In this document: in pieces, positions 1 through 64,000 of the stretch | How positions within the stretch are numbered: position 1 is the stretch's first letter | Layout of the letters: each line of letters begins with the position of its first letter | Origin: Candidatus Omnitrophota bacterium | GTDB lineage: Bacteria; Omnitrophota; Gorgyraeia; Gygaellales; Profunditerraquicolaceae | Assembly: GCA_041661605.1 (NCBI GenBank) | Contig: JBAZUE010000001.1 | Coordinates: 798,928-862,927, forward strand | Length of the DNA stretch: 64,000 bases | Direction of reading: 5' to 3' | The notes under the pieces: generated by a model | The model's database searches: none | Seen by the model: the letters and a program-made list of their open reading frames with translations, nothing else | What the model was told of the DNA's origin: nothing | Program-made: the position numbers and the translations under genes

Positions 1-27
1 AACCACTAATATTCGCATTTACTTTCC

Positions 28-1260
28 CTATTTATTAATCTGTATTAAACGGATCTCGTCAATAATAGCATCTTCGCCATCACAAGCAGGAGAACTGGAT
101 TGGCCAAGCTGAACATTGCCCGCGCCGTGATTCTCAAATCTGATGGTCACGACTTTGCCTTTATAATGCGACAAATCCACGGTCTCAAGGCTCCATTCTC
201 CGCTATAAATTTTATCATAAACCGTATCCGAAGCAGTCGGCCCCTGCACAATCACCTTTAATAAACCATCGCTCCATTGCTTATTCAGTTCGCTATATAA
301 GGCGCTGTGGCGTAAAAACTGCAGGCCTAAGTTTTCCTGGTCAGGCAGGGCTATTTTCTTTTCAATCCAGCTGAATTTATCTCCCGCCCAATTACAGGCG
401 GGAATAACCATCACGCCTTTTCTTCCAAAACTATCTGCCTGCCAAAAAGCTTCGGCATCCCAATTATCAGAACAACCTCCGGCCCATCCATCAATATCCT
501 TATCAAACGGCCATTCCACCCGTTTATCAGCAGTTTCTTTAGACTCATCCCTGGCAGGGGCCTTAAATTCCTTATCCTCTCTTGGGTTTGCTTCCAATGC
601 ATCAGGCGACTTGATGGTCACCGCGAATATTTCCGAATAAGGAAGGTCATCTATCCAGCTATCACTGATCAGGATATCCTTCACCGGCTCCGATACCCTG
701 GGGTTAATAAAACTGATGTGGTATATGCTGCAATCTTTGCGCACCGGATTTTTACCTAAAGTTTTAATCCGCGCTCCATCCTTGGACCAGGCGCCCGGAC
801 CCATGTGGAACCAATCCCAGAAAACAGGCACGGAAAGGCTCTTATAAACGCCGTCCTGATAAATAAAGATAGCCGTAAGTACCGCGTAAAAATATTTATC
901 TCCGTATAAACGCATCAGGCTATCGTGCTGATAGCTATTGCCGAAATTTCCTCCCGCCAAAAAATGTATTTCATCTACTTTTGTCCCCGGCCTTACCGGC
1001 AGGGAAAACAAATTATTGCCTTCAAGATTGAGCCTTCCGTAATCCTTCCAATCATCAGCTCCCCTTACCAGAAAGTCAATCCCGTCATATTTCAAATATT
1101 TACTGCTAAACTTATTGGCTCCGGCGCCCACTAAGCTAAAACTCTCCCTGGTATTTTTGGTAAGATAGTAGAAATTATCCTTCTTCTCCCAGCGCACCCC
1201 AGCCCATGAGACTATTGGGAACAAAACCAAAACTATAACACTCAAAATTTTCTTCTTCAT
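28..1260 (-). CDS. hypothetical secreted protein, no family recognised
   Basis: 410-aa ORF fills the interval. The N-terminus MKKKILSVIVLVLFPIVSWAG looks like a Sec signal peptide. No catalytic motif recognised. Confidence 0.5.
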   Translation of the reverse strand: MKKKILSVIVLVLFPIVSWAGVRWEKKDNFYYLTKNTRESFSLVGAGANKFSSKYLKYDGIDFLVRGADDWKDYGRLNLEGNNLFSLPVRPGTKVDEIHFLAGGNFGNSYQHDSLMRLYGDKYFYAVLTAIFIYQDGVYKSLSVPVFWDWFHMGPGAWSKDGARIKTLGKNPVRKDCSIYHISFINPRVSEPVKDILISDSWIDDLPYSEIFAVTIKSPDALEANPREDKEFKAPARDESKETADKRVEWPFDKDIDGWAGGCSDNWDAEAFWQADSFGRKGVMVIPACNWAGDKFSWIEKKIALPDQENLGLQFLRHSALYSELNKQWSDGLLKVIVQGPTASDTVYDKIYSGEWSLETVDLSHYKGKVVTIRFENHGAGNVQLGQSSSPACDGEDAIIDEIRLIQINK

Positions 1261-1265
1261 TTTAG

Positions 1266-1586
1266 TTACGCCTTAATCATTACTAAAAGCATCTTGAAAC
1301 GCTCTACCGCCTTTAGTGAATGTGGCTTATTTGCCGGCATGATAATTGTTTCGCCAGATTTTAACAAGTGTACTTTTCCCGCGATATAGATTTCCGCCCT
1401 GCCATCAAAGATGTAAACTAACGCGTCAAACGGCGCGGTATGTTCGCTTAATTCCTGCCCCCTATCAAAGGCAAAAAGCGTTACCGAGCCTTTTTCTTTC
1501 CTGATAATTTCCTTGCTAACAACAGCGCCATCCTGATAATCTACCAAACTAACCAGGATTCCTGCTTCCCCAATTATATTCATCAT
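1266..1586 (-). CDS. cupin-fold protein
   Basis: 106-aa ORF. ELSEHTAPFDALVYIFDGRAEI ... SGETIIMPANKPHSL fits the two-motif cupin beta-barrel pattern. Confidence 0.6.
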   Translation of the reverse strand: MMNIIGEAGILVSLVDYQDGAVVSKEIIRKEKGSVTLFAFDRGQELSEHTAPFDALVYIFDGRAEIYIAGKVHLLKSGETIIMPANKPHSLKAVERFKMLLVMIKA

Positions 1587-1619
1587 TTATTCATTACTTT
1601 AAACAAAATGAAATAGTAA

Positions 1620-2117
1620 TTATTTTTTGAGTGGCCGCTTATTGATATGATCTACTAAAGCCTTGGCCTCTTCTTTTGTAAGTTTGCTGTTTATTGTAGT
1701 TTTCCCTGTTGTAACAGGATCATAAATTTTAGGGGTATCCTGCAGTTTTCCATCAATAAATATGGCCATTCTTCTTCCGCCGTACTTAGAAGTAATTTCG
1801 TTAAATTTCTGTATTCCTTCCTTATTGAATTGCACATCAATAATTACCCCGGGCGTATTTGTGGCTTCTTGCACTCTAATTTTTGCGGACCCAATATCTT
1901 TTGTTGAAAGAAACGGACTGTTAGTCACATATAATTCTTCATAATTATCCAGCATTGCTGCTTTGTGACAATCTGTTTGGCCCACACCGGCACAAACCAT
2001 TCTGAATTCTATTGAGTTTTTATCTTCTGAATCCGGGTTATCCCCGTTAGCATAACTTAATGAAAAACCTAAAGAGCATAAAACAATTAATCCGGCATAA
2101 ACAAATTTATTCTTCAT
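1620..2117 (-). CDS. hypothetical secreted protein; C-terminal part resembles the SecD periplasmic P1-head segment
   Basis: 165-aa ORF with signal peptide MKNKFVYAGLIVLCSLGFSLSYA. The segment GGRRMAIFIDGKLQDTPKIYDPVTTGKTTINSKLTKEEAKAL resembles the SecD LAIVLDG..SAP.I...I.gG.a.I motif region. The function call is weak. Confidence 0.4.
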   Translation of the reverse strand: MKNKFVYAGLIVLCSLGFSLSYANGDNPDSEDKNSIEFRMVCAGVGQTDCHKAAMLDNYEELYVTNSPFLSTKDIGSAKIRVQEATNTPGVIIDVQFNKEGIQKFNEITSKYGGRRMAIFIDGKLQDTPKIYDPVTTGKTTINSKLTKEEAKALVDHINKRPLKK

Positions 2118-2140
2118 CTTCCCTCCTAAGCATTACCTTA

Positions 2141-2304
2141 CGCGGGGCCTGTCGAGGCTTGCCTCTCGCAGCACCGCTTGCTCGCCCCAGCGTGGCTCGC
2201 TACGCTTCGGCAAAATTTTCGCTCTGCCTACTTTGTACATAGCCGGGCAACCCTGCCCGCTCAAATTTTGAGATGCTGCTCGAGTTCAATCCTCGCCACC
2301 CTGC
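2141..2304. repeat. GC-rich structured intergenic repeat, copy A (diverged, reverse orientation relative to copies B and C)
   Basis: Aligns to the reverse complement of 3301-3470: gtcgaggc..tctcgc..gccccagcgtggc at the left and cctcgccaccc at the right. It is visibly GC-rich in AT-rich surroundings. Confidence 0.6.
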
Positions 2305-2347
2305 TAAGCCATCACGATCATCAATTCTATCCCAATGAAACTTATAA

Positions 2348-2719
2348 TTACCTGGTATTTACCAACCCTGAATTAATCTCACTATTTGAGTCATTCATCG
2401 TATATCTCTCAACTTTGCCATCTTTATTTATAAGAATAGTTAACATTTGCTGCCGTATATCCATTCCGCTTGAAAAAATATTAACAACTGGAATAAAATT
2501 AGATGTACGATTCTTAACCTTGGCATATTGATATAACATTATTATCTTGCCATCTGAAGATAAAGTTTTCATATAAGGACTACCTAGAATATCAACGACT
2601 TCTTGCTCCGTAGTTACACCTTCTTTTATTTGAGATATCTTATTCTGATCAATGGGCTTGCCCACAGTAGCACAACCCACTAAAAAAACCAATGTTGATA
2701 ATAAAATTAACTTTTTCAT
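2348..2719 (-). CDS. lipoprotein, BamE/SmpA-OmlA-like
   Basis: Lipobox LVGC after MKKLILLSTLVF. I moved the start to Met16 of the track ORF so that it no longer overlaps the upstream gene. IKEGVTTEQEVVDILGSPY resembles the BamE fold motif. Confidence 0.5.
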   Translation of the reverse strand: MKKLILLSTLVFLVGCATVGKPIDQNKISQIKEGVTTEQEVVDILGSPYMKTLSSDGKIIMLYQYAKVKNRTSNFIPVVNIFSSGMDIRQQMLTILINKDGKVERYTMNDSNSEINSGLVNTR

Positions 2720-2733
2720 TTTTATCTTTAAGA

Positions 2734-3150
2734 TTATCTTCTCAAAAACGGACTTAATCCCCAAAGTAAGAATGCTCCACCAATAAAAAACAAGGAAATG
2801 TAAATTATTATTGCGTATATTTTATAAATAATTGCTATTTGCTTAACTGCATCCATAAAATCATTAAAATCTTCCTTATCTTTTACTAAACACAACTTTC
2901 TTGAAAACTTTAAGTTATAAACTCCTAACAAACCTGTTATCATAGCTTGTATAATTGGCCCTATCCCTTCTATAGCAGATTTCTTAGCCACCAAAGATGT
3001 ATCTGCTTCCCTAACACCAAATAGAAACATTAATCCTACCGCTAAGGTAAAAACACTTGCCAAACATAAAAAGATGCCGAAAATCTTTGAATTAATAACT
3101 AGTAAATTAATCACCCTCCTCTGCGACTCCCTGTTAATGTTCTCAACCAT
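2734..3150 (-). CDS. hypothetical integral membrane protein
   Basis: 138-aa ORF with three to four hydrophobic helices (FGIFLCLASVFTLAVGLMFLFGV, IIQAMITGLLGVY, IIIYISLFFIGGAFLLWGL). Confidence 0.5.
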   Translation of the reverse strand: MVENINRESQRRVINLLVINSKIFGIFLCLASVFTLAVGLMFLFGVREADTSLVAKKSAIEGIGPIIQAMITGLLGVYNLKFSRKLCLVKDKEDFNDFMDAVKQIAIIYKIYAIIIYISLFFIGGAFLLWGLSPFLRR

Positions 3151-3300
3151 ATTGTAATCTCCCTTGTTAAATTAATTAATAATTTCTGGGGAAGTTTATA
3201 TTTTTCAAAAATCAGAATATTTAACACCAAAATAAGGCATAAAATATTTAAATCTCTTGGCTGCTCCAAAGGCAACTTGCCATTCTTGCCAATCCACATT

Positions 3301-3470
3301 GCGGGTGGCGAGGCGTGTTTAGAGCAGGGCGTTTGCAGGCAGAGCGGGCAAGGTCCCGCCACCACTATTGTTTTGCGGGGAGCGAGGCCGAAACTGAGCG
3401 AAGCGAACGAAGTTTGCCACGCTGGGGCAAACGAGCGTCCCGGCGAGAAACACGCCTCGACAAACCCACA
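3301..3470. repeat. GC-rich structured intergenic repeat, copy B (most complete)
   Basis: Closed by a perfect 12-bp inverted repeat, cgaggcgtgttt (3309-3320) and aaacacgcctcg (3448-3459). Internal hairpins are gcggg-caaggt-cccgc and gtttgcc-N7-ggcaaac. It shares identical blocks of 17, 29 and 23 nt with 46634-46775. Confidence 0.75.
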
Positions 3471-3510
3471 ATTCTAAGACATTAATGCTATATGAAGAGT
3501 CACCCTGTAA

Positions 3511-4380
3511 TTATTTCTTCTCTTCTTTGTTCTTTATGGGTAAAAAGCCGGCCATTTCGCCAATTACATTGACTAATTCAGTATTTGCCGGAACCACAAT
3601 CTTCGCGTTATTCTGCAATGACTTCTCAACCGCTTCCAGTTTACGCAATACCTGCGCATTACCGGTAAAATATCTCTCTGCTGCCTCATTAACTAATTTT
3701 ATCGCCTCTGCCTCTCCCTCTGCTTCAAGGATTCTGGCCTGTTTTATACCTTCAGCTTTCTTAATCTCTGCGCGCTTTTGTCCGTCAGCTACGGTTTCAG
3801 TGGCTGTAGCATAATCAACCGCGGAGATTTTCTCATTCTCTGCCTTAACAACTTTATTCATCGTCTCCTGGACATCTTTAGGAGGATCAATTTCTTTAAG
3901 CTCTGTCCTGACAATCTCTAAACCCCAGCTGGCAGTCTCTTCGCAGAGAGTTTTATGCAACTCAGCGTTAATCTTGCCTCTTTCGCTGTTAGCGGATTTT
4001 AAAGTTAAAGTACCGATTATATTTCTTAATGTGGTGCGGGCTAAGTTTACAATCTGCCACTGATAATTATTCACGCTATACTGACAGTTCTTCACATCAG
4101 CCTCATCAGCTTTTACTTTAAAATAAACCTGGGCATCTACTTTGGCATTCAAGTTATCATTAGTAATAATTTCCTGCGGCTCAGCATCCACCATTTGCTC
4201 AGTGATATTAATTTGATAAAGAACTTCAATTATGGGGAATACCCAGTTAAATCCCGGATTAGCAAAACGGTTATACTTACCAAACCTTTCAACTAAAGCC
4301 CTGTGCGTAGGCCGTACAATCCTGATACCCATAAGGAATATTACCACCGCAGCCGTAATTACCAAGACTAGAATATTCAT
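3511..4380 (-). CDS. SPFH/band-7 family membrane protein (stomatin/prohibitin-like)
   Basis: 289 aa. N-terminal TM helix, then VRPTHRALVERFGKY...NPGFNWVFP and a C-terminal Ala/Glu-rich coiled coil (AEIKKAEGIKQARILEAEGEAEAIK), typical of SPFH proteins. Confidence 0.8.
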   Translation of the reverse strand: MNILVLVITAAVVIFLMGIRIVRPTHRALVERFGKYNRFANPGFNWVFPIIEVLYQINITEQMVDAEPQEIITNDNLNAKVDAQVYFKVKADEADVKNCQYSVNNYQWQIVNLARTTLRNIIGTLTLKSANSERGKINAELHKTLCEETASWGLEIVRTELKEIDPPKDVQETMNKVVKAENEKISAVDYATATETVADGQKRAEIKKAEGIKQARILEAEGEAEAIKLVNEAAERYFTGNAQVLRKLEAVEKSLQNNAKIVVPANTELVNVIGEMAGFLPIKNKEEKK

Positions 4381-4844
4381 TCCCCACCTCCTGTTTTGCT
4401 TTTGCTTTCAATAATTGCTTTCTGCTCTTCATAAACCGCATCAGAGAATAGGCGGTTATTTTCTAATTCTGCCTCAAGCGCATTTACCTTCTCTAATTGC
4501 AGCACATACTCCGCGTAATCATCGCAAGAATATTGCGAATTCTTTAATTCCGCCTCTATATCATTTTCAATTGCCGAAAACTCGCTTTCAATGGACTCAT
4601 TCAAATGCCGCTCTATCTTTTCCGCTTTATCCCGATCATGTAATAAATTATCTTTGATATCTTCCGTGATATCATCCCTGCCCAGCATTTGCGATATAGA
4701 AAGATTTTCTTTTGCTTTATCCAACATCTCCTTTTTTGCTGCCAGAAACCTTAACTTGCCGTTTTGGCTGAAAATCAACATCTCCTCAAGCTTCTTACGT
4801 TCTTTGTAATAAGATTCTTTTAATAATTCCAGATAAGCATCCAT
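4377..4844 (-). CDS. hypothetical coiled-coil protein, translationally coupled to the SPFH gene
   Basis: 155-aa ORF rich in charged residues. Its stop overlaps the SPFH start by 4 nt. Confidence 0.45.
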   Translation of the reverse strand: MDAYLELLKESYYKERKKLEEMLIFSQNGKLRFLAAKKEMLDKAKENLSISQMLGRDDITEDIKDNLLHDRDKAEKIERHLNESIESEFSAIENDIEAELKNSQYSCDDYAEYVLQLEKVNALEAELENNRLFSDAVYEEQKAIIESKSKTGGGE

Positions 4845-4861
4845 CCTGAATCAGCCTCCTC

Positions 4862-5866
4862 TTATTCTATCTTAACCTCTTTATTCCCTTTTACAGCCTG
4901 GCCGATAACCCAGGATTTTAACTTCGACTCGGATAATTTCTTTATTATCGCCGAAGCTGACTGCGGTTGGACAATTAAAACCATGCCAATACCCATATTC
5001 AAAGTGTGGTAAATCTCCTTATCTTCAATATTGCCTTTATTCTGGATGAGCCGGAAGATTTCAGGCACGTTCCAGGAATTTTTATCAATACGCGCATTAA
5101 TATTCTTCGGCAATATGCGGCTGATCTTATCGTAAAAAGCTCCTCCGGTGATATGGGATATTCCATGGATGGCTTTGCCGTGCTGGCGCAATAACTCTAA
5201 GACGGGCTTGACATAAATACGCGTGGGCTTAAGCAGTTCTGCGCTCATCCTCTTTAATTCCGCAGGGCCTAAAACTTTTCTTACCAGTGAATAGCCATTA
5301 GAATGCAGGCCGCTTGAGGCAATGCCGATCAGCTTATCACCAGCTTCAATCTTTTCGCCGTTAATTATTTTATCTCTTTCCACTACCCCCACGCAAAAAC
5401 CGGCAATATCATATTCACCCTCTTTATACATCCCGGGCATCTGCGCGGTTTCTCCGCCGATAAGCGAACAGCCGCTTTCAATGCAGCCCTTATTTATCCC
5501 GCTGACTACATCCACCAGGACATCTTCCTTAACTTTGCTGAAAGCTACATAATCCAGGAAGAAAAGCGGCTGGGCGCCGGTGCAAAGTATGTCATTAACA
5601 TTCATTGCCACCGCGTCAATGCCGACTGTATCATGCTTATTGGCTAACTTTGCGATTACCAGTTTTGTCCCTACTCCATCGCTTGATGAAACCAGAACCG
5701 GATTCCTATACTGGTTCTTTTCTAATTTAAAAAAACTGCCAAACCCTCCGATATCCGTCAGCACCTCTTTCCGAAAGGACTTCCTGACTAAAGTTTTTAT
5801 CTTATTTTTAAAAACATTTGCCCCGGTAATATCTACCCCGGAATCTTTATAAGTTATCTTCTTCAT
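4862..5866 (-). CDS. purM: phosphoribosylformylglycinamidine cyclo-ligase (AIR synthetase)
   Basis: 334 aa. YKDSGVDI..., SSDGVGTKL, AMNVNDI and GGETAQMPG are conserved PurM blocks. Confidence 0.93.
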   Translation of the reverse strand: MKKITYKDSGVDITGANVFKNKIKTLVRKSFRKEVLTDIGGFGSFFKLEKNQYRNPVLVSSSDGVGTKLVIAKLANKHDTVGIDAVAMNVNDILCTGAQPLFFLDYVAFSKVKEDVLVDVVSGINKGCIESGCSLIGGETAQMPGMYKEGEYDIAGFCVGVVERDKIINGEKIEAGDKLIGIASSGLHSNGYSLVRKVLGPAELKRMSAELLKPTRIYVKPVLELLRQHGKAIHGISHITGGAFYDKISRILPKNINARIDKNSWNVPEIFRLIQNKGNIEDKEIYHTLNMGIGMVLIVQPQSASAIIKKLSESKLKSWVIGQAVKGNKEVKIE

Positions 5867-7311
5867 ATCTGCAATTCTCCTTGCCCACAGCAGCTTCTCT
5901 CCAAAGAAAATTTACTATGCCTTTTCTCTGCCCTTACCGCGTATTTTCCTGTCCAGCAGGCGGTGCAATAGTTATTCTTCGGATGGTTAAAACAATTCAA
6001 CATCCCGTCTAAGCTCAAATAACCCAGGCTATCAACTTCCAGGTATTTACTGATCTTCTCTAATGTTTCATATTTGTTGGCGATCAGCTCGCTTGCCCGG
6101 TGAAAATCAATCCCGTAAAAACACGGGAAGCGGTGCGCAGGGCATGAGATCCTTAAATGCACCTCTTTTACCCCGGCCTTGCGCAGGTTACGCACACGGA
6201 TCTTTGAAGTTGTGCCGCGCACAATAGAATCATCAACAATAATAATACGCTTACCTTTTAAGATATCCCTTAAAGTATTGAACTTAACCCGCACCCCCAT
6301 ATCCCGGGAATCCTGAGCCGGCTGGATAAATGTCCTGCCTACATAATGATTACGGATAATCCCCATCTCTAAAGGAACCCCCGATTCCTGCGAATAGCCG
6401 AGGGCAGCGGAAAATCCTGAATCCGGAACCGGTACTACAAAATCAGCCTCAACCGGATGCTCTTTGGCCAATTGCGCTCCCAGTTTGCGCCGAACGGTAT
6501 GGACGGTTTCACCAAATACTTTTGAATCCGGACGGGAAAAATAAACATGCTCAAAAGTGCAAAACGCGTAGTGGCCGGCAACCAATTCTTTTGGTTTAAT
6601 CGATTTTAAAACACCCTGGTTATTAATCAACACTATTTCACCGGGTTCAATTTCACGCACGAATTTGGCGCCGATCAAATCAAAAGCGCAGGTCTCTGAA
6701 GCAAAGCAGTATGAAGCCCCGAGTTTTCCTAAAACCAATGGCCGGTAACCATGCGGGTCCCTTACTCCAATCAAATAGTTGCTGTTCATCAAGACCAAGG
6801 AATAGGCGCCTTTAACCCTTTTTAAGGCATAAACCAGGCTATCCTCCAGGCTGCGCTTATTGCTGCGCGCCATAAGATGGATAACCAGCTCTGAATCGGT
6901 CGTAGTCTGAAAGATCGAACCGCTTTTTTCCAGTTTCTGGCGCAGCTCAAGTGAATTTACCAGGTTGCCGTTATGGGCGATACAGATCGAACCATTCGCG
7001 TAATCAAGTAAAAGCGGCTGGGAATTTTTTAATACACTTGAACCGGTAGTAGAATACCGCACGTGGCCCACCGCCATATTGCCTTTTAAGCGGCTGAGCA
7101 CCTGCTCGCTGAATACATCGCTGACTAAACCCATATCTTTATGGATAGACAGCACGCCCTGATTATTAGCCACAATACCGCAGGCCTCCTGGCCGCGGTG
7201 CTGCTGGGCAAAAAGCCCAAGATAAGTAAGCCATACCGCCTGCCTGTTATTTGTTATTCCGAATAACCCGCAATACTCTTTTGGCTGGTCACTTGAGATT
7301 TTCTTTAACAT
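5863..7311 (-). CDS. purF: amidophosphoribosyltransferase
   Basis: Ntn Cys in CGLFGI after a short propeptide. PRTase motif IIIVDDSIVRGTT. C-terminal Fe-S cysteines. I chose the start at ATG 7311 (GGAG 6 nt upstream); the track ORF extends to 7347 and overlaps purQ. Confidence 0.9.
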   Translation of the reverse strand: MLKKISSDQPKEYCGLFGITNNRQAVWLTYLGLFAQQHRGQEACGIVANNQGVLSIHKDMGLVSDVFSEQVLSRLKGNMAVGHVRYSTTGSSVLKNSQPLLLDYANGSICIAHNGNLVNSLELRQKLEKSGSIFQTTTDSELVIHLMARSNKRSLEDSLVYALKRVKGAYSLVLMNSNYLIGVRDPHGYRPLVLGKLGASYCFASETCAFDLIGAKFVREIEPGEIVLINNQGVLKSIKPKELVAGHYAFCTFEHVYFSRPDSKVFGETVHTVRRKLGAQLAKEHPVEADFVVPVPDSGFSAALGYSQESGVPLEMGIIRNHYVGRTFIQPAQDSRDMGVRVKFNTLRDILKGKRIIIVDDSIVRGTTSKIRVRNLRKAGVKEVHLRISCPAHRFPCFYGIDFHRASELIANKYETLEKISKYLEVDSLGYLSLDGMLNCFNHPKNNYCTACWTGKYAVRAEKRHSKFSLERSCCGQGELQI

Positions 7312-8092
7312 ATTCCACTCCATTTCTGAATATTTGTAATCCATCACCTTCGTGTTTGGATTTTAATTCCCAGTTACGCGGATGGGACGCCGCGTAGATA
7401 TGTCTTTCCGGATGCGGCATCAGGCCTAAAATCCTGCCTGTCTCGTCGGTGATTCCGGCAATATTCTCTATCGAGCCATTCGGGTTATCCGGATAACCGG
7501 AACACTTACCCTCGGCGTCGCAATATTCAAAAACAATCTGGCTGTTTTTCTTAAGCCGGTTTAATACCTGCTTGTCCTCTGTCACAAACTTACCTTCTCC
7601 GTGAGCTACCGGAAGATAGATTATTTTCTTCAAGCCTTTTGTCCAGGCGCATTTTCCTGTCGGCTTCAGGTACACCCAGCGGGCCTCAAATTTTCCTGAG
7701 TCATTGATGATCAAGCTGGTATCGCGCAGTGGCGCGCACCGGCCGCTCCGGTCAGGCCGGGTGCCTGGCAGGAGCCCGCTTTTAACCAGGATCTGAAAAC
7801 CATTGCAGATACCGATAATTAATTTTCCATCAGCGATGAATTGACGCAAAGAATCCGCAAGCTTAAACCTTAGCTCATTGGCAAAGATCTTCCCCGAGGC
7901 GATATCGTCGCCATAGCTGAAACCTCCGGGCAGGGCCAATATATGGAAATCATTGAGCATCCTTTGCCTGCCAACCAGGCTGTTTATATGCAAAAGTTCG
8001 CACTCCGCTCCGGCAAGCTTAAATGCCGCCGCAGTCTCTTTGTCGCAGTTGGTGCCGGCGCTTCTTAAAATGCAAACTTTAGGTTTTTTCAT
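7289..8092 (-). CDS. purQ: phosphoribosylformylglycinamidine synthase, glutaminase subunit
   Basis: 267 aa. GATase triad context GICNGFQIL ... MPHPER. Confidence 0.9.
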   Translation of the reverse strand: MKKPKVCILRSAGTNCDKETAAAFKLAGAECELLHINSLVGRQRMLNDFHILALPGGFSYGDDIASGKIFANELRFKLADSLRQFIADGKLIIGICNGFQILVKSGLLPGTRPDRSGRCAPLRDTSLIINDSGKFEARWVYLKPTGKCAWTKGLKKIIYLPVAHGEGKFVTEDKQVLNRLKKNSQIVFEYCDAEGKCSGYPDNPNGSIENIAGITDETGRILGLMPHPERHIYAASHPRNWELKSKHEGDGLQIFRNGVEYVKENLK

Positions 8093-8756
8093 AAAATCTT
8101 TTTATGGCCTGCACCACTTCTTTGGGTTCATCGGCCAAAACAAATAATTTCAGGTCTTCTTTGCTGATATTGCCATGGCTGTAGACCGTAGACTTCAACC
8201 ATTCCAATAGCGGCTTCCAATATTTACTGTCAAAAAGGATTACCGGGAATTTATCTATCCTGTTGGTCTGGATAAGGGTAATTGCCTCAAAGAATTCATC
8301 CAAAGTCCCGAATCCTCCGGGCAGGATTACAAAAGCCTTGGCGTATTTTACAAACATAACCTTGCGCACAAAAAAGTAACGGAACCTCAAAACAGTATCT
8401 ACGAATCTATTCGGCTTCTGCTCGCAGGGCAGCTGAATGTTCAAACCGATAGAATGCCCCTTCGCGGCCCGGGCGCCTTTGTTAGCCGCCTCCATAAGCC
8501 CTGGCCCGCTTCCGGTAATTATCGCGTATCCTGCCTTGGCAATCTGATACGCTATCTCTTCGGCCTGCTTATAATGCCTGCTTCCCGGCTTAGTGCGCGC
8601 CGAACCAAAGATAGAAACTGCCCTGCCTATTTTGGAAAGTATTTCAAAACCGTCCACGAACTCCGACATAATGCGGAATATCCGCCAGGTATCCCCCTGG
8701 AGAAAATCATCCTCTACAAGCATATCTTTTTTAGCACAAGGTTTTATTTTGGCCAT
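8079..8756 (-). CDS. LOG family (TIGR00730-type) nucleotide 5-prime-monophosphate nucleosidase-like protein
   Basis: 225 aa. Has TGSGPGLMEAANKGA and the hallmark PGGFGTLDE motif. Overlaps purQ by 14 nt. Confidence 0.8.
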   Translation of the reverse strand: MAKIKPCAKKDMLVEDDFLQGDTWRIFRIMSEFVDGFEILSKIGRAVSIFGSARTKPGSRHYKQAEEIAYQIAKAGYAIITGSGPGLMEAANKGARAAKGHSIGLNIQLPCEQKPNRFVDTVLRFRYFFVRKVMFVKYAKAFVILPGGFGTLDEFFEAITLIQTNRIDKFPVILFDSKYWKPLLEWLKSTVYSHGNISKEDLKLFVLADEPKEVVQAIKRFYEKT

Positions 8757-8763
8757 TTTACCC

Positions 8764-11682
8764 CTACCATTTTAAAGGCTCCTGCCAGCTTTCTTTTAAT
8801 TTGCGGCTATCCGCATCTACGCAAAGCTTGCCGTCAAGGCCGTATATTTTAAAGCTATTGCCGCTTGATAAACAACCTGCCAGGCAATAATCCAGGCCCT
8901 TTAATGTTTTCTCAAACTCCTCTTTATTTTTCTTATCCACCTCAACCACAAAACGGGAGTTAGACTCTGAAAAAAGCAGAGAATCATTTCGCGGATCTGA
9001 TGATTCATAAGGGGCCTCTGCTAAAAATATCTCCGCTCCCAGGCCTCCGCTGAAAACCAACTCTGCCAAGGCCACGCCCAGGCCTCCGTCAGAACAATCA
9101 TGCATTGCCTCAACCAGGCCCTTTTCCGCCGCTTTGCTTAAAGCAGAAAATATCTTCCTTGACTCCTGGTACTTAAGCTTGGGCACCTGGTTTCCCACGG
9201 CGTTATATAAATCATAGTAATGCGATCCGCCTAACTCATCGCGGGTCTTTCCCACGATATAAATTAAATTTCCCTCTTTTTTCGCGTACATGGATATGGA
9301 TTTATTTACATCCTCCATCACGCTGATCGCCGAGATAAGCAGTGTCCCGGGTATAGAGGTTGATTTTCCATGCACACTGAATTCATTATAAAGGCTGTCT
9401 TTACCGGAGATAAACGGGACTCCATATTCCTTGGCAGCATCATAACAACCATAAGCGGCGCGCACCAGGCTGCCTAAGCGGTCAGGCTTATCCGGGTTCC
9501 CCCAGCAAAAATTATCCAATATCGCCACTTCTTTTAATGAGCCTCCCACGCTAATAATCTGGCGCAAGGCTTCGTCAATGCAGGAAGCCGCCATCCAGTA
9601 AGGGTCAATAAAACCAAAACGGAAATTTATCCCATTGGAAATAATAATTCCTTTGACTGAATCAAACAAAGGCTTGGTCACACTGGCATCCGAAGGTCCG
9701 TCATTGACAAGACCGGCCAAAGGTTTGATAATCGAGCCGCCCTGCACTTCATGGTCATACTGCCGGATCACCCACTCCTTGGAGCAGATATCATAATGCG
9801 AAAGCAGTTTTAATAAATCAGCGGTGAGATTTTTCTTCAGGGGAATTTTGGGCTCTTTGTGCCTTGCCTGCTCGTATACTGCTTTCTTGGTAATCTGCGG
9901 TATGCCGTCATGCAAAAAACGCATATCTAAATCACAGACTTTGTTGTCTTCATAATAAAGTTCCAATCTTTTAGAGTCCGTAAATTCTCCAATTACCGTA
10001 GCCTCAACATCTTCATTCGCAAATACCTTAACTAATTTATCGATATTTTCAGGAGGAACAGAGAGCACCATTCTCTCCTGCGACTCAGAAATCCATATCT
10101 CCATATAAGAAAGGCCGGAGTATTTCAAGGGCACACGCTCCAGATAAACTTTGGCACCCAATTCTGCGGCCATCTCTCCTACCGCGCTGGATAAGCCTCC
10201 TGCTCCGCAATCCGTAATCGCGCTATAGAGGTTGGCGTCGCGCGCCTGTAAAATTGTATCCAGCATCTTCTTTTCCTGGATGGGATTGCCTATCTGCACC
10301 GCGCCGCTGGAGATAGTTTCGGACTCATGAGTCAGTTCACCGGAAGAAAAAGTCGCTCCATGTATACCGTCGCGGCCGGTCCTGCCTCCGAGCACAACCA
10401 CCAGGTCGCCCACATTGGTCTTCTTAAAAGATTTATTTTTGGGCATAATCCCTACTGTACCGCAATAGACCAGCGGGTTTCCCGCGAAATGTTCATGAAA
10501 AAGAATAGCCCCGTTTACCGTTGGGATCCCCATCTTGTTTCCATAGTCGCGCACACCGCTGACTACCCCCTTCATCACCCGTTTTGGATGCAAAGAGCCG
10601 GCAGGCACTTTGTTAAACGCCAGATCCGGCGGAGCGAAACAAAATATATCGCTGTTTAAAATCGGTTTGGCGCCCATGCCTGTTCCCATAGGGTCGCGGA
10701 TTACACCGCCGATGCCGGTATTTGCTCCGCCAAACGGCTCTAAGGCCGAAGGATGATTATGCGTTTCAACTTTAAAACAAATATTATTTTTTTCATCAAA
10801 CCTGATCACCCCGGCGTTATCTTTAAAAACAGAAACACACCAGCTCTTATTCAACTCTTTAGTCGCCTTCATGATTGTGGATTTAAGCAAGCCCTTAATA
10901 GACATATTCCCTAAAGCGGGAACAGCTTTTTTTTCTTTATAGGCAATGTTGCCGCGGAAGGTCTTATGATAACAGTGCTCGGACCAGGTCTGGGCGATTG
11001 TCTCCAATTCACAATCAACAGGATTGCGTTTTTGTTTACGGAAATAATCCCGGATCTGGCGCATCTCTTCTAAATTCAGGAAGAGCTGACCTTTTTTGCT
11101 GATCTCCAAAAGCCCGGCGTCTGTAGCGTTGAGCAAATCAACTGTAACTAAGTTAAAATAATACCCTGGCTGGTGCTTGATATCGCCCTGCGGAATATTC
11201 AAATCAACTACATGCTGGATAAGTTTGTTATAGAGAAGTTTTTCCGAGATGGTCTTTAATTGCCCTGACGAAAGCGAACCGTAAAAAATATATTTTTTGG
11301 CGGTCTTAACTGATTCAGCGCCTAAAATACCTAAGTCCCGGATACCTTTTAAGACAGATGCCTCAACAGGATCCATCACCCCCGGATTATAAGCGACTTC
11401 TATTATATGCACTCCCCGATTGTCATTGCGAGCAATCATGTTTTTAGATTGCTTCGCTTCGCTCGCAATGACGCTGTACTCTTGAGCGACTTTATCCACT
11501 AAAAGCTCCTGGCAGATTGTAATAACCTGATTTTCGGTAAGATTACCTTCGAGGATATAAGCCTGGATAAACTTAACTTCCTTGACGCTATTTATTCCCA
11601 GGTCAAGAATATCTTTCTTTACACCCTGGCCGATGGCATCAAAAATACCGGGTTTATCCACTACTTCTATTTTATACTGCAT
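8764..11682 (-). CDS. purL: phosphoribosylformylglycinamidine synthase II with an N-terminal tandem PurS-like extension (PurS-PurS-PurL fusion)
   Basis: 972 aa. The core contains HNHPS..EPFGGA.TG.GG and two AIR-synthase-like repeats. The first ~190 aa are two PurS-like modules (MQYKIEVVDKPGIFD..., VHIIEVAYNPGVMDPVEA...). Confidence 0.92.
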   Translation of the reverse strand: MQYKIEVVDKPGIFDAIGQGVKKDILDLGINSVKEVKFIQAYILEGNLTENQVITICQELLVDKVAQEYSVIASEAKQSKNMIARNDNRGVHIIEVAYNPGVMDPVEASVLKGIRDLGILGAESVKTAKKYIFYGSLSSGQLKTISEKLLYNKLIQHVVDLNIPQGDIKHQPGYYFNLVTVDLLNATDAGLLEISKKGQLFLNLEEMRQIRDYFRKQKRNPVDCELETIAQTWSEHCYHKTFRGNIAYKEKKAVPALGNMSIKGLLKSTIMKATKELNKSWCVSVFKDNAGVIRFDEKNNICFKVETHNHPSALEPFGGANTGIGGVIRDPMGTGMGAKPILNSDIFCFAPPDLAFNKVPAGSLHPKRVMKGVVSGVRDYGNKMGIPTVNGAILFHEHFAGNPLVYCGTVGIMPKNKSFKKTNVGDLVVVLGGRTGRDGIHGATFSSGELTHESETISSGAVQIGNPIQEKKMLDTILQARDANLYSAITDCGAGGLSSAVGEMAAELGAKVYLERVPLKYSGLSYMEIWISESQERMVLSVPPENIDKLVKVFANEDVEATVIGEFTDSKRLELYYEDNKVCDLDMRFLHDGIPQITKKAVYEQARHKEPKIPLKKNLTADLLKLLSHYDICSKEWVIRQYDHEVQGGSIIKPLAGLVNDGPSDASVTKPLFDSVKGIIISNGINFRFGFIDPYWMAASCIDEALRQIISVGGSLKEVAILDNFCWGNPDKPDRLGSLVRAAYGCYDAAKEYGVPFISGKDSLYNEFSVHGKSTSIPGTLLISAISVMEDVNKSISMYAKKEGNLIYIVGKTRDELGGSHYYDLYNAVGNQVPKLKYQESRKIFSALSKAAEKGLVEAMHDCSDGGLGVALAELVFSGGLGAEIFLAEAPYESSDPRNDSLLFSESNSRFVVEVDKKNKEEFEKTLKGLDYCLAGCLSSGNSFKIYGLDGKLCVDADSRKLKESWQEPLKW
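11422..11472. repeat. 51-nt imperfect palindromic element inserted in frame inside purL
   Basis: Arms gtcattgcgagc (11422-11433) and gctcgcaatgac (11461-11472). Read on the minus strand it encodes VIASEAKQSKNMIARND, between the two PurS-like modules. Confidence 0.7.
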
Positions 11683-11746
11683 ATCTATTAAAGAGGTTTT
11701 TAAAAGGCAGGATTACTGAGCCTACGATAAATAATAGCTCAGTATA

Positions 11747-13039
11747 CTATAAACCGACCTTCTTAAAAATTTTATTTACATTGCGCAGATAAAAATCCAG
11801 ATCAAATATCTTATCCAATTCTTTGGCGTTTAAATATTTCGCTGCTTCGGGAACGGACAAAAGATTATCTTTGAAGTTTTCAGTGCCGCTCCAGGTTTTC
11901 ATGGCCGCTTTCTGCACTAAATCATATGCCCTGGGCCGGGAAAGACCTTTGTTCATCAAAGCAATTAAAACCCGCTGCGAAAAGATCAATCCGCGCGTTT
12001 TGGCCAAATTAGACAGCATATTATCCGGATAAACCTTCATCCCAGAAACTACCTCAATGAATTTATTCAACATATAGTCTAAAGCTAAAGTAGAATCCGG
12101 AAAAATTATGCGCTCAACCGAAGAATGGCTGATATCCCGCTCATGCCAGAGACAAACATTCTCTAAAGCTACCTGGGCATTCGCGCGTAAAAGCCGCGCT
12201 AATCCGCAGATGCGCTCGCAGATTACCGGGTTACGTTTATGCGGCATAGCGCTTGAACCCTTCTGGCCCTTGCCAAAAGGCTCTTCTGCCTCTAAAACCT
12301 CGGTCTTTTGTAAATGTCTGATTTCGGTAGCGAATTTTTCTAAAGAAGCGCCGATTACCGCCAGGGTAGCTATATATTGTGCGTATACATCCCTTTGTAT
12401 AACCTGCGTGGCGATATTTACCGGTTTTAAGCCCAGCTTCTTGCAGACATAGTTCTCTACAAACGGCTCGATATTTGAATATGTGCCCACGGCTCCGGAA
12501 AGTTTTCCTACGCAAACTCCGTCTCTGGCTTGTTTTAAACGCGTCAGATTCCTGGAGGTTTCATCAAACCACAGCGCAAGCTTTAAGCCAAAAGTAGTCG
12601 GCTCGGCGTGCACCCCGTGCGTGCGGCCGATACAAGCCATATCTTTATAAGCCCTGGCTTTTTTCGCCAGGACCCGTAATAGTTTCTCTAAATCTTCAAT
12701 CAATATGTCGGAGGCGCCTTTTAACTGCACCCCCAAGGTAGTATCCAGGATATCAGAAGAGGTAAGCCCCATATGCAAATACTGGGCGTCTTTTCCTATA
12801 TATTGGGCTACATTAGAGACAAAGGCCACAACATCATGTTGTGTCTTTTCTTCAATCTTATTGATCTGCTGGATGTTAAAACGGGCTTTTTGCTTAATAC
12901 GTTTTACTGCTTGCTGCGGGACGATCTTTTTCTGAGAGTAGGCCTCAAGAGCCAATATCTCAATGGAGAGCATAGTCTTAAACTTAAACTCCTCCTGCCA
13001 GATTCCCTTCATTTGCGGCAGGCTGTAACGTTCAATCAT
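11747..13039 (-). CDS. purB: adenylosuccinate lyase
   Basis: 430 aa. Has the fumarate-lyase signature GSSAMPHKRNP and HMGLTSSD. Confidence 0.93.
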   Translation of the reverse strand: MIERYSLPQMKGIWQEEFKFKTMLSIEILALEAYSQKKIVPQQAVKRIKQKARFNIQQINKIEEKTQHDVVAFVSNVAQYIGKDAQYLHMGLTSSDILDTTLGVQLKGASDILIEDLEKLLRVLAKKARAYKDMACIGRTHGVHAEPTTFGLKLALWFDETSRNLTRLKQARDGVCVGKLSGAVGTYSNIEPFVENYVCKKLGLKPVNIATQVIQRDVYAQYIATLAVIGASLEKFATEIRHLQKTEVLEAEEPFGKGQKGSSAMPHKRNPVICERICGLARLLRANAQVALENVCLWHERDISHSSVERIIFPDSTLALDYMLNKFIEVVSGMKVYPDNMLSNLAKTRGLIFSQRVLIALMNKGLSRPRAYDLVQKAAMKTWSGTENFKDNLLSVPEAAKYLNAKELDKIFDLDFYLRNVNKIFKKVGL

Positions 13040-13179
13040 CTTTTCTCCTTCTTAATCTTTAGGAAATATATTATAACAGAAAAACTGTTTTTGGCAAACA
13101 AAAATGGTATAGCCTAAAGACGTTTTATATAAATATTTGAACATCTTAAAGTTACGAAACAATTCTTTTTCTGAGTTTA

Positions 13180-13231
13180 AATAATTGTTTTACAACTCGA
13201 AGTGAATAGGTAAGTTATGTAAAACGTCTTT
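13180..13231. repeat. 52-nt direct repeat, left copy (partner at 14127-14178)
   Basis: aataattgttttacaactcgaag...ttatgtaaaacgtcttt matches 14127-14178 at 42 of 52 positions. Both copies abut the stop codon of a minus-strand ORF. Confidence 0.7.
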
Positions 13232-13421
13232 TGCTTTTTAAGATCTCTTTTAGAAATTTTATATCATTCTGGATTATTTCAATATTCGCCATTTTGAGAT
13301 TTGGCATTAGCGTGGGATTTTGTTCATAATGAAGTTTTGCGCCCTCTAGCAATCGGATGCGATGCCTCAACAAATCAATTAAACCTTGTTCTGTATTCTT
13401 CCTACCTGTCTTTTTCCTCAT
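13215..13421 (-). CDS. hypothetical small protein
   Basis: 68-aa basic ORF. Its last codons lie inside the 52-nt repeat. No family recognised. Confidence 0.35.
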   Translation of the reverse strand: MRKKTGRKNTEQGLIDLLRHRIRLLEGAKLHYEQNPTLMPNLKMANIEIIQNDIKFLKEILKSKRRFT

Positions 13422-13432
13422 AGCTCTGGCCT

Positions 13433-13678
13433 TTATGCTTCGGCGACACGATGCAGGATTTCGGAAATAAAACTCTGGTATTTGAGCCCTGATTTTCTCG
13501 CTTTTTGCTTAATGGTTTTCAAATCGTAGCTATTTAAGCGTATATTTAACACAGCGTCTTTCTTCCTACGCTCAAGAGCCTCAACAATTTCATTATACTC
13601 TACCTTGCCTACTGGAACAAATTCCTCCAAGTGGTCCTCAATCCAGCGTTCCTGTTTAGTTAATTTTATTTTTCTCAT
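13433..13678 (-). CDS. BrnA/CopG-type antitoxin
   Basis: 81 aa. The C-terminal LNIRLNSYDLKTIKQKARKSGLKYQSFISEILHRVAE matches the pattern of BrnA-type antitoxins (IslRl...l..lK..A...GlpYQslI). Overlaps the upstream toxin ORF by 23 nt. Confidence 0.6.
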   Translation of the reverse strand: MRKIKLTKQERWIEDHLEEFVPVGKVEYNEIVEALERRKKDAVLNIRLNSYDLKTIKQKARKSGLKYQSFISEILHRVAEA

Positions 13679-13934
13679 CGCGCCTCCTATCTTTATAAAT
13701 CTTTTTAAGTTTGCGGCTCGGATATATTGTTTTTAAAAATATCCCTTCGGACTCAAAGACAAACGGCACCGCCCATACATATCCCTTATATTCGTATGCT
13801 AGAACCATTTGATTATCTCGACTGGGGTTCCTATGAATACCAAGAAATTTAGCTTGAATTATCTCTTCAAACGAGATTCCCCGCGTGCGCTTCAGACGCC
13901 TGCTCTTTAAAAGGCTCCATCTGACCTGCTTCAT
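13656..13934 (-). CDS. BrnT-like (DUF497) toxin
   Basis: 92 aa. The W..LKSRRLKRTRGISFEEI start and the IFLKTIYPSRKLKK end resemble BrnT (W...K...n..KHGvsFEEA ... iRIISARkAtkkE). The toxin-first gene order is as in brnTA. Confidence 0.55.
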   Translation of the reverse strand: MKQVRWSLLKSRRLKRTRGISFEEIIQAKFLGIHRNPSRDNQMVLAYEYKGYVWAVPFVFESEGIFLKTIYPSRKLKKIYKDRRRDEKNKIN

Positions 13935-13965
13935 AACTCTCTTTGCGCAACTTAATGTATATACA

Positions 13966-13993
13966 ATTGTATTACTTTATTTTATTTAGTCAA
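13966..13993 (-). promoter_or_regulatory. sigma70-like promoter of the TA pair, with a palindromic operator
   Basis: On the minus strand TTGACT-N16-TACAAT. The perfect 12-bp palindrome ATACAATTGTAT (13961-13972) overlaps the -10 element. Confidence 0.55.
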
Positions 13994-14126
13994 GTTCTTT
14001 TTATCCGTTGCGCGCCTCCCTTCTGCTACAATTGACGCAAGAGGAGGAAAAATCTAACTAGAATATGGAAATATGCAAGCAGGGGGAATATTGACTACGG
14101 CGAATTAAAGCGGGAAAGGATTACGA

Positions 14127-14178
14127 AATAATTGTTTTGTAACTCAAGGAATATAGGTGGGTTATATAAAACGTCTTT
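14127..14178. repeat. 52-nt direct repeat, right copy
   Basis: See 13180-13231. Its last 17 nt are the right-hand TIR. Confidence 0.7.
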
Positions 14179-14184
14179 ACTTCT

Positions 14185-15327
14185 TTACTTATTCTTTTCT
14201 AATCCCAAAAGTGTTTTCTCTATTTGCGCTATTTCTCTTTTTAAGCTTACTATCTCTTTATCTTTTTCCGTCTTAAGCTCCCTAATCGCCTGAATTATCA
14301 CAGAAGATAAACGCTCATAACTGACTGTTTTATAGCCATCGGGATTTTCTTTAACTAAATCGGGCAACACCTTCTCTACTTCCTGCGCAATTACACCGAT
14401 ATCTCTCTTACCGCCGTTCTTCGACTTATCCTTCCAGTAAAAATAAACTCCCCGCACATCAAGTACTTTCTGTAGAGCATTATCTATCGGGACAATATCT
14501 TTCTTGAGACGAATATCAGAAGGATAAGTACTTTCCGTAAGGACTTTAGACCCCCCTGAATACATATCTCCCGTTGCAGATATGCTCCCCTGTGTCTCTA
14601 TAGACCCAAGTATTTTTATCTTTTTATTAAATTGCGCAGAATAACATCCCACTGCGGTACAAGTAAATGTGCCTCCATAGTTTTCTCCAATTGCCGTAAT
14701 ACCTGCGCCGCTTATAGACGTACCATCTACAGTTACTTCTCCATCAATGCCTAGAGTAGCTATATTATTAGGTTGTACTCCATATATAGGATCAACATGA
14801 TTCCTCGTACCTGTAAATATTCCCCCATACCTATTGCCCTGACCGGCAACACCAGAGCAACTTGTACATCCTCCAACACCAAACACTCCAAAAGCAGCAT
14901 TTATTCCCGGTCTATCATCTCTGAAAGCCAGATAACCGGTAGTAGCATTCACTGCATCATGTCCACTGACTGCCTGGGTAAACTGGCTCTCTACCTGATC
15001 ACCTCCGTCATCTGATAAATAGACGTGTAATCTTGCTCGCGGCCAAAGTGGAAAAACCTCCCCTCCAGTACGAACAGGACGACCGATACGCACGCTCCCT
15101 TCGGTAATCAAATCATATTTATCATCAACCTGCCTGGTGCATGAACCTTCCCAGCAAAACGATGTATTATCTATAAGGCTGTCTCCGACCGCCATGCGCT
15201 GACTTCTTAATTCCCGATAACTTCCATAGGGAGAAGGATAATAAGTTGTAATGGTAATGGATTCTTCGGCAAAGGATAAGTTAAAAACCCCAAAAATAAA
15301 GATAAATAAGAATTTCATCTTTTTCAT
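14185..15327 (-). CDS. secreted tail-fibre-like protein with a C-terminal peptidase-S74 intramolecular-chaperone domain
   Basis: 380 aa. Signal peptide MKKMKFLFIFIFGVFNLSFA. Gly/Cys-rich central region. The last 111 aa start at SDIRLKKDI and continue ...GVYFYWKD...GVIAQEVEKVLPDLV...VSYERL... followed by a coiled coil. This is the auto-cleaving chaperone domain of endosialidase and tail-fibre proteins. Confidence 0.75.
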   Translation of the reverse strand: MKKMKFLFIFIFGVFNLSFAEESITITTYYPSPYGSYRELRSQRMAVGDSLIDNTSFCWEGSCTRQVDDKYDLITEGSVRIGRPVRTGGEVFPLWPRARLHVYLSDDGGDQVESQFTQAVSGHDAVNATTGYLAFRDDRPGINAAFGVFGVGGCTSCSGVAGQGNRYGGIFTGTRNHVDPIYGVQPNNIATLGIDGEVTVDGTSISGAGITAIGENYGGTFTCTAVGCYSAQFNKKIKILGSIETQGSISATGDMYSGGSKVLTESTYPSDIRLKKDIVPIDNALQKVLDVRGVYFYWKDKSKNGGKRDIGVIAQEVEKVLPDLVKENPDGYKTVSYERLSSVIIQAIRELKTEKDKEIVSLKREIAQIEKTLLGLEKNK

Positions 15328-15353
15328 AAGTTAGCCCTCCTTCTACTATCTGC

Positions 15354-15381
15354 TTGCACTTTTTAGCCCTTCAAATATAAT
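15354..15381 (+). promoter_or_regulatory. sigma70-like promoter of the XRE gene
   Basis: TTGCAC (15354-15359), a 16-nt spacer, then TATAAT (15376-15381). Confidence 0.55.
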
Positions 15382-15401
15382 ATTCCATTTTGGAATATTA
15401 T
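15377..15401. promoter_or_regulatory. perfect 11-bp inverted repeat operator (ATAATATTCCA-ttt-TGGAATATTAT)
   Basis: Arms at 15377-15387 and 15391-15401. It overlaps the XRE -10 element and lies between the two predicted transcription starts. Confidence 0.6.
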
Positions 15402-15408
15402 TGATTTA

Positions 15409-15437
15409 AGTGTAACATACCATCCTTGAGGTGTCAA
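15409..15437 (-). promoter_or_regulatory. sigma70-like promoter of the tail-fibre-like gene
   Basis: On the minus strand TTGACA (15437-15432), a 17-nt spacer, then TACACT (15414-15409). It overlaps the XRE start codon. Confidence 0.45.
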
Positions 15438-15655
15438 TGGATAAAACTATTTTTACGAAAAGCCACAAGGACCTGGTCAGCCGCTTAATCAAGGCCCGTA
15501 AAGCTTCAAAGCTTCGGCAAATAGACGCGGCTAAGAAATTGGGCAGGACGCAATCCTATATTTCGAAAATAGAGGCAGGCCAACGCCGCATCGATACTGT
15601 GCAATTAAGAGAATTCGCGGCAATCTACAAGAAAAAACTGCAAGACTTCATTTAA
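15431..15655 (+). CDS. XRE-family helix-turn-helix transcriptional regulator
   Basis: 74 aa. The HTH_3 pattern is LRQIDAAKKLGRTQSYISKIEAGQRRIDTVQL. The start is either GTG 15431 or ATG 15437. Confidence 0.8.
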   Translation: MSMDKTIFTKSHKDLVSRLIKARKASKLRQIDAAKKLGRTQSYISKIEAGQRRIDTVQLREFAAIYKKKLQDFI

Positions 15656-16328
15656 TAATCCCCTCATCGCAAAAACTGAAGTAATTCCCGTTACCGATAA
15701 TTATATGGTCAAGACATTTTATAAGCAGCGCCTCCCCTGCCGTAACTAACTTCTTAGTAAACTCCCTGTCCTGCGGGCTTGGCTTGGGGCTGCCGGAAGG
15801 ATGATTATGCACGCAAATTATAAAAGATGAATAATTCTCCAGCGCCTTTTGAAAAATTTCCCTTATTATGGGATTTGCCTGATCTACCGAGCCCTCCCCT
15901 ATTTCTACTATATCTATAATCCTGTTTTGCGAATTCAAAAGTAAAACCTTAAATACCTCTTTCTTCAAATCCTGCATACGCGGCATAAGGATTTTTACGA
16001 TATCCGCCGAAGATTTTATTTTTGGACGCCTTTCTTTTATCCTCTCTTCGCTAAACCTTCTGGCTATTTCAATAGCTGCCTTTATCTGGCTGATCTTAGC
16101 CTCCCCCAAGCCCCTTAATTGTTTCCAACAGCCTAAATCCTGCTGCCCCATATTGCGAAAACTCTTGAATCTCTGCAAAATCTTTCTTGCCAGATCCATG
16201 GCGCTTTCTCCTTTTACCCCTGTCCTTAAAATAATCGCCAGCAATTCGGAATCGCTTAAAGTATGCTCTCCGTTTTTCAACAATTTCTCCCTGGGCCTGT
16301 CCTGCTTTGGCCAATTATTTATAGGCAT
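15648..16328 (-). CDS. radC: RadC-family JAB/MPN-domain protein
   Basis: 226 aa. N-terminal PRE(K)LL..G...LSD.ELLAIILRTG and the C-terminal JAMM motif HNHPSGSPKPSPQD. Confidence 0.88.
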   Translation of the reverse strand: MPINNWPKQDRPREKLLKNGEHTLSDSELLAIILRTGVKGESAMDLARKILQRFKSFRNMGQQDLGCWKQLRGLGEAKISQIKAAIEIARRFSEERIKERRPKIKSSADIVKILMPRMQDLKKEVFKVLLLNSQNRIIDIVEIGEGSVDQANPIIREIFQKALENYSSFIICVHNHPSGSPKPSPQDREFTKKLVTAGEALLIKCLDHIIIGNGNYFSFCDEGIIK

Positions 16329-16379
16329 AGCGCTCTCCCTTTTTTAATAATTGACGGTACAATGAGGAGAATCTAACAC

Positions 16380-16410
16380 AAAAAAACTCCGCCGGGTTTA
16401 ACCAGCGGAG
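16380..16410 (-). terminator. intrinsic terminator after pyrG
   Basis: On the minus strand ctccgc-tggttaaacccg-gcggag followed by TTTTTTT. Confidence 0.7.
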
Positions 16411-16442
16411 CATTTGAGACAAAATATCTTTTTTAGATTTCT

Positions 16443-18071
<1,629 letters not shown>

Positions 18072-18085
18072 TTATTCTACAGCAA

Positions 18086-18121
18086 ATAAAAAGCCCCTAC
18101 AAGTGTTTTATTTGTAAGGGC
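18086..18121 (-). terminator. intrinsic terminator after gltD
   Basis: On the minus strand gcccttacaa-ataaaacac-ttgtaggggc followed by TTTTTAT. Confidence 0.65.
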
Positions 18122-18132
18122 TTCATAAAACA

Positions 18133-19578
18133 TTATATAACCGGCAGGTTACTTTGCCCCATCAAATACTTATCCATAAAATAGGCGCATCTCCTGCCTT
18201 CTGCGATAGCCCAAACTACCAGCGATTGCCCGCGCCTCATATCCCCGGCGGAGAATACCTTATTAACAGAAGTCATGTAATTATCACCAGCCATGACATT
18301 CCCCCGTGCGTCAAACTTAACATTAAGTTCACTGAGCAGGCCGCTTTGTTCGGGATGCAGGAAACCCACGGCGAGGATGACCATATCCGCCTTGATATCA
18401 AATTCGCTTTGCGGGATCTCCCGCATGACGGGGCATGTCTTAGCTTCTGCCGGCAGGAATTCAACTTTTACACAAGAGAGCTTCTTAACCTGGTTATTTT
18501 GCCCTATGAAACGCTTGGTTAATACCTGCCAATGCCGTTCTCCGCCCTCTTCATGGCTTGATGACACCTTTAAAATCAGGGGATAGCTTGGCCAGGGTTG
18601 CTGTGCAGGCCTGCATTCAGCCGGCCGCGGCATAACTTCAATCTGGACTATACAGGAAGCCCCCTGGCGATGGGCTGTGCCTACGCAATCAGCTCCGCTG
18701 TCTCCTCCGCCGATAACTACCACATTTTTGCCCCTGGCGTCAATTAAATCATTTTCCGGAATTTTTTCTCCGGATACCCGCCTGTTAGACTGCATAAGAT
18801 AATCCATGGCAAAATATATGCCGCTTAATTCCCTTCCTTCAATTTTAAGGTCCCTTGGAACGCGGCTGCCGCCTGCAAGGCAGACTGCGTCAAAATCAGC
18901 CAGAAGCTTATCCGCAGGATAATCTATCCCCACATTCACGCCCGTATTAAGAACAACCCCTTCTTTTCTCCATATATCAATACGCCTGTCCAGAATATGC
19001 TTTTCCAGTTTAAAATCAGGGATGCCGTAACGTAATATGCCGCCCGGTTTGCTGTCCCGTTCAAAAACAGTTACATTATGGCCTGCCCGGTTAAGCTGCG
19101 CGGCACAAGATAAGCCTGCTGGTCCGGAGCCGATAACTGCGACATTTTTATGCGTCCTGTTTTCTATACGATGCGGTTTGATTAAGCCGTTCTTAAAAGC
19201 TGTTTCTACGGCCGCAAGCTCATTCTCCCGTATAGTAACCGGTTCGTCGTTTAACCCAAGGACGCAGGAGTATTCACATAGCGCCGGACAGACCCTTCCT
19301 GTTATCTCAGGCAGATTATTGGTGGCATCCAATAACATAAACGCCTGCTTCCAGTTGCCGCGGAAAATATAATCATTCCATTCAGGTATATAGTTACCTA
19401 TCGGGCAGGCCCAGTGGCAAAACGGGGTTGAGCAATCCATGCAACGGGAGGCCTGCTCCTTTGATTGATTCTCCGGAGGCGCTTTATAGACATCCTTAAA
19501 ATCTTTAACCCGTTCGCAAACTTGCCTGTAAGGGCTTGATTGCCTGCCTAATTTAAGAAAACCTCTATCCTCACCCAT
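18133..19578 (-). CDS. gltD: glutamate synthase small subunit (NAD(P)H-dependent)
   Basis: 481 aa. N-terminal Cys clusters (C..C..C...C), the dinucleotide motif VAVIGSGPAGL, and a second motif VVVIGGGDSG. Confidence 0.92.
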   Translation of the reverse strand: MGEDRGFLKLGRQSSPYRQVCERVKDFKDVYKAPPENQSKEQASRCMDCSTPFCHWACPIGNYIPEWNDYIFRGNWKQAFMLLDATNNLPEITGRVCPALCEYSCVLGLNDEPVTIRENELAAVETAFKNGLIKPHRIENRTHKNVAVIGSGPAGLSCAAQLNRAGHNVTVFERDSKPGGILRYGIPDFKLEKHILDRRIDIWRKEGVVLNTGVNVGIDYPADKLLADFDAVCLAGGSRVPRDLKIEGRELSGIYFAMDYLMQSNRRVSGEKIPENDLIDARGKNVVVIGGGDSGADCVGTAHRQGASCIVQIEVMPRPAECRPAQQPWPSYPLILKVSSSHEEGGERHWQVLTKRFIGQNNQVKKLSCVKVEFLPAEAKTCPVMREIPQSEFDIKADMVILAVGFLHPEQSGLLSELNVKFDARGNVMAGDNYMTSVNKVFSAGDMRRGQSLVVWAIAEGRRCAYFMDKYLMGQSNLPVI

Positions 19579-22500
19579 CTAATTCCTCCGCAACATCAAG
19601 CTTCTTTTCAACCTTAGCCCCTTCTAAAATACGCTTATACTCTAACGGCATAACTTTAACAAATTTTTTAAGCTGATCTTGAATATTATCCAGGATTTTC
19701 CTGGCCTTGCCGCTTTTTGTGTATTTAAAATGGTTACTAAGTAAATTGCATATAGTATCTTTATCGGAATCCTTGACTTTTTCTAATTCGACCATATCCA
19801 GGTTGCATCTTTCTTTAAATGTAGCGTCTTCATCATATACATAGGCTATACCGCCTGACATGCCGGCGGCAAAATTATTCCCTGTCCTGCCCAGGACAAT
19901 TACCCTGCCGCCCGTCATATATTCACATCCATGATCGCCAACCCCCTCAACAACGGCATATAACCCGGAGCTTCTCACGCAGAACCTTTCTCCTGCCAGG
20001 CCGTTTATATATGCCTCTCCCGATATTGCCCCGTAAAAAGAAGTATTGCCTATAATTATATTCTCATCAGGCTTATAACTGGCGGAGCTGTCAGGATAGA
20101 CGATGAGCCTTCCTCCGGAAATACCTTTACCGACGTAATCATTAGCCATCCCCTCCAATTCAAAGGTAATCCCTTTTTCCAGAAAAGCGCCAAAGCTCTG
20201 CCCGGCAATACCCTTGAATTTACAAAGAATGGTATCTTCTAATAATGCTCCGTCACCGTATTTCTTGCAAACCTCACCGCTTAACATTGCCCCTGTCGCT
20301 CTATCGGTATTATTGATCCCGGTAGAAAATCTTACCGGCTCATTCTTCTTAATACAATTTTCCCACATCTTAATAAGTTTCCTATCGAGAACCGAATCCA
20401 GTCCGCTATCCCGTTTAACCTTACAGTAACGTTCAATATTCTCAGGAAGATCCGGCTTATAAAGAATCCTTGAATAATCTATCCCCTTTGCCTTAGCAGG
20501 GACAATCTCCTGATTTAGCTCCAAAAGATCAGTCCTGCCGATCATTTCATTTATCGTTCTTAAGCCTAAACTCGCCATAATTTCGCGCAGTTCATCAACT
20601 ATAAAATGAAAATAATTAACAATATGTTCCGCCTTGCCTTTAAACCTTTTTTGCAGGATATCATCCTGCGTAGCCACGCCGACTGAACAGTTGTTAAGAT
20701 TACAATGCCTTAGCATAACGCAGCCGATTACAATCAAAACAGCCGAACAAAAACCATATTCTTCCGCGCCCAATAAAGCCGCAATCGCCACGTCCCGGCC
20801 GGTGCGCATCTGGCCATCTGCCTGCAAACGCACCCTTGAACGTAAATTGTTCAGCAGGAGGGTCTGGTGCGTCTCGGAAATCCCCAACTCCCAGGGAAGC
20901 CCGGCATATCTTATCGAACTCCTTGGAGAAGCTCCTGTGCCGCCGTCGCCTCCCGAAATAAGGATCATATCCGCATGCCCCTTTGCCACGCCGGCTGCGA
21001 CAGTCCCCACCCCTGCTTCCGATACAAGCTTTACGCTTACGCGCGCGTTAGGATTTGTATTCTTTAAATCGAATATAAGCTGGGCAAGGTCTTCAATAGA
21101 ATATATATCGTGATGCGGAGGCGGGGATATCAAGGTAACCCCGGGAGTCGTATATCTGGTCTTAGCGATTATCGCGCTTACCTTATGTCCCGGCAGCTGC
21201 CCGCCTTCTCCGGGCTTGGCGCCCTGGGCAATCTTTATTTGTATCTCATCGGCATTAACAAGATAGTTTATAGTTACTCCAAACCTGCCGGAAGCAACCT
21301 GTTTTATGGCGCTCCTCTTTGAATCTCCGTTAGGCAGAGGTATAAATCTACTGGGATCTTCTCCGCCCTCTCCGGTATTTGATTTACCGCCGATCCTGTT
21401 CATGGCTATGGCGATTGTCTCATGCGCACCAGCGCTTATCGAACCAAAACTCATGGCTCCCGTAACAAAACGCTTTAAAATATTCTCCGCCGGCTCTACC
21501 TCGTCAATAGAGACCGGGCTTGCCTTTCTGAATTTAAGCAGGCTCCTCAAAGTCGTAGGATTGCCTGATTGATTATTAATCAGCTCTGCAAACTCCTTGT
21601 ATCTTTTATAATCAGCGTTGGTCGTAGCGTCCTGTAAAGCGGCTATACTTTCGGGATTCCAGAGATGGAACTCTCCGTCTTTTTTCCACTGATAAATCCC
21701 GCCGCTGGAAAGGTTTACTTCACCCGCTCTTCTTTCGGCATAAGCATCCCGGTGCCTTTCTATAGTTTCATCTATTATGCCTTCAAGGCCGACCCCGCCG
21801 ATTCGCGAGACAGTCCCGGTGAAATATTTTTTGACAAACTCGGCGCTTAAGCCCAAGGCTTCAAATATCTGCGCACCGCGGTAACTCCTAAGCGTAGATA
21901 TCCCCATCTTGGAAATAATTTTTAATATCCCGTCGCTCAAGGCCTTATTGTAATTCTTCAGCGCGGCCTTGCTCTCGGTATTTATCTCTTTTTCCCGGCT
22001 GAGATATTCCACTGCCTCATAAGCAAGATACGGATTTACGCAGTCAGCGCCATAACCGAAAAGTAAAGCGAAATGATGCACCTCTTTTGGCTCGGCGCTT
22101 TCCACAATTAAAGCTGTCTGCGAACGCATAGCCTTTATTAACAGGTGCTGATGCACCGCGCTTGTTGCCAGAAGTGCCGGCAGGCTTATATTATCCTTAT
22201 CCGCGCCCCGGTCACTTATTATGATGAAAGAATATCCCTGTTCAATTGCGCGCTCTGTCTCAAGACAAGTCCTCTCCAGTGAGCTGATAAAACCTTTCTT
22301 GCCTTCTGCCGCTTTAAAAAGGATAGAGACGGTTTTTGCCTTAAAATTATTTACGCTGATATTGCGTATCTTCTCGAATTCCGTATTTGCAAGAATAGGG
22401 TTTTTTACCATAAGTTTATGGCTATGGCCGGGAGTTTCTTCCAGGATATTGCGCTCCGGGCCGATAAAACTCTCTAAACTCATTACCAGTTTCTCTCTTA

Positions 22501-24088
22501 TGGAATCTATAGGAGGATTAGTTACCTGAGCGAAAAGTTGTTTAAAATAACTATAAAGCATCTGCGGCTTCTTAGACAAAAAAGGATGCGGTATATCACA
22601 GCCCATAGAGCCCACAGGCTCCTTGCCTTCTTCGGCCATGGGCTTTATAACCATTTTTAAATCTTCCCTTGAATAACCAAAACTCTTAAGCCGCGTTATT
22701 AAATCTTTAGACTGACTGCCGCCGGCGCCGCTTTCAGGCAGCTTATCCAAATCGAGCATATTTTCCGAGTTCCATTTTCCATACGCGGAGCGTCCGGATA
22801 CAGCTTCTTTAATCTCGGAATCCTTGATTATGCGGCCGGATTTAGTATCAATGAAAAACATCTTACCAGGCTCAAGCCTGCCGGAAACTTTGATATCCTC
22901 AGGGGCTATATCCAAAACCCCTACTTCCGATGCCATTACCACAAAATCTTTTTTTGTCACAATATAGCGGGCAGGACGTAAACCATTCCTGTCCAGGATC
23001 GCGCCGATGTTTTTGCCGTCTGTAAAAGCAACCGCCGCCGGGCCGTCCCAAGGCTCCATAAAACAGGCGTGATATTTATAAAAATCAGCCAGGTTACGGC
23101 TCATAAGCTTATCATGCTCCCAGGCAGCAGGAATCAGCATCATCATGGCGTGCTCAAGAGACCTGCCGGATAGAGCCAAAAGCTCAAACAAGTTATCCAG
23201 CGCTGCGGAGTCGCTCCCTCCTTCAACTATGATCGGCTTTAACTTTTCTATATCCTTGCCGAATAGCTCGCTTGCAAGCAAACGTTCCCTGGCCCTGACT
23301 CCATTGATGTTACCGCGCAAGGTATTAATTTCGCCGTTATGCGCCAGGAAACGGAAAGGCTGCGCCAGATTCCAGGTAGGAAAAGTATTGGTGGAATAAC
23401 GTGAATGCACCAGGCACAAAACGCTTTTTATATCTTCGTTTTTTAAATCAAGAAAGAAATTGTCAATCTGCCTGGGCATAAGCAAGCCCTTATAAGATAA
23501 AGTACGGCAGGAGATATTGGTTATATAAAATGAATTCTTCTGTTTTAAACCGGACTCAAGTATTATATTTTCAACCCGCCTCCTGATAACATAAAGCTTT
23601 CTTTCAAAGCTCATTTCATCATCAATATCTTTATTTCTCCCGATAAAAATATGTTCGAAAACAGGCTGGGTATTTTTAGCTCCTTCCCCGATATCTGAAT
23701 CATCTATCGGGACACTTCGCCAGCCTAAAAGTGCCTGGCCCTCCTCTTTGATTATCTTCTTAAATGCCTCCTTACAAAAACTACGCTCACCGGGATCCTG
23801 GGGTAAAAAGATTAACCCCACGCCATAAGCGCCCAAATCCGGTAAATTAATATTCATACCCTGGCCTGCCGCTTTTTTGAAGAAATCATGCGGGATCTGG
23901 ATCAATATCCCCGCCCCGTCTCCTGTCTTAGGGTCTGAGCCGACTGCCCCGCGGTGTGACAGGCGATGCAAAACCTCAATCCCCTGCTTTACTATAGCAT
24001 TTGATTTCTGGCCTTTTATGTTGCAGACAAATCCTACCCCGCAGGAATCGTGCTCAAATGCAGGCTCATATAAACCTTGGGCTTTCAT
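19571..24088 (-). CDS. gltB: glutamate synthase large subunit
   Basis: 1505 aa. Ntn amidotransferase start with CGVGF, an FMN/Fe-S domain (SNTGEGGEDP, ISPPPHHDIYSIEDL) and a C-terminal GXGXG beta-helix. Confidence 0.95.
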   Translation of the reverse strand: MKAQGLYEPAFEHDSCGVGFVCNIKGQKSNAIVKQGIEVLHRLSHRGAVGSDPKTGDGAGILIQIPHDFFKKAAGQGMNINLPDLGAYGVGLIFLPQDPGERSFCKEAFKKIIKEEGQALLGWRSVPIDDSDIGEGAKNTQPVFEHIFIGRNKDIDDEMSFERKLYVIRRRVENIILESGLKQKNSFYITNISCRTLSYKGLLMPRQIDNFFLDLKNEDIKSVLCLVHSRYSTNTFPTWNLAQPFRFLAHNGEINTLRGNINGVRARERLLASELFGKDIEKLKPIIVEGGSDSAALDNLFELLALSGRSLEHAMMMLIPAAWEHDKLMSRNLADFYKYHACFMEPWDGPAAVAFTDGKNIGAILDRNGLRPARYIVTKKDFVVMASEVGVLDIAPEDIKVSGRLEPGKMFFIDTKSGRIIKDSEIKEAVSGRSAYGKWNSENMLDLDKLPESGAGGSQSKDLITRLKSFGYSREDLKMVIKPMAEEGKEPVGSMGCDIPHPFLSKKPQMLYSYFKQLFAQVTNPPIDSIREKLVMSLESFIGPERNILEETPGHSHKLMVKNPILANTEFEKIRNISVNNFKAKTVSILFKAAEGKKGFISSLERTCLETERAIEQGYSFIIISDRGADKDNISLPALLATSAVHQHLLIKAMRSQTALIVESAEPKEVHHFALLFGYGADCVNPYLAYEAVEYLSREKEINTESKAALKNYNKALSDGILKIISKMGISTLRSYRGAQIFEALGLSAEFVKKYFTGTVSRIGGVGLEGIIDETIERHRDAYAERRAGEVNLSSGGIYQWKKDGEFHLWNPESIAALQDATTNADYKRYKEFAELINNQSGNPTTLRSLLKFRKASPVSIDEVEPAENILKRFVTGAMSFGSISAGAHETIAIAMNRIGGKSNTGEGGEDPSRFIPLPNGDSKRSAIKQVASGRFGVTINYLVNADEIQIKIAQGAKPGEGGQLPGHKVSAIIAKTRYTTPGVTLISPPPHHDIYSIEDLAQLIFDLKNTNPNARVSVKLVSEAGVGTVAAGVAKGHADMILISGGDGGTGASPRSSIRYAGLPWELGISETHQTLLLNNLRSRVRLQADGQMRTGRDVAIAALLGAEEYGFCSAVLIVIGCVMLRHCNLNNCSVGVATQDDILQKRFKGKAEHIVNYFHFIVDELREIMASLGLRTINEMIGRTDLLELNQEIVPAKAKGIDYSRILYKPDLPENIERYCKVKRDSGLDSVLDRKLIKMWENCIKKNEPVRFSTGINNTDRATGAMLSGEVCKKYGDGALLEDTILCKFKGIAGQSFGAFLEKGITFELEGMANDYVGKGISGGRLIVYPDSSASYKPDENIIIGNTSFYGAISGEAYINGLAGERFCVRSSGLYAVVEGVGDHGCEYMTGGRVIVLGRTGNNFAAGMSGGIAYVYDEDATFKERCNLDMVELEKVKDSDKDTICNLLSNHFKYTKSGKARKILDNIQDQLKKFVKVMPLEYKRILEGAKVEKKLDVAEELDG

Positions 24089-24333
24089 GTCTTAACCTCT
24101 CTTAAAGAAATCCCCAGCTTTTTGATTTTAGCGCGCAAGGTATTTCTGTTTATACCCAGCAACCTGGCAGCCTTTATCTGATTGCCAAAAGTTATAATTA
24201 AGGTATTCGTAATCAATGATTTATCCAATGCATCCAACATTATATGATAGATCTTTCCTTCTTTGCCCTTTAGAAAGATCCGGTCTAACTCCAAAAGCGC
24301 TTTTTCTATTTCTCTTGCCTCTTCATCCATCAT
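24085..24333 (-). CDS. Fis-family small DNA-binding protein
   Basis: 82 aa. IYHIMLDALDKSLITNTLIITFGNQIKAARLLGINRNTLRAKIKKLGI parallels the E. coli Fis C-terminal half (LYELVLAEVEQPLL...[25 protein letters not shown]). Its TGA overlaps the gltB ATG as ATGA. Confidence 0.75.
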   Translation of the reverse strand: MMDEEAREIEKALLELDRIFLKGKEGKIYHIMLDALDKSLITNTLIITFGNQIKAARLLGINRNTLRAKIKKLGISLREVKT

Positions 24334-24360
24334 CTTTTGTATAAATATTAAGCAGCTTTA

Positions 24361-24394
24361 TTTATAAAAGCGCGCCTCGACAAGAGGCGCGCTT
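24361..24394 (-). terminator. intrinsic terminator after glnN
   Basis: 11-bp GC-rich stem aagcgcgcctc / gaggcgcgctt with a 5-nt loop, followed on the minus strand by TTTTAT. Confidence 0.75.
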
Positions 24395-24402
24395 ATTCTT
24401 TA

Positions 24403-26598
24403 TTAACTTATAAACAACATCTCCCTGTACTTGGGCAGGTCCCAGGAGTCATCAGGGACTACACACTCAAGCTGGTCAACATGCCTGCGGATATGTTCCA
24501 TTAAGGGCTTAAGCTGGCTGAAGTAAAGCTTGGCTTTTTCTTCATTACCCAGATTGGCGGACTTATCAAGCAGCTTGACTAATTCAGCGGTATTCCTGCG
24601 CACATAGTAGATCTTAGCGACTATCTCGGCTAAATGCTCTTTCTTATCCTTTAGCGCGGCAAGGTCAACATGCAGGCCGGCATCCTTCTTAAGCTTCATC
24701 AATGAGCCGAGGTTAGATGCTAAGAGCTGCTCATATTTATAGCCTGCAGGGACTATTGAGGCATTCACCATTTCATTTAAGGTATTGGCCTCAATCTCTA
24801 AGGTCAGGTTATACATGTGTATCCAGATGTGGTGGCGGGCGATGAGCTCTTCTTTGGAGAAGACCTTGTATTTCTCAAAAAGGGCGATGTTCTCCTTCTT
24901 CTTTAAGGCATCTAAAGATTCATAGGTAGAGGCGACGTTAGGCAGAGAGCGCTTTTTGGCTTCTTTGATCCAGGCTTCTGAATAATTGTTGCCTTCAAAA
25001 CGGATATTTTTGGTTTCCTTGACGATCTTGGAGATCACCTGCAGAACGCTGGCGTTAAACTCCTTGCCGGTGGAGGAGACACGCTTAATTTCGGCCGCTA
25101 CATAGTCTAAGCTTTCGGCAATGATAGTGTTGACTACCGCAATCGGGGTTGAGATATTCTGTGAAGAGCCGACAGCGCGGAATTCGAACTTTTCTCCGGT
25201 AAAGGCAAAAGGCGAGGTGCGGTTACGGTCAGTTGAGTCTTTGTTGAATTTGGGCAGGCGGCCTATGCCTAAATCAATGATATCGCTTTTGGAGACCTTG
25301 GACTTTACCCCTTTTTCAATCATATCCAGGATATTGGTTAATTGCGCGCCTAAGAAGACGCTGATAATCGCAGGAGGAGCTTCATTGGCTCCCAGACGGT
25401 GCTCATTGCCGGCTAAAGCTACGGAGGCCCGCAGGAGATCAGCGTGCAGATAAACCGCGCGTAACACAGCAGCTAAGACTGCCAAAAACTGCAGGTTGTC
25501 TTCCGGGGTCTGGCCCGGATTAAGCAGGTTGTTGCCTTTGTTATCGGCTAATGACCAATTTAAGTGTTTGCCGCTTCCGTTAATGCCGGCAAAAGGTTTT
25601 TCATGCAGGAGACAGACCAGGTTATGACGCAAGGCTGTCTTCTTCATCAACTCCATGAGCAGCTGGTTGTGGTCTGCGGCGATATTTGATTCTTCAAAGA
25701 TCGGAGCGAATTCATACTGGTGGGGAGCGACCTCATTGTGGCGGGTCATTACCGGTATGCCCAGCTTATAGGCTTCCTGGGCCACTTCAAACATGAAGTT
25801 TACCACCCTCTCCTTGATCGTGCCGAAGTACTGGTCTTCCAGCTGCTGGCCCTTGGGGCTGGCTGCGCCTACCAGGGTGCGGCCGGTCATGATCAGATCT
25901 TGTCTTAGATTATAATAGTTCTTGTCGATTAAAAAATACTCCTGCTCCGGGCCGCAGGTTGAGAATACTTTTTTGACCTCTTTGTGGCCGAAGAGTTTAA
26001 GCAGGGCTACCGCGGAATTGTTTAAGGCTTCATCCGAACGCAGGAGCGGGAGTTTCTTGTCAAGGGCCTCTCCGTGGTAAGAGATAAATATCGTAGGGAT
26101 GCATAATGTCTTGCCGAGAGAACTTTCGATGATGAATGCCGGGCTGGAAGGGTCCCAGGCAGTATATCCCCTGGCTTCAAATGTGGCGCGTATTCCTCCC
26201 GAGGGGAAGCTTGAGGCATCAGGCTCACCCTGGATGAGTTTGTTGCCGGAGAACTTCTCGATTACCTTGCCGGGAGAGGTTATGGAGATGAAGCTATCGT
26301 GTTTTTCGGCGGTTAACCCGGTCATCGGCTGGAACCAGTGGGTGTAGTAGGTGGCACCCTTGGCGATAGCCCAGTCCTTCATTGCCCCGGCGATCTCATT
26401 TGCCTGGGTGAGGGTTATGGTCTTGCCTTCAGAGATCCAGGCCTTGAATGCCTCAAAGGTCTCCTGGGAGATATGCTTCTGCATGGCCTCCATGCTGAAG
26501 GTGTTCTCACCGAAATAGGTGGATACCTTCCTGGGAGAATCCAGCTTATCTAAATCTATGCTCTTGATCTTAAAGAGAACCTTCTGCCTGATGCTCAT
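24403..26598 (-). CDS. glnN: glutamine synthetase type III
   Basis: 731 aa, which is the GSIII length class. The N-terminal YFGENTFS region and central blocks HNEVAPHQYE and NGSGKHLNWS fit the GS catalytic core. Confidence 0.9.
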   Translation of the reverse strand: MSIRQKVLFKIKSIDLDKLDSPRKVSTYFGENTFSMEAMQKHISQETFEAFKAWISEGKTITLTQANEIAGAMKDWAIAKGATYYTHWFQPMTGLTAEKHDSFISITSPGKVIEKFSGNKLIQGEPDASSFPSGGIRATFEARGYTAWDPSSPAFIIESSLGKTLCIPTIFISYHGEALDKKLPLLRSDEALNNSAVALLKLFGHKEVKKVFSTCGPEQEYFLIDKNYYNLRQDLIMTGRTLVGAASPKGQQLEDQYFGTIKERVVNFMFEVAQEAYKLGIPVMTRHNEVAPHQYEFAPIFEESNIAADHNQLLMELMKKTALRHNLVCLLHEKPFAGINGSGKHLNWSLADNKGNNLLNPGQTPEDNLQFLAVLAAVLRAVYLHADLLRASVALAGNEHRLGANEAPPAIISVFLGAQLTNILDMIEKGVKSKVSKSDIIDLGIGRLPKFNKDSTDRNRTSPFAFTGEKFEFRAVGSSQNISTPIAVVNTIIAESLDYVAAEIKRVSSTGKEFNASVLQVISKIVKETKNIRFEGNNYSEAWIKEAKKRSLPNVASTYESLDALKKKENIALFEKYKVFSKEELIARHHIWIHMYNLTLEIEANTLNEMVNASIVPAGYKYEQLLASNLGSLMKLKKDAGLHVDLAALKDKKEHLAEIVAKIYYVRRNTAELVKLLDKSANLGNEEKAKLYFSQLKPLMEHIRRHVDQLECVVPDDSWDLPKYREMLFIS

Positions 26599-26641
26599 GT
26601 TATTCCTCCTGACATATTAAAAGTTAGATTATAACTCAATT

Positions 26642-26695
26642 ATTCAAAAACAAACAGAGGCATTCTCATTAGTTATCGAGGAGAACGCCTCTGTT
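26642..26695 (-). terminator. intrinsic-terminator hairpin in the glnK1-glnN intergenic leader
   Basis: 15-bp stem with one mismatch (26653-26667 / 26681-26695), followed on the minus strand by TTTGTTTTT. It is ~100 nt after the glnK1 stop and ~45 nt before the glnN ATG. Confidence 0.65.
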
Positions 26696-26752
26696 CTCTT
26701 ACTTACATTGCTTAAAATTAAGCCATAAGATGCCTATAAATTAACTCACTAA

Positions 26753-26786
26753 TAATACAAGTAAGAAATAACCGGGTTTGGTAACC
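26753..26786 (-). promoter_or_regulatory. conserved 34-nt bipartite box, copy 1 (upstream of glnN)
   Basis: Plus strand TAATACAAGTAAG-N13-TGGTAACC. Minus strand GGTTACCA-N13-CTTACTTGTATTA. It lies 155 nt from the glnN ATG. Confidence 0.6.
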
Positions 26787-26790
26787 AATT

Positions 26791-27132
26791 TTAACCGATA
26801 GCTACCGGGCCGCGCTCCTCTGTCCTGATACGCACGCATTCATTTAAATCTAATACGAAAATCTTTCCGTCACCTGCCTCGCCGGTTTTAGCGCCTTTTA
26901 CAATAGCCTTAATCGCAGGCTCAACAAAATTCTCATTTACTGCAATTTCAAGACGGATCTTCCGCAGTAAATTCCCTGTTTCTTTGTGCCCGCGGTAAAC
27001 TTCTGTAACTCCCATCTGGCGGCCGTGGCCGAGGACCTCGCTTACGGTAATCAGGTTGATTTCTGATTTATAGAGCTCTTCTTTTACCTCTTCCAATTTG
27101 TAAGGCTGAATTATCGCGATAATTAATTTCAT
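26791..27132 (-). CDS. glnK: P-II nitrogen regulatory protein
   Basis: 113 aa from MKLIIAIIQPYKLEEV. I rejected the track ORF's 28-aa N-terminal extension because it overlaps amt. T-loop is GRQMGVTEVYRGHKE and the C-terminal block is GDGKIFV. Confidence 0.9.
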   Translation of the reverse strand: MKLIIAIIQPYKLEEVKEELYKSEINLITVSEVLGHGRQMGVTEVYRGHKETGNLLRKIRLEIAVNENFVEPAIKAIVKGAKTGEAGDGKIFVLDLNECVRIRTEERGPVAIG

Positions 27133-27145
27133 TTTTCCCTCTCTT

Positions 27146-28372
27146 TCATTCCAAAACTGTATACGCCCGTTCATGATGCTGGGTAAGGTCAAGCCCCATG
27201 CTTTCGTCTTTTTCACTTACACGCATCCTGAAAAACACATCAACAAGTTTATATATGATAAACGTAACTACAAATGTGTAAATTACCACAACTATGACCG
27301 CAAATGACTGAATGAAGAACTGTTTATAGTTGCCGTAAAATAAACCGTTAGCCCCTGAGTTATTGATTGCTTTTGAAGCGAATAACCCAGTCAACAATGT
27401 TCCCAATATTCCACCTACCCCATGCACGCCAAATGCGTCTAAAGAATCATCATATTTAAACTTAGGTTTAGTAATGCTGACAGCTATAAAACAAAGCACG
27501 CTTGCTGATACACCTATAATAATTGCCGACATAACGCTTACAAACCCCGAAGCAGGAGTAACAGTGGCAAGCCCGGCGATAGAACCGGTTACCATGCCAA
27601 AAACCGTAGGCTTACCGTTACGTATCCATTCTAAGAGCGCCCAGCTTAAACCCGCCGCAGCCGCAGCCGCGTTAGTCGCCACAAAAGCGTTAACAGCCAG
27701 GCCGTTTGCCGCCAAAGCGCTGCCGGCATTAAATCCAAACCAGCCAAACCAAAGTAAAGCGGTTCCCAAAACCACAAAAGGCAGATTATGCGGAGATGGG
27801 GTATGCTCCAGGTTCTTTCTCTTCCCCATAAAAATCGTAGTAACTAAAGCGGCGATACCCGCGCTGGTATGCACAACTATGCCTCCTGCGAAATCAAGGA
27901 CGCCTAAATTTTTAAGCCACCCTCCTTGTCCCCAAACCCAGTGGCAAATAGGATCATATACAAAAGTTGCCCAGAGCAGGATAAAAGCCAAAAACGCCGA
28001 GAACCTCATCCTTTCGGCAAAGGCGCCGATAATCAAAGCCGGGGTAATAACGGCAAACATCATCTGGAAAATCATAAAAGCCTGATGAGGTATAGTTGCA
28101 GAATACGCGGCATAAGGTTCTAATCCTACTCCGGCCAAACCCGCCCATTTAAAACCTCCCCAAAATATATTTCCCGGAGCAAAAGAAAGGCTATAACCAA
28201 AAAACATCCAATGCAAAGATAATAAACATAACGCGATAAAACATTGCATCAAAACACTCAAGACATTTTTGCGCCTGACCATGCCGCCGTAGAAAAAAGC
28301 AAGTCCGGGAGTCATTAGCATAACTAAAGCTGTAGAAAATAAAATGAAGACCGTATCTGCCCCATTAATCAT
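27146..28372 (-). CDS. amt: ammonium transporter (Amt family)
   Basis: 408 aa with 11 TM helices. Conserved DFAGGIVVH, the GWFGFNAGS signature and LDAFGVHGVGG (twin-His). Confidence 0.93.
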   Translation of the reverse strand: MINGADTVFILFSTALVMLMTPGLAFFYGGMVRRKNVLSVLMQCFIALCLLSLHWMFFGYSLSFAPGNIFWGGFKWAGLAGVGLEPYAAYSATIPHQAFMIFQMMFAVITPALIIGAFAERMRFSAFLAFILLWATFVYDPICHWVWGQGGWLKNLGVLDFAGGIVVHTSAGIAALVTTIFMGKRKNLEHTPSPHNLPFVVLGTALLWFGWFGFNAGSALAANGLAVNAFVATNAAAAAAGLSWALLEWIRNGKPTVFGMVTGSIAGLATVTPASGFVSVMSAIIIGVSASVLCFIAVSITKPKFKYDDSLDAFGVHGVGGILGTLLTGLFASKAINNSGANGLFYGNYKQFFIQSFAVIVVVIYTFVVTFIIYKLVDVFFRMRVSEKDESMGLDLTQHHERAYTVLE

Positions 28373-28388
28373 AAATCCTCCTGAATTT

Positions 28389-28420
28389 ATTTACACAACT
28401 GGTTAACCAATTGTGTAAAT
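28389..28420. promoter_or_regulatory. 32-bp near-perfect palindrome immediately upstream of the amt (27146-28372) RBS
   Basis: atttacacaaCtggttaaccaAttgtgtaaat, with 15 of 16 symmetric pairs. The right half, ttaaccaattgtgtaaa, recurs at 30205-30221 upstream of the second amt. Confidence 0.55.
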
Positions 28421-28424
28421 ACCG

Positions 28425-28474
28425 GATAAAAGAAAAGGCGCTCATAACAGCCTTTTAAGCTGCTATGAGCGCCT
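28425..28474 (-). terminator. intrinsic-terminator hairpin in the glnK2-amt1 intergenic leader
   Basis: Perfect 11-bp stem aggcgctcata / tatgagcgcct (28436-28446 / 28464-28474), followed on the minus strand by TTTTCTTTT. Confidence 0.65.
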
Positions 28475-28520
28475 ACAGTGCGCTATATAACTATAAACAC
28501 TACCTTGTGCCTAAGCTTAC

Positions 28521-28554
28521 TAATACAAGTAAGAGAGAAGCTAACCTGGTAACC
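28521..28554 (-). promoter_or_regulatory. conserved 34-nt bipartite box, copy 2 (upstream of amt-glnK)
   Basis: Plus strand TAATACAAGTAAG-N13-TGGTAACC, 149 nt from the amt ATG. Confidence 0.6.
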
Positions 28555-28564
28555 ATTAATTTAA

Positions 28565-28906
28565 TTACCCGATAGCTACCTGGCCGCGCTCTTCGGTCCT
28601 GATACGCACGCATTCTTCCAATTCAAGGACAAAAATCTTGCCATCTCCCGTCTCACCGGTTTTAGCGCCCTTGACAATCGCTTTGATAGCCGATTCAAGA
28701 TAATTGTCATTTACGGCAATCTCCAGGCGCATTTTACGCAAAAGATTACCTGTCTCCTTAGCCCCGCGGTAAACTTCTGTAACCCCCATCTGGCGGCCGT
28801 GGCCGAGGACCTCGCTTACGGTAATCAGGTTGATTTCTGATTTATAGAGCTCTTCTTTTACCTCTTCCAATTTGTAAGGCTGAATTATCGCAATGACTAA
28901 TTTCAT
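28565..28906 (-). CDS. glnK: P-II nitrogen regulatory protein
   Basis: 113 aa, a near-duplicate of the 26791-27132 product. Confidence 0.92.
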   Translation of the reverse strand: MKLVIAIIQPYKLEEVKEELYKSEINLITVSEVLGHGRQMGVTEVYRGAKETGNLLRKMRLEIAVNDNYLESAIKAIVKGAKTGETGDGKIFVLELEECVRIRTEERGQVAIG

Positions 28907-28938
28907 AAAACCCTCCCCTTAGTTTTGGATACCGGTTC

Positions 28939-30168
28939 TCATTCTAAAACAGTATACGCCCGTTCATGGTGCTGGGTAAGGTCAAGCCCCATAGCTTCAG
29001 ATTTCTCATCTACCCTTACGCCAATAAATAGATCAACTAACTTATAAATAATAAGCGTCACCACTGCCGTATAAACAATTGTTACCCCCACTGCTGCCAG
29101 TTGAACTAAGAATTGTTTAGGATTTCCGAAAAACAGGCCGTCAGCTCCCGCAGAGTTAACCAGCTTAGAAGCAAACAGTCCAGTAGCCAAAGCTCCCCAG
29201 ATCCCACCCACGCAATGCACTCCAAAAGCATCCAGGGAATCGTCATAACCAAATAACGGCTTAATCACAGTCACGGCAATAAAACACAATACGCTTACCA
29301 ATATGCCAATGATGATCGCCGGAATCACGCTGACAAAACCTGCCGCAGGAGTAATGGCGACTAAACCCGCCACAGCCCCGGAACATACGCCAAAGATCGT
29401 TGGCTTGCCGTTACGCAACCATTCAATCAAGGCCCAGCTCAAACCCGCCGCAGCCGCAGCTGTATTAGTTACCACAAAAGCATTCACAGCCAGGCCGTTT
29501 GCGGCCAAAGCGCTGCCGGCATTAAATCCAAACCAGCCAAACCATAATAACCCCGTGCCCAAAACCACAAAAGGCATATTATGCGGAGTAGGGACATTTT
29601 TATCAAGATTAGAGCGTTTACCCAAAACTATAGCCGTAACCAAAGCTGCTATCCCGGCGTTAATATGCACAACCGTGCCTCCGGCAAAATCAAGCGCGCC
29701 TATATTCCTTAACCAGCCGCCCATACCCCAAACCCAGTGGCATAACGGATCATATACAAATGTCGCCCAAAGTAAAGTAAAAACCAAAAACGCGGAGAAC
29801 TTCATTCTTTCGGCAAAAGCTCCAATGATCAAGGCAGGCGTGATAATTGCAAACATCATCTGGAAAACCATAAACGCCTGATGCGGGATTGTTCCGGCAT
29901 AGTCGGCGTATGGCTCTAAGCCTACGCCATTTAACCCCAACCATTGTAAACCGCCCCAGAATCCTTTAGATGGAGCAAATGACAGGCTATAGCCGATTAA
30001 CACCCACTGGATGCTTAAAACACATACAATAATGAAACATTGCATCAAAACACTTAAGACATTTTTCCGCCTGACCATGCCTCCGTAAAAGAAAGCCAAG
30101 GCCGGAGTCATCAGCAATACGAGTGCCGATGACATTAAAACCCACGCTGTATCTCCCGCATTAATCAT
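28939..30168 (-). CDS. amt: ammonium transporter (Amt family)
   Basis: 409 aa, a close paralogue of 27146-28372 with the same signature blocks. Confidence 0.93.
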   Translation of the reverse strand: MINAGDTAWVLMSSALVLLMTPALAFFYGGMVRRKNVLSVLMQCFIIVCVLSIQWVLIGYSLSFAPSKGFWGGLQWLGLNGVGLEPYADYAGTIPHQAFMVFQMMFAIITPALIIGAFAERMKFSAFLVFTLLWATFVYDPLCHWVWGMGGWLRNIGALDFAGGTVVHINAGIAALVTAIVLGKRSNLDKNVPTPHNMPFVVLGTGLLWFGWFGFNAGSALAANGLAVNAFVVTNTAAAAAGLSWALIEWLRNGKPTIFGVCSGAVAGLVAITPAAGFVSVIPAIIIGILVSVLCFIAVTVIKPLFGYDDSLDAFGVHCVGGIWGALATGLFASKLVNSAGADGLFFGNPKQFLVQLAAVGVTIVYTAVVTLIIYKLVDLFIGVRVDEKSEAMGLDLTQHHERAYTVLE

Positions 30169-30259
30169 TACCTTCCTCCTTTTTTTGTTAAAAGATACTC
30201 TTGATTAACCAATTGTGTAAAATCAAACTAAAAAAAGCCTGTCTTTCTCCTTCAAGCCC

Positions 30260-30439
30260 TTAATCTATGTTCAATTTTTCTTTAACCAACCGCGCGTAAA
30301 CCTTGTTTATCCGTCTTGTCTGCAGCCATCTCTCTATGGTAGTAATTTGAATATCTAGTTTCTTAGACAAATCATACAGGGTATAACCATTTTCCTCTTT
30401 TAACCGCAGTATTTTCCGGATTAATTCATTATCTATCAT
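30260..30439 (-). CDS. small helix-turn-helix protein (59 aa), not in the supplied ORF track
   Basis: My minus-strand translation is MIDNELIRKILRLKEENGYTLYDLSKKLDIQITTIERWLQTRRINKVYARLVKEKLNID*. GYTLYDLSKKLDIQITTIERWL is HTH-like. The ATG lies 6 nt after the glnK3 stop. No obvious SD. Confidence 0.5.
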   Translation of the reverse strand: MIDNELIRKILRLKEENGYTLYDLSKKLDIQITTIERWLQTRRINKVYARLVKEKLNID

Positions 30440-30445
30440 ATAATC

Positions 30446-30784
30446 TTATACAGCTATATCACCCTGTTCTCCTGTACGTATGCGTACAACGCCTTCTATA
30501 TCAGAGATAAAAATCTTACCGTCCCCTATTTCTCCTGTATAAGCAGCCTCTCTTATTGCCTTAACTGTTTTTTCAAGATCCTGGTCCTTCACTACAACTT
30601 CAATTTTTGTCTTCGGAAGCAATGCTAGCTTATATTCTTTTCCACGCCACTGCTGTTTCAAACCCTTCTGCTTACCATGCCCTTCAATTTCGGTAATCAT
30701 CATTCCAGGATAACCTACTTTTTCAAATGCGCTACATACCGCATCAAGCTTTGTCGGCCGGATTATCGCTTCTATCTTTTTCAT
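30446..30784 (-). CDS. glnK: P-II nitrogen regulatory protein (retains Tyr51)
   Basis: 112 aa. MKKIEAIIRPTKLDAV ... GHGKQKGLKQQWRGKEYKL ... GDGKIFI. Confidence 0.92.
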   Translation of the reverse strand: MKKIEAIIRPTKLDAVCSAFEKVGYPGMMITEIEGHGKQKGLKQQWRGKEYKLALLPKTKIEVVVKDQDLEKTVKAIREAAYTGEIGDGKIFISDIEGVVRIRTGEQGDIAV

Positions 30785-30807
30785 TTTAAATTCCTTTCTT
30801 TTTAATC

Positions 30808-30837
30808 GGCGCCTCCGGGTTGCCTGCCGGAGACGCC
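30808..30837 (-). other. GC-rich intercistronic hairpin between amt3 and glnK3
   Basis: ggcgcctccgg-gttgcctg-ccggagacgcc, 11 bp with one mismatch. No U-tract follows on the minus strand. Confidence 0.5.
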
Positions 30838-30847
30838 AGTTAATTAG

Positions 30848-32419
30848 TTATTTAGAAATAGGGGTCTCAGAATTCCTGTCAAGTTTTACCCCCGCATAGC
30901 CCACAACTCCCATCTCAGGAACATCCAGCCCGTATATTTCTGCTTCAGGATCTGGCCTACTGCCGCAAACTACATCAATTAATTTGAAAATTATAAACGA
31001 GATTATCCCTACATAAATAATATTGGAGAACACACCTATGCATTGAGCAAAGAATTGCGAGGCATCGCCGTAGAACAAACCTTTTACAGTGCCGGCAACA
31101 CCATTCCACCCATCACCATAGGAGCCATCCGCAAATAACCCTAAGGCTAAACATCCGAAAGCGCCATTAACTCCATGTACGGATATAGCGCCTACCGGAT
31201 CATCCAGTTTAAGTTTTCCTTCGACAAAATATACAGATTCAACTACTAATACTCCGGAGATCAAACCGATAATGCAGGCGCTGATAGAATTAACAAATGC
31301 ACAAGGCGCGGTAATCGCTACAAGGCCCGCTAGCATGCCATTACACATCATACTTGGATCGGGTTTCTTGGTACGCACCAACCACATCCATAAGGTAGCT
31401 GCCATTGCTCCCGTAGCAGAAGCCAGCATTGTATTAACCGCAACTATTCCGATACGCAAATCAGTACCGGCTAAGGTTGAACCGGCATTAAAACCAAACC
31501 ACCCGAAAGCCAGGATAAATGTACCAACAACTGCCATGGGAATATTATGCCCAGGTATAGGATTAGCGCTGCCGTCCTTATTAAATTTGCCTATACGTGG
31601 CCCTACAATCCAGGCACCGATCAAAGCGATCACGCCTCCCGTGAGATGGACTACAGAGGAACCGGCAAAATCCACATGACCATGCCCCAACTGAAAATTC
31701 TGCCCTAACATTGCCAACCATCCGCCGCCCCATACCCAGTTACCGAATATCGGATAAATTATCGTCCCTACAAAAACTCCGTAAATGCAGAAAGAAAGGA
31801 ATTTCCATCTTTCAGCTAACGCACCGGTAGGAATTGTCGCTGTCGTATCCATAAATACCATTTGAAATAGAAAAAGCACATACACAGCAACATCGTAGGA
31901 AGAACCTTGAAGAAAAAACCCATTTAACCCGAATAAACCAAAAGGCTTTCCGAATAAATTAATTGTAAATTCATGATTCAAACCCCCATAGCCCCCCAAA
32001 GTACCCAGGGCGCCTATGCCACCAAACATTAAAGCAAAACCACAGACATAGAAACCAAGCATACCTAAAGGATAAATCAAGAAATTCATACCCATAGTAT
32101 GGGCGACATTCTTGGCGCGGGTCAGGCCTGTTTCTACCATAGCAAATCCCGGTTGCATAAACATTACCAAAAATCCCGCAACAAGTGTCCAAACAAAGTT
32201 AATTGCCACCTTATTATGCCCAACAGTATTAGCTAATTCATCCAAAGTAGGCTTACCTGCTACAGCCGCAGACACATCACTGGCTGTTCCGGTAGCTGCT
32301 CCGCTGGCATCAGGGCCACCGGCAAAAAGGGATACTACCGATAAGGCAAAAAATACAAACATCATGCATAAAATTATCAAACTATTCTTTTTTAAAAACT
32401 GTCTCATCGTTATTTTCAT
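30848..32419 (-). CDS. amt: ammonium transporter (Amt family) with signal peptide and a long N-terminal extension
   Basis: 523 aa. Has DFAGSSVVH, GWFGFNAGS and ISVHGVNGAFG. It is divergent from the other two copies. Confidence 0.9.
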   Translation of the reverse strand: MKITMRQFLKKNSLIILCMMFVFFALSVVSLFAGGPDASGAATGTASDVSAAVAGKPTLDELANTVGHNKVAINFVWTLVAGFLVMFMQPGFAMVETGLTRAKNVAHTMGMNFLIYPLGMLGFYVCGFALMFGGIGALGTLGGYGGLNHEFTINLFGKPFGLFGLNGFFLQGSSYDVAVYVLFLFQMVFMDTTATIPTGALAERWKFLSFCIYGVFVGTIIYPIFGNWVWGGGWLAMLGQNFQLGHGHVDFAGSSVVHLTGGVIALIGAWIVGPRIGKFNKDGSANPIPGHNIPMAVVGTFILAFGWFGFNAGSTLAGTDLRIGIVAVNTMLASATGAMAATLWMWLVRTKKPDPSMMCNGMLAGLVAITAPCAFVNSISACIIGLISGVLVVESVYFVEGKLKLDDPVGAISVHGVNGAFGCLALGLFADGSYGDGWNGVAGTVKGLFYGDASQFFAQCIGVFSNIIYVGIISFIIFKLIDVVCGSRPDPEAEIYGLDVPEMGVVGYAGVKLDRNSETPISK

Positions 32420-32442
32420 TAAGAGCTCCTTTGATTACCCTG

Positions 32443-33246
32443 TCAAAAGTTAATATCCAGTTGGAAGGTAATCGTATCAGTAAGATTGCGATTATTATAA
32501 ATATCATAAGCAAGTATTGCCGAAATATCCTTGGTAAAACTCCAGGCAAAACCTGCATTCAAAGCGCCATAGGAAGACTGCGTACCCTGATAATCAACGC
32601 ACAGCCACAATTTATCGCTAATCTCTGTCATTGTGCGCTCCCAGGCTACCATTGGACCAGCATTATCCCGCAAACCTTGCTTATCTCTAAGCAACCTTCC
32701 GTTACCCACAAAATAACCGCCCGAAACTCTTCCCAGATTAACCTTACCTACATTAACTGTTTTGGCAATCCTGCCATACCAAACATTATTATTGGTTCTA
32801 TTGGCCCTTGTGCCCATATCGTATGAGCCAACTGCAATAGCGGGCATATCTTTAAAATAAGCGCCCTCAGGTACTCCTAACTTAAAATGAAAATACCAGG
32901 GAGTCGAATCATAAAATGATCCTAAGCCTTTTTTATAATCAAATCCTGTTTCAGCCATAATCTTGCCTAATGGATACCATAATTTACCAAGCAGATTCTC
33001 CTCCTGTTTATCAGATAAAAGACTAAAAGTCGGGCCCCAAACCTGCAAAACATAGTTATGCTGATCATAATTATCAGCATTGGTACCTTTGCTGGTTGTA
33101 GGAGCATAAATATCGTATCCTATATGGATCTTCTTATAGGGCTGGATATCGGTAGACGGAGCCCAAATAAGCGTTGAAGGGGTGGCATATACATTAGATA
33201 AAACAAAAGTAAAGAAAACCGCTAAAATCAATCTAATTCGCTTCAC
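32443..33246 (-). CDS. putative outer-membrane beta-barrel (porin-like) protein
   Basis: I chose the GTG start at 33246 (AAGGAGAG upstream), which gives the signal peptide (M)KRIRLILAVFFTFVLSNVYA. The sequence has alternating beta-strand character and ends in the C-terminal F of LDINF. Its stop is 23 nt upstream of the amt3 start. Confidence 0.45.
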   Translation of the reverse strand: MKRIRLILAVFFTFVLSNVYATPSTLIWAPSTDIQPYKKIHIGYDIYAPTTSKGTNADNYDQHNYVLQVWGPTFSLLSDKQEENLLGKLWYPLGKIMAETGFDYKKGLGSFYDSTPWYFHFKLGVPEGAYFKDMPAIAVGSYDMGTRANRTNNNVWYGRIAKTVNVGKVNLGRVSGGYFVGNGRLLRDKQGLRDNAGPMVAWERTMTEISDKLWLCVDYQGTQSSYGALNAGFAWSFTKDISAILAYDIYNNRNLTDTITFQLDINF

Positions 33247-33260
33247 TGTCTCTCTCCTTC

Positions 33261-33318
33261 CCAATAAAAAAGCGTCTTTTAGAATCCATCTTGGATTAAG
33301 AAAGACGCCTGCGTCTTT
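33261..33318 (-). promoter_or_regulatory. candidate terminator/antiterminator element in the OMP-amt3 leader
   Basis: On the minus strand AAAGACGC (33318-33311), GCGTCTTT (33308-33301) and AAAGACGC (33279-33272), followed by TTTTTT. The middle segment can pair with either flank. Confidence 0.45.
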
Positions 33319-33320
33319 TG

Positions 33321-33354
33321 AAAACAAAAAAAGCGTTCTATTCTTATAGAACGC
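33321..33354 (-). terminator. intrinsic-terminator hairpin downstream of the sigma gene, in the OMP-amt3 leader
   Basis: 9-bp stem gcgttctat / atagaacgc (33333-33341 / 33346-33354), followed on the minus strand by TTTTTTTGTTTT. Confidence 0.65.
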
Positions 33355-33390
33355 CTATGTTTAATTCTTACACTTCAATGTGCCCTACAT

Positions 33391-33424
33391 TAATACAAGT
33401 AAAGAATGCTTGAAACTGGTAACT
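33391..33424 (-). promoter_or_regulatory. conserved 34-nt bipartite box, copy 3 (upstream of OMP-amt-glnK)
   Basis: Plus strand TAATACAAGTAAA-N13-TGGTAACT. It overlaps the sigma-gene stop codon and lies 145 nt from the GTG at 33246. Confidence 0.55.
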
Positions 33425-33947
33425 AAATCTTATCCAGGTGCTTTTGAGACTTGGCCCTGATCTTGCGCATCATCTTTACTACGCTGACATGGGATACACT
33501 CATACGCCTGCCTATATCCCTGGTAGTCAACCCCTGGCTGAAATAAGTAAGCAGCCTTTTTTCTCTTGGATTAAAACCATTATCCCTGATGCTTTGAGCT
33601 AAAAGTTTATTATGCAAATCCTGCCGGCAATCCGGGCAAGCCCAATATTCACCAAGGACATCCTCCATAGTTGCCTCATCATCAGTATTCAAGGCAGCAT
33701 CCATACTGATAATATTTGAACGCTCATTAATTTTGCGTATATAGTTCTTCAGGTGGAAATAACATCCTTGCAAAATATAGCTGTCTGTTTTATCGCCAAG
33801 CTTACCCTCCAAGAAACTGCTCCAAAGATGGATTGTCGCCTCTTGATATAGATCATCATGATTAAACGACCGGTAATGCCCGTTTAGCCGGTAAGCAATC
33901 CTTTTTATGGTTGGCGATAACTTTTGGTACAACTCTTCAAAACACAT
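33423..33947 (-). CDS. sigma-70 family RNA polymerase sigma factor (small, ECF-like, regions 2 and 4 only)
   Basis: 174 aa. The region-2-like segment is DDLYQEATIHLW...YILQGCYFHLKNYIRK. The region-4 HTH is REKRLLTYFSQGLTTRDIGRRMSVSHVSVVKMMRKIRAK. Confidence 0.7.
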   Translation of the reverse strand: MCFEELYQKLSPTIKRIAYRLNGHYRSFNHDDLYQEATIHLWSSFLEGKLGDKTDSYILQGCYFHLKNYIRKINERSNIISMDAALNTDDEATMEDVLGEYWACPDCRQDLHNKLLAQSIRDNGFNPREKRLLTYFSQGLTTRDIGRRMSVSHVSVVKMMRKIRAKSQKHLDKI

Positions 33948-34009
33948 GTTCTAACCCTCATGTTACCCCACGCTAATAGGTATTGCGTGGGTATCCGCCA
34001 AGTGGGCGG

Positions 34010-34054
34010 AAAAAGAAAAACGTCCCTGCCCTGTTTTTCAAGGGCTAAGGACGT
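34010..34054 (-). terminator. terminator-like hairpin 2 in the sigma-gene leader
   Basis: acgtcc..gccct / agggc..ggacgt, followed on the minus strand by TTTTTCTTTTT. Confidence 0.5.
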
Positions 34055-34070
34055 CTTAGTCCGGTAAAAC

Positions 34071-34105
34071 AAAAAAAATCTTCTAACGAAAATTCCGCCA
34101 GAAGA
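34071..34105 (-). terminator. terminator-like hairpin 1 in the sigma-gene leader
   Basis: On the minus strand tcttct-N15-agaaga followed by eight T. The stem is weak and the U-tract strong. Confidence 0.4.
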
Positions 34106-34142
34106 CTTCAATGTCTTATGTTACAGCGCTGTATACATTTAA

Positions 34143-34170
34143 AATATACCATATCCCCTGAAATTGTCAA
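34143..34170 (-). promoter_or_regulatory. sigma70-like promoter of the sigma-factor gene
   Basis: On the minus strand TTGACA-N16-TATATT. The perfect 12-bp palindrome TACAGCGCTGTA (34122-34133) lies just downstream of the predicted start. Confidence 0.55.
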
Positions 34171-34208
34171 TATTATTTTTCGCTTTTGCTCCGGCAAAAT
34201 AATGATTA

Positions 34209-34236
34209 TTGCAATTCGCGATATTTAGCTTATAAT
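34209..34236 (+). promoter_or_regulatory. sigma70-like promoter of the ppiD-like gene
   Basis: TTGCAA-N16-TATAAT, with AGGAGG 7 nt before the ATG at 34259. Confidence 0.6.
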
Positions 34237-34258
34237 TAATGCTTAATAGGAGGAATAA

Positions 34259-35647
34259 ATGTTAAAAATTTTACGCAACAAAAAAACCGCAAAGAAAGTT
34301 TGGATAGGCCTGGCCATAATCATCATCCCTGCCTTTACCCTCTGGGGTTTTGGCAGTTCAAGCCGCAGCAAGGAAGAGAGTGCTTCTGCCGGCAAGATAT
34401 TCGGTAAAAACGTATCCAATCTGGAATTTAAAAAAGCCATAGCTGCCACAAGAACATCCGCTATCATGCAGTTCGGGGATGACTTTCCAAAAATTGAGAA
34501 ATACCTGAATTTAGAGGGACAGGCCTGGGAAAGGTTGATACTCTTGCAGGAGGCAAAAAAGCGCAAGATAAACATAAGCGACCAGGAGGTTATTAATACA
34601 ATCCAGAAAATGCCTTATTTCCAAAAGAAATCCTCCTTTGACAATAAGACCTACGTAGAAATCCTGCGGTATGTCTTTCGCCTGCAGCCGCGTACCTTTG
34701 AGGAACAACTGCGTCAAAACCTTATCCTGGCTAAACTTTACAGCCAGGTTACCGATGGAGTAAAGATAGAAGACAGCCAAATACGCCAGGAATGGCTGAA
34801 AAGCAATGAAGAACTGAGCATTTACTACATTGCCGCCTTATTTGCTGAATTTGCCAAGAAAATTAAGCCGGAGGATAAAGAAATCTCTGCCTATTATGAC
34901 AAAAACAAAGATATCTTTAAAGAACCTCCCAGCCTGAACCTGGAGTATATTCTTACCGAATCAGATACAGAATCAAAAAAGATTACGGATTTAATAAACA
35001 AAAAATACGACTTAGAGAAAATATCCAAAGAACTTAATCTGGCTAAGAAGGAAACCGGGTTATTTAAACAATACGCTCCTCCCCCTGTCTTGAAAATACC
35101 GCAGGAAACTTTAAACTTAGTCTTAAGCCTTAAAGAAGGGCTGCCAGCCCCTGTGGTCAAGGTAGATAAAACATACTATGTTTATGCCCTTAAAGAAAAT
35201 AAACCGGCAGAAATCCCTGGATTAGCGGAGGTAAAAGACAAGATCAAGGAAATTATAATAGATGAAGAATCAAAAAAGATCGCCCAGGCCAAAATAAAAG
35301 AATGCGCTGATAAGCTAAAGAATGAACCGTTTAACCGGGTAGCCAGTGCCAGCGCATATGGCTTTAAGACCGGTCAGACTAAATTCTTCAAGTCCGGCGA
35401 CCAGTTGGATATCCTTGGCCAGGGTAAGATCTTTTGGGAAAATGCCAAGAAATTAAAGGAAACCCAGCTAAGTGACATATTTTCCAATTCCAATGGATAC
35501 TATATTATCAAACTCAAAGCTAATAAACCTGTGGATGAGGAAAAATTCGCCAAGGAAAAGAAGGAATTTGGCGATAATATGTTATCTGGAGAGAAAAATA
35601 AGGTTTTTGGCAAATTTACTGATGAGATGAAGAAAAAAGCGCAATAA
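34259..35647 (+). CDS. periplasmic chaperone / peptidyl-prolyl isomerase, PpiD/SurA-like
   Basis: 462 aa. The N-terminal anchor MLKILRNKKTAKKVWIGLAIIIIPAFTLWG is typical of PpiD, followed by a SurA-N-like region. Confidence 0.6.
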   Translation: MLKILRNKKTAKKVWIGLAIIIIPAFTLWGFGSSSRSKEESASAGKIFGKNVSNLEFKKAIAATRTSAIMQFGDDFPKIEKYLNLEGQAWERLILLQEAKKRKINISDQEVINTIQKMPYFQKKSSFDNKTYVEILRYVFRLQPRTFEEQLRQNLILAKLYSQVTDGVKIEDSQIRQEWLKSNEELSIYYIAALFAEFAKKIKPEDKEISAYYDKNKDIFKEPPSLNLEYILTESDTESKKITDLINKKYDLEKISKELNLAKKETGLFKQYAPPPVLKIPQETLNLVLSLKEGLPAPVVKVDKTYYVYALKENKPAEIPGLAEVKDKIKEIIIDEESKKIAQAKIKECADKLKNEPFNRVASASAYGFKTGQTKFFKSGDQLDILGQGKIFWENAKKLKETQLSDIFSNSNGYYIIKLKANKPVDEEKFAKEKKEFGDNMLSGEKNKVFGKFTDEMKKKAQ

Positions 35648-35690
35648 GAAAAAAGGACGCATCTATTATTCTTAGATGCGTCCTTTTTTA
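35648..35690. terminator. bidirectional intrinsic terminator between the convergent ppiD-like and ferredoxin genes
   Basis: aaaaaaggacgcatcta-ttattct-tagatgcgtcctttttt: a 12-bp stem flanked by an A-run and a T-run. Confidence 0.8.
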
Positions 35691-35697
35691 ATGCTTA

Positions 35698-35883
35698 TTA
35701 AGCGCTTATCTTTATTGAATTTACCGGACAAGAATCCGCTATTTCCTGCAGATTACAAGTTGCACATACTTGCGCCTTTACATGGGCAACACCATCACCC
35801 TGGACCTCAAAAACTTCCGGGCAAGACTGTTCGCACAACCCGCAACCTACGCATGTAGAAGCATCAACCGTAACTTTTGACAT
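35698..35883 (-). CDS. small 4Fe-4S (or 3Fe-4S) ferredoxin
   Basis: 61 aa. CVGCGLCEQSCP plus a distal C..C......CP. Confidence 0.8.
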   Translation of the reverse strand: MSKVTVDASTCVGCGLCEQSCPEVFEVQGDGVAHVKAQVCATCNLQEIADSCPVNSIKISA

Positions 35884-35895
35884 ATTTTTCTCCTA

Positions 35896-36375
35896 TTATC
35901 TTTCCAAAAGATTTTCAAACATCTCTTCGTGACTTACTTCTTCCGACAATATATGTGAAACTAATTGATATGTAACATTATCCTTGCCAAACGTCTTCTT
36001 GGCAATTTTATTATATACCTCAATTGCTCCTGCCTCTGCCTCAGCAACAATACGGATAATCCGGTTAATATCAGCGGTGTTCCTCGGAGGCATAAGATAA
36101 GCGGCATTAGCCCCTTTTTCCAAATCCATAGGGTTAGCTACCGGAACGTCTCCCAATTTAGTAATCAAATCCGCTAATTCACCCGCATGTTCTAACTCAT
36201 CTTTGGCTATTTTCTCGAGCATCTCTTTCATATCTTCATAGGCCCTGCCGGAAACTGTCTGTGCCATATACCAATAAAGATAAAACGCCAGCCATTCATC
36301 ACAGTAAGCCTTATTCAAATCTTTCACTAAATCCTTCAAGCTTAAATCTACAATCGCCCTTGCTTGCTTTCCCAT
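35896..36375 (-). CDS. ferritin-like / bacterioferritin-Dps-like di-iron protein
   Basis: 159 aa four-helix-bundle pattern with E..H pairs (DELEHAGEL, SEEVSHEEM). Confidence 0.6.
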   Translation of the reverse strand: MGKQARAIVDLSLKDLVKDLNKAYCDEWLAFYLYWYMAQTVSGRAYEDMKEMLEKIAKDELEHAGELADLITKLGDVPVANPMDLEKGANAAYLMPPRNTADINRIIRIVAEAEAGAIEVYNKIAKKTFGKDNVTYQLVSHILSEEVSHEEMFENLLER

Positions 36376-36434
36376 AGTGACCCTCCTTGTCTACCTAGAC
36401 AACACTCGCGCAAATCCAATTAGCGCGGGGTGCC

Positions 36435-37319
36435 TCACCCTTGCGCCTCTAACTTCAAACCATACTTCTTTATATTATTATCCGCAATATCCTGGACCTT
36501 CCTGATTTCACCGGGATTATTAAGGAGATGTTTAAACCTTCCCTGCATCTTTAAATATTCCTCTACAGGCTTAGGAACAATTTGTTTGCGTCCTGACAAT
36601 ACCCCGAACTCATATTCAAACAAAGGGTAAAGCCCGGTCTCTACTGCCATTTTTGCTACGGGCAGCATCTGATTTGACTCATGACGCCAGCCTAAAGGAC
36701 AAGGCACATGCACCTGGATATATTTAGGCCCCTTGATAGAGATAGCTTTCTTTACTTTACGTGTCAAATCCTGAGGAAATCCTGTTGAAGCTGTAGCCAC
36801 ATAAGGAATTCCATGCGCCGCGCAAATCTCCGGCACAGGTTTTTTTGGCCGCAAATTACCTGAAGAAAGTCCGCCGGCAGGGCTGGTAGTAGTATTTGTA
36901 TCAAACGGAGTAAGACCGCTTCTCTGCACGCCGGTATTCATATAAGCTTCATTATCATAACAAACATACAAAATATCATGGCCGCGCTCAAGCATACCGC
37001 TTATAGCCTGCAAACCAATGTCCCCGGTTGAACCATCCCCGCCCTGCGCGATAACATTAATATTATCTTTCTTGCCTAAATATATCAATGCCGCCTCAAT
37101 ACCTGAAGCAACGGCAGCGGAATTCTCAAATAAAGAGTGGATCCAGGGAACACCCCAGGCGGTTTCCGGGTATTTAGTGGTAAAAACTTCCAAGCAACCG
37201 GTACTGTTGGCGATAATCGTATTGGCTCCGGATGCCTCAATGACTAAGCGGGCGGCAACTGCCTGGCCGCAGCCAGCGCAAGCGGTATGTCCGGGTTTAA
37301 ATAAAGGGCTATTCTCCAT
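36435..37319 (-). CDS. porB: pyruvate:ferredoxin oxidoreductase beta subunit (TPP-binding)
   Basis: 294 aa. N-terminal CAGCG and the TPP motif GGDGSTGDIG...NEAYMNTG. Confidence 0.9.
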   Translation of the reverse strand: MENSPLFKPGHTACAGCGQAVAARLVIEASGANTIIANSTGCLEVFTTKYPETAWGVPWIHSLFENSAAVASGIEAALIYLGKKDNINVIAQGGDGSTGDIGLQAISGMLERGHDILYVCYDNEAYMNTGVQRSGLTPFDTNTTTSPAGGLSSGNLRPKKPVPEICAAHGIPYVATASTGFPQDLTRKVKKAISIKGPKYIQVHVPCPLGWRHESNQMLPVAKMAVETGLYPLFEYEFGVLSGRKQIVPKPVEEYLKMQGRFKHLLNNPGEIRKVQDIADNNIKKYGLKLEAQG

Positions 37320-38496
37320 ATTCTTCCTTAAGTAACTCTGGCTTTAAATCTACAAAATCAAAATTAACTTCCTTGGCGCTCAACCTTCTGAATACTTCAT
37401 GTATAGTTTCCATGGTAATATCTCTTCCGCCCAGGCCGCCGACAAAACTGCTGATTACCTTCGGGCCTTTCTTTTTACCGAAAAATGCCGACTTAATCTC
37501 AACCGCAACCGGCGCATAAGCGCCCAAAGAAACCGCTTTATCCAAGACCGCTACTTTAGGCACCTCTTTTAAGGCTTCATAAATACGCGCATACGGAAAC
37601 GGCCGGTAAGAGATAATCCGCAAGAGGCCCACTTTCTTGCCTTTTGCGCGCTGCTCATCCACTACCTCTTTGATCGTGCCGCAAACCGAACCCATCGCCA
37701 CGATTACCTTCTCGGCGTCTTTAACCTGATACTCTTCAACTAACAAATCTTTATAATCCCGGCCAAAGACATTATTGAACTCCTTGCTTATCTCTGATAA
37801 ATAGCTTATCGATTCCCTCATCGTTTCCTGAATAGCAAAACGAGTCTCCATATAGTAATCCGGATCAGCCAGGAGCCCTAAGCTTATAGGATCAGCCGGG
37901 TCTAATTTATATAAAGGCTTATAAACGGGTAAGAATTTATTAACTTTATCCTGCTCCGGGATATCTACTGTTTCCATACCATGGGTTAAAATAAAACCGT
38001 CCATACAAACCATTACCGGAAGCATTACGCGTTTATCTTCGCTCAAACGGTAAGCGATAAGATGGAAATCCACTGCCTCCTGATTGTCCTCCGCGTAAAT
38101 CTGAAACCACCCGGAATCACGCAAAGATATGGAGTCCTGCTGATCATTCCAGATATTTATGGGAGCGCTTATCGCGCGGTTGGCGCAGGTCATAACAATA
38201 GGCAGGCGCATGCCGGCAATATTAAAAACTACCTCCTGCATATAAAACAGCCCCTGGGAACTGGTAGCGGTGTAAACACGTACCCCGGTTGCAGAAGCGC
38301 CTAAAACTACGGAGGCTGCGGAATGCTCGCTTTCCACATTGACAAACTGCGATTTAAGCTCGCCGCTTGATACCATCTGGGCCAAATCTTCAACTATATG
38401 CGTCTGGGGTGTTATAGGATAAGCGGAAATTACCCCTGGCTGGCAGGATTTGATAATTTCGGCTATCGCATGCGATCCTTCTACGAATTCCTTCAT
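37309..38496 (-). CDS. porA: pyruvate:ferredoxin oxidoreductase alpha subunit
   Basis: 395 aa. AYPITPQT..., then SEHSAAS..GAS.TG.R..TATSSQG. Confidence 0.9.
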   Translation of the reverse strand: MKEFVEGSHAIAEIIKSCQPGVISAYPITPQTHIVEDLAQMVSSGELKSQFVNVESEHSAASVVLGASATGVRVYTATSSQGLFYMQEVVFNIAGMRLPIVMTCANRAISAPINIWNDQQDSISLRDSGWFQIYAEDNQEAVDFHLIAYRLSEDKRVMLPVMVCMDGFILTHGMETVDIPEQDKVNKFLPVYKPLYKLDPADPISLGLLADPDYYMETRFAIQETMRESISYLSEISKEFNNVFGRDYKDLLVEEYQVKDAEKVIVAMGSVCGTIKEVVDEQRAKGKKVGLLRIISYRPFPYARIYEALKEVPKVAVLDKAVSLGAYAPVAVEIKSAFFGKKKGPKVISSFVGGLGGRDITMETIHEVFRRLSAKEVNFDFVDLKPELLKEEYGE

Positions 38497-38765
38497 CTGG
38501 CCTCTTCCTCTAATACCTCAGGAACCATGGTAATATCTTTTTTCGGACAGATATCCGCGCACAACCCGCAGCCTTTACAAAAAGTGTAATCTACCAAGAA
38601 AGCATTCTTCTCTTTTCCGCTTACGCAGCCTTCAGGACAGATCATCAGGCACATCTTGCAGGCAATACAATTTTTATGTAAATAATGCGGCCGGAGCAAT
38701 GTCCTCCAGCTGCCGGTTTTATCGCCTTTGCTATTTTTTGGTTTTACGGTTAACGGCCCGAACAT
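38493..38765 (-). CDS. porD: pyruvate:ferredoxin oxidoreductase delta subunit (2x[4Fe-4S])
   Basis: 90 aa. CIACKMCLMICP and CKGCGLCADICP. Confidence 0.88.
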   Translation of the reverse strand: MFGPLTVKPKNSKGDKTGSWRTLLRPHYLHKNCIACKMCLMICPEGCVSGKEKNAFLVDYTFCKGCGLCADICPKKDITMVPEVLEEEAR

Positions 38766-38768
38766 ATA

Positions 38769-39317
38769 TTATTTTATCCCCTTCTTAACGTACTCAAAAC
38801 CTTCTTTAACTGCCTTTATATTGCCTTCCTGTGCCTTGCCGCTAAAACGCTTTTTAATTACCTCAATAAGATTATCCAGTTTCAGTTCTCCGGTAGCCGC
38901 CGCAAATGCCCCGATTAAAGCGGTATTTCCCAGCGGACGGCCGATGTTTCTTAAAGCAATTTCATTAGCCGGAACCACAAAAACACTCTGCTTGGCCTTT
39001 AGTTTAGGTAATTCCAGGTCTTCTTTACCATTAATAATAGCGACTCCATCCTCCTTTAACCCGGAAAAACAGTTATACCCGCGTAAAAGCGTAGGATCAA
39101 CGATAATTACATAATCAGGTTCGTAAATTTGGCTGCGCAGGCGTACCGGATCGCTGTCTACGCGCACAAAGGCGTTCATAGGCGCCCCCATCCTGGCTGC
39201 CCCGAAATTAGGGAAAGCATAGGGGTATTTACCTTCATTAAAGTAGCTAAACCCTAATAAAGATGCGGTGGTAATTGCGCCCTGGCCTGCGCGGGCATGG
39301 ATCCTGATTTCTTTCAT
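38769..39317 (-). CDS. porG: pyruvate:ferredoxin oxidoreductase gamma subunit
   Basis: 182 aa. IRIHARAGQGAITTASLL..., with the gene order porGDAB. Confidence 0.88.
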   Translation of the reverse strand: MKEIRIHARAGQGAITTASLLGFSYFNEGKYPYAFPNFGAARMGAPMNAFVRVDSDPVRLRSQIYEPDYVIIVDPTLLRGYNCFSGLKEDGVAIINGKEDLELPKLKAKQSVFVVPANEIALRNIGRPLGNTALIGAFAAATGELKLDNLIEVIKKRFSGKAQEGNIKAVKEGFEYVKKGIK

Positions 39318-39371
39318 CTTACTCCTGGAAAAATAACCAACAAAACTCTTTTATGGAAAACGACTTTAATG

Positions 39372-39399
39372 ATTATATAGCTTAAACTGAATTTGTCAA
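39372..39399 (-). promoter_or_regulatory. consensus sigma70 promoter of the por operon
   Basis: On the minus strand TTGACA (39399-39394), a 16-nt spacer, then TATAAT (39377-39372). Confidence 0.7.
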
Positions 39400-39409
39400 A
39401 TAAATTCTT

Positions 39410-40444
39410 TTAGAGGGCTTTCCGGATAAACGCGGAGGTTTTATCAAGCAAACCAAGAATTCCTTCCGCCTGCCGCGCATCCAGGGTACCTAAACCGCAA
39501 GCAGGACTAATCATAAGCCTATCTAGGAGGAGTTCCCGGTCAATACCCTTCTTAACCAAGGTATCCAATCCGGATTTTATTCTTTGCGATAACCCTTCCG
39601 GAGTTTGACTGGAATCATATCCCTGAGTAGGAACAATCCCCCAGCAAATCACTCCCCCCCTCTTTAAGAAATTGTTCAGGTTATCCGCGTAAAGTACAAA
39701 CCTTTCCTGAAAGTCAAAAGCGTCAAAATTGATTAAACCGATACCCGCAGCCTCCATAAGCATACTCCAATCGGTATTGCCGCAGCAATGTATGCCAACC
39801 AGGCAATCCCGGCCCTTTAGGCTATCGGTCAGTTCAGAAAATACATTAATTACATCATTGCGGTCAACCGGCGTATAGGCAGAGCCCACAGAAGCCAGAT
39901 AAGGCTCATCAAAGAACATTATTACTTTCTTCCCGAATGGCTTAAAATACTCCAGCTGCCAAAGCGCTTTCATGCTTAAACCCTTAACCATTGCCTGCAT
40001 CAATACCTTATCATGTAGAATAGATTTTCCGTTTAAATCATTTATCCCGGAACAAAAAGTAAAAGGACCGGTAACCTGACATTTAATAAACTCAATCTTG
40101 GACAGATCCGCACCTTTAAGGCGCTGGTAAAAAGCATACAAGCCTCTGGCAAAATCCGGGCTTACCTTAAAATAAGGCAGATCTTCAGCGATAAACCTCT
40201 CGTAAAAAACCTCCAGCTCTTTTTCTTTATCAACAGGGGCAAAACGCAGCCCGGAAGCATCAATCTTAAGACCGGGTAAATTCTCGCTGAACTGCGCAAT
40301 CATCCCTTCGCGCATATCGCGTTTGGGAAGCTGCGGCCAAAAAGGCGCACAAGGAACATACCTCAAGATCAAATCTATCGCCTTTTGCGCCTCAAGAAAA
40401 GGAAGACTGCCAACACCCGTTGCCAGACCTTTCATATTCATCAT
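39410..40444 (-). CDS. short MetE-like (cobalamin-independent methionine synthase catalytic-domain / UROD-fold) zinc methyltransferase
   Basis: 344 aa, the length of a single MetE C-terminal domain. The putative Zn ligands are in GIHCCGN and ISPACGLG. Confidence 0.5.
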   Translation of the reverse strand: MMNMKGLATGVGSLPFLEAQKAIDLILRYVPCAPFWPQLPKRDMREGMIAQFSENLPGLKIDASGLRFAPVDKEKELEVFYERFIAEDLPYFKVSPDFARGLYAFYQRLKGADLSKIEFIKCQVTGPFTFCSGINDLNGKSILHDKVLMQAMVKGLSMKALWQLEYFKPFGKKVIMFFDEPYLASVGSAYTPVDRNDVINVFSELTDSLKGRDCLVGIHCCGNTDWSMLMEAAGIGLINFDAFDFQERFVLYADNLNNFLKRGGVICWGIVPTQGYDSSQTPEGLSQRIKSGLDTLVKKGIDRELLLDRLMISPACGLGTLDARQAEGILGLLDKTSAFIRKAL

Positions 40445-40905
40445 ACCTTTTCCCTCTTAAGGGTACCGCTGGGCCGCATCTCAACCACCTCTTCCATCTT
40501 CACTTTAAAAATCACAAATTGATCAGGTATAGCTACCTCAAAAGACTTATGCGCCTTACCCTTAGTCACTCCCTCAATAACCCTGGCAATAGATAAATTA
40601 ATCTGCTTATGCTGCAATTCTTTTATTATTTCTTTATACTCCGGGCCTGCGTCAATAATCTCCACCCTGCCGTTAATCTGGTAACCTATTAAAGTATTGC
40701 TGTCAATAAAGGAAAGCGAGGCCCGCGGGTTTACTTGAAGGTTAGTAAAAGTCCGGCCGATAATATAATCCACTAAATAAAGATAATTCCCCTCCACCTT
40801 TAATAAGAATTTAGGCGCGGCATTTGGCCTAAACTCTAAATCACAGGAGGCCATACTGATAAACTCCCTGGACTCGATAAGCTCCTTCAGGCATTTGTTG
40901 ATCAT
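40441..40905 (-). CDS. pyridoxamine-5-prime-phosphate-oxidase-like FMN-binding split-barrel protein
   Basis: 154 aa. The assignment rests on general PNPOx-family character (ISMASCDLEFRPNAAPKFLL...RASLSFID). Coupled by ATGA overlaps to both neighbouring genes. Confidence 0.45.
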   Translation of the reverse strand: MINKCLKELIESREFISMASCDLEFRPNAAPKFLLKVEGNYLYLVDYIIGRTFTNLQVNPRASLSFIDSNTLIGYQINGRVEIIDAGPEYKEIIKELQHKQINLSIARVIEGVTKGKAHKSFEVAIPDQFVIFKVKMEEVVEMRPSGTLKREKV

Positions 40906-41291
40906 GGCTTATTAGGAATGTTAAAATCCACGGTATCCGCCAAGACATTGGCAAATGCCGCGTTGAATTCATAAACCAAATTAAAATCATCCAGATAGTC
41001 TTCGTCGCTTTTGGACAAAAGTTTTTTTTCGATCATATTATAGACAATTTCTCCAAAATCCCGGGTCTGGCTTATTCCCCAATGCGATAATACTCTCTGC
41101 GAAAGAGCTCCATATTGCTCAATCGCATAATCCCGCAGGCCAAAAGCAAGCTCTTTCCCGCTGACATGTGTCTGTTTTTTAAGTTTGCCTTGCGTAAAGC
41201 TCAACCCCTGCAGCACAAACTCATAAGCATCCGACTTATACCTCTTGTCGCGCCTGCAGATCTCCTCGACCAAATCAAAGAATTTACTCAT
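40902..41291 (-). CDS. conserved hypothetical protein
   Basis: 129-aa ORF. I have a vague recollection of a small PVC-group family (Minf_1886-like) but cannot verify it. Confidence 0.4.
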   Translation of the reverse strand: MSKFFDLVEEICRRDKRYKSDAYEFVLQGLSFTQGKLKKQTHVSGKELAFGLRDYAIEQYGALSQRVLSHWGISQTRDFGEIVYNMIEKKLLSKSDEDYLDDFNLVYEFNAAFANVLADTVDFNIPNKP

Positions 41292-41590
41292 TATGGTTTA
41301 GGCAGATTCAACCCTGATATGTCTTTAAGTTTACTGGCTGCTATTTCCTGGGCGTGCTTTAAAGCCCGCTCATAAGCATCACAGATAGATTTTTCAAGAA
41401 CGGCTTTATCAAGCTCGGCAAGGTTACCGTTGATATTTACATTATTGATCTTCTGCGCGGCGTTCATGTTGATTTTTACTATCCCGTTGCTGCTTGAAAC
41501 ATCAAAATTAACCTCCTCAAGCCTGCGTTTCAACTCCTGCATCGACTTCTGCATTTCAAATACCTGCTTCATCTTATCAAACATATTCAA
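41291..41590 (-). CDS. ybaB: YbaB/EbfC nucleoid-associated protein
   Basis: 99 aa. MFDKMKQVFEMQKSMQELKRRLEE...G.VK..MN pattern. Confidence 0.8.
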   Translation of the reverse strand: MNMFDKMKQVFEMQKSMQELKRRLEEVNFDVSSSNGIVKINMNAAQKINNVNINGNLAELDKAVLEKSICDAYERALKHAQEIAASKLKDISGLNLPKP

Positions 41591-41609
41591 GTCTCCTGAT
41601 TATTTTATA

Positions 41610-42236
41610 CTAAAACCCTAAATTTTCGCCGACGATAACAACTTTTACCCTTTCAGGCTTAATCTCAGATTCAATAATTAAAACCTGACAGCACATCCTT
41701 TTATATTCCGGCTCAAGGCATATATCTTTATGACAAATGCCGCCTTCCAGACAGGCCGACTTCCAATCCAGGCGCTTACAGTTAAGCGTAGCCGCATGCT
41801 CCCTGCTGCGTTTAAGTGCCTGCTCTAAATTTGGGACGATTTTGTTTAAACCACAGACCACAATTACGTTCTCGGCATTGGCAATACCGCTGGTACGCTG
41901 GCCGTTAGCGCTAAAAAAAACCAATTCCCCTTCTTCAGAAACAGCATTACAACTGGTCAGGAAATAATCCGCGCGGCAGCCAAGATTACGCATCTGCAAA
42001 CTTTGCTCCCGGCTTATTCCCGGCTTATATTGGTTAAACACTTCATAGTCGGAAGCCTCAAGAAGCGCCACAACACCTAATTCATCCAGGGTTTTGGAAC
42101 CTGAAATACCTATTGTTGATCTTTTTAAAATAAGCTGCTTGATCCTTTTCCCGGCTTCATCTTTAGAAACTGCGTAAATACCTTCGATATTTCGGCGTTT
42201 TAAATTCGCGATTAAGCTGGCTATTCCTTTTTCCAT
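41610..42236 (-). CDS. LUD-domain (DUF162, LutB/LutC-like) protein
   Basis: 208 aa. Has GISGSKTLDELG, NAVSEEGELVF and VIVVCGLNKIVP, with a Cys-rich tail. Confidence 0.55.
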   Translation of the reverse strand: MEKGIASLIANLKRRNIEGIYAVSKDEAGKRIKQLILKRSTIGISGSKTLDELGVVALLEASDYEVFNQYKPGISREQSLQMRNLGCRADYFLTSCNAVSEEGELVFFSANGQRTSGIANAENVIVVCGLNKIVPNLEQALKRSREHAATLNCKRLDWKSACLEGGICHKDICLEPEYKRMCCQVLIIESEIKPERVKVVIVGENLGF

Positions 42237-42700
42237 TAGTTATTTAATAACAAATTCTTGTAATCCGCCGGCAGCCTGTGTTCCAGCGAAATTACCTTGC
42301 CGGATTTATTCATAAATATGTAAGTGGGGACCCCGTTAATTTCATAATTTTCCGCTGCCCGGGTATCCCTGTCTAAAAGCACCCTTATGTTAAGCGGGTG
42401 ATCTTTCAAAAACCTTACCACCTTATAACTTTCTTCTCCGACATTGACGGCAAAAACAGCTATCCCCTCTTTTTCCATTTGAGGATACATCTTATTTAAT
42501 TCTTTTAATTCTGTGCGACAATAAGGGCACCAGGTAGTCCAGAAAAATAGTATAGCCGGCTTTCCTGTAAGGCTGGAAAGATTAACCGGCTTGGACTCTA
42601 AATCATTTAATATAATGTCCCCGCAGAAAGCTGTATTAGCAGAACTTAAAACAAAAACTAACGCTAAAAAAAGCACCAAACTTTTTCCCCGAATACGCAT
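42236..42700 (-). CDS. TlpA-like thioredoxin-fold thiol:disulfide oxidoreductase
   Basis: I chose the start at MRIRGKSLVLFL, which gives a signal peptide. Active site is WCPYC. TAATG overlap with the ccdA stop. Confidence 0.75.
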   Translation of the reverse strand: MRIRGKSLVLFLALVFVLSSANTAFCGDIILNDLESKPVNLSSLTGKPAILFFWTTWCPYCRTELKELNKMYPQMEKEGIAVFAVNVGEESYKVVRFLKDHPLNIRVLLDRDTRAAENYEINGVPTYIFMNKSGKVISLEHRLPADYKNLLLNN

Positions 42701-43371
42701 TAGAATCTCCTTATCGCTGTATAAATAAAATATGCACCGGCCAAGATAATAATTGAAGCACAAATTCTCTTAATGACGAGCAACCACTTTCCGCTTTTAG
42801 GCAACCCGCTTATGCCGGAGCCAAAAGTTCCGATTAAAATAAAAATTAGCCCCATGCCATAAGAAAAACTAAGCAACAAGAATCCTCCATAGAATATATT
42901 TTTTGTAGTAGATAAATACGTCAAAATTGCGCCCAGAATTGGCGTAAGACAGGGTGAAATCATTAACCCGGAGATTAAACCTAATAATAAAGCCAAAAAA
43001 TAGCTTCTTTTTCTGTGAGTGGGAGGCTTTAAATTCAAAGTAAAATTAAAATTAAATAAATCAAACATAGAAAGCCCGAAAATTAGTATAATAACTCCGG
43101 ATATAAGATTAACTAAAGGGTTTATGCTGAATTCCCCAAACATTCTGCCGGTTAATACTGCCAGAATCCCCAGGGAAGAATAAGTAATGGCGATACCGGT
43201 AACATAAAATAAGCTTAATAGAAAACTTTTAATTTTAGAATTTTGCGCATTGCCGACTATGTATCCGGCGCTAATCGGAATAAGCGGATAGACGCAAGGT
43301 GTAAAGCTGGACAGTAACCCCCCTAAAAAAGCATAAATAAAATCGAATGGGCTACCGGAGAGCAGCATCAA
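42700..43371 (-). CDS. ccdA: cytochrome c biogenesis / thiol-disulfide transporter CcdA (DsbD family)
   Basis: 223 aa with six TM helices. Conserved FTPCVYPLIP and SPCLTPIL. Confidence 0.85.
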   Translation of the reverse strand: MMLLSGSPFDFIYAFLGGLLSSFTPCVYPLIPISAGYIVGNAQNSKIKSFLLSLFYVTGIAITYSSLGILAVLTGRMFGEFSINPLVNLISGVIILIFGLSMFDLFNFNFTLNLKPPTHRKRSYFLALLLGLISGLMISPCLTPILGAILTYLSTTKNIFYGGFLLLSFSYGMGLIFILIGTFGSGISGLPKSGKWLLVIKRICASIIILAGAYFIYTAIRRF

Positions 43372-43672
43372 TCCACCTCAAGTATGATTTATCCCCTGCA
43401 ATTACCGGAAGAGCGATAATCTCCGGGACTTTATAGCTGTGTAAAACCTTAACCAACTTAATAATCTTGGGAATTTTCTCTTTTTTCGATTTGATAATTA
43501 AAAGGGATTCTTTGGCCTTCTGAACCTTGCCTTCCCAGAAAAACAAAGAATCAATTTTGTCTATGATATTCACGCAGGCAGCCAGTTTCTGTTCAATTAA
43601 CCCCATAGAGATCTTTTGCGCCTCTTTTTTATTGCTTGCAGTGACAAAAATAATAGTATGCATATAAACCAA
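43352..43672 (-). CDS. cutA: divalent-cation tolerance protein CutA
   Basis: 106 aa. LAACVNI....S.F.WEGKV....E..LIIK pattern. Confidence 0.8.
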   Translation of the reverse strand: MVYMHTIIFVTASNKKEAQKISMGLIEQKLAACVNIIDKIDSLFFWEGKVQKAKESLLIIKSKKEKIPKIIKLVKVLHSYKVPEIIALPVIAGDKSYLRWIDAALR

Positions 43673-43725
43673 AATCCCTTTTTTTAAATAATCATACCAT
43701 TAATAATCAAGGCAAACAACTAAAC

Positions 43726-43950
43726 TTAAGTCACCTTCACTGACCTGATCCTTCCCAACTGGCTGCAGAGATCAAAAACCAGGGTTGGATCCTCTGTGGT
43801 CATGCTAACTTTATAATTACACTTCTCGTCTTGCTCCTGACACTGACTAACTGCCAGATCGTTGCCAAACTCAGCCAGAGAACTCTTAATCATTTTTGGC
43901 GAGCTGTTTTGGGTATGTAAGATAAACTCTAAAGTATATTTTGAAATCAT
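43726..43950 (-). CDS. hypothetical small protein
   Basis: 74-aa ORF whose start overlaps the pgeF stop by 4 nt. No family recognised. Confidence 0.4.
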   Translation of the reverse strand: MISKYTLEFILHTQNSSPKMIKSSLAEFGNDLAVSQCQEQDEKCNYKVSMTTEDPTLVFDLCSQLGRIRSVKVT

Positions 43951-44678
43951 ATTAGCATTATTACCGAAATCATACGTCCGGCAGCATCAGCCTCTTTGCG
44001 AAAAGAAAAGAAATCTTCATTTTGCGAAAAAGTACACAATCCGGGATCAAAAATATTATCCTGTTTAACGCCGCAATCTACTAATTGTTTTGTGTTTATT
44101 AAGGCAATATCCATATACACGCTGCCGTCCCGGTTAATTAAGCCGAAGGGAAAATTGCTCTTAAAATCATTATCCATCTTACAGCAACAGGAGCGGATAG
44201 ACGGGCCAAAACCAACCAAAAGCTCATCCGGTTTACTGCCAAATTTATCCTGCATGAGCCTTATGCCTTGGCCGCAAATATTCTTTTCAGTGCTGCGCCA
44301 ACCAGCATGCAAAATACCAACTGCCGGCCTTGCGGGGTCATAAACAAAAACCGAAAGGCAGTCCGCTGTCAGTATGGCTATGGGAAGATTTTTCTTGTCG
44401 GTTAAAAAGCCATCCGTGTCGCTGATGGAGTTGTCGTAATCCAAAGCCCCTCTGCCTTTATTGGTTTGCGTAACATAGGCAACATTTTTACCGTGCACCT
44501 GCTTGGCACAGATTAAATCACGGTAATCAATGTCTACGGCAGAAAGAAATTTTTTGCGGTTCTCAAGAGACTCCCGGGTATCTCCGTAAGATAAAGACAT
44601 ATTCCCGTCTTGGCGCGTGCTAAAGGCCGAAACTATGTCCTTTAAACCGAATTTTCCTAGGGGGTTATTAATCCGCAT
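43947..44678 (-). CDS. pgeF: peptidoglycan editing factor PgeF (YfiH/laccase-domain family)
   Basis: 243 aa. QVHGKNV, TADCLSV..YD and HAGWRS motifs. Confidence 0.85.
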   Translation of the reverse strand: MRINNPLGKFGLKDIVSAFSTRQDGNMSLSYGDTRESLENRKKFLSAVDIDYRDLICAKQVHGKNVAYVTQTNKGRGALDYDNSISDTDGFLTDKKNLPIAILTADCLSVFVYDPARPAVGILHAGWRSTEKNICGQGIRLMQDKFGSKPDELLVGFGPSIRSCCCKMDNDFKSNFPFGLINRDGSVYMDIALINTKQLVDCGVKQDNIFDPGLCTFSQNEDFFSFRKEADAAGRMISVIMLI

Positions 44679-44889
44679 CTATCTCTACCAGTTTGTCGCG
44701 CGATTTCTCACCGGACTTAATCCTTATCTGATACTTTTTTATTTTTAGATGGCTGCTTAACAAATCAATAAGCTGTTTATTAGCCGCGCCTTCGCAGGCA
44801 GGTTTAGTAAGATACACTTTTACTTTATTGCCTTGCCGTTCAACATGGTTACGGCTGGCACGAGGACTCACTCGGACATCAAGGATCAT
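44668..44889 (-). CDS. DUF167 (YggU) family protein
   Basis: 73 aa. V.VSPRASRN.V.........V.L..P...G.AN..L...L pattern. Confidence 0.75.
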   Translation of the reverse strand: MILDVRVSPRASRNHVERQGNKVKVYLTKPACEGAANKQLIDLLSSHLKIKKYQIRIKSGEKSRDKLVEIDAD

Positions 44890-44896
44890 CTGTTAA

Positions 44897-45829
44897 TTAT
44901 TTGTTTGTTATCTGCTTGGTATCCCGTATATCCGTCAGGCGCTGGTTAACTTTATCAAAACGTTTTTCGGCATCGGCATACTTGGTATTGGCATTAAGCA
45001 GATGGCTGCCCAGGATATCAAAATCTTCCTTAAATTTATCTGTTTCTATAGAAAGAGCGCCTAAGCTTTTTAAAATCACCTTTGCGTTCTCTTCGACTTT
45101 TAATCCGCGCAGGCCCATGCAGATTACCTGCAGATAGGCGTAAAAAGTATTCGGGGAAACCGGGATCACTTTCTTCAGCATGCTGTAAGAAAAGATATCC
45201 TCTTTGATAAATACCTCATAATAAACATTCTCCGCCGGTATATACATCAGGGCAAAATCATAAGTATTTTCCGCCGGCAAAATGTATTTTGCGGCGATCT
45301 CATTGATACGGTTTTTTACATCCTGGATGAATTTCTTGCGCAAGACTTCTTTTGTTTGCTCATCCGCGGCATCCTGCATCCTTTGAAAATTCTCCAAACT
45401 AAATTTCGCGTCCACCGGGACCAGCCGTTCCCCCAGGCAGATTACCGCATCCACGGCGTCCGTACTTTTAAAACGGTATTGTGTATGATAATGTTCCTTA
45501 GGCAAAACCTGGGAAAGTAAATTTTCCAGCAAAGTTTCTCCCATTGCCCCGCGGAATTTAGGAGCGCGCAGAAGCTCCTGAAGACTGGAGATATCCTTAC
45601 TTATGGCGATTATCTGCTTATTGGTCTCCTCTAATTTTCCCAACTGCTCCTTTACGCTGCCAAAAGCAGAAGTGGCGCTGCCTAAATTCTGCCCGATGAT
45701 TTTATTGGCCTCCTGGATAGACTGATTCATCTGGTTCAAGCGCTCATTGACTTGAGAGGAGATCTTCAAAACCACAGAGACGATAAATGCGGCTAATATT
45801 AAAAATAAAATCGCGATTAAAATAATCAT
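44897..45829 (-). CDS. rmuC: DNA recombination protein RmuC
   Basis: 310 aa. N-terminal TM helix, a coiled coil, then the RmuC nuclease-like region (VDAVI.....VPVDAKF ... ALMYIPAE). Confidence 0.7.
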   Translation of the reverse strand: MIILIAILFLILAAFIVSVVLKISSQVNERLNQMNQSIQEANKIIGQNLGSATSAFGSVKEQLGKLEETNKQIIAISKDISSLQELLRAPKFRGAMGETLLENLLSQVLPKEHYHTQYRFKSTDAVDAVICLGERLVPVDAKFSLENFQRMQDAADEQTKEVLRKKFIQDVKNRINEIAAKYILPAENTYDFALMYIPAENVYYEVFIKEDIFSYSMLKKVIPVSPNTFYAYLQVICMGLRGLKVEENAKVILKSLGALSIETDKFKEDFDILGSHLLNANTKYADAEKRFDKVNQRLTDIRDTKQITNK

Positions 45830-45859
45830 AGAATTATTATACCATTGGCAGCTTCACGA

Positions 45860-46579
45860 TTAAAGCAAATAATCTTTTTTTATCCTTTTTACGGAACGGA
45901 AAATATTCTTTTTGACATCCGGACAGGCCTTCTCCATCTCCCGGATAATCCGACCTACCCTGCTGCGGTTAGAGGTAATGGAGTGCGGGCAGGCGCAGGT
46001 GTCATGGCCTAACTTTGTTTCTTTGGCAAAACGTTCTATCAGGTGCTCCTCCACATAAGCCAGCGGCCGGATAAGCGTAATCTTGCCTTTAAATAACTCC
46101 TGCTTCGGCACCATGCTTGAGATCTCTCCCTGAAAAAACAAATTTAGCAGTACGGTTTCAATAATATCATCCATATGATGGCCTAAGGCAATCTTGGTAC
46201 AACCAAGCTTGTTTGCCGCGATAAACAATTCCTTCCTTCTGTTCCAGGAACACCAAAAACAATTAATCTTGCTCTTCTCTGTTTTCTTAAGTATGTCGGA
46301 TTTTATAATTCCATATTCAACTTTAATTTTCTTAAAATATTTCTCAAGTTTCTTAGAAATTGACTTAGGGTACCCCATATCTATATGCAAAGCAACAATA
46401 TTATAATTTATGGGCACGAACGCCTTACGGTCAAGCAGCAGGCGCAATAAAGTCAAGCTGTCCTTGCCGCCGGAAACGGCAACCGCAATCTTATCCCCGT
46501 CAGCAAGCATTTTATAATCCATGATCGCCTTGCCCATGCGCTTGGAGATATAATATTCTGTCCCCTGTAATATTCCCAT
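45860..46579 (-). CDS. ttcA: tRNA 2-thiocytidine biosynthesis protein TtcA-like PP-loop ATPase
   Basis: 239 aa. PP-loop VAVSGGKDS with the Cys motifs CFWCS and CACPH. Confidence 0.75.
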   Translation of the reverse strand: MGILQGTEYYISKRMGKAIMDYKMLADGDKIAVAVSGGKDSLTLLRLLLDRKAFVPINYNIVALHIDMGYPKSISKKLEKYFKKIKVEYGIIKSDILKKTEKSKINCFWCSWNRRKELFIAANKLGCTKIALGHHMDDIIETVLLNLFFQGEISSMVPKQELFKGKITLIRPLAYVEEHLIERFAKETKLGHDTCACPHSITSNRSRVGRIIREMEKACPDVKKNIFRSVKRIKKDYLL

Positions 46580-46633
46580 TAAATTCTTATCCTTATACTA
46601 GAGTTACAAGCCATTTAGCGGATGGATTGGATT

Positions 46634-46775
46634 GTTTCTAAGCAGGGCGTTTGCAGGCCGAGCGGGCAAGGTCCCGCCACCACTATTGCTTTGCGGGGAG
46701 CGAGGCCGAAACCCGAGCGCAGTTTGCCACGCCGGGGCAAACAAGCGTCCCTGCGTGAAACAAGACAAGCCAGAC
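46634..46775. repeat. GC-rich structured intergenic repeat, copy C
   Basis: Same orientation as copy B and shares the 17-, 29- and 23-nt identical blocks. The outer stem is decayed. An 8-nt indel relative to B lies at 46704-46723. Confidence 0.75.
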
Positions 46776-46783
46776 GCGTTAAT

Positions 46784-48616
46784 TTATATTCTGCCGGAAT
46801 CCACGATCATCTTGCGTATTTGCTTATTTACCGGATGCCGGGATAGCTGCTCAAGGCTGATCGGCAGCCGCAGCGACCAATTTTTTGGGCTGATCGTTCC
46901 GGGCGTATTAGTCCTGTATTGATAAGAGTCCTTCTCAAAGATACCGGCCGGATACAACCAGTCAACAATGGTATTTATACAAAATATCGCGCTTGCATCC
47001 AGGCTTATTTTTAATGCCACCCGAACGATCTCCGCGTCAGCCTTCTGCCTCATCGGACCCTTGATCCCCAAATGCTTCCAAAGTTTTTCTTTTTCCCGGT
47101 AACTATTTTCATATAAATCTACAAAATCCAGCAGGTGCTCTTTAGGACGAACCCCTCCCGAAAGCACCCCTTCATTTAAAATGGAAACCAGCTTATCAAC
47201 CGAATCCACACTTTCCCGCCAGCCTAACCTGCCGTGCTTAGAGAGCGCAGGGTCAAAAAGTTTATCCTTAATCCTGCTAAAATCAATTCCGCGCTGACCG
47301 CCGCATTTCCTGATAAATAACCCCTCATCCACTGTCCCTGCCTCATTTTCCCACCAGGCAGGCCAGTTAGTGGTATCATGCGTAGAGAGCATGGCTACGG
47401 AAAGCTTGCGATATTGCTCAGGAGCAAGAAAATCATGCCTGGTATTCCAATCCTTTACCCAGCGCTGCACGTCATTTCCGGGAATACCGAATTCACGCAG
47501 GGTGTCGGTGCAACATTTGGGAATTACCCCAAGATCTTCGGCACAAAGCAGCATTTTTGTGTTTTTTACCAGAATACTTAATATATTGCGGCCATGCTCT
47601 CCCCAAAGATTTTCATCCTTCGGGTCAAAGAAACCATTTAATCCCTGATTCTCTCCTGGGTCATTATAGGGAATGCTCCAGATACGGAAAAGCCCGACAA
47701 CATGGTCAATGCGTAAAATATTATAAAATTTCTCTGCATATTTTAGTTTCTCTTTTATATAAAGATAACCGTCTTTAGCGATGTTGTCCCAGTTATACGT
47801 CGGCATCCCCCAGCGCTGGCCTTTTGCGCAATACATATCCGGAGGAGCTCCGGCTGCAAAATCCAGTTTAAAGAACCCCGGATGCGCCCAGACATCCGCG
47901 CTGTCCCGGGAGACCAAAACCGGCAGATCGCCTTTCAAAAAAACATCCTTTTGCCGCGCATAATCCTGCGCAGCCTTAAACTGTTTAGAAAGAACCCATT
48001 GCAGCCACATGTGGAAAGTTACCTGCTCAATATTATCCTGCCAGAACTCCTGCAAAGCCTGCCTGTTACGCTGCTTGAATTTATCCTCCCACTCATACCA
48101 GGGCTTGCCCTGATTAAACTCCTTCAACACCTTAAAAAGCGCAAAATCCAGCAACCAATACGCGTTTTCCTTCTGAAAATCTTCAAAAGCAAACTCTTCG
48201 CTTAAATCCTGAAGCAGATATACATCCCAAAGCAGGCGCAGCTTTTCCTTCTTTACCGCATAATTAACATAAGGCTCATCCCTATAAACAGGATGAAATC
48301 GTTTTTCTTTAAGGGAAGAGAAATCCTTCAAGCAAATATAAGCCGGTTCAAGCGCAAAAGAACTTAAGGCATCATACGGACAGAACAAAGGACCGACTTC
48401 ATTCATAGGCAAAAGCTGAATTATGGAGTTTGCGGTCAGCTTTGCCCAGTCAACAATGAGTTTTAAATCGCCCAGGTCGCCGATACCAAAACTATTACCG
48501 GAATAAACAGTAAACAGGGGGATTAATACGCCTGCGCGCTTTTTAAACCCAATATTCATCCAGCTATCACTAGATATGGTATTAGAAAGCGGCGACTCGA
48601 GACTTGTTTCCAGCAT
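46784..48616 (-). CDS. malQ: 4-alpha-glucanotransferase (amylomaltase, GH77) with a C-terminal extension
   Basis: 610 aa. GIGDLGDL, LRIDHVVGL, CAEDLGVIP and STHDT blocks. Confidence 0.88.
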   Translation of the reverse strand: MLETSLESPLSNTISSDSWMNIGFKKRAGVLIPLFTVYSGNSFGIGDLGDLKLIVDWAKLTANSIIQLLPMNEVGPLFCPYDALSSFALEPAYICLKDFSSLKEKRFHPVYRDEPYVNYAVKKEKLRLLWDVYLLQDLSEEFAFEDFQKENAYWLLDFALFKVLKEFNQGKPWYEWEDKFKQRNRQALQEFWQDNIEQVTFHMWLQWVLSKQFKAAQDYARQKDVFLKGDLPVLVSRDSADVWAHPGFFKLDFAAGAPPDMYCAKGQRWGMPTYNWDNIAKDGYLYIKEKLKYAEKFYNILRIDHVVGLFRIWSIPYNDPGENQGLNGFFDPKDENLWGEHGRNILSILVKNTKMLLCAEDLGVIPKCCTDTLREFGIPGNDVQRWVKDWNTRHDFLAPEQYRKLSVAMLSTHDTTNWPAWWENEAGTVDEGLFIRKCGGQRGIDFSRIKDKLFDPALSKHGRLGWRESVDSVDKLVSILNEGVLSGGVRPKEHLLDFVDLYENSYREKEKLWKHLGIKGPMRQKADAEIVRVALKISLDASAIFCINTIVDWLYPAGIFEKDSYQYRTNTPGTISPKNWSLRLPISLEQLSRHPVNKQIRKMIVDSGRI

Positions 48617-48624
48617 ATGATGGG

Positions 48625-49437
48625 TTATTTAACAGGCAGAATTAACTGGATTATCTTATCTGACCAGAATAAAGATGCCAACGCTGCGCATGAAAGAAAC
48701 GGGCCATATGGTATGGTATGATCTTTTTTTCTAATCAGGATTATAATGCTGACGAATATACCTAAGAAAGGAGCCAGGAAAAACGTAAGCAGGGCCTTTT
48801 GCCAACCTACAAAGGCGCCAATCATTGCCAAAAGCTTTATATCCCCGCCGCCCATAGATTCAGTTTCCCCGCTGATGGCCGGTTTTTTAAGCCATTTAAA
48901 ATAAACCAGGTCAAAAATCACCCCGGTCAAATAAATAAATCCTCCTCCGACAATTATTCCCAATATAGACCGCAGCATAGGATGAAAAGTATACCCAAGA
49001 GGATTAAACGTAAAACCTTTAATTGAAACCATAATAAAACCTATGATCATACCTCCTACCGATACCTCATCGGGAATAATACGATGCGAAATATCCACAA
49101 AGGTAGCGATAATCAGACCCCATAACATAACCATATATAAAAAGAAATTGTAACTTAAACCAAAACGGTTAAAAAGCATGACCATAAGCAGCGCGGTCAA
49201 TAACTCAACCAAAGGATAGCGTAAAGATATTTTTTCTTTGCAAGAACGACATCTGCCTTTAAGCAGGACATAACTTATAAAGGGAATGTTATCATAACCC
49301 GATATCCTCTTTTTGCATTTCGGGCAATGAGAACGCGGCCAGACTATAGATTCACCCTTGGGCATGCGCTGGATGCAAACATTCAGGAAGCTACCTACCA
49401 TCGAGCCAAAAATAAAAACGATTATTTTTGTTAGCAT
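48625..49437 (-). CDS. pilD: prepilin peptidase (A24 family)
   Basis: 270 aa. N-terminal Zn-finger cysteines CPKC...CRSC and the active-site context GGGDIKLLA. Confidence 0.88.
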   Translation of the reverse strand: MLTKIIVFIFGSMVGSFLNVCIQRMPKGESIVWPRSHCPKCKKRISGYDNIPFISYVLLKGRCRSCKEKISLRYPLVELLTALLMVMLFNRFGLSYNFFLYMVMLWGLIIATFVDISHRIIPDEVSVGGMIIGFIMVSIKGFTFNPLGYTFHPMLRSILGIIVGGGFIYLTGVIFDLVYFKWLKKPAISGETESMGGGDIKLLAMIGAFVGWQKALLTFFLAPFLGIFVSIIILIRKKDHTIPYGPFLSCAALASLFWSDKIIQLILPVK

Positions 49438-49449
49438 AGTTTCTCCTTT

Positions 49450-50313
49450 TTAGAGTAACACTTTTTTAGCTGAAAGTTCGAGATTTAATGCCTCCTCCAT
49501 TGCCTGCCGGGGCGCATCCTGGCCGGTCCAGATCCGGAAAGAAAGCATGCCTTGGTATAAAAGCATTCCCAGGCCGTTGGAAGTGCGGGCACCTGCCTGC
49601 TTAGCCAAAACCAATAATTTTGTCTGCGCGGGATTATAGACAAGGTCATAAACAAAAAGATTGCTATGCAGCTGCCCATTTTCCAAAAGACAGGAGTCCT
49701 CTTCCTTCAGCCCGACGGGAGTGGCATTAATAAGCAGATCCTTATCTTTAATCTCCAACCCTTTAATATTATCCACCGGATATATTGGAAAACCGGGGAA
49801 TATCTCCTTGATCATAGCGGATATATTCCTGGATTTCTGGTGGTCAATATCGAATACAGATATTGTCTTTGCTTTCAGGCTGGCCAAAACATAGGCAACC
49901 GCTTTAGCTGCCCCTCCGGCGCCCAATATTGCCGCTCTTTTTCCGGCAGGATCGAACTGCTCCTTTAAATGCCGGCTGAAACCCGGGATATCCGTATTAA
50001 AACCTGTCCACAACCCATCCTTCTTGACTATTGTATTTACTGCCTGTACCTGCCTTAAAAAAGAAGATCCCGGGTCCAATTTTACAAACTTTAATACTTT
50101 TTCCTTATAAGGCACTGTTACATTTAACCCGCTTATATTATTTTCATCAAGGCGCACCATGAAATCATCAACTTCTTGCGGCCTGATTTCAAATAACTTA
50201 TATTCAGCGTTTATTTTAAGGGTTTTGAATGCGGCATTATGCATTGAGGCGGAAAAACTGTGCTTAAGAGGCAAACCGATAAGACCGTAAATTCTCTTTT
50301 TTAAGACTGTCAT
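49450..50313 (-). CDS. aroE: shikimate dehydrogenase
   Basis: 287 aa. HSFSASMHNAAF, NVTVPYK and GAGGAAKAV. Confidence 0.9.
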   Translation of the reverse strand: MTVLKKRIYGLIGLPLKHSFSASMHNAAFKTLKINAEYKLFEIRPQEVDDFMVRLDENNISGLNVTVPYKEKVLKFVKLDPGSSFLRQVQAVNTIVKKDGLWTGFNTDIPGFSRHLKEQFDPAGKRAAILGAGGAAKAVAYVLASLKAKTISVFDIDHQKSRNISAMIKEIFPGFPIYPVDNIKGLEIKDKDLLINATPVGLKEEDSCLLENGQLHSNLFVYDLVYNPAQTKLLVLAKQAGARTSNGLGMLLYQGMLSFRIWTGQDAPRQAMEEALNLELSAKKVLL

Positions 50314-50759
50314 TTCTTAAAAATTATCCTAAAGAACGTATCCCAGTGGTTTTCCTGAAAATAATCAAACGGCTGGGGATACTTGTCTCTTAATTCAGAA
50401 ACAATCTCATCTTCAGTCAACTGCCTTCTCTTGCCCACTAAACCCGGTTCTTCCGGATCCGTCTTCGGAAAGATACCGTAAATTATGTTCCAGAAATCTG
50501 CCCATTCACCCCTGCTAAAACCCCTGAACGGCTCTCCTATATAAAGCTTTAGCTCGGTTTCTTCTTTAACCAGAGAAAGCGGCCTGTGCCTTTCAAGCTC
50601 AAGATTTAAGTCATGAGAAGCGTAATCAACGTATGTTCCAGCCCTATCGCAATTCAGCTTCAGGAAATCTTTTATTTGATTTTGGTATATGACAACGAGG
50701 AAAAGGGAGAAAAAACCGCAAACCAGCAGGAGTTTTGGCAAAAACCTTTTAGATGACAT
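50310..50759 (-). CDS. hypothetical membrane-anchored protein
   Basis: 149-aa ORF with one N-terminal TM helix. Overlaps both neighbouring genes. Confidence 0.4.
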   Translation of the reverse strand: MSSKRFLPKLLLVCGFFSLFLVVIYQNQIKDFLKLNCDRAGTYVDYASHDLNLELERHRPLSLVKEETELKLYIGEPFRGFSRGEWADFWNIIYGIFPKTDPEEPGLVGKRRQLTEDEIVSELRDKYPQPFDYFQENHWDTFFRIIFKK

Positions 50760-52254
50760 ATTTATTTACGGCATTAAGATACGCCAATAATGAAGCCTCG
50801 ATAATATCGGTGCTTGATCCGCGGCCGGAGATTATCTTATTTTTTATCTTGATCTTCAGGTTAACCTCCCCGACAGCATCTTTTCCGCGGGTTACTGCCT
50901 CAAGGCGGTAATCCTGGAGTTCACTCTTTATACCGATTAATTTATCCGCTGCTTTAAAACAGGCATCCACAGGCCCGTCACCGGTAGAACAAAATTCGGA
51001 AATATCATTTTTGTATTTTATCCTGACCGTTGCCTCAGGTACAATATCCGTTCCTGTATTAACCCGCGCGGAAACCAATTCATAGATCTTACGTTTCTTA
51101 CGGGTCTCCTCTTCTACCAGCATAACCAGATCATCGTCAAAAACCTCTTTTTTCTTATCGGCAAGCTTCTTAAAATCCTGAAAAACTTTATTCACCTGGG
51201 AATCATTGAGTTTAAAACCGATATCCTTGAGCCTGCTTGAAAGGGCATGCCTTCCGGAATGCTTTCCCAGGACAATCTGTTGGCTTCCCGTAACCCCTAT
51301 ATCGACCGGGTCCATAATTTCATATGTATCTTTTTTCTTTAGCACGGCATCCTGATGGATCCCTGATTCATGGCGAAAGGCATTCTTGCCGACTATTGCT
51401 TTATTCGGCGGGACAAGAAAACCGGTAAAGCTGCTTACCATGCGCGAGGTATTATAAATATTCTTTGTATTCACTCCCGTATAAAGGCCGCAAAAAACAT
51501 CTTTACGCACCTTAATCGCCATAACGATCTCTTCCAAAGAAGCATTCCCCGCCCGTTCCCCAATACCATTGATCGTGCAGTGCGCCTGCCGGGCCCCTGC
51601 CAGGATAGCCGAAAGCGAATTTGCGCTTGCCAGGCCCAGGTCATTATGGCAATGGGTGGAGATAACCGCCTTATTGATATTAGGAACATTGTTTTTTATG
51701 TCGCTGATAAGAGAATATATCTCCTGAGGATAGCTATAACCCACAGTATCAGGTATATTAATAGTTGAAGCCCCTTCATTGATTGCTGTCTCTATGACCT
51801 TAAAAAGAAAAGACCTCTCCGTGCGCGTGGAATCTTCAGGAGAAAATTCTATATCATCGCAGAGCTTCCTGGCCTCCCGCGTTGATTTCTTCGCCAGGGA
51901 AAATATCTCATCTTCGGCCTTGCGGAATTTGTATTGCATATGGATCTTGGATGTGGCCAGAAAAAGGTGGATACGTCCATGCTTTGCTTTTTTCAGGGAA
52001 TTGTGCGCTGCCTCTATATCAGAGCTGATACAACGCGCCAGGCCGCAAACGATGCTCTTCTTGATGTTCTTCGAGACATCACTTACCGCCTTAAAATCAT
52101 CCGGGCTGGCTATTGGGAACCCGGCCTCAATAACATCCACCCCAAGCTTCTCAAGCTGCAGAGCAATCTCCAGCTTCTGCTCGCTTGTCAATGAAGCTCC
52201 CGGGGCCTGCTCCCCATCCCTTAATGTCGTATCAAATATAATTATTTTTTCCAT
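50749..52254 (-). CDS. leuA: 2-isopropylmalate synthase
   Basis: MEKIIIFDTTLRDGEQ... and HCHNDLGLA. I prefer the ATG at 52254; the track ORF begins at a TTG at 52281 that overlaps ilvC. Confidence 0.9.
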   Translation of the reverse strand: MEKIIIFDTTLRDGEQAPGASLTSEQKLEIALQLEKLGVDVIEAGFPIASPDDFKAVSDVSKNIKKSIVCGLARCISSDIEAAHNSLKKAKHGRIHLFLATSKIHMQYKFRKAEDEIFSLAKKSTREARKLCDDIEFSPEDSTRTERSFLFKVIETAINEGASTINIPDTVGYSYPQEIYSLISDIKNNVPNINKAVISTHCHNDLGLASANSLSAILAGARQAHCTINGIGERAGNASLEEIVMAIKVRKDVFCGLYTGVNTKNIYNTSRMVSSFTGFLVPPNKAIVGKNAFRHESGIHQDAVLKKKDTYEIMDPVDIGVTGSQQIVLGKHSGRHALSSRLKDIGFKLNDSQVNKVFQDFKKLADKKKEVFDDDLVMLVEEETRKKRKIYELVSARVNTGTDIVPEATVRIKYKNDISEFCSTGDGPVDACFKAADKLIGIKSELQDYRLEAVTRGKDAVGEVNLKIKIKNKIISGRGSSTDIIEASLLAYLNAVNKYVI

Positions 52255-52265
52255 TTTAATTTCAC

Positions 52266-53258
52266 TTACTTTTTCATCCAAGGCATCATTTCCCGCAGTT
52301 CTTTTCCGACCTTTTCAATCAGATGCCCGTCGCCGGATTTAATCAAGCTGTCAAAATTCTTACGGCCGGTCTCATTTTCCTTAATCCACTCCCGGGCGAA
52401 CTTTCCGGATTTAATCTCTTTAAGCATTTTCTTCATTTCCTTGCGTGTCTTCTGTGTAATTATTCTTGGACCGCGGGTAAGATCGCCATAGCAGGCGGTA
52501 TTGGAAACACGACGGCGCATCCCGCTTATGCCATACTCCTGGATCAAATCCGTAATGAGCTTTAATTCATGTAAAACCTCAAAATAAGCGATCTCCGGCT
52601 GATAACCAGCCTCGATCAATGTGTCGAATCCCGCCTTAATCAACTCACTTACCCCGCCGCAAAGCACTGCCTGTTCTCCAAAAAGATCGGTTTCCGTCTC
52701 CTCTTCGAAGGTTGTCTCAATTACTCCGGCAGTAGTAGCTTTCAAGGCCTTGGCATAAGCCAAGGCAGTTTTGAGTGCGCTGCCGCTGGCATCCTGGTAA
52801 ACGGCAACCAGAGAAGGCACACCTTTGCCCTCTTCGTACATTTTTCTTACTAATGCACCGGGACCTTTCGGAGCAACCATAAAAACATCTACGTTTTTAG
52901 GAGGCTTAATCTGCTTAAAACGAATATTGAATCCATGAGAAAAACAAAGCGCTTTGCCTTTTTTCAGGTTCGGCTTGATCGACTCTTTATAAACCTTGGC
53001 CTGTAGATGATCTTGAGTAAGTATCTGAATAATATCCGCCGCTTTTGCCGCCTCAGCCGCGCTTACAGGAGTAAAGCCGTCCTTTTTTGCCTGTTCATAG
53101 TTGGGGGTTCCCTCCATCTCCGAGACAATTACCCGGCACCCCGAATCCTTAAGGCATAGTGACTGCCCGCGCCCCTGTATGCCGTATCCGATGATTGCGA
53201 TTGCCTTATCTTTCAAAATATTTAAATCTGCGTCCTGATCATAGTAAATCTTTGCCAT
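52266..53258 (-). CDS. ilvC: ketol-acid reductoisomerase
   Basis: 330 aa. [12 protein letters not shown]..., GYGIQG and the C-terminal knotted domain. Confidence 0.93.
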
Positions 53259-53274
53259 CTCTAATGCTCCTCTC

Positions 53275-53748
53275 TTAATTACTGATTGCTAATTTTCCTG
53301 TCCTGACTAATTCCTTTATCCCGAATTTGTTCAATTCTTCAAGCAGCAGTTTGATCTGCTGGGCATCCCCTACCGCCTCAATGATTGCGGTACCCTCTTC
53401 GTGATGAATGATCTTACCGACGAATTTATTAAAGATGCCCTCCAGTCTATCCTTATCTTTTGAAGCATAACTTATCTTTGCCAGGATCAGCTCACGGTCA
53501 ACATGCTCTCTCTTGGTAAAATCGGTTACAGTAATAACATCTATAAGCTTGTTGAGCTGCTTTTTTATCTGCTCCAGGACATCCTCATCCTTTACTTCTA
53601 CCACCATGGTCATATAAGAGATAGAGGGATCCATTGTCTCGCTGACCGCTAAAGAGGCAATATTATAGCCGCGGGCGCTGAATAGACCGGCAATACGCGC
53701 CAGGACACCGAATTTATTTTCTACCAATACTGAAATAGTATGTCTCAT
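53275..53748 (-). CDS. ilvN: acetolactate synthase small (regulatory) subunit
   Basis: 157 aa. ACT-domain start [30 protein letters not shown]. Confidence 0.9.
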
Positions 53749-53749
53749 A

Positions 53750-55417
53750 TTATGCCAACCCGTCGATCATCTTGTTTATGGCCTGGCCTGCCGGAACCAT
53801 CGGCCAGACGTTTTCTTCCGGTTCTATCCGGAAATCAACAAACACCGTATTGTCCGTTTTAATTGTTTTCTCAAGGGCTTTACGCACCTCGGACTTCTTG
53901 GTTACCCGTATCCCGATGGCCCCGTAACTGGCAGCTAATTTCACATAATCCGGGCTGGTGATCGGAGTATAGGAATAGCGTTTTTTATAAAATAACTCCT
54001 GCCACTGCCTGACCATTCCCAGAAAACCATTGTTAAAAATCAATACCTTCACGTTTATTTTATTCGCTACACAAGTAGCCAACTCCTGGATATTCATCTG
54101 TATAGAGCCATCTCCGGCTATATTGAAAACCTCTTTGTCAGGCCGGCCGATCTTTGCCCCAATTGCCGCCGGGAACCCAAATCCCATTGTCCCCAGGCCT
54201 CCTGATGAAATGAATGTACGGGGAGTAAGATACTTATACCACTGACAGGCCCACATCTGGCTCTGTCCCACTTCGGTACAGATCACCGCATCCCCCTTGG
54301 TTAAATCCCAAAGCTGCTCAAGGATATACTGGGGTTTGATCAACTTACCGGTATGCTTATAAGCCAAAGGATGTTTCTTCTTCCAAGCCTCCACAGTCTT
54401 AAGCCAGCTTTGAGTATCAGGAGCCTTTTTGATCTGCTTAATCAACGGGCCAAGAATGTTTTTAGCATCCCCTACTATTGGAACATCCACCTTGACATTC
54501 TTACTGATTGATGAAGGGTCAATATCGATATGGATCACCTTGGCGTATGGAGCAAACGTATCAAGCCTGCCGGTTACGCGGTCATCGAAACGGGCCCCTA
54601 TAGCAATGATTAAATCTGACTCCATGATAGCGTGATTGGCGTAAGCAGTGCCGTGCATGCCAAGCATGCCAAGTGATAGTTTATGCGTGCCGGCAAAAGC
54701 GCCCAAGCCCATAAAAGTAGTGGTTACCGGAGCCTGTATTTTCTCGGCCAGTTCCCTTAACAAAATATGGGCCCCTGAACTGATTATCCCGCCGCCGGCG
54801 TAAATAATAGGTTTTTTGGCGGCAGAAATTAATTTAGCAGCTTTCTTGATTTGTCCTGGATGGCCTGAATAAGTAGGCTGGTAGCTGCGTATCTTTATTT
54901 TTCCGGGCCAGATAAATTCAGTTTCAGCGCGCTGCACATCCACGGGAATATCAACTAGCACAGGTCCGGGCCTGCCGCTGGAAGCGATATAAAAAGCCTC
55001 AGCAATAGTCCGGCTCAAGTCTTTTACATCTTTGACCAGAAAATTATGTTTGGTTATGGGCCGGGTGATACCGGTAACATCGGCCTCCTGAAAAGCGTCA
55101 TTACCGATTAAATGCGTACCCACCTGGCCGGTTATCGCCACCATAGGAATGGAATCCATGTAAGCATTGGCAATTCCGGTTACCAGATTCGTCGCTCCAG
55201 GTCCACTGGTTGCCAGACATACCCCCACCTTTCCGGTGGCTCGGGAAAATCCGTCAGCAGCGTGCGCCGCACCCTGTTCATGGCGGGTCAAAATAAATTT
55301 TATATCAAAGTCATAAAGCTGGTCAAATATAGGCAAAACCTGGCCTCCGGGATAACCAAAGATCACCTCTGTCCCCGCCCGCTTCAAAGACTCCAATAAT
55401 ATTTGTGCTCCAGTCAT
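53750..55417 (-). CDS. ilvB: acetolactate synthase large subunit
   Basis: 555 aa. GYPGG....., and the TPP motif GDGSIQMNIQELAT...NNG.LGMVRQWQ. Confidence 0.93.
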   Translation of the reverse strand: MTGAQILLESLKRAGTEVIFGYPGGQVLPIFDQLYDFDIKFILTRHEQGAAHAADGFSRATGKVGVCLATSGPGATNLVTGIANAYMDSIPMVAITGQVGTHLIGNDAFQEADVTGITRPITKHNFLVKDVKDLSRTIAEAFYIASSGRPGPVLVDIPVDVQRAETEFIWPGKIKIRSYQPTYSGHPGQIKKAAKLISAAKKPIIYAGGGIISSGAHILLRELAEKIQAPVTTTFMGLGAFAGTHKLSLGMLGMHGTAYANHAIMESDLIIAIGARFDDRVTGRLDTFAPYAKVIHIDIDPSSISKNVKVDVPIVGDAKNILGPLIKQIKKAPDTQSWLKTVEAWKKKHPLAYKHTGKLIKPQYILEQLWDLTKGDAVICTEVGQSQMWACQWYKYLTPRTFISSGGLGTMGFGFPAAIGAKIGRPDKEVFNIAGDGSIQMNIQELATCVANKINVKVLIFNNGFLGMVRQWQELFYKKRYSYTPITSPDYVKLAASYGAIGIRVTKKSEVRKALEKTIKTDNTVFVDFRIEPEENVWPMVPAGQAINKMIDGLA

Positions 55418-55472
55418 TTTATTTTAACTTACTATGGAAAATATTATCAATTCTTAGGAAATTCCGCATTTT

Positions 55473-57125
55473 CTAAAGTAGAATCGCTCCCTTATCCGCG
55501 GAGCTGACTAATCTGGAATAACGGGAAAGATACCCCGTCTTGATCTTAGGCGCAACCGGTTTCCAGCCTTTAAACCTCTTTTCTATTTCCGCCTTGCTCA
55601 AATCTAATTCAATCTTACGATTCGGTATATCGATAGTTATTGTATCACCATCCCTGATAATTGCAATCGGCCCGCCTGCGGAAGCCTCGGGTGAAATATG
55701 GCCGATACATGGGCCCTTAGTTCCTCCGGAGAAACGCCCGTCTGTAATCAGGGCAACCGAATCCGCCAGCCCTAAGCCGACGATCGCTGCGGTAGGAGCA
55801 AGCATCTCGCGCATCCCCGGACCTCCGGATGGCCCCTCATAACGGATAACGATACAATCCCCTTTTTTAATTTTATTCTCCATAATCGCTTGCATCGCCT
55901 CTTCTTCGCGATTAAATACCCGGGCTCGTCCGGAAAATTTCATCATCTTTTCACTTACCCCGGACTGTTTAACTACTGCTCCGCCTGGAGCGATATTACC
56001 ATGGAGAATCGCAATCCCACCCTGTTTATGATATGCCCTATCTAAAGGGCGGATCACATCATCATCAAAAATAACCGCTTTATCGGCAATTTCAAATGTT
56101 TTCTCACCACTTACATTTAAAACATTATTCAATTTAGACTTCAGTCTTTTTAAGACTGCGGGAATCCCGCCCGCATATTCTATGTCTTCCATAAAATGCT
56201 CGCCTGCTGGTTCAATATTGGAAATATGCGGGACCCCTTTACTAATTTTATCAAAAGTCTTAAGATCCAAATCTATCCCTGCTTCATGAGCAATCGCCAT
56301 AAGATGCAAAACCGTGTTGCTTGATCCGCCTAAAGCCATATCCACAACAATGGCATTCTCCAGTGACTTTTGAGTAATGATGTCACGCGGTTTAATATCT
56401 TTCTTAACTAACTCTACAATCCGCTCACCGGTTGCCTGGGCAAGACGGCGTTTCTTAGCTGAGCCGGCCAAAGCTGTGCCGCAACCGGGAATAGACATGC
56501 CCATTGTTTCTGTAAGGCAGGCCATAGTGTTTGCAGTGTATAAGCCCTGGCATGAGCCTTGCCCGGGGCAGGCCTCCATCTCTAAACAAGTTAACTCTTC
56601 CTGGGAAATATCCCCTTTTTTAGCCCTGCCCATACCTTCATAAGTATCATGCACAAAAGCTAACTTACGTTTATTAAAACGCCCTGAGACCATTGGCCCG
56701 GCAGTAATAATTATTGCCGGTATGTTTAATCGCGCTACGCCCATAAGCATACCCGGAGTGATTTTATCGCAGTTGGTAAGGCAAACTATCCCATCCAATT
56801 GGTGCGCATTACAGACTGTCTCAATAATATCAGCTACAAGCTCTCTTAAGGCCAAAGGATAGCACATTCCCAAATGGCCCATGGCTATGCCGTCGCAGAT
56901 ACCGGGCACACCGAATAAAAATGGCACTCCGCCGCCATAGCAAACCCCGCGCTCAATAAACCTTTCCAGGTCGCGCATGCCGACATGTCCGGGAATAAGA
57001 TCCGTAAAAGATGTGGCTACTCCGATAAAGGGACGCTTTAAATCATTACGCGACAGCCCGGTAGCATGTAAAAGTGCCCGATGCGGAACTCGCTCCAAAC
57101 CTTTTTTTATTTGATCTGAACGCAT
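55473..57125 (-). CDS. ilvD: dihydroxy-acid dehydratase
   Basis: I chose the start at MRSDQIKKG, which is typical for IlvD and does not overlap fba. Has CDKITPGM and GGSTN blocks. Confidence 0.92.
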
Positions 57126-57141
57126 AAGATCTCCTTTGTAA

Positions 57142-58467
57142 CTAGTCGGCGCCTTCTCCGTCATGCACTACACCTGCTGCATCCTGGCGCTTACGCACAA
57201 TCACCCTTTTTAAAGCAACATATTTATCAACTTGACTTGCGTTATTTACAGCATTTAATTGCTTAAAGAGAAAGTCAAATTTGTTTTCAATCTCCCGGGC
57301 AATCGCGTCTCGGACATCCTGGGGCAGAGACATAATCTCTTTTTTAAAAACGCCTAATGCTTTTTTCCTGGTTTTATAGAAAAACTGCTCCTCAGTCTCA
57401 CCTGCTTTAGCCTCATTGGCAGCATTAACTTTAAGCCAATCGTAAATCTTTTTCTTTAGATCCGCGGGAAAATGTTTGGAGTCATAAATCATGTTTTGAA
57501 ACTGCGTAGCAAGATGCACTTCACAAGTCTGGCATTCCGGGAACTTATGGAATGCCTCCTCGGGCAAGGTTGATGCGCCATGCTGCACAGCGCCGCCCAA
57601 ACCAAACTCTTTGCGTGCCAATGCCGAAAGATTCTTTAGCGTCTCAAAATCCAGTTTTACCTGGGCAATAGAACCATCGGGCAAAACCACTCCGCCGTGG
57701 CTTGTCCCGGTCTGAATAGAAATCTTGCTGATGCCGGTAAGCCCCTTACGCAGACGCTGTTTAAAGCCTTCCATAAACGCGCGCAGATCCTCCGGGGTTG
57801 AATTCTGATGCCCTACCTCACCGATCTCGCCGCCGACAGAAACAGTTATTCCTTTTGGCTCAATGCGGCGGATAAATTGGGTAAGTTTAGCGCATACTTC
57901 ATAGTTAGAGAATTGTTGATCTTTTACTTTTGGCTTGCTCAAATCAACCAGAGTTGAAGAATCAATATCAATGTTGTAAAAACCCGCCCCCACCGCCTCA
58001 GTAATTAAAGCCTGGAGCGCTTCAATCTCTTTATCCGGGTTATCCTGGTATTTCTTTAAGTTCGCCTGGAAATGATCTCCCTGTATAAATACCGGTCCAC
58101 TATAATCTTCTTTGATTGCCGCAGCTAAAATTACCGCAGAATATTCAACCGGGGGTTGAGCAGTATAACCCATCTCGGATTTAGCAATCTCAAATATAAA
58201 CGCCTTGGCATTATTCTTCTTGCCCACCCGAAAAATAGCCCTGGATAAATCATAAGTTAAACTACGCAGGTTTATCGCAGGCACTGTAGAGCCGCTAAAC
58301 TCTTCCCTGCCGCGAGCCATATAGTAATCATGGATACTGGAAGGATAAATATTCTTTTTATAGGCAATATCCCAAATTTTCTTGGCTAATTTCTTTTTCT
58401 CCGAAACATCATCCGTCAAGACCAAATCCGTCACCAGCTTGTCAATACTTAAAGATTTCCTTCCCAT
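57142..58467 (-). CDS. fba: class II fructose/ketose-bisphosphate aldolase (long form)
   Basis: 441 aa. PAINLRS..., [16 protein letters not shown] and LHGAS-type blocks (VQHGASTLP). Confidence 0.75.
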
Positions 58468-58499
58468 AACAATTAACTTCTCCTTTCATTACACCTTCC

Positions 58500-59465
58500 C
58501 TAAGTCAGGGCTTTAATCAGGTTGCAAAAATTAGCTATCTTTAATTCTTTTTTCTTTATGGCTGTTTCAAAATCTACCTCTACGATCCTGCCTCCGGTCA
58601 GCCCTAAGGCAATATCAGTCTTGCCGGCAATTAAACAATCAACCGCAACTTTACCCAGATTCAAAGCTATGTCCCGGCTGACAGCAGTCGGGCGTCCCCC
58701 CCTCTGTACATGGCCTAAAACCACTGCCCGGGTTTCTAAGCCCGTCATATCGGTTATCTTTCCGGCAATATCTTCAGCTTTACCTGCTCCCTCGGCAACC
58801 ACGATAATCCAGCTCATTTTCCCTATCAGGTTGCCATGCACTATTTCGTGACAGATAGCTTCTATATTTATCTCTTTTTCCGGGATAAGCACATCTTCGC
58901 AGCCGCCGGCAAGGGCGACAGTCAAAGCAATAAACCCGGACTCTCTGCCCATTACCTCAACCACAAAAATACGCTCCATACTGGTTGCGGTATCGCGTAT
59001 CTTATCAATGGCATCTAACGCTGTATTTATCGCGGTATCAGTACCGATAGTATAATCAATACCATTGACATCATTATCAATGGAAGCCGATACTCCCACA
59101 CAGGGCACCTTATATTTCCCGTAGAAACTGTGTGCCGCGGCAAAAGACCCATTACCACCGATAACAATCAAACCGTCTATGTTATATTTCTTGATAGTCT
59201 CATATGCCCGGTTTTGGCCCTCTTCAGTTTTGAATTCCGGGCAACGCGCAGTCTTTAAAATAGTTCCGCCCTGGTTAATAATCCCCGAGACAGAACGCTG
59301 GTCTAAAGCTTTCAACTCCTCATTGATCAGGCCCCACCAGCCGCGGAAAACCCCCATTACCTCTAATTTCTGATTAATCCCGTAGCGCACAACAGAGCGG
59401 ATTGCCGGATTCATACCCGGGGCATCCCCTCCGGTGGTTAAAACTGCAATTTTATTAATCGCCAT
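58500..59465 (-). CDS. pfkA: ATP-dependent 6-phosphofructokinase
   Basis: 321 aa. GVLTSGGDAPGMN-like start (AVLTTGGDAPGMN), IGGNGS, MGR.SG and LGHVQRGG. Confidence 0.92.
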   Translation of the reverse strand: MAINKIAVLTTGGDAPGMNPAIRSVVRYGINQKLEVMGVFRGWWGLINEELKALDQRSVSGIINQGGTILKTARCPEFKTEEGQNRAYETIKKYNIDGLIVIGGNGSFAAAHSFYGKYKVPCVGVSASIDNDVNGIDYTIGTDTAINTALDAIDKIRDTATSMERIFVVEVMGRESGFIALTVALAGGCEDVLIPEKEINIEAICHEIVHGNLIGKMSWIIVVAEGAGKAEDIAGKITDMTGLETRAVVLGHVQRGGRPTAVSRDIALNLGKVAVDCLIAGKTDIALGLTGGRIVEVDFETAIKKKELKIANFCNLIKALT

Positions 59466-59513
59466 ACCAACCTCTCCCTACATTCCTGCCGGCAGGCAGG
59501 CTGAATACTGATT

Positions 59514-60770
59514 TCAAGTACCCATTTCCCAGCTAGCTAAATATTTCTTCTGCTCCGGGGTAAGCACGTCTATTTTAATCCCCATAGATTTAAGCTTAAG
59601 TCCGGCAATATTTTTATCAATGTCTTCCGGAACTGTATAAACCTGCTTCTTCAATTTGCGATAATTCTTGGCCATATATTCCGCAGAGAATGCCTGGTTA
59701 GCAAAAGACATATCCATAACGCTTGCCGGGTGTCCTTCAGCTGCCGCCAGATTAATCAGGCGGCCTTCCCCTAAAATATAAATCTTGCGGTTGTCTTTTA
59801 AGGTATATTCATCGACAAAATCACGGGTTGCCCTTTTAGACTTAGCTATTTCTGTCAAACCGGGAATATCGATTTCAACATTAAAATGACCTGAGTTAGC
59901 CACAATGGCGCCGTCTTTCATCAAACCAAAATGTTCTTTACGGATTACGTTAATATCGCCTGTGACCGTTACGAAAATATCACCTATTTTGGCTGCCTCT
60001 TTAATCGGCATAACCCTAAAACCATCCATAGTCGCCTCAAGAGCCCGCAAAGGGTCAACTTCGATAACGATTACCTTCGCGCCCATCCCCTTAGCGCGCA
60101 TGGCTGCGCCTTTACCGCACCAGCCATAACCGCAAACTACGAAATTGGCTCCGGCAATAAGTTTATTAGTCGAGCGGATAATCCCGTCAAGAGTCGACTG
60201 GCCCGTGCCATAACGGTTATCAAAAAGATGCTTAGTTAAAGCATCATTAACCGCGATTATTGGATAACGCAGTTTACCTTCTTTAGCCAGGGCACGCAGG
60301 CGGATCACTCCGGTAGTAGTCTCCTCTGTACCGCCAATAATATTGGCATGTTCATCAACGGGACGCTGATGAATTGTGCTTACCAGGTCTGCTCCGTCAT
60401 CCATGGTAATATCCGGCTTAACTGATAAAGCGGATTTTATGTGGCTATAATAAGTCTTGGTATCCTCGCCTTTAATCGCAAAAACAGCAACCTTCAGATC
60501 TTTTACCAAAGCAGCAGCTACATCATCCTGGGTAGAAAGCGGATTTGATGCGCAAATATATAAATCTGCGCCGCCTGATTTTAAAACATCCGTTAACACG
60601 GCGGTCTCCGTAGTAACATGCAGACAGCAGGCAATCTTTAAGCCTGCTAAAGGCTTCTCCCTGGAGAACCTCTGCTTAATCAAACTAAGCACAGGCATAT
60701 TTTTGCCTGCCCATTCAATTCTTAAGGCGCCTTTCTTAGCTAAATTTATATCTTTAATATCATATTTCAT
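59514..60770 (-). CDS. ahcY: adenosylhomocysteinase
   Basis: 418 aa. [12 protein letters not shown]..., DDGADL, the NAD motif CGYGWCGKG, and GHFNVEID. Confidence 0.93.
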
Positions 60771-60805
60771 AACTATGCCCTCTCTTTAAGTTGCTGCCTC
60801 TTATT

Positions 60806-61975
60806 TTATAAACAGCTGGCTTGTTTTTTTAATGCTGCCGCTTTATCCGTCTTCTCCCAGGTAAAAGTCGGCTCCGTCCTGCCAAAATGCCCATAACTGG
60901 CAGTCTTTCTATATATGGGCCGGCGTAAATTCAACGACTCAATAATGCCTTTAGGAGTAAGCTGAAAATTCTGCCGTATTAATTTTACTAAAGACTCTTC
61001 CGGGATAACCGAAGTCCCCTCTGTTTTTACCATAACCGATAGGGGTTCAGCATGTCCAATAACATAAGCCAGCTGGATAAGGCATTTCTCCGCCAGGCCC
61101 GCTGCCACAATATTCTTGGCAATATAACGGCACATATATGCCGCTGAACGGTCAACTTTAGTAGGATCCTTGCCGGAAAACGCCCCGCCGCCATGGGCAA
61201 CCGCGCCGCCGTAAGTATCCACGATTATCTTCCTGCCGGTCATGCCGGTATCAGACTGCGGTCCGCCAACTACAAATTTTCCCGTCTGGTTAACAAAATA
61301 TTTGGTATCTTTATCCACCCAGCCTTTAAGAATCGGACCGGCCACTTCCCTGATAATTTCAAGCCGGGCTTTTTCAGTGATGCGTTTTCCGCTTTTATCC
61401 AGGATATCCTCGGTATGCTGAGAAGCCAATACCACGGAATCCACGCGCACCGGTTTATCGTTATCGTATTCCACAGTCACCTGGGTCTTGCCATCCGGGC
61501 CAAGGTATTTTAAAATCTTGTTTTTACGCACCTCTGTCAGGCGCATAGCAAGTTTCTGCGCCAGCATCAAAGCCAGCGGCATCAATTCTTTGGTCTCTTT
61601 GCAGGCATAACCAAACATAATCCCCTGGTCTCCTGCTCCGCCGGCATCGACCCCTTGGGAGATATCCGGAGACTGGGAATGGATAGCGTTAAGTATGGCG
61701 CAGGTATGGAAATCAAACCCGTATTTAGGATGATTATACCCTATCTCTTCAATAATATTCCTGCAGATTTCATGTACATGTATAAAACCACGGGTGGTTA
61801 TCTCCCCGCCTACGATCAAAAGCCCCATCGTCACATAAGTTTCACAGGCCACGCGCGCGTAAATATCATTTTTTAAACAAGCATCCAATACCCCATCTGA
61901 AATCTGATCGCATAGTTTATCCGGATGACCTTCAGTTACTGACTCAGAAGAAAAATAAACTTTCCGCACTGACAT
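60806..61975 (-). CDS. metK: S-adenosylmethionine synthase
   Basis: 389 aa. [17 protein letters not shown] and GGGAFSGKD. Confidence 0.95.
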
Positions 61976-62003
61976 AACCCCTCCATAATTTTTATCCAGA
62001 AAA

Positions 62004-62030
62004 GTCCTGACGAGCGAAGCGAGTCAGGAC
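62004..62030 (-). terminator. hairpin with U-tract between the nucleotidyltransferase gene and metK
   Basis: On the minus strand gtcctgac-tcgcttcgctc-gtcaggac followed by TTTTCTGG. It starts 10 nt after the upstream stop and ends 28 nt before the metK ATG. Confidence 0.55.
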
Positions 62031-62039
62031 GCTCCTTGG

Positions 62040-62777
62040 TTAGGCAAATTTTTCTTTTGCCGCGTTTAGGTACTTATAATCACCGATATCAAACCAAAAA
62101 CCGCTGAATACATATCCGTAAACAGGCGCCCTATCTTTAAGCCAGGCAATATATCCTCCGGTGGCATCAATTTTATTTTTCCTGCCATGGATATATTCTT
62201 TAATCAAACCCAGCCCATCTTTAGGGATAAAGTAGAGACACATCGCTACCAGCCGACTTTGCGGATGCAGGGGTTTTTCTTCAAAACTAATCACTTTCTT
62301 ATGACTATCTAACTTGGCCACCCCATAACGGCTGGCGTCTCTTTTCTGTTTTAATCTATACAGACCAATATTTACAGCCCGGGAATTTCTCTTGATTGAA
62401 TTCAGGAAAACATTCAAGGAACCGCTGAACAGATTATCTCCTCCAATTACCAAAAGATCATCACAGATATTTTTCTTGGCTATCACAAAGTTCATATCCC
62501 CGATAGAACCCAGCCTGTCATGGTTGCTCTTAGTCAAATCATCGACCAGAATTATCTTTTTGGAAGATTTAACTGTCTTAGCCCACTTGCGAAAAACCTG
62601 GATAAATTTGCTGTTAGTAACAATATAAATCTCATCAATAGCACTGACAGAATCTAATTTATCAACTATGTAATTTATAATCGGCCTGCCCTTAATTTCC
62701 AGCAGCGGTTTAGGATACTGCCTGGTTAATGGGTAAAGCCGAGTCGCATAGCCCGCGGCTAAAATTAACGCCTTCAT
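62040..62777 (-). CDS. sugar-phosphate nucleotidyltransferase (NTP-transferase family)
   Basis: 245 aa. N-terminal MKALILAAGYATRLYPLT (G-x-G-T-R-L motif). Substrate unknown. Confidence 0.75.
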   Translation of the reverse strand: MKALILAAGYATRLYPLTRQYPKPLLEIKGRPIINYIVDKLDSVSAIDEIYIVTNSKFIQVFRKWAKTVKSSKKIILVDDLTKSNHDRLGSIGDMNFVIAKKNICDDLLVIGGDNLFSGSLNVFLNSIKRNSRAVNIGLYRLKQKRDASRYGVAKLDSHKKVISFEEKPLHPQSRLVAMCLYFIPKDGLGLIKEYIHGRKNKIDATGGYIAWLKDRAPVYGYVFSGFWFDIGDYKYLNAAKEKFA

Positions 62778-62778
62778 C

Positions 62779-64000
62779 CTATCTTAAAATCTCCGCTAAT
62801 TTCTTTCTGGCAAACTCTTCTACCTCGGTGCCGGTTGAAAGCTTCATTGCTTCACGTGCAATCTCCTGCACATTTTTAAACCCTATGGCGCGAATTATGA
62901 ATTTTAGCTCCGGGATTACCTGCGGCGGAACGCTAAATTCATCCAACCCCAGGCCCAAAAGAATAATTGCCAGCGAAGGTTCGCCGGCCATCTCACCGCA
63001 CATTGCCACTTTAATCTCTGCCTCATGCGCTGCGTCGATAACCTGTTTTACCATCCTCAAGACTGCCGGGTGCGCCGGCTCATACAGATAAGCTACTTTT
63101 TCATTACCGCGGTCAACCGCTAAGCAATATTGAATCAAGTCATTTGTCCCGATACTGAAAAAATCCGCCTCTTTCGCTAAAATATCAGCGGTCATTGCCG
63201 CCGAAGGGACCTCAATCATCACACCGACCAGGATCTTATCATCAAACTCAAGGCCCTTTTGCCTTAGCTCATCTTTTGCTTCCTGGAGCAGGCCATTGGC
63301 CTGACGCAATTCCTCAATCCCGGAAACCATAGGATACATAAGCTTCAGGTTGCCATAAACCGAGGCCCTCAAGATAGCGCGCAGCTGCAATTTAAATATA
63401 TCCGGACGCGCCAGGCAAAATCTGATCGCCCTCCAACCCAAAAACGGCTGCATTTCATGGGGGATCTGGAACTGCGAAAGGAATTTATCCCCCCCTAAAT
63501 CCAAGGTGCGGATAACTACCGGATGCGGATTCATCTGCTCGGCAACATACTTATAAGCTTGATAATGCTCTTCTTCGCTGGGGGAATCCTTACGGTTCAT
63601 ATAAAAAAACTCTGTGCGGTAAAGACCGATACCCTGGCTGCCATGCAGCTTGACAGATGAAACCTCATCGGGAAATTCAATATTAGCATTAATTAAAATC
63701 GACCGGCCGTCAGTGGTAACCGCAGGAAGCTCTTTAACCGACAAAAACCTTTCGGCTATATTCTTTAATTTTACCAGCTCCTGCTGATAATTCTTAAGCG
63801 TCTCATCATCGGGGTTGATAATTACCGTACCGGTGTTGCCGTCAACAATAAGAATGTCCCCTATATTAACTTTGGAGGTAATCCCTTCCAAACCTACTAC
63901 TGCGGGTATCTCCAGGGATTTAGCCATAATCGCGGTATGCGAAGTCTTGCCGCCCATGTCAGTAACAAAAGCAGCGACATTTTTGGTATGCATTGCCGCG
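62779..64000 (-). CDS. ptsI: phosphoenolpyruvate-protein phosphotransferase (PTS enzyme I family), with the N-terminus cut off by the window edge
   Basis: GGKTSHTAIMAKSLEIPAVVG (phospho-His loop), GIGLYRTEF, IRTLDLGGDK, GTNDLIQY and CGEMAG. The frame stays open to position 64000. Confidence 0.85.
   Translation of the reverse strand, partial: AAMHTKNVAAFVTDMGGKTSHTAIMAKSLEIPAVVGLEGITSKVNIGDILIVDGNTGTVIINPDDETLKNYQQELVKLKNIAERFLSVKELPAVTTDGRSILINANIEFPDEVSSVKLHGSQGIGLYRTEFFYMNRKDSPSEEEHYQAYKYVAEQMNPHPVVIRTLDLGGDKFLSQFQIPHEMQPFLGWRAIRFCLARPDIFKLQLRAILRASVYGNLKLMYPMVSGIEELRQANGLLQEAKDELRQKGLEFDDKILVGVMIEVPSAAMTADILAKEADFFSIGTNDLIQYCLAVDRGNEKVAYLYEPAHPAVLRMVKQVIDAAHEAEIKVAMCGEMAGEPSLAIILLGLGLDEFSVPPQVIPELKFIIRAIGFKNVQEIAREAMKLSTGTEVEEFARKKLAEILR

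Follow-up and report, generated by a model that had tools for sequence, protein, structure and literature searches.

In the Omnitrophota genome analysed here, the composite region in front of glnN and its neighbouring ammonium transporter genes is probably a two-layer nitrogen control circuit, in which a conserved bipartite box acts as a sigma-factor promoter and the leader behind it as an ANTAR-type attenuator. The box is most likely read by the small and hitherto uncharacterised sigma factor encoded next to it, a pairing suggested by adjacency and co-occurrence. All coordinates refer to the window, i.e. the whole stretch of 64,000 nucleotides that was analysed.

In the proposed first layer, acting on DNA, GTTACC would serve as -35 and ACTTGTA as -10 element, exactly 17 bp apart, and RNA polymerase carrying the 174-aa sigma factor (33423-33947) would start 6-8 nt past ACTTGTA. 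In the second, acting on RNA, the transcript would open with an attenuator of the ANTAR type, composed of short hairpins whose hexaloops have A in first and G in fourth place (A1/G4), and the loop plus 3' half of the second hairpin, P2 (GGCGTTC), would double as the 5' arm of an intrinsic terminator. In response to a signal of nitrogen status, a GAF-ANTAR protein would be activated and keep the hairpins in place, thereby blocking the terminator, and readthrough would then reach glnN, amt-glnK or the outer-membrane-protein-amt-glnK operon. The sigma gene itself would be placed in a cascade, behind a sigma-70 promoter and two attenuators. As its leader carries the same attenuators, a feed-forward cascade is suggested; the antiterminator would gate both sigma synthesis and each sigma-dependent transcript, and the proposed arrangement would therefore be a coherent feed-forward AND gate.

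The bipartite box and its downstream genes

The boxes and genes of the region are as follows.

24085-24333: Fis/NtrC-type HTH protein
24403-26598, minus strand: glnN, glutamine synthetase type III
26753-26786, minus strand: box copy 1 (pattern match, position-frequency table), with -35-like GTTACCA at 26785-26779 and -10-like ACTTGTA at 26762-26756
26791-27132, minus strand: glnK3
27146-28372, minus strand: amt3
28521-28554, minus strand: box copy 2 (pattern match), upstream of amt3-glnK3
28565-33246, minus strand: whole block of genes downstream of box copy 3
28565-28906, minus strand: glnK2, downstream of box copy 3
28939-30168, minus strand: amt2, downstream of box copy 3
30260-30439, minus strand: 59-aa HTH gene, downstream of box copy 3
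30446-30784, minus strand: glnK1, downstream of box copy 3
30848-32419, minus strand: amt1, downstream of box copy 3
32443-33246, minus strand: outer-membrane protein, downstream of box copy 3
33391-33424, minus strand: box copy 3 (pattern match), overlapping the TAG stop codon of the sigma gene
33423-33947, minus strand: sigma-70-family factor of 174 aa, limited to regions sigma2 and sigma4, which is proposed to read the box

The three box copies noticed in the preliminary description are real. The pattern TAATACAAGTAAR-N13-TGGTAACY has exactly three matches in the window (26753-26786, 28521-28554 and 33391-33424), as against none expected by chance, since 100 dinucleotide-preserving shuffles yielded no match even when two mismatches were allowed. 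The box-to-gene distances given before agreed within 1 nt on re-measurement: for copy 1 the distance from the preceding stop codon (glnK3) to the box is 4 nt and that from the box to the next start codon (glnN, ATG) 154 nt; the corresponding figures for copy 2 are 10 nt (glnK2) and 148 nt (amt3, ATG), and copy 3 is separated by 144 nt from the outer-membrane-protein gene, which has its GTG start at 33246. The transcription start of copy 1 is predicted at about 26750-26748, 6-8 nt past its ACTTGTA.

A view on related loci shows that the core GTTACC-N17-ACTTGTA occurs about 290 times across about 200 of them. In 1.16 Mb of DNA, consisting of 80 sigma-anchored loci and the window, 135 of the 137 exact matches to GTTACC-N12..22-ACTTGTA exhibit a spacing of 17 nt and the other two one of 21 nt; all 137 lie on the strand of the sigma factor and the controlled genes, with no box match on the opposite strand. 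The consensus reads rGTTACCAr-N9-TTTTTT-ACTTGTA, with spacer and flanking positions carrying about 0-0.2 bits of information, and the invariance of the core is partly due to construction, because the sites were gathered at no more than one mismatch. The box thereby shows the two elements, fixed spacing and single orientation of a promoter for an alternative sigma-70-family factor. Taking the G of GTTACC as reference, purines are found at positions 35 and 37 in 93% and 91% of the sites, and the first leader hairpin never starts before position 35-37 (in 13 cases exactly at 37), a hairpin-free stretch which is consistent with transcription starting there.

The box nearly always precedes genes of ammonium assimilation, namely porin, amt, glnK, glnN, glnA, gltB and nifH (the latter in locus L008). 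A scan of metagenome contigs with the box as sole query returned 155 sites, 143 of them with assessable downstream genes, and at most 12 of these 143 genes were anything other than porin, amt, P-II, glnN, glnA, gltB, Fis-type HTH, GATase or permease genes. Box sites are also found in front of both small HTH genes in relatives. The gene upstream of the box varies, being the sigma gene, glnK, glnN, the 59-aa HTH gene or gltD, and the offset of the box from the upstream stop codon ranges from -1 to 147 nt.

None of the familiar nitrogen-control sites accounts for the box. Compared with the sigma-54 (-24/-12) signature GG-N10-GC, i.e. TGGCAC-N5-TTGC, the box lacks GG-N10-GC, its -10-like half, TTTTTTACTTGTA, contains no GC dinucleotide, and the spacing of the halves is unsuitable. 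The operators of NtcA, GlnR/TnrA, AmtR and NtrC are dyad-symmetric binding sites, and an operator of this kind was rejected as well, GTTACCA and ACTTGTA being neither inverted nor direct repeats of each other. The initial statement that no NtcA, GlnR/TnrA, AmtR, NtrC or sigma-54 consensus is matched therefore stands, as the box has neither a dyad nor GG-N10-GC. A sigma-70 promoter was also discarded, no workable -35/-10 pair being present and the step from TTACCA to a hexamer starting with TA requiring a 21-nt spacer; the box also fits none of the known consensus sequences of ECF or sigma-H promoters. Two structural features ascribed to the box earlier did not hold up. The GGTNACC palindrome is not conserved, since among 136 sites 70 have G and 54 have A as its first base, and it is missing from about half of the box sites; its co-occurrence with the 59-aa HTH gene gave an odds ratio of 3.6, obtained with a pattern too loose to be informative, as it matches 126 of 201 loci. 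The small hairpin thought to present UUGUAUUA was rejected, because a helix of at least 5 bp can form in 80% of the sites and in 72-76% of shuffled or swapped controls, so that the pairing is no better than in these controls.

Leader hairpins, terminators and candidate secondary promoters

The leaders contain the following elements, with the hairpins designated P1 and P2.

26628-26633, minus strand: TATAAT, candidate -10 of a secondary sigma-70-type glnN promoter past the terminator
26646-26693, minus strand: intrinsic terminator of the glnN leader, CAGAGGCGTTCTC...GAGAATGCCTCTG plus T-run
26681-26698, minus strand: glnN leader P2, GAGAAC-AGAGGC-GTTCTC, A1/G4 hexaloop
28428-28474, minus strand: intrinsic terminator of the amt3 leader
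28468-28484, minus strand: amt3 leader P2, AGCGC-ACTGTAG-GCGCT, 7-nt loop with A at 1 and G at 4
28498-28509, minus strand: amt3 leader P1, CAC-AAGGTA-GTG, A1/G4 hexaloop
33266-33356, minus strand: two tandem terminators of the outer-membrane-protein leader (33326-33356 and 33266-33309)
33317-33302, minus strand: antiterminator hairpin AAGAC-GCAGGC-GTCTT of the second of these terminators
33350-33383, minus strand: P1-P2 segment of the outer-membrane-protein operon leader
33361-33350, minus strand: P2 of this leader, AAC-ATAGGC-GTT
33383-33370, minus strand: P1 of this leader, GCAC-ATTGAA-GTGT
34010-34170, minus strand: the sigma gene's own control region
34055-34010, minus strand: sigma leader terminator 2
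34062-34049, minus strand: sigma leader hairpin GGAC-TAAGAC-GTCC, overlapping terminator 2
34109-34071, minus strand: sigma leader terminator 1
34117-34102, minus strand: sigma leader P2, AAGAC-ATTGAA-GTCTT, overlapping terminator 1
34133-34122, minus strand: sigma leader P1, TAC-AGCGCT-GTA
34170-34143, minus strand: sigma-70 promoter TTGACA-16-TATATT of the sigma gene

Behind each box copy there is indeed, as reported before, a terminator, formed by a hairpin with AGGCG(T/C)TC at the start of its 5' arm and by a T-run (26646-26693, 28428-28474 and 33326-33356), and the alternative local pairing GAGAAC-AGAGGC-GTTCTC reported with it is present at 26698-26681. The glnN terminator forms a 16-bp stem in the minimum-free-energy fold (z = -2.5), and P2 overlaps with its 5' arm by the loop and the 3' half; the amt3 P2 likewise overlaps the 5' arm of its terminator. 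In all three window copies GGCGTTC constitutes both the P2 loop and 3' stem and the 5' arm of the terminator, which renders the second hairpin and the intrinsic terminator mutually exclusive, as in ANTAR targets. Two tandem stem-loops are seen in copy 3 (33383-33350), copy 2 (28509-28468) and the sigma leader (34133-34102). The glnN leader of copy 1 has only P2 and no canonical P1, departing from the dual-hairpin rule because its upstream hairpin has a 4-nt loop.

These rules extend to the relatives. A terminator is present in 253 of 273 leaders, compared with 35% of control segments, and its 5' arm starts with GGCG, GACG, AGCG or GGTG in 230 of those 253. A hairpin with an A1/G4 hexaloop, the type of loop required in ANTAR targets, precedes P2 in 150 of 215 leaders versus 17% of controls. 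In P1 loops, G occupies position 4 in 184 of 185 cases, and a purine (A 128, G 55) occupies position 1 in 183 of them; the fourth stem pair is AT (80), GC (53) or GT (42). The first three pairs of P2 are formed in 94%, 87% and 74% of the cases, and loop position 1 is A in 163 of 226, while the G at position 4 is fixed by the anchor used for site collection. The resulting consensus is CAC-ANNGNN-GTG for P1 and (G)AAC-ANRGGC-GTT(C) for P2. Covariation across related leaders, proposed earlier as a check, gave a divided answer: 96% of the cells in 52 P1-P2 segments (A2) are paired, whereas compensatory change affects one pair only, and since the stems are nearly invariant this neither proves nor disproves them. 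The hairpins are supported instead by the register controls, the loop rules and the differing stems of paralogous leaders (CAC/GTG, TAC/GTA, GAC/GTC, GGAC/GTCC and GCGC/GCGC).

Rfam seems to lack a model for these leaders: the whole window gave no match to Rfam 15 at gathering thresholds, and a permissive scan (E up to 10) of 26500-34300 gave chance-level matches only (E at least 0.57). As judged from their sequences, the leaders follow rules that match the published definition of ANTAR targets, i.e. dual short stem-loops with A1/G4 hexaloops, the second of them exclusive with a terminator (Ramesh et al., 2012; PMC3369931). The same study predicted ANTAR regulons, associated the targets with nitrogen genes, and termed the GAF-ANTAR and GAF-GAF-ANTAR architectures uncharacterised. 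The leaders should hence no longer be regarded as an undescribed or riboswitch-like element, as in the preliminary description, which did not consider ANTAR proteins: apart from the single hairpin of copy 1, they fit the dual-hexaloop antiterminator of PMC3369931, and GAF-ANTAR genes lie beside the sigma gene in relatives.

Further promoter-like sequences are found behind the terminators. An extended -10-like TGnTAnnWT occurs in 28 of 55 orthologous glnN leaders, and glnN probably has a second, sigma-70-type promoter downstream of its terminator; past the amt3 terminator, a candidate of the same type is TTTACA-N18-TGTAAA around 28419-28390. With such secondary sigma-70-like promoters, the box would not be the sole route to expression.

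The sigma factor and the GAF-ANTAR proteins

The protein encoded next to box 3 belongs to the sigma-70 family and contains regions 2 and 4, as indicated by its scores against TIGR02937 (46.2 bits, curated cut-off 42.9), Pfam Sigma70_r2 (25.6, cut-off 24) and GerE-type region 4 (26.6, cut-off 23.5). The nearest solved structures in a profile search are FliA region 2 (E = 1e-4) and the sigma-H entry 3mzy (E = 1e-3), and the AlphaFold2 model, computed from a 39-sequence alignment, is poor (pLDDT 59.6, pTM 0.35). In 67 of the 80 sigma loci a box is located within 250 nt of the sigma stop codon, most commonly overlapping it, and conversely the sigma gene lies immediately upstream of the box in 38 of the 155 sites of the box-only metagenome scan. 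This association persists down to 42-47% sigma identity, the loci concerned being labelled delta-proteobacterial, Syntrophorhabdales and Elusimicrobia.

The control region of the sigma gene is conserved in relatives with its sigma-70-type promoter, hexaloop hairpins and two terminators, and the box occurs upstream of the gene in only one of 115 distinct upstream regions. Its neighbours there are GAF-ANTAR genes upstream and nitrogen genes downstream, an adjacent anti-sigma gene not being evident among these, and the sigma gene does not display the autoregulation and co-transcribed anti-sigma factor of a classical ECF system. GAF-ANTAR genes precede it on the same strand in 44 of the 80 related loci, their ANTAR domain being confirmed by Pfam PF03861 with E-values of 1e-17 to 1e-21; one GAF-ANTAR protein is encoded at L012 9019-9789. 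No ANTAR gene is found in the 64-kb window or in the flanks of the closest relatives (L001-L004). Literature searches returned no prior description of the sigma factor, the motif or the module, and no nitrogen-, GAF- or ammonium-related one was found in the ECF reclassification paper.

Alternative readings and known systems

The comparative evidence favours the first of the two readings offered in the preliminary description, a promoter followed by an attenuator leader. Its promoter and adjacent sigma factor at 33423-33947 are retained, the box being directional, promoter-like, nitrogen-specific and sigma-linked in about 200 loci, while its riboswitch-like leader is replaced by the ANTAR-type one. 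The tie between sigma factor and box is one of adjacency and co-occurrence, and both small HTH proteins are conserved in the same cluster, with boxes preceding their genes in relatives; the box might accordingly be an operator or activator site for the Fis/NtrC-type HTH protein (24085-24333), the 59-aa HTH protein (30260-30439) or an unlinked factor, used with the housekeeping or another holoenzyme, while the sigma factor serves other targets. This is unlikely, as the box halves are unrelated and without dyad or direct-repeat symmetry, and as the box is strictly directional and of rigid spacing, its proximal spacer being rich in T and the implied +1 being a purine. Moreover, no sigma-70-like -35/-10 pair lies at a workable distance, and the gene abutting the first box in 67 of 80 loci is that of the sigma factor rather than of an HTH protein. 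A correct promoter combined with a leader that is not ANTAR-controlled in this organism, but forms a riboswitch-like or protein-independent attenuator or binds another RNA-binding protein, may be called quite unlikely. It would agree with the lack of an ANTAR gene in the window and in the flanks of the closest relatives, with the single hexaloop hairpin of the glnN leader and with the weak covariation in the hairpins, but it leaves aside that A1/G4 loops, short stems and terminator overlap are those of the published ANTAR target and that GAF-ANTAR genes accompany the sigma gene in 44 of 80 relatives. In addition, the region matches no Rfam family even at a permissive threshold, and a ligand pocket would need longer leaders with less variation between the hairpins.

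The second of the original readings placed the box, as an RNA element, in the 3' UTR of the preceding genes, which would end at an ordinary terminator, with downstream genes having promoters of their own. Boxes located 0-10 nt past the upstream stop codon in the window and the candidate sigma-70-type promoters past the terminators (26628-26633 and around 28419-28390) speak for it, and the part concerning a glnN promoter with TATAAT partly survives. As an explanation of the box it is very improbable: the upstream gene varies, with stop-codon offsets of -1 to 147 nt, while the downstream leader and nitrogen genes are constant, the box has no conserved pairing potential, and antiterminator hairpins at the terminators are sensible only with regulated readthrough into the nitrogen genes. 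Finally, amt2-glnK2 and amt3-glnK3 arose by an old tandem duplication (DNA identity 73% and 85%), and the three copies could be taken for functionless leftovers of this event or for chance. Duplication alone is insufficient, however, because boxes 1 and 2 are 100% identical although neither their 13-nt spacers nor the leaders behind them are related (about 48% identity) and copy 3 follows a different gene. With no chance match expected and about 290 sites conserved over about 200 loci of several phyla, this explanation is refuted by the comparative data and practically negligible.

The promoter-plus-attenuator reading has parallels in several known systems. Minimal sigma-70-family factors such as ECF group 4, sigma-H/ComX-like proteins and FliA also consist of sigma2 and sigma4 only (174 aa here), use promoters of two short conserved elements at fixed spacing, as proposed for the box, and have small dedicated regulons beside their own genes, as appears to be the case here. 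The present factor differs from them in lacking an autoregulatory promoter upstream and an evident anti-sigma gene nearby, and in a proposed regulon of central nitrogen assimilation rather than envelope or stress functions; GTTACC and ACTTGTA also differ from AAC and CGT, the usual motifs of ECF promoters. The glnA gene of E. coli has dual promoters, glnAp1 (sigma-70) and glnAp2 (sigma-54), and glnN seems to be similar in combining a regulated upstream promoter, the box, with a basal sigma-70-type promoter nearer to the gene, except that the upstream promoter is not of the sigma-54 type and an ANTAR-controlled terminator is proposed to lie between the two. The leaders share with the ANTAR targets of EutV (Enterococcus), NasR (Klebsiella nasF) and AmiR the short A1/G4 hexaloop stem-loops, in tandem in part of the leaders, the second hairpin exclusive with an intrinsic terminator, and the location upstream of P-II, ammonium transporter, glutamine synthetase and glutamate synthase genes. 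They are set apart by a likely GAF-ANTAR or GAF-GAF-ANTAR partner, a P2 loop constrained to NNRGGC, two tandem attenuators in several leaders, a single hairpin at the extreme 5' end of glnN leaders, and the position behind a proposed dedicated promoter that is neither sigma-70 nor sigma-54 dependent. Two-tier nitrogen control by a specialised sigma-dependent promoter and subsequent ANTAR antitermination, as proposed here, is known from Geobacter sulfurreducens, where sigma-54 with GnfL/GnfM is followed by the ANTAR response regulator GnfR (PMC2995071), and from Klebsiella nasR/nasF with a sigma-54/NtrC promoter and NasR antitermination (PMC12591593). Unlike in these cases, the promoter described here lacks GG-N10-GC, the associated sigma factor is a minimal sigma-70-family protein, and its gene is located behind ANTAR attenuators instead of being controlled by an enhancer-binding protein.

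Tentatively, and with rather less confidence than for the circuit itself, the GAF-ANTAR protein, minimal sigma factor, GTTACC-N17-ACTTGTA promoter and dual-hexaloop attenuators may be regarded as a self-contained module that replaces NtrBC/sigma-54-type control in Omnitrophota and has spread to the delta-proteobacterial, Syntrophorhabdales and Elusimicrobia loci, with the sigma factor controlled solely by RNA attenuation in its own leader. To our knowledge, nitrogen control beyond NtrC/sigma-54, NtcA, GlnR/TnrA and AmtR is poorly known, and we know of nothing on it for Omnitrophota, an abundant uncultured phylum. The box motif can be used at once for annotating nitrogen regulons in metagenome-assembled genomes. 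If the pairing is true, it would provide a sigma-promoter pair with a clean, nearly invariant motif and a small defined regulon of porin, amt, glnK, glutamine synthetase, GOGAT and sometimes nifH genes, which may also serve as an orthogonal part for synthetic circuits. If the module is true, it would contain the first sigma-70-family factor dedicated to central ammonium assimilation and the first sigma factor under ANTAR control, with feed-forward AND logic; it would exemplify the gating of a sigma factor by RNA antitermination and would give GAF-ANTAR proteins, a new ANTAR architecture, their first functional context.

Gene order and box copies in the window

The box/nitrogen gene cluster lies entirely on the minus strand and is organized as follows, in transcription order:

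33947-33423, minus strand: sigma-70-family protein of 174 aa (first in transcription order)
Minus strand: box 3, then outer-membrane protein, amt1, glnK1, 59-aa HTH protein, amt2 and glnK2
Minus strand: box 2, then amt3 and glnK3
Minus strand: box 1, then glnN (type III glutamine synthetase)
Minus strand: Fis-type HTH protein, gltB and gltD after glnN (end of transcription order)

The box, reading (G/A)GTTACCA-N13-(C/T)TTACTTGTATTA on the coding (minus) strand, yields exactly three matches of the 34-nt pattern in the window (26753-26786, 28521-28554 and 33391-33424, copies 1 to 3), where none is expected by chance. This bears out the three copies of the preliminary description, whose box-to-gene distances are reproduced to within 1 nt and whose terminator is present after every copy, with a 5' arm starting AGGCG(T/C)TC in all three. 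The amt-glnK units preceding boxes 1 and 2 are tandem duplicates with DNA identities of 73% and 85%; the two boxes are identical, identity has fallen to ~48% in their spacers and downstream leaders, and the context of copy 3 differs from that of both.

The first gene behind box 3 (32443-33246, minus strand) codes for a predicted outer-membrane protein of 267 aa, without any match in Pfam or NCBIfam, that may let ammonium through the outer membrane as a channel. Its gene is among the commonest box-regulated genes in relatives, some of which instead carry a porin-like protein of ~450 aa with a coiled-coil N-terminus. Relatives also contain a box and an ANTAR leader before a Fis-type HTH gene (~127 aa) followed by gltB (e.g., from 15613 in the related locus L017). 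The Fis-type HTH gene of the window (24085-24333) encodes merely 82 aa, and the 69-nt gap after glnN (24334-24402) harbors neither a box nor a hexaloop hairpin, only a plain terminator (24368-24394). Elsewhere in the window, a 380-aa protein with a Peptidase_S74 domain (14185-15327, minus strand) adjoins a RadC-like gene (15648-16328). In endosialidase and tail-fibre proteins, Peptidase_S74 acts as an intramolecular chaperone, and the 380-aa protein may be a phage-derived remnant.

The box in related loci and its putative sigma factor

A sigma-anchored set of 80 loci from species-representative genomes encoding a relative of the sigma protein, together with the window, comprises 1.16 Mb. On the sigma strand, 135 of the 137 exact matches to GTTACC-N12..22-ACTTGTA show a spacing of 17 nt (21 nt in the other two), and the opposite strand contains none. 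The consensus of 136 sites reads rGTTACCAr, nine free positions, a T-run, ACTTGTA and a weakly conserved tail in which positions 35 and 37 are purines; the sites were collected with at most one mismatch, which makes the invariance of the core partly a matter of construction, but not the zero information of spacer and flanks. Two features of the preliminary description did not hold up: 70 of the 136 sites have G and 54 have A as the first base of its proposed GGTNACC palindrome, and the small hairpin thought to present UUGUAUUA performs no better than controls.

An asymmetric, directional and rigidly spaced element with a free spacer is built like a bipartite promoter and unlike a dyad operator. 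Among ~280 leaders, the first RNA hairpin core never begins before position 35-37, counted from the G of GTTACC, and begins exactly at 37 in 13 of them, as would follow from a transcription start 6-8 nt downstream of ACTTGTA. Two known promoter types were rejected: for sigma-70, the box contains no pair of hexamers 16-18 nt apart, and for sigma-54, it lacks GG-N10-GC.

Of all regulators, the 174-aa protein alone adjoins the first box consistently. It passes the curated threshold of the sigma-70/ECF superfamily as well as the Pfam region-2 threshold; FliA and sigma-H are its closest relatives of solved structure, and its own structure model is poor. Homologues with 75-91% identity are found in many clusters source-labelled Candidatus Omnitrophica or Omnitrophota, which assigns the window to this uncultured phylum. 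In 67 of the 80 loci a box lies at most 250 nt past the sigma stop codon, most commonly overlapping it, and the association is still seen where sigma identity is as low as 42-47%, the loci then being labelled delta-proteobacterial, Syntrophorhabdales and Elusimicrobia. As judged from this adjacency and co-occurrence, the sigma factor would be the protein reading the box. A box precedes the sigma gene itself in only 1 of 115 upstream regions, arguing against a classical autoregulated ECF factor.

A sigma-independent scan of metagenome contigs, using just the box (GTTACCA-N13-TTTACTTGTA), recovered at least 155 sites in at least 120 loci. Among the matches listed, the sigma gene is directly upstream at 38 sites, and 143 sites have an assessable downstream ORF, at most 12 of which lie outside a list comprising porin-like outer-membrane protein, amt, P-II, glnN, glnA-type glutamine synthetase, gltB, Fis-type HTH before gltB, class-I amidotransferase and amino-acid permease. 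The scattering without any link to nitrogen genes that would have spoken against the preliminary description was therefore not seen in the metagenome loci scanned, and the box, judged by these loci, marks nitrogen assimilation. In some lineages the regulon exceeds ammonium uptake and the GS/GOGAT pathway, as indicated by nifH following the sigma gene and its box (L008, from 1041), an amino-acid permease carrying a P-II domain at its C-terminus (L016, 3577-5430) and a class-I glutamine amidotransferase; the loci with such additional genes also include L139, L167 and L174. The box of L148 is followed by a 623-aa ORF that resembles the L016 permease and has putative P-II similarity.

ANTAR-type leaders

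The leaders share a design in which P1, (a/g)CAC-ANNGNN-GTG(t/c), is followed by a variable linker and by P2, (G)AAC-ANRGGC-GTT(C), whose GGCGTTC (found in 87 of 134 leaders) doubles as the 5' arm of the intrinsic terminator. Terminators are present in 253 of 273 leaders versus 35% of controls, and A1/G4 hexaloop hairpins in 150 of 215 versus 17%. Position 4 of the P1 loop is G in 184 and position 1 a purine in 183 of 185 cases, and the fourth stem pair alternates between AT, GC and GT. Pairs 1-3 of P2 are paired in 94%, 87% and 74%, compared to merely 8-38% for pair 1 in shifted registers. The stems are nearly constant, which leaves formal covariation weak; paralogous leaders show differing stems with the same loops. 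ANTAR substrates have been defined as two short stem-loops with A1/G4 hexaloops, the second overlapping a terminator, located mainly upstream of genes for P-II, ammonium transporters, glutamine synthetase and glutamate synthase (Ramesh et al., PMC3369931). The shared design of the box leaders matches this definition and, on comparative grounds, the box leader is probably an ANTAR-type attenuator, for which Rfam contains no matching model.

The leader of glnN (copy 1) contains the following elements:

26785-26779, minus strand: -35-like element of the box
26762-26756, minus strand: -10-like element of the box
~26750-26748, minus strand: predicted transcription start
26698-26681, minus strand: P2, GAGAAC-AGAGGC-GTTCTC
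26693-26646, minus strand: terminator (minimum-free-energy fold with 16-bp stem, z = -2.5)
26628-26633, minus strand: TATAAT, 3' of the terminator

A canonical P1 is absent from this leader. The loop of its upstream hairpin, GCUUA-AUUU-UAAGC, measures 4 nt, and relatives suggest that this hairpin is a decayed GGCAC-NNNGNN-GTGCC. In many glnN orthologues the leader is still shorter, with P2 at the extreme 5' end, so the glnN leader may represent a single-hairpin variant. The glnN promoter suspected earlier at TATAAT gains weight from an extended -10-like motif at most 90 nt from the ATG in 28 of 55 orthologues, suggesting a basal second promoter behind the terminator.

The stretch from the amt3 leader terminator to the amt3 ribosome-binding site contains a near-perfect palindrome, TTTACACAATTGGTTAACCAGTTGTGTAAA (28390-28419, minus strand), half of which recurs upstream of amt2 (30200-30221, minus strand). 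The palindrome has the appearance of an operator placed within a sigma-70-like promoter, TTTACA-N18-TGTAAA. Of 112 amt upstream regions, 36 contain CAATTG-N5-9-CAATTG at most 110 nt from the start, versus 2 of 55 for glnN. The palindrome possibly serves the 59-aa HTH protein, whose gene directly precedes amt2.

The sigma gene and a possible feed-forward circuit

The upstream region of the sigma gene is conserved and contains:

34170-34143, minus strand: sigma-70 promoter TTGACA-16-TATATT
34133-34122, minus strand: P1, TAC-AGCGCT-GTA
Minus strand: P2, AAGAC-ATTGAA-GTCTT, overlapping terminator 1
Minus strand: hairpin GGAC-TAAGAC-GTCC, overlapping terminator 2

The -10-like element of the box, TTAC-TT-GTA (e.g., 33403-33395), and this P1, TTAC-AGCGYT-GTA, have the same flanks and differ by the inserted loop only, a likeness that may be accidental or may reflect a common origin. 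The sigma ribosome-binding site is immediately preceded by a GC-rich hairpin, CCCACGC-N11-GCGTGGGG (33966-33991). Similar CACCCCGCGC...GCGCGGGTG hairpins, sometimes in tandem, precede glnN or sigma ribosome-binding sites in relatives (L014, L024; glnN leaders of L006, L009, L032, L045), and another inserted unit, gccacaaggcgtggcgaatccgccac...gtggcgga, occurs within some leaders. None of these matches an Rfam family; they may represent small elements of a repeated or mobile kind, or hairpins controlling translation.

Comparing all ORFs with an ANTAR consensus, followed by a Pfam check, revealed a GAF-ANTAR (~250 aa) or GAF-GAF-ANTAR (~415 aa) protein encoded upstream of the sigma gene on the same strand in 44 of the 80 related loci, often directly adjacent. 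The comparison yielded no ANTAR gene within the 64-kb window or the flanks of its closest relatives, so that for the window's organism we infer this partner. The simplest model, which like the whole account derives from comparative sequence analysis, is a feed-forward circuit: the activated GAF-ANTAR protein would permit transcription of the sigma gene, the sigma factor would then initiate at the boxes, and every box transcript would again require the antiterminator. The nearest published analogues, GnfM/RpoN with GnfR in Geobacter (PMC2995071) and NtrC/RpoN with NasR in Klebsiella (PMC12591593), differ in using a sigma-54 first tier. No description of this sigma family, the box motif or the module was found in the literature. 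The leader should be regarded as a new member of the known ANTAR-type class, the box and its putative sigma factor as a hitherto undescribed case of a familiar type of element, and their combination as a new variation on the sigma-54/ANTAR cascades.

Follow-up and report, generated by a model that had tools for sequence, protein, structure and literature searches.

The window considered here (the whole stretch of DNA that was analyzed, 64,000 nucleotides) belongs to an uncultivated Omnitrophota bacterium, whose nearest species-level relatives are likewise Omnitrophota; Amt1 shows 100% identity to a protein cluster with this annotation on a 922,655-bp contig, and the Amt identity with its closest GTDB relative (L002) is 74%. 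On the minus strand, the locus encodes, in this order, an ECF-type sigma factor (33947-33423), a porin-like OMP, an Amt protein of 523 aa, P-II, a 59-aa HTH ORF, Amt2, and P-II, followed by the amt1 leader, Amt1, P-II, GS type III, a Fis-like ORF (82 aa), GltB, and GltD. The whole intergenic region preceding amt1 has a predicted folding energy of -70.1 kcal/mol (z = -8.1 versus shuffles), and its features are collected in Table 1 together with those of the sister leaders.

As for the neighboring genes, the 59-aa HTH ORF (30261-30439, minus strand), located between P-II and amt2, is called as a 58-aa gene at the same position in L201 and in L206-L212. The 82-aa Fis-family HTH ORF (24085-24333, minus strand) overlaps the start of gltB and resembles the C terminus of NtrC; its homologues are the first gene behind the promoter-like box described below in 8 related loci, and in the window it has no box and is preceded by a plain terminator (24368-24394). 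The 267-aa OMP (32443-33246, minus strand) presents a signal peptide and gave no match in Pfam or NCBIfam. In 13 related loci, the gene of a homologue comes first after the box, always adjoining amt, and the protein may serve as a specific porin for the uptake of ammonium.

Table 1. Features of the amt1 leader, of its sister leaders, and of the adjoining sigma factor gene (positions in the window)
Feature	Position	Strand	Details
ECF-type sigma-70 family gene	33423..33947	-	stop codon overlaps box copy 1
Box core, copy 1	33394-33423	-	before OMP
Sister leader 1 (OMP-amt operon)	33266..33425	-	box 33423-33394; terminator 33356-33331
Second attenuator of the OMP leader	33266-33318	-	AAGAC-GCAGGC-GUCUU plus terminator ending at ~33266; overlaps second terminator
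Box copy 2, GGTTACCAGGTTAGCTTCTCTCTTACTTGTATTA	28554-28521 (feature 28521..28555)	-	promoter-like; 10 nt 3' of the P-II stop codon
Box core, copy 2	28524-28553	-	before amt1
Parts of box copy 2	28553-28547; 28532-28521	-	GTTACCA; 14 nt; TTACTTGTATTA
P1 hairpin	28489..28517	-	from fold; lower stem reaches 28517/28489
P1 core	28510-28507; 28506-28501; 28500-28497	-	GCAC; hexaloop AAGGUA; GUGU
Linker from P1 core to P2, UUAUAGUUAUAU	28485..28496	-	12 nt; read from sequence
P2 antiterminator hairpin	28464..28487	-	from sequence and fold
Parts of P2	28484-28480; 28479-28473; 28472-28468	-	AGCGC; 7-nt loop ACUGUAG; GCGCU
Local extension of P2	28487-28485; 28466-28464	-	UAU pairs with AUA across bulged C 28467; 3 pairs
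Intrinsic terminator	28428..28474	-	stem 28474-28436, U-tract to 28428
Hairpin 3, AUUUACACAAUUGG-UUAA-CCAGUUGUGUAAAU	28389..28420	-	14 bp; between terminator and Shine-Dalgarno
Shine-Dalgarno AGGAGG of amt1	28382-28377	-	read from sequence
ATG of amt1	28372-28370	-	read from sequence
Box core, copy 3	26756-26785	-	before glnA
Sister leader 3 (GS type III)	26645..26787	-	box 26785-26756; terminator 26695-26653 plus U-tract

Downstream of the box, the amt1 leader contains two tandem short stem-loops (P1, 28510-28497, and P2, 28484-28468), the second of which overlaps an intrinsic terminator, and this is the arrangement by which ANTAR targets are recognized. The original prediction had noticed a short similarity between the amt1 and the OMP leaders; the similarity is real (aggcacaaggtagtgt at 28512-28497 versus gggcacattgaagtgt at 33385-33370), but rather than plain sequence similarity, it reflects a conserved hairpin, P1, with 4 bp and a hexaloop carrying A in the first position and G in the fourth position (A1 and G4). 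The P2 loop features A1 and G4 like that of P1, even though it is 7 nt long and can be considered a hexaloop only if one G is bulged.

The terminator stem comprises 18 pairs (9 G-C and 2 G.U) and is capped by a loop of 3 nt; UUUUCUUUU comes next. The perfect 11-bp terminator with U-tract proposed earlier is a genuine terminator, but those 11 bp are just the lower part of the 18-bp stem. Since the 3' arm of P2 (GCGCU, 28472-28468) lies inside the 5' arm of the terminator (28474-28457), the two folds are mutually exclusive, as had been predicted. As long as the terminator lacks its 3' arm, the nascent RNA has P1 plus P2 as its minimum-energy fold. With P2 imposed on the fold, the terminator is reduced to its upper 11 bp, and 9 unpaired nucleotides separate them from the U-tract. 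The antiterminator is about 24 kcal/mol weaker than its competitor: the completed terminator alone (-30.6 kcal/mol) beats P2 alone (-6.9 kcal/mol), so that P2 would need a stabilizing factor.

To evaluate the conservation of this arrangement, we considered a set of 10 distinct amt1-type leaders, with P2 in the form AGCGC-A.UG..G-GCGCY, 6 of which were found via Amt1 homologues and not via the motif. The structure proves to be conserved in related genomes, so that the refutation outlined in the original prediction, which required the lack of such conservation, does not apply. In the terminator, 91.5% of the cells are paired and 9 of the 18 pairs are changed on both sides in a compensatory manner; in P1, 92.9% of the cells are paired. 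The 4-bp GCGC/GCGC core of P2 does not vary, and the loop positions A1, U3, and G4 vary hardly or not at all; the P2 stem, being invariant in these leaders, is without covariation support of its own. The antiterminator described earlier as 5 bp, a bulge, and 3 bp is present in the window, but only its 4-bp core is conserved, the fifth pair and the 3-bp extension being specific to this genome and its closest relatives. The P2 loop is 7 nt long in 9 of the 10 leaders. G4 occurs in all 9 P1 loops and in 9 of the 10 P2 loops, the exception being L093, with U at this position of P2, and the first position of the P1 loop features the replacement of A with G in 4 of 9 cases.

Between the terminator and the Shine-Dalgarno sequence, hairpin 3 is kept in 10 of 10 amt1-type leaders, with 85% of the cells paired, and the deviations in its core helix are nearly all G.U pairs on the sense strand. 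The same stretch can alternatively be read as a CARTTG-N6-CARTTG DNA repeat flanked by TTACA/TGTAA. It may act as an RNA element or as an operator, perhaps of the neighboring 59-aa HTH protein. A half copy of the element is present before amt2 (30202-30222), near the 59-aa HTH ORF, and L201 has two copies (L201:2227-2245 and L201:2399-2430), one preceding the box and the other following the terminator.

The position of a strong terminator after a P-II gene could also mark an ordinary operon boundary, with the hairpin ending the amt2-P-II transcript and amt1 being transcribed from a promoter of its own, without conditional read-through. Hairpin 3, located 3' of the terminator, contains a TTTACA-N18-TGTAAA arrangement that could be a weak sigma-70 promoter, and the homologous amt2 site scores 9/12. 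However, we consider this explanation unlikely, since in all the leaders collected the terminator is preceded, and not followed, by the conserved box, and the same design is also found ahead of genes that open an operon, e.g., before OMP, which comes after the sigma gene. Moreover, the 5' GCGC strand and the loop bases of P2 are outside the terminator and yet invariant in the 10 leaders, whereas the neighboring linker varies, and P1 is conserved with covariation.

The design of the amt1 leader is common to three nitrogen operons of the window (OMP-amt, amt1, and glnA type III) and to more than 100 related leaders, which bears out the suggestion of an attenuator shared among the nitrogen operons. 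The OMP leader presents P1 (GCAC-AUUGAA-GUGU), 8 nt, P2 (AAC-AUAGGC-GUU), and then the terminator. Its second attenuator has G instead of A in the first loop position and no P1 of its own; a second tandem unit of this kind is common to many related leaders. The presence of this second attenuator implies that the start of OMP is the GTG at 33244 and not the TTG of the mechanical ORF. In the glnA leader, P2 (GAGAAC-AGAGGC-GUUCUC, 26698-26681) overlaps the terminator, and no convincing P1 was found in this leader. A covariance model (R1), built from 18 short-linker leaders of the commoner type with the window sequences excluded, recovered the OMP leader (33346-33385, E = 5e-10) and the glnA leader (26680-26713, E = 0.025). 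In the amt1 leader, R1 matched only P1 (E = 3.1), which indicates that this leader is a divergent subtype, assigned to the family by its features and not by the model score. A weak match of the model at 45052-45083 on the minus strand (E = 0.38), inside a 310-aa ORF, is probably due to chance.

The wider set of leaders was obtained by a metagenome scan with the box pattern, together with the loci collected earlier, and comprises at least 142 distinct box-plus-leader sequences from Omnitrophota MAGs and metagenomes. Hairpins with an A1/G4 hexaloop occur at least once in 118 of the 132 analyzable leaders and at least twice in 80 of them; the corresponding numbers are 46 and 12 for the reverse complement and about 48 and about 10 for the shuffles. 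These counts and those that follow for P2 and P1 refer to phylogenetically related sequences and are thus not independent events. When P2 was anchored by sequence alone (NNNGGCGU), the two inner pairs were paired in 98% of the cases and the third and fourth pairs covaried, with GAAC/GUUC 27 times, AGAC/GUCU 10 times, and mixed stems twice; the covariation score of 0.248, compared with 0.192 in shuffles, was reached by none of 500 shuffles and was above all slid controls. Furthermore, when P1 was anchored only on the closing pair and the loop G, three further pairs were found in 75% of the sites, versus 9% in control DNA, with covarying stems (GCAC/GUGC, 32; ACAC/GUGU, 27; GCAC/GUGU, 12; ACGC/GCGU, 3). 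The P1 loops vary at positions 2, 3, 5, and 6. In the commoner leader type of the regulon, P2 carries true hexaloops (AGAGGC and similar), and the linker between P1 and P2 in the other leaders of the regulon ranges from 0 to more than 40 nt. L002 carries one box ahead of P-II-Amt-P-II and another ahead of GS-III, and behind each of them come P1 (GCAC-AAGGAU-GUGC and GGCAC-AUCGUU-GUGCC, respectively), P2 (AAGAC-AGAGGC-GUCUU and GAAC-AGAGGC-GUUC), and a terminator.

Among the matches listed, the genes behind the leaders are GS-III (26), amt (18), P-II (13), OMP (13), and Fis-gltB (8), the remainder being unassigned or on short contigs. Since a promoter-like box is followed by a strong terminator within about 90 nt, and terminated leaders can double as small RNAs in other bacteria, it is conceivable that the element is the gene of a trans-acting small RNA of about 90 nt and that its position before amt1 is incidental. 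This is very improbable, given that the downstream ORF, where assignable, nearly always serves nitrogen assimilation and shares the orientation of the leader, that the sequence outside the hairpins is poorly conserved, and that many leaders have two attenuators in tandem, which is sensible for control in cis. A small RNA could nonetheless be a second role of the leader beside ANTAR attenuation, compatible with it and not needed.

The box that had been placed upstream of the amt1 leader is indeed there, to be read on the minus strand from 28554 to 28521. Its core, GTTACCA-N14-TTACTTGTA, occurs in the window in three exact copies, all on the minus strand and all intergenic, and no fourth copy was found in the 64-kb window even when up to 3 mismatches were allowed; with the same tolerance, the chance expectation is 0.37, and three copies were reached in 2 of 100 shuffles. 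All 16 fixed bases of the box can be read in 5 of the 6 amt1-type leaders that were found via Amt1 homologues and not via the motif. We infer that the box is a promoter. This is supported by a relative (L001) in which the hairpins and tandem terminators lie behind an ordinary TTGACA-N17-TATAGT promoter that takes the place of the box.

The sigma gene of the window, coding for 174 aa, matches Sigma70_r2 in Pfam and TIGR02937 (46.2 bits versus a cutoff of 42.9). Among the matches listed, 48 of 142 leaders have a gene for a homologue of this ECF-type sigma factor immediately before the box, ending 3 to 15 nt from it. Because of this arrangement, the box may be the sigma factor's own promoter type, that is, the cognate promoter of the ECF-type sigma factor whose gene adjoins it.

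Other readings of the box were considered and discarded. It lacks a -35 element at 16 to 18 nt from TAWWA, as required for a sigma-70 promoter; proper TTGACA-N16-TATATT promoters exist in this organism, e.g., before the sigma gene. A sigma-54 promoter, either in the box or in the sequence GGCAC-N-GTGT, is at odds with the GG/GC spacing (GG-N10-GC) in every copy, as read from the sequence. Finally, the hairpin formed in the fold by CUUAC, in the 3' half of the box, and a downstream GUAAG was not accepted as evidence that the box is transcribed, given that its box strand is constant and that L001 shows a similar UGUAA in the same place behind an ordinary sigma-70 promoter.

As regards the factor acting on the leader, no ANTAR gene was detected in the 64-kb window with a regular expression and with an HMM built from four ANTAR ORFs of the fetched loci, and the best 120 GAF-ANTAR clusters include none listed on the 922,655-bp contig. 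Within 0.66 Mb of box-carrying metagenome loci, 18 ANTAR ORFs were found, and the 10 of them that were analyzed with Pfam all turned out to be GAF-ANTAR or GAF-GAF-ANTAR proteins; L002 also encodes a GAF-ANTAR protein. In 12 loci, the gene order is GAF-ANTAR, an interval of 0 to 2.5 kb, sigma, box, and nitrogen genes, and in one locus, the GAF-ANTAR gene itself is the first behind the box. The Omnitrophota GAF-ANTAR protein is 84 to 100% identical over the best 120 clusters; its ANTAR part matches Rv1626, EutV, and NasR, and its GAF part is nearest to the GAF domains of NifA, Nlh1, and PtsP. This protein (e.g., the 239-aa product of L160:3835-4554, and clusters) is annotated as "histidine kinase" or "PdtaR" by several sources.

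That leaders of this kind are genomically linked to GAF-ANTAR genes suggests that the regulator of the amt1 leader is likely the Omnitrophota GAF-ANTAR protein, which the genome of the window presumably encodes and which would bind the leader RNA. The GAF domains of NifA and PtsP are sensors of nitrogen status (2-oxoglutarate and glutamine). Given that the GAF domain of the Omnitrophota protein is nearest to these sensors, the putative ligand could be of the same kind, and the leaders would be open under nitrogen limitation. We know of no characterized GAF-ANTAR member.

A ligand or P-II had been proposed as the effector instead. The presence of alternative terminator and antiterminator folds before nitrogen genes and the absence of a regulator gene from the window would agree with a metabolite riboswitch, responding for example to glutamine or 2-oxoglutarate, or with an RNA bound by P-II, in either case without an ANTAR protein. 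We consider such an effector highly unlikely. What is conserved of the RNA amounts to just two mini-hairpins of 4 bp each, whose loops are largely variable and whose linker differs in both length and sequence, and an RNA so small and variable would offer no pocket-forming architecture; moreover, no Rfam family is matched even at E <= 10, P-II is not known to us to bind RNA, and GAF-ANTAR genes are tightly linked to the leaders. The A1/G4 two-hairpin signature and this linkage, together with the energetic disadvantage of the antiterminator, point to an ANTAR protein.

The ANTAR target motif has been described as two mini-hairpins with A1/G4 hexaloops, separated by a linker of 5 to 12 nt, with P2 overlapping a terminator (PMC3369931, PMC8934654), and in the EutV structure, G4 makes a specific contact, whereas A1 does not (Walshe et al. 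2022, PMC8934654). The amt1 leader has A1 and G4 in both loops, the terminator overlap, and a linker of 12 nt, at the upper limit of that range. The same A1/G4 mini-hairpins, short linker, and competition of P2 with a terminator are found in the known ANTAR-target RNAs, such as those of EutV/eut of Enterococcus faecalis, NasR/nasF, and AmiR/ami. ANTAR RNAs have been reported upstream of genes for P-II, the ammonium transporter, GS, and glutamate synthase (Ramesh et al. 2012, PMC3369931); the predicted leaders of Desulfotomaculum, Pelobacter, and others stand before P-II, amt, GS, and GOGAT genes, so that the amt1 leader resembles them also in its association with nitrogen assimilation (PMC3369931, PMC8934654). 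Known ANTAR RNAs and the amt1 family are alike in having several copies per nitrogen gene cluster, also between cistrons. Based on these features, the amt1 leader most probably works like, and is, an ANTAR-target leader, and we hold with good confidence that it represents an ANTAR-type, protein-dependent transcription attenuator.

According to this interpretation, transcription would enter the leader from the box or by read-through from the amt2-P-II genes, which is possible because no terminator lies in between. The nascent RNA would fold first into P1, with its AAGGUA loop, and then, 12 nt on, into P2, with its ACUGUAG loop. Once the terminator's 3' arm has been made, the weak P2 would give way to the 18-bp stem, and transcription would end in the U-tract, some 90 nt after its start. 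A dimeric ANTAR antiterminator holding both loops would instead allow P2 to sequester the GC-rich base of the terminator; the 11-bp upper stem would then be left 9 nt from the U-tract, and RNA polymerase would read into amt1 and P-II. Read-through is expected to be switched on under nitrogen limitation.

Different from the known ANTAR RNAs, the P2 loop of the amt1 leader has 7 nt. The known ANTAR systems rely on REC-ANTAR (EutV, NasT), NIT-ANTAR (NasR), or AmiR proteins, whereas the linked regulator is here a one-component GAF-ANTAR protein; further differences are the Omnitrophota host and the promoter-like box of fixed form that precedes each leader and is linked to the gene of an ECF-type sigma factor. 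A close parallel is offered by a deltaproteobacterial MAG (L007), where an amt leader has a 200-aa ANTAR ORF about 4 kb upstream and presents GAUAC-AUCGUC-GUAUC, an 11-nt linker, and GGC-AAAGGC-GCC overlapping the terminator GGCGCCCUC...GAGGGCG-UUUUU. The logic and the GGCGC terminator base are the same in the two leaders, but in L007 both loops are true hexaloops and the box is missing. In Klebsiella, NasR/nasF is under two-level control, with a sigma-54/NtrC promoter and an ANTAR attenuator (review PMC12591593). A similar succession of a dedicated nitrogen-responsive promoter and an ANTAR-controlled terminator is proposed for the amt1 leader, with the difference that the nasF promoter depends on sigma-54 and the box does not have the GG-N10-GC spacing. 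Rfam gave nothing at the gathering score in the whole window, nothing in 28373-28564 at E <= 10, and nothing relevant in the 26- to 34-kb region at E <= 10, and in the literature, we found no link between Omnitrophota and ANTAR.

It is possible to hypothesize, although we regard this as rather doubtful, that Omnitrophota control their whole ammonium-assimilation regulon by an undescribed two-layer circuit, in which an ECF-type sigma factor acts at its own GTTACCA-N14-TTACTTGTA promoter and a GAF-ANTAR protein acts as antiterminator, with an extra layer specific to amt1. In such a circuit, the sigma gene would run right up to the first copy of the promoter that its product targets, and the GAF-ANTAR protein would read 2-oxoglutarate or glutamine directly and release the one or two tandem terminators of each operon; the variant 7-nt P2 loop of amt1 and hairpin 3 (or the CARTTG repeat) would represent the gene-specific layer. 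To our knowledge, the only ANTAR attenuators with a known sensing half are those of receiver-domain, NIT, and AmiC-type systems.

The leaders described here constitute a large natural data set from an uncultivated phylum, with more than 140 members in which both stems covary and the loops are constrained mainly at positions 1 and 4. They are connected with one highly conserved GAF-ANTAR protein and with a box of fixed form beside the gene of an ECF-type sigma factor. The ligand of the GAF-ANTAR protein, its acceptance of 7-nt loops, and the wiring of nitrogen control in Omnitrophota can be addressed with recombinant protein and synthetic RNA. As far as annotation is concerned, these leaders account for the "terminators" found before nitrogen genes in Omnitrophota MAGs.

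Follow-up and report, generated by a model that had tools for sequence, protein, structure and literature searches.

The stretch that separates a sigma-factor gene from the OMP-amt-glnK operon of an uncultivated Candidatus Omnitrophota bacterium is the untranslated 5' leader of this ammonium-uptake operon, and it probably carries two ANTAR-type attenuators in series, whose control of transcription would depend on a protein. On the minus strand it carries, in this order, a conserved box, a first intrinsic terminator (T1, 33356..33331) and a second one (T2, 33310..33270). The mechanism is already known, and the leader is a further example of a nitrogen-control switch, in a tandem form that is apparently nested in a sigma-factor cascade. 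The window referred to below is the whole stretch of DNA that was analysed, 64 kb in length. The genes framing the leader are the following:

33423..33947, minus strand: gene of a sigma-70 family (ECF-type) factor of 174 aa (Pfam Sigma70_r2 and GerE)
32443..33246, minus strand: first gene of the operon, encoding a secreted protein of 267 aa, with a GTG start at 33246 preceded by GGAGAG
32419..30848, minus strand: amt (Pfam), 3' of the gene of the 267-aa protein
30784..30446, minus strand: glnK/P-II (Pfam), 3' of amt

The sigma factor matches NCBIfam TIGR02937 (sigma70-ECF) over its full length with 46.2 bits (cut-off 42.9), and in the majority of the fetched Omnitrophota loci an orthologue stands immediately 5' of the box. 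The 267-aa product, probably an outer-membrane beta-barrel (OMP), found no family in Pfam or NCBIfam searches; it has 1377 homologues, in the main from Omnitrophota, and its AlphaFold model, of low confidence (pLDDT 55.8), consists of a signal helix and 11 strands. The homologues of Geobacter stand 5' of glnK-amtB. The database start of this gene is probably wrong, the over-extended TTG at 33327 being placed inside the U-tract of T1 and without a ribosome-binding site.

The box overlaps the stop codon of the sigma gene (TAG, 33425..33423), as stated in the first-pass annotation of this DNA:

33388..33425, minus strand: box copy 3, with GTTACC at 33423..33418, N14, TTTACTTG at 33403..33396 and then TATTAA

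A repeat search revealed exactly three copies of the box in the window, all of them on the minus strand and inside the nitrogen cluster, and together they would mark one regulon. The regular expression G[TC]TACC-N12-18-[TC]ACTT[GA] was found always on the gene strand and only in Omnitrophota loci, with 0 occurrences in 42 loci of other phyla. The form GTTACC-N14/15-TTTACTTG is nearly invariant, strand-specific and co-occurs with the sigma gene, and the loci that have neither the box nor the sigma gene show TTGACA-N17-TAnAnT at the equivalent position. From these sequence patterns we infer that the box is a promoter read by the adjacent ECF-type sigma factor and that it provides the putative start site. 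Two other promoter types were considered for the box and rejected, sigma54 on inspection of the sequence because the GG/GC spacing is unsuitable, and standard sigma70 because the distance from GTTACC to TAnnAA is too long.

Downstream of the box, the first module is formed by two small hairpins (loops in square brackets) and the first terminator:

33370..33383, minus strand: hairpin P1, GCAC[ATTGAA]GUGU, a hexaloop with A1 and G4
33350..33361, minus strand: mini-hairpin P2', AAC[AUAGGC]GUU, 8 nt 3' of P1
33321..33356, minus strand: T1, AGGCGTTCTAT-AAGA-ATAGAACGCTT at 33356..33331, with the U-tract TTTTTGTTTT at 33330..33321

The loop of P1 is six bases long in every one of the 24 aligned species (L033, with a 9-nt loop, was left out of the alignment), and the hairpin is 94.8% paired across them, two of its pairs showing compensatory changes between AU and GC. 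Its closing C-G pair and the G at loop position 4 are found in 24/24 species, while position 1 is A in 19/24 and G in 5/24. The linker that joins it to P2' measures 8 nt here (33369..33362) and ranges from about 4 to 13 nt over the alignment as a whole. The loop of P2' keeps A1 in 23/24 and G4 in 23/24 species, and its bases 3-6 fall, together with the 3' arm, within the 5' arm of T1. The P2' stem has only 2-3 bp, the inner two pairs being nearly invariant and the third one pairing in 13/24 species; it is unstable by itself (0 kcal/mol) and shows no covariation, conservation of sequence being its sole support. T1, which was detected by a terminator scan, has a stem of 11 bp with 4 G-C pairs, followed by UUUUUGUUUU, and is 88.5% paired in the 24 species, with six pairs showing compensatory changes. 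Its predicted energy is -13.4 kcal/mol, against -2.9 for P1 and P2' together. The scan bears out the terminator that the first-pass annotation had placed here, with a start coordinate about 2 nt off.

The second module is built around a repeated arm. On the minus strand, AAAGACGC (33318..33311) is followed by AG and by GCGTCTTT (33308..33301), and then come an inner hairpin, AATCCA-AGA-TGGATT (33297..33283), a second AAAGACGC (33279..33272) and T6. Two structures share these letters:

33301..33318, minus strand: antiterminator hairpin P2, AAAGAC[GCAGGC]GUCUUU, whose 3' arm is the 5' arm of T2
33265..33310, minus strand: T2, with an outer stem of 33310..33301 paired with 33279..33270, the inner hairpin 33297..33283, and then U6, A and UU

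T2 comprises an outer stem of 10 bp and an inner stem of 6 bp before the U6 run; it is predicted independently by the RNAalifold consensus, and in an alignment of 17 species every one of the 169 cells that make up its outer stem is paired (100%), with two compensatory pairs. The 5' arm of T2 is made up of the loop bases 3-6 and the 3' arm of P2. In the same 17 species the upstream core GAC of P2 and its pairing with GUC are invariant and the fourth pair is always paired; the bases that flank P2 upstream are not conserved, and P2 is without covariation. Its loop has G4 in 17/17 species, and position 1 is mostly G (13 species), otherwise A (3) or C (1); the G1 and C6 of the loop can pair, leaving a tetraloop. 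This alternative pairing, conserved across the 17 species, upholds the earlier proposal that the repeated arm offers a choice between terminator and antiterminator at T2. The exact duplication of the 8-mer arm, which had been taken as the hallmark of the design, lacks conservation and turns out to be incidental: the downstream arm reads AAAGACGC in 7/17 species and AAAGGCGC in 10/17. The same reading had overlooked the antiterminator of T1 formed by P1 and P2', as well as the hexaloops with AnnGnn and G4. In module 2, P2 is the sole hexaloop hairpin, no consistent partner being present within 5-12 nt. The apical loop of T1 was considered as this partner and rejected, because neither its length nor its sequence is conserved. 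The apical hairpin of T2, a second candidate for this role, reads TCC[AnnGnn]GGA in about half of the species and has a 5-nt loop in the window.

The same leader is present in 30 related Omnitrophota loci, 19/30 of which have both T1 and T2. All the elements that had been described as a minus-strand leader with two successive intrinsic terminators are present, and both terminators are found again in related species when the Omnitrophota loci are compared. The number of terminator modules per leader differs among close relatives (1, 2 or 3), and the spacer between T1 and T2 is variable, with repeat insertions in some species. As T1 lies 67 nt past the stop codon of the sigma gene, it would also halt read-through from that gene, and it could be held that T1, or T1 and T2, are constitutive terminators that end or insulate the sigma gene, that the promoter of the OMP gene lies downstream of them, and that the likeness of the hairpins is incidental. 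This is highly improbable. T1 and T2 are kept in three loci whose upstream gene is not a sigma gene (L010, L012, L027), and both are located downstream of the conserved box. Since T1 is retained without the upstream sigma gene and follows both the box and P1, it is not simply the terminator of the sigma gene, a point on which the earlier annotation was right. Furthermore, conservation extends to P1 and to the arm of P2 that lies outside the terminator, neither of which a terminator needs, a variable spacer separates the two terminators, the sigma gene is itself preceded by the same arrangement just past its own promoter, and a promoter scan of the minus strand from 33330 to 33246 revealed no site of the sigma70 kind.

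The leader is more structured than its dinucleotide shuffles (z = -4.06), and its minimum-energy structure contains T1 and the long form of T2, the latter with -17.6 kcal/mol, against -6.6 for P2 and -8.7 when the inner hairpin is added to it. As the terminators are far stronger than the antiterminator hairpins, termination would be the default and a stabilising factor, probably a protein, would be needed for read-through. The central strand of the leader can pair either upstream or downstream, the downstream pairing being the terminator, as in the ribosome-mediated attenuators of trp and his. Unlike them, it has neither a leader peptide nor regulatory codons, the sole start with a frame inside the leader being the ATG at 33390, whose next codon is TAG, and its upstream hairpin is too weak unaided. 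The conserved, mutually exclusive pairing of P2 and T2 and the high degree of structure of the leader would also be expected of a self-contained cis attenuator or riboswitch, which would sense a metabolite, the translation of a leader peptide or the speed of the polymerase without any protein. The first-pass annotation had leaned towards such an 'engineered-looking' device, a view that has to be given up in the face of the energies above, P2 being unable to compete with T2 unaided. Overall, this explanation is very unlikely. Apart from the lack of a leader reading frame, the terminators exceed the antiterminators in stability by 9-15 kcal/mol, conservation outside the terminators is limited to three tiny hairpins and includes no core of the size of a ligand pocket, and three close relatives (L001, L018, L020) function with one hybrid module each. 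Rfam does not speak for a riboswitch either: Rfam 15 gave 0 matches at gathering thresholds in the whole window, and hence no independent family call, and only chance-level matches far under the thresholds between 32800 and 34000 with E up to 10 (E 0.88-6.8, the best about 1).

The protein-dependent reading is given its shape by the known targets of ANTAR proteins, which consist of two small stem-loops whose hexanucleotide loops begin with A and have G as their fourth base; a linker of 5-12 nt joins the two, and the second overlaps an intrinsic terminator (PMC3369931). Most of these targets precede P-II, amt, GS or GOGAT genes (PMC3369931). The minimal ANTAR site has been redefined as one hexaloop, with successive binding, and in the case of EutV a linker lengthened by 20 nt abolishes antitermination (PMC8934654). 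P1 and P2' reproduce this arrangement with two hexanucleotide loops, A1 and G4 in both and a linker of 8 nt. P2 has half of the A1/G4 signature, and as one hairpin module 2 fits the minimal site with successive binding; its lack of a partner at the usual distance, set beside the EutV linker result, counts against this reading. P2' excludes T1 and P2 excludes T2, which is the overlap with the terminator seen in the known targets, and in both T1 and T2 a stem-loop directly precedes a U-tract. In P1, P2' and P2 alike, a C-G pair closes a loop of 6 nt whose G4 is invariant or nearly so. This suggests that the hexaloops of the leader are candidate binding sites of an ANTAR protein.

With the dual-hexaloop ANTAR RNAs of EutV/eutP of Enterococcus faecalis, NasR/nasF and AmiR/amiE (PMC3369931, PMC8934654) the leader has in common the A1/G4 6-nt loops with C-G closing pairs, a linker within 5-12 nt, a second hairpin that shares the 5' arm of the terminator, and nitrogen genes downstream. 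It differs from them in its two attenuators in series, the second of which has one hexaloop hairpin with mostly G or U at position 1, and in its putative promoter, a phylum-specific box and not a sigma70 or sigma54 site. The regulator is likely to be a one-component GAF-ANTAR protein, whereas the ANTAR domains of the known systems are controlled by REC, NIT or AmiC. Several attenuators per ANTAR regulon are already known (PMC3369931, PMC8934654), and the one-component GAF-ANTAR class was uncharacterised as of PMC3369931. Two serial termination decisions before the first gene are also a feature of tandem attenuators and riboswitches, in which less leakiness and a steeper response are expected; the latter answer two ligands, whereas both Omnitrophota modules apparently answer one protein.

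The closest parallel in gene content comes from Geobacter, where the homologous operon (hypothetical protein-glnK-amtB) is a target of antitermination by GnfR, a REC-ANTAR protein, with the conserved motif CAGGCAANGGCGCC (PMC2995071). In Geobacter sulfurreducens, GnfR acts on the GSU0938-homologue/glnK/amtB and nif leaders (PMC2995071). The first gene of the former operon is homologous to the OMP gene, with 38-47% identity by tblastn, and is followed likewise by ammonium-transporter and P-II genes. In the fetched Geobacteraceae loci, the OMP homologue is preceded by GCAC[RAnGRn]GUGC and then by GGC[AAnGGC]GCC with a terminator, so that the AAnGGC hexaloop hairpin sits on the terminator; the loop core nnGGC followed by G is common to both groups. 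A REC-ANTAR gene adjoins the locus in L043, L046 and L073. In the Geobacter loci that were inspected, the promoter is of the sigma54 type (TGGCAC-N5-TGTGCT), the ANTAR protein is a REC-ANTAR member of a two-component system and each leader has one terminator, in contrast to the box or sigma70-type promoter, the GAF-ANTAR protein and the commonly two or three terminators of Omnitrophota.

No ANTAR-domain gene was found in the 64-kb window, either by regular expression or by tblastn with six ANTAR proteins, and none among the best 120 of 7183 GAF-ANTAR database matches maps to the 922,655-bp source contig, a result that is uninformative. For this reason, a regulator in this genome is assumed. 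In relatives, a gene with GAF and ANTAR domains (Pfam) lies directly 5' of the sigma gene in L001, L003, L004, L006, L019, L022 and L029, and GAF-ANTAR genes occur elsewhere within eight further Omnitrophota loci. The residues Arg, Lys and Tyr with which EutV holds G4 are conserved in the protein of L001. A literature search that combined Omnitrophota with ANTAR returned 'Antarctic' matches only. The window without an ANTAR gene, the second-module loops that begin with G or U and not with A, and the lack of covariation in P2' and P2 would agree with the same leader logic being served by another stabiliser, namely a different Omnitrophota RNA-binding protein or a small RNA that reads C-[RnnGnn]-G hairpins. 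This is considered unlikely, as the combination of A1/G4 hexaloop, C-G closing pair, 8-nt linker and terminator overlap is a specific signature of ANTAR targets, the GAF-ANTAR genes of relatives are syntenic with the leader, the homologous operon of Geobacter depends on GnfR, and the G4-contacting residues are conserved in the L001 protein.

With an ANTAR protein as the stabiliser, the proposed model is as follows. Transcription would start at the box, the presumed promoter for the ECF-type sigma factor encoded just 5' of it. By default the transcript would fold into T1 and, for the polymerases that read through, into T2, and few of them would reach the operon. Under nitrogen limitation, a dimeric ANTAR antiterminator, which in relatives is a one-component GAF-ANTAR protein, would become active, the signal possibly being glutamine or 2-oxoglutarate sensed through the GAF domain. 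The protein would bind to the P1 hexaloop and next to P2', sequestering bases needed for the 5' arm of T1, and then to the P2 hexaloop hairpin, sequestering the 5' arm of T2. Both terminators would have to be overcome, and the serial arrangement would give a lower basal level and a sharper response.

It is conceivable, although still tentative, that the leader belongs to a two-tier circuit in which a GAF-ANTAR antiterminator gates the ECF-type sigma gene through tandem attenuators, together with all the GTTACC...TTTACTTG operons of this sigma factor. Such a circuit could cover OMP-amt-glnK, amt-glnK and glnN-gltBD and, with the same reservation, might form a coherent feed-forward AND gate that replaces NtrBC/sigma54 or GnfLM/GnfKR. 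A two-tier nitrogen-assimilation circuit of this kind may not have been described before. If it exists, the terminated leader RNAs of ~65 and ~125 nt, with their hexaloops free, might also titrate the antiterminator. The leader provides a testable model for the switching of ammonium uptake and assimilation in a widespread uncultivated phylum, and would bring Omnitrophota, together with the uncharacterised GAF-ANTAR architecture, into the known range of ANTAR antitermination. Moreover, dozens of natural leader variants, with one, two or three terminators and dual or single hexaloops, lend themselves to tests of successive binding and of serial attenuators.

Three other leaders of the window, those of the sigma, amt and glnN genes, follow a common grammar with that of the OMP operon:

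33948..34170, minus strand: sigma-gene leader, with a sigma70-type promoter (scan), TTGACA at 34170..34165, N16 and TATATT at 34148..34143
34133..34122, minus strand: P1 of the sigma leader, UAC[AGCGCU]GUA
34117..34102, minus strand: P2 of the sigma leader, AAGAC[AUUGAA]GUCUU, overlapping a terminator at 34109..34075
34062..34049, minus strand: hairpin of the sigma leader, GGAC[UAAGAC]GUCC, overlapping a second terminator at 34054..34020
28428..28555, minus strand: box copy 2 and leader of the amt gene 28372..27146
28509..28498, minus strand: P1 of the amt leader, CAC[AAGGUA]GUG
28484..28468, minus strand: hairpin of the amt leader, AGCGC[ACUGUAG]GCGCU, overlapping a terminator
26650..26787, minus strand: box copy 1 and leader of glnN, a type III glutamine synthetase gene (Pfam GSIII_N)
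26698..26681, minus strand: hairpin of the glnN leader, GAGAAC[AGAGGC]GUUCUC, overlapping a terminator at 26696..26652 (scan)

The hexaloop-plus-terminator scan picks up the sigma-gene leader, which is conserved among relatives. Covariance model R1 matches the amt leader at 28428-28522 (E 0.0046) and the glnN leader at 26650-26713 (E 0.0014). In the scan of the window, dual-hexaloop-plus-terminator sites on the minus strand number 3 against 0.17 expected, and single hexaloop-plus-terminator sites 9 against 2.6.

The minus strand of the window carries a nitrogen-assimilation supercluster, in which the leader under study is placed between the gene of an ECF-type sigma factor and that of a 267-aa secreted protein (OMP), whose named homologues are from Candidatus Omnitrophota. 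Judged from its sequence, this is quite probably an ANTAR-type antitermination leader, arranged in tandem and dependent on a protein, in which small hairpins with six-base loops (P1, P2' and P2) accompany two successive intrinsic terminators (T1 and T2). Its elements and neighbours are as follows, with loops in brackets:

34170..34143, minus: sigma70-type promoter of the sigma gene, TTGACA-N16-TATATT
33947..33423, minus: sigma-70-family (ECF-type) sigma gene, 174 aa (Pfam Sigma70_r2 and GerE; NCBIfam TIGR02937 above cut-off)
33423..33418 and 33403..33396, minus: box, GTTACC ... TTTACTTG, overlapping the sigma stop codon TAG (33425..33423)
33383..33370, minus: P1, GCAC[ATTGAA]GTGT, between box and T1
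33361..33350, minus: P2', AAC[ATAGGC]GTT, eight nucleotides after P1
33356..33331, minus: T1, AGGCGTTCTAT-AAGA-ATAGAACGCTT, found by terminator scan and followed by its U-tract
33318..33301, minus: P2, the 'repeated arm' hairpin, AAAGAC[GCAGGC]GTCTTT, with a six-base loop
33318..33311, minus: upstream repeated arm, AAAGACGC
33308..33301, minus: central arm, GCGTCTTT, followed by the inner hairpin AATCCA-AGA-TGGATT
33279..33272, minus: second AAAGACGC, followed by T6
33246..32443, minus: OMP gene, GTG start, 267 aa, no family
32419..30848, minus: amt
30784..30446, minus: P-II gene; a second and then a third amt/P-II pair come next, and after these glnN (type III glutamine synthetase), gltB and gltD

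The box, T1, the repeated arm, the inner hairpin and T6 described in the first-pass annotation are all present. Against dinucleotide shuffles the fold of the leader scores z = -4.06; its minimum-energy structure includes T1 and the long T2. The annotation had overlooked the small hairpins P1 and P2'. The 5' arm of T1 takes in both the loop of P2' and its 3' arm; likewise, the 3' arm of P2 is the 5' arm of T2. T1 is calculated at -13.4 kcal/mol and P1 plus P2' at -2.9 kcal/mol, while T2 reaches -17.6 kcal/mol, P2 alone -6.6 kcal/mol and P2 with the inner hairpin -8.7 kcal/mol. The predicted default is termination at T1 and T2 alike, and read-through would require a factor stabilising the small hairpins. 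The leader encodes no leader peptide, as ATG 33390 runs straight into TAG.

An ANTAR recognition element consists of two small stem-loops whose hexanucleotide loops begin with A and have G as the fourth base; 5-12 nt separate the hairpins, and the second of them overlaps an intrinsic terminator. Such elements predominantly precede genes for P-II, ammonium transporters, glutamine synthetase and glutamate synthase, and a single organism can have as many as 13 attenuators, spread over six transcription units (PMC3369931). With the EutV-RNA structure, the definition of the minimal site was reduced to one hexaloop, whose G4 is flipped out onto a tyrosine, with successive binding to P1 and then P2 (PMC8934654). 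Every published RNA criterion of the element holds for module 1 (P1, P2' and T1). Module 2 (P2 and T2) agrees with the minimal, single-hexaloop definition, but differs from the full element in having no partner hairpin and, usually, G at loop position 1. In Geobacter sulfurreducens, the operon of a hypothetical protein (GSU0938 homologue), glnK and amtB has a premature terminator, which the REC-ANTAR regulator GnfR overrides via the conserved sequence CAGGCAANGGCGCC (PMC2995071). Geobacteraceae leaders reached through the OMP homologue contain, in order, a sigma54 promoter, GCAC[RAnGRn]GTGC, GGC[AAnGGC]GCC and a terminator, and a REC-ANTAR gene adjoins three of these loci (L043, L046 and L073). 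Geobacter and Omnitrophota have the same loop core, AnnGGC then G, and the module 1 covariance model weakly matches the Geobacter leaders (L064, E 0.047). The leader would add a new member, from a new phylum, to a known class.

An alignment of the 267-aa protein, scanned against one genome per species, yielded 80 loci (L001 and so on), of which 38 belong to Omnitrophota and 42 to other phyla. The box and a recognisably homologous leader occur in 30 Omnitrophota loci, whose terminators were counted with a custom finder and by eye. Both T1 and T2 are present in 19 of the 30, as in the window; six have T1 alone, and five a single hybrid module joined at a shared AGGCGT, including the closest relative, L001 (91% protein identity). 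AGGCGT is common to the 5' arms of T1 and T2 (window 33301-33356), and the junction lies exactly there in L001, L018, L020, L038 and L013, which suggests that modules are gained and lost through recombination between repeats. That T1 is merely the sigma-gene terminator is contradicted by its retention where the upstream gene is not a sigma gene (L010, L012 and L027), so that T1 belongs to the leader.

Across 24 species aligned for module 1, P1 is 94.8% paired, with AU-to-GC compensation at two pairs and an invariant closing C-G pair; its loop starts with A in 19 species and with G in five, and position 4 is G in all 24. The P2' loop keeps A1 and G4 in 23/24 each, on a stem of 2-3 bp that is conserved in sequence without covariation, and T1 shows compensatory changes at six pairs. 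In the 17-species alignment of module 2, the GAC/GTC core and loop G4 of P2 are invariant, the bases immediately upstream are not conserved, and the first loop base is G in 13 species, A in three and C in one. The T2 outer stem, also predicted independently by RNAalifold, is paired in 169/169 cells. P2' and P2 are thus supported by conservation of sequence, not by covariation. The downstream arm is AAAGACGC in seven of these species and AAAGGCGC in ten, so the exact 8-mer duplication, taken in the first-pass annotation as the hallmark of an attenuator, is incidental; what is conserved is the alternative pairing, which that annotation had proposed together with the two terminators. Its reading of the leader is borne out in part. 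The T2 apical hairpin (33283-33297) has an invariant TCC/GGA and, in about half of the species, a hexaloop AnnGnn (for example AGAGAT, AGCGAC, AGTGTT, ATTGCT); in the window this loop has 5 nt. The hairpin could offer ANTAR an additional contact, or could simply cap T2 stably.

In L001, L003, L004, L006, L019, L022 and L029, the gene immediately upstream of the sigma gene encodes a protein with GAF and ANTAR domains (Pfam); another eight Omnitrophota loci have such a gene at a different place. Across the phylum, this family is very abundant and strongly conserved. The ANTAR domain of the L001 protein can be aligned with those of Rv1626, EutV and NasR, and it retains the Arg, Lys and Tyr residues by which EutV holds G4. 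Because its GAF domain is similar to those of NifA and PtsP, we infer that the protein senses nitrogen status. A tblastn search with six ANTAR proteins found no ANTAR gene within the 64-kb window, where a divergent SurA-like gene occupies, via rearrangement, the position of the relatives' GAF-ANTAR gene. The hexaloops are intact in four leaders, which argues indirectly that an ANTAR regulator still exists in this genome. The context of interest is a likely GAF-ANTAR sensor together with a feed-forward layer that the sigma factor would provide.

The sigma leader (33948-34170, minus) has the same 'dual then single' tandem grammar, kept in relatives: after the promoter come TAC[AGCGCT]GTA, a four-base linker and AAGAC[ATTGAA]GTCTT overlapping a terminator, and next GGAC[TAAGAC]GTCC overlapping a second one. 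This suggests that the sigma factor may itself be under the same antitermination control. A REP-like element in this leader (33964-34009, minus) comprises hairpin CCGCCCACTTGGCGG and then hairpin ACCCACGCAATACCTATTAGCGTGGGGT, and elements of the same kind (GCCSnnnnnGGSCACACC...GGGTGT) are inserted between the terminators in the leaders of L009, L011, L016, L024, L026 and L029. In the window, the box is present in exactly three copies, each on the minus strand within the nitrogen cluster. Behind box 1, the glnN leader contains GAGAAC[AGAGGC]GTTCTC overlapping a terminator (covariance model match, E 0.0014); behind box 2, the amt leader contains CAC[AAGGTA]GTG ... AGCGC[ACTGTAG]GCGCT, also overlapping a terminator (E 0.0046). 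A simple scan found three dual-hexaloop-plus-terminator sites on the window's minus strand, where shuffles predict 0.17; the site at 18298, inside gltD, is probably due to chance.

Among the 80 loci, the box is confined to Omnitrophota, occurs on the gene strand only and accompanies the sigma gene; in loci with neither, a canonical TTGACA-N17-TAnAnT promoter takes the same place with respect to P1. For these reasons, the box appears to be the promoter recognised by the adjacent ECF-type sigma factor. In four loci of the latter type (L005, L007, L008 and L030; about 300 nt upstream of the OMP gene), three successive terminators follow the promoter; GAC[AnnGAT]GTC is kept where the transcript begins, and AAGAC[AnAGRC]GTCTT ahead of the final terminator.

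The database call for the OMP (P0001, 294 aa) begins at TTG 33327, within the U-tract of T1, and would thus take in T2. Most homologues have 263-283 aa; a GGAGAG ribosome-binding site precedes GTG 33246, and the protein begun there has a signal peptide. The called gene probably has 27 codons too many. The operon's first amt (30848-32419, minus) encodes 523 aa, with the Ammonium_transp domain from residue 76; the other two amt genes (408 and 409 aa) lack this N-terminal extension. Also inside the cluster, on the minus strand, are two very small helix-turn-helix ORFs: one of 59 aa, with no family, lies between P-II and amt (30260-30439), and the other, of 82 aa, lies between glnN and gltB and has a Fis-type HTH_8 domain (24085-24333). 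The palindrome TTTACACAATTGGTTAACCAGTTGTGTAAA directly precedes the amt at 28372 (28390-28419, minus), and its half-copy TTTTACACAATTGGTTAATCAAG the amt at 30168 (30200-30222, minus); the element may be a DNA operator. The palindrome centre, GGTTAACC, is similar to GGTTACC of the box.
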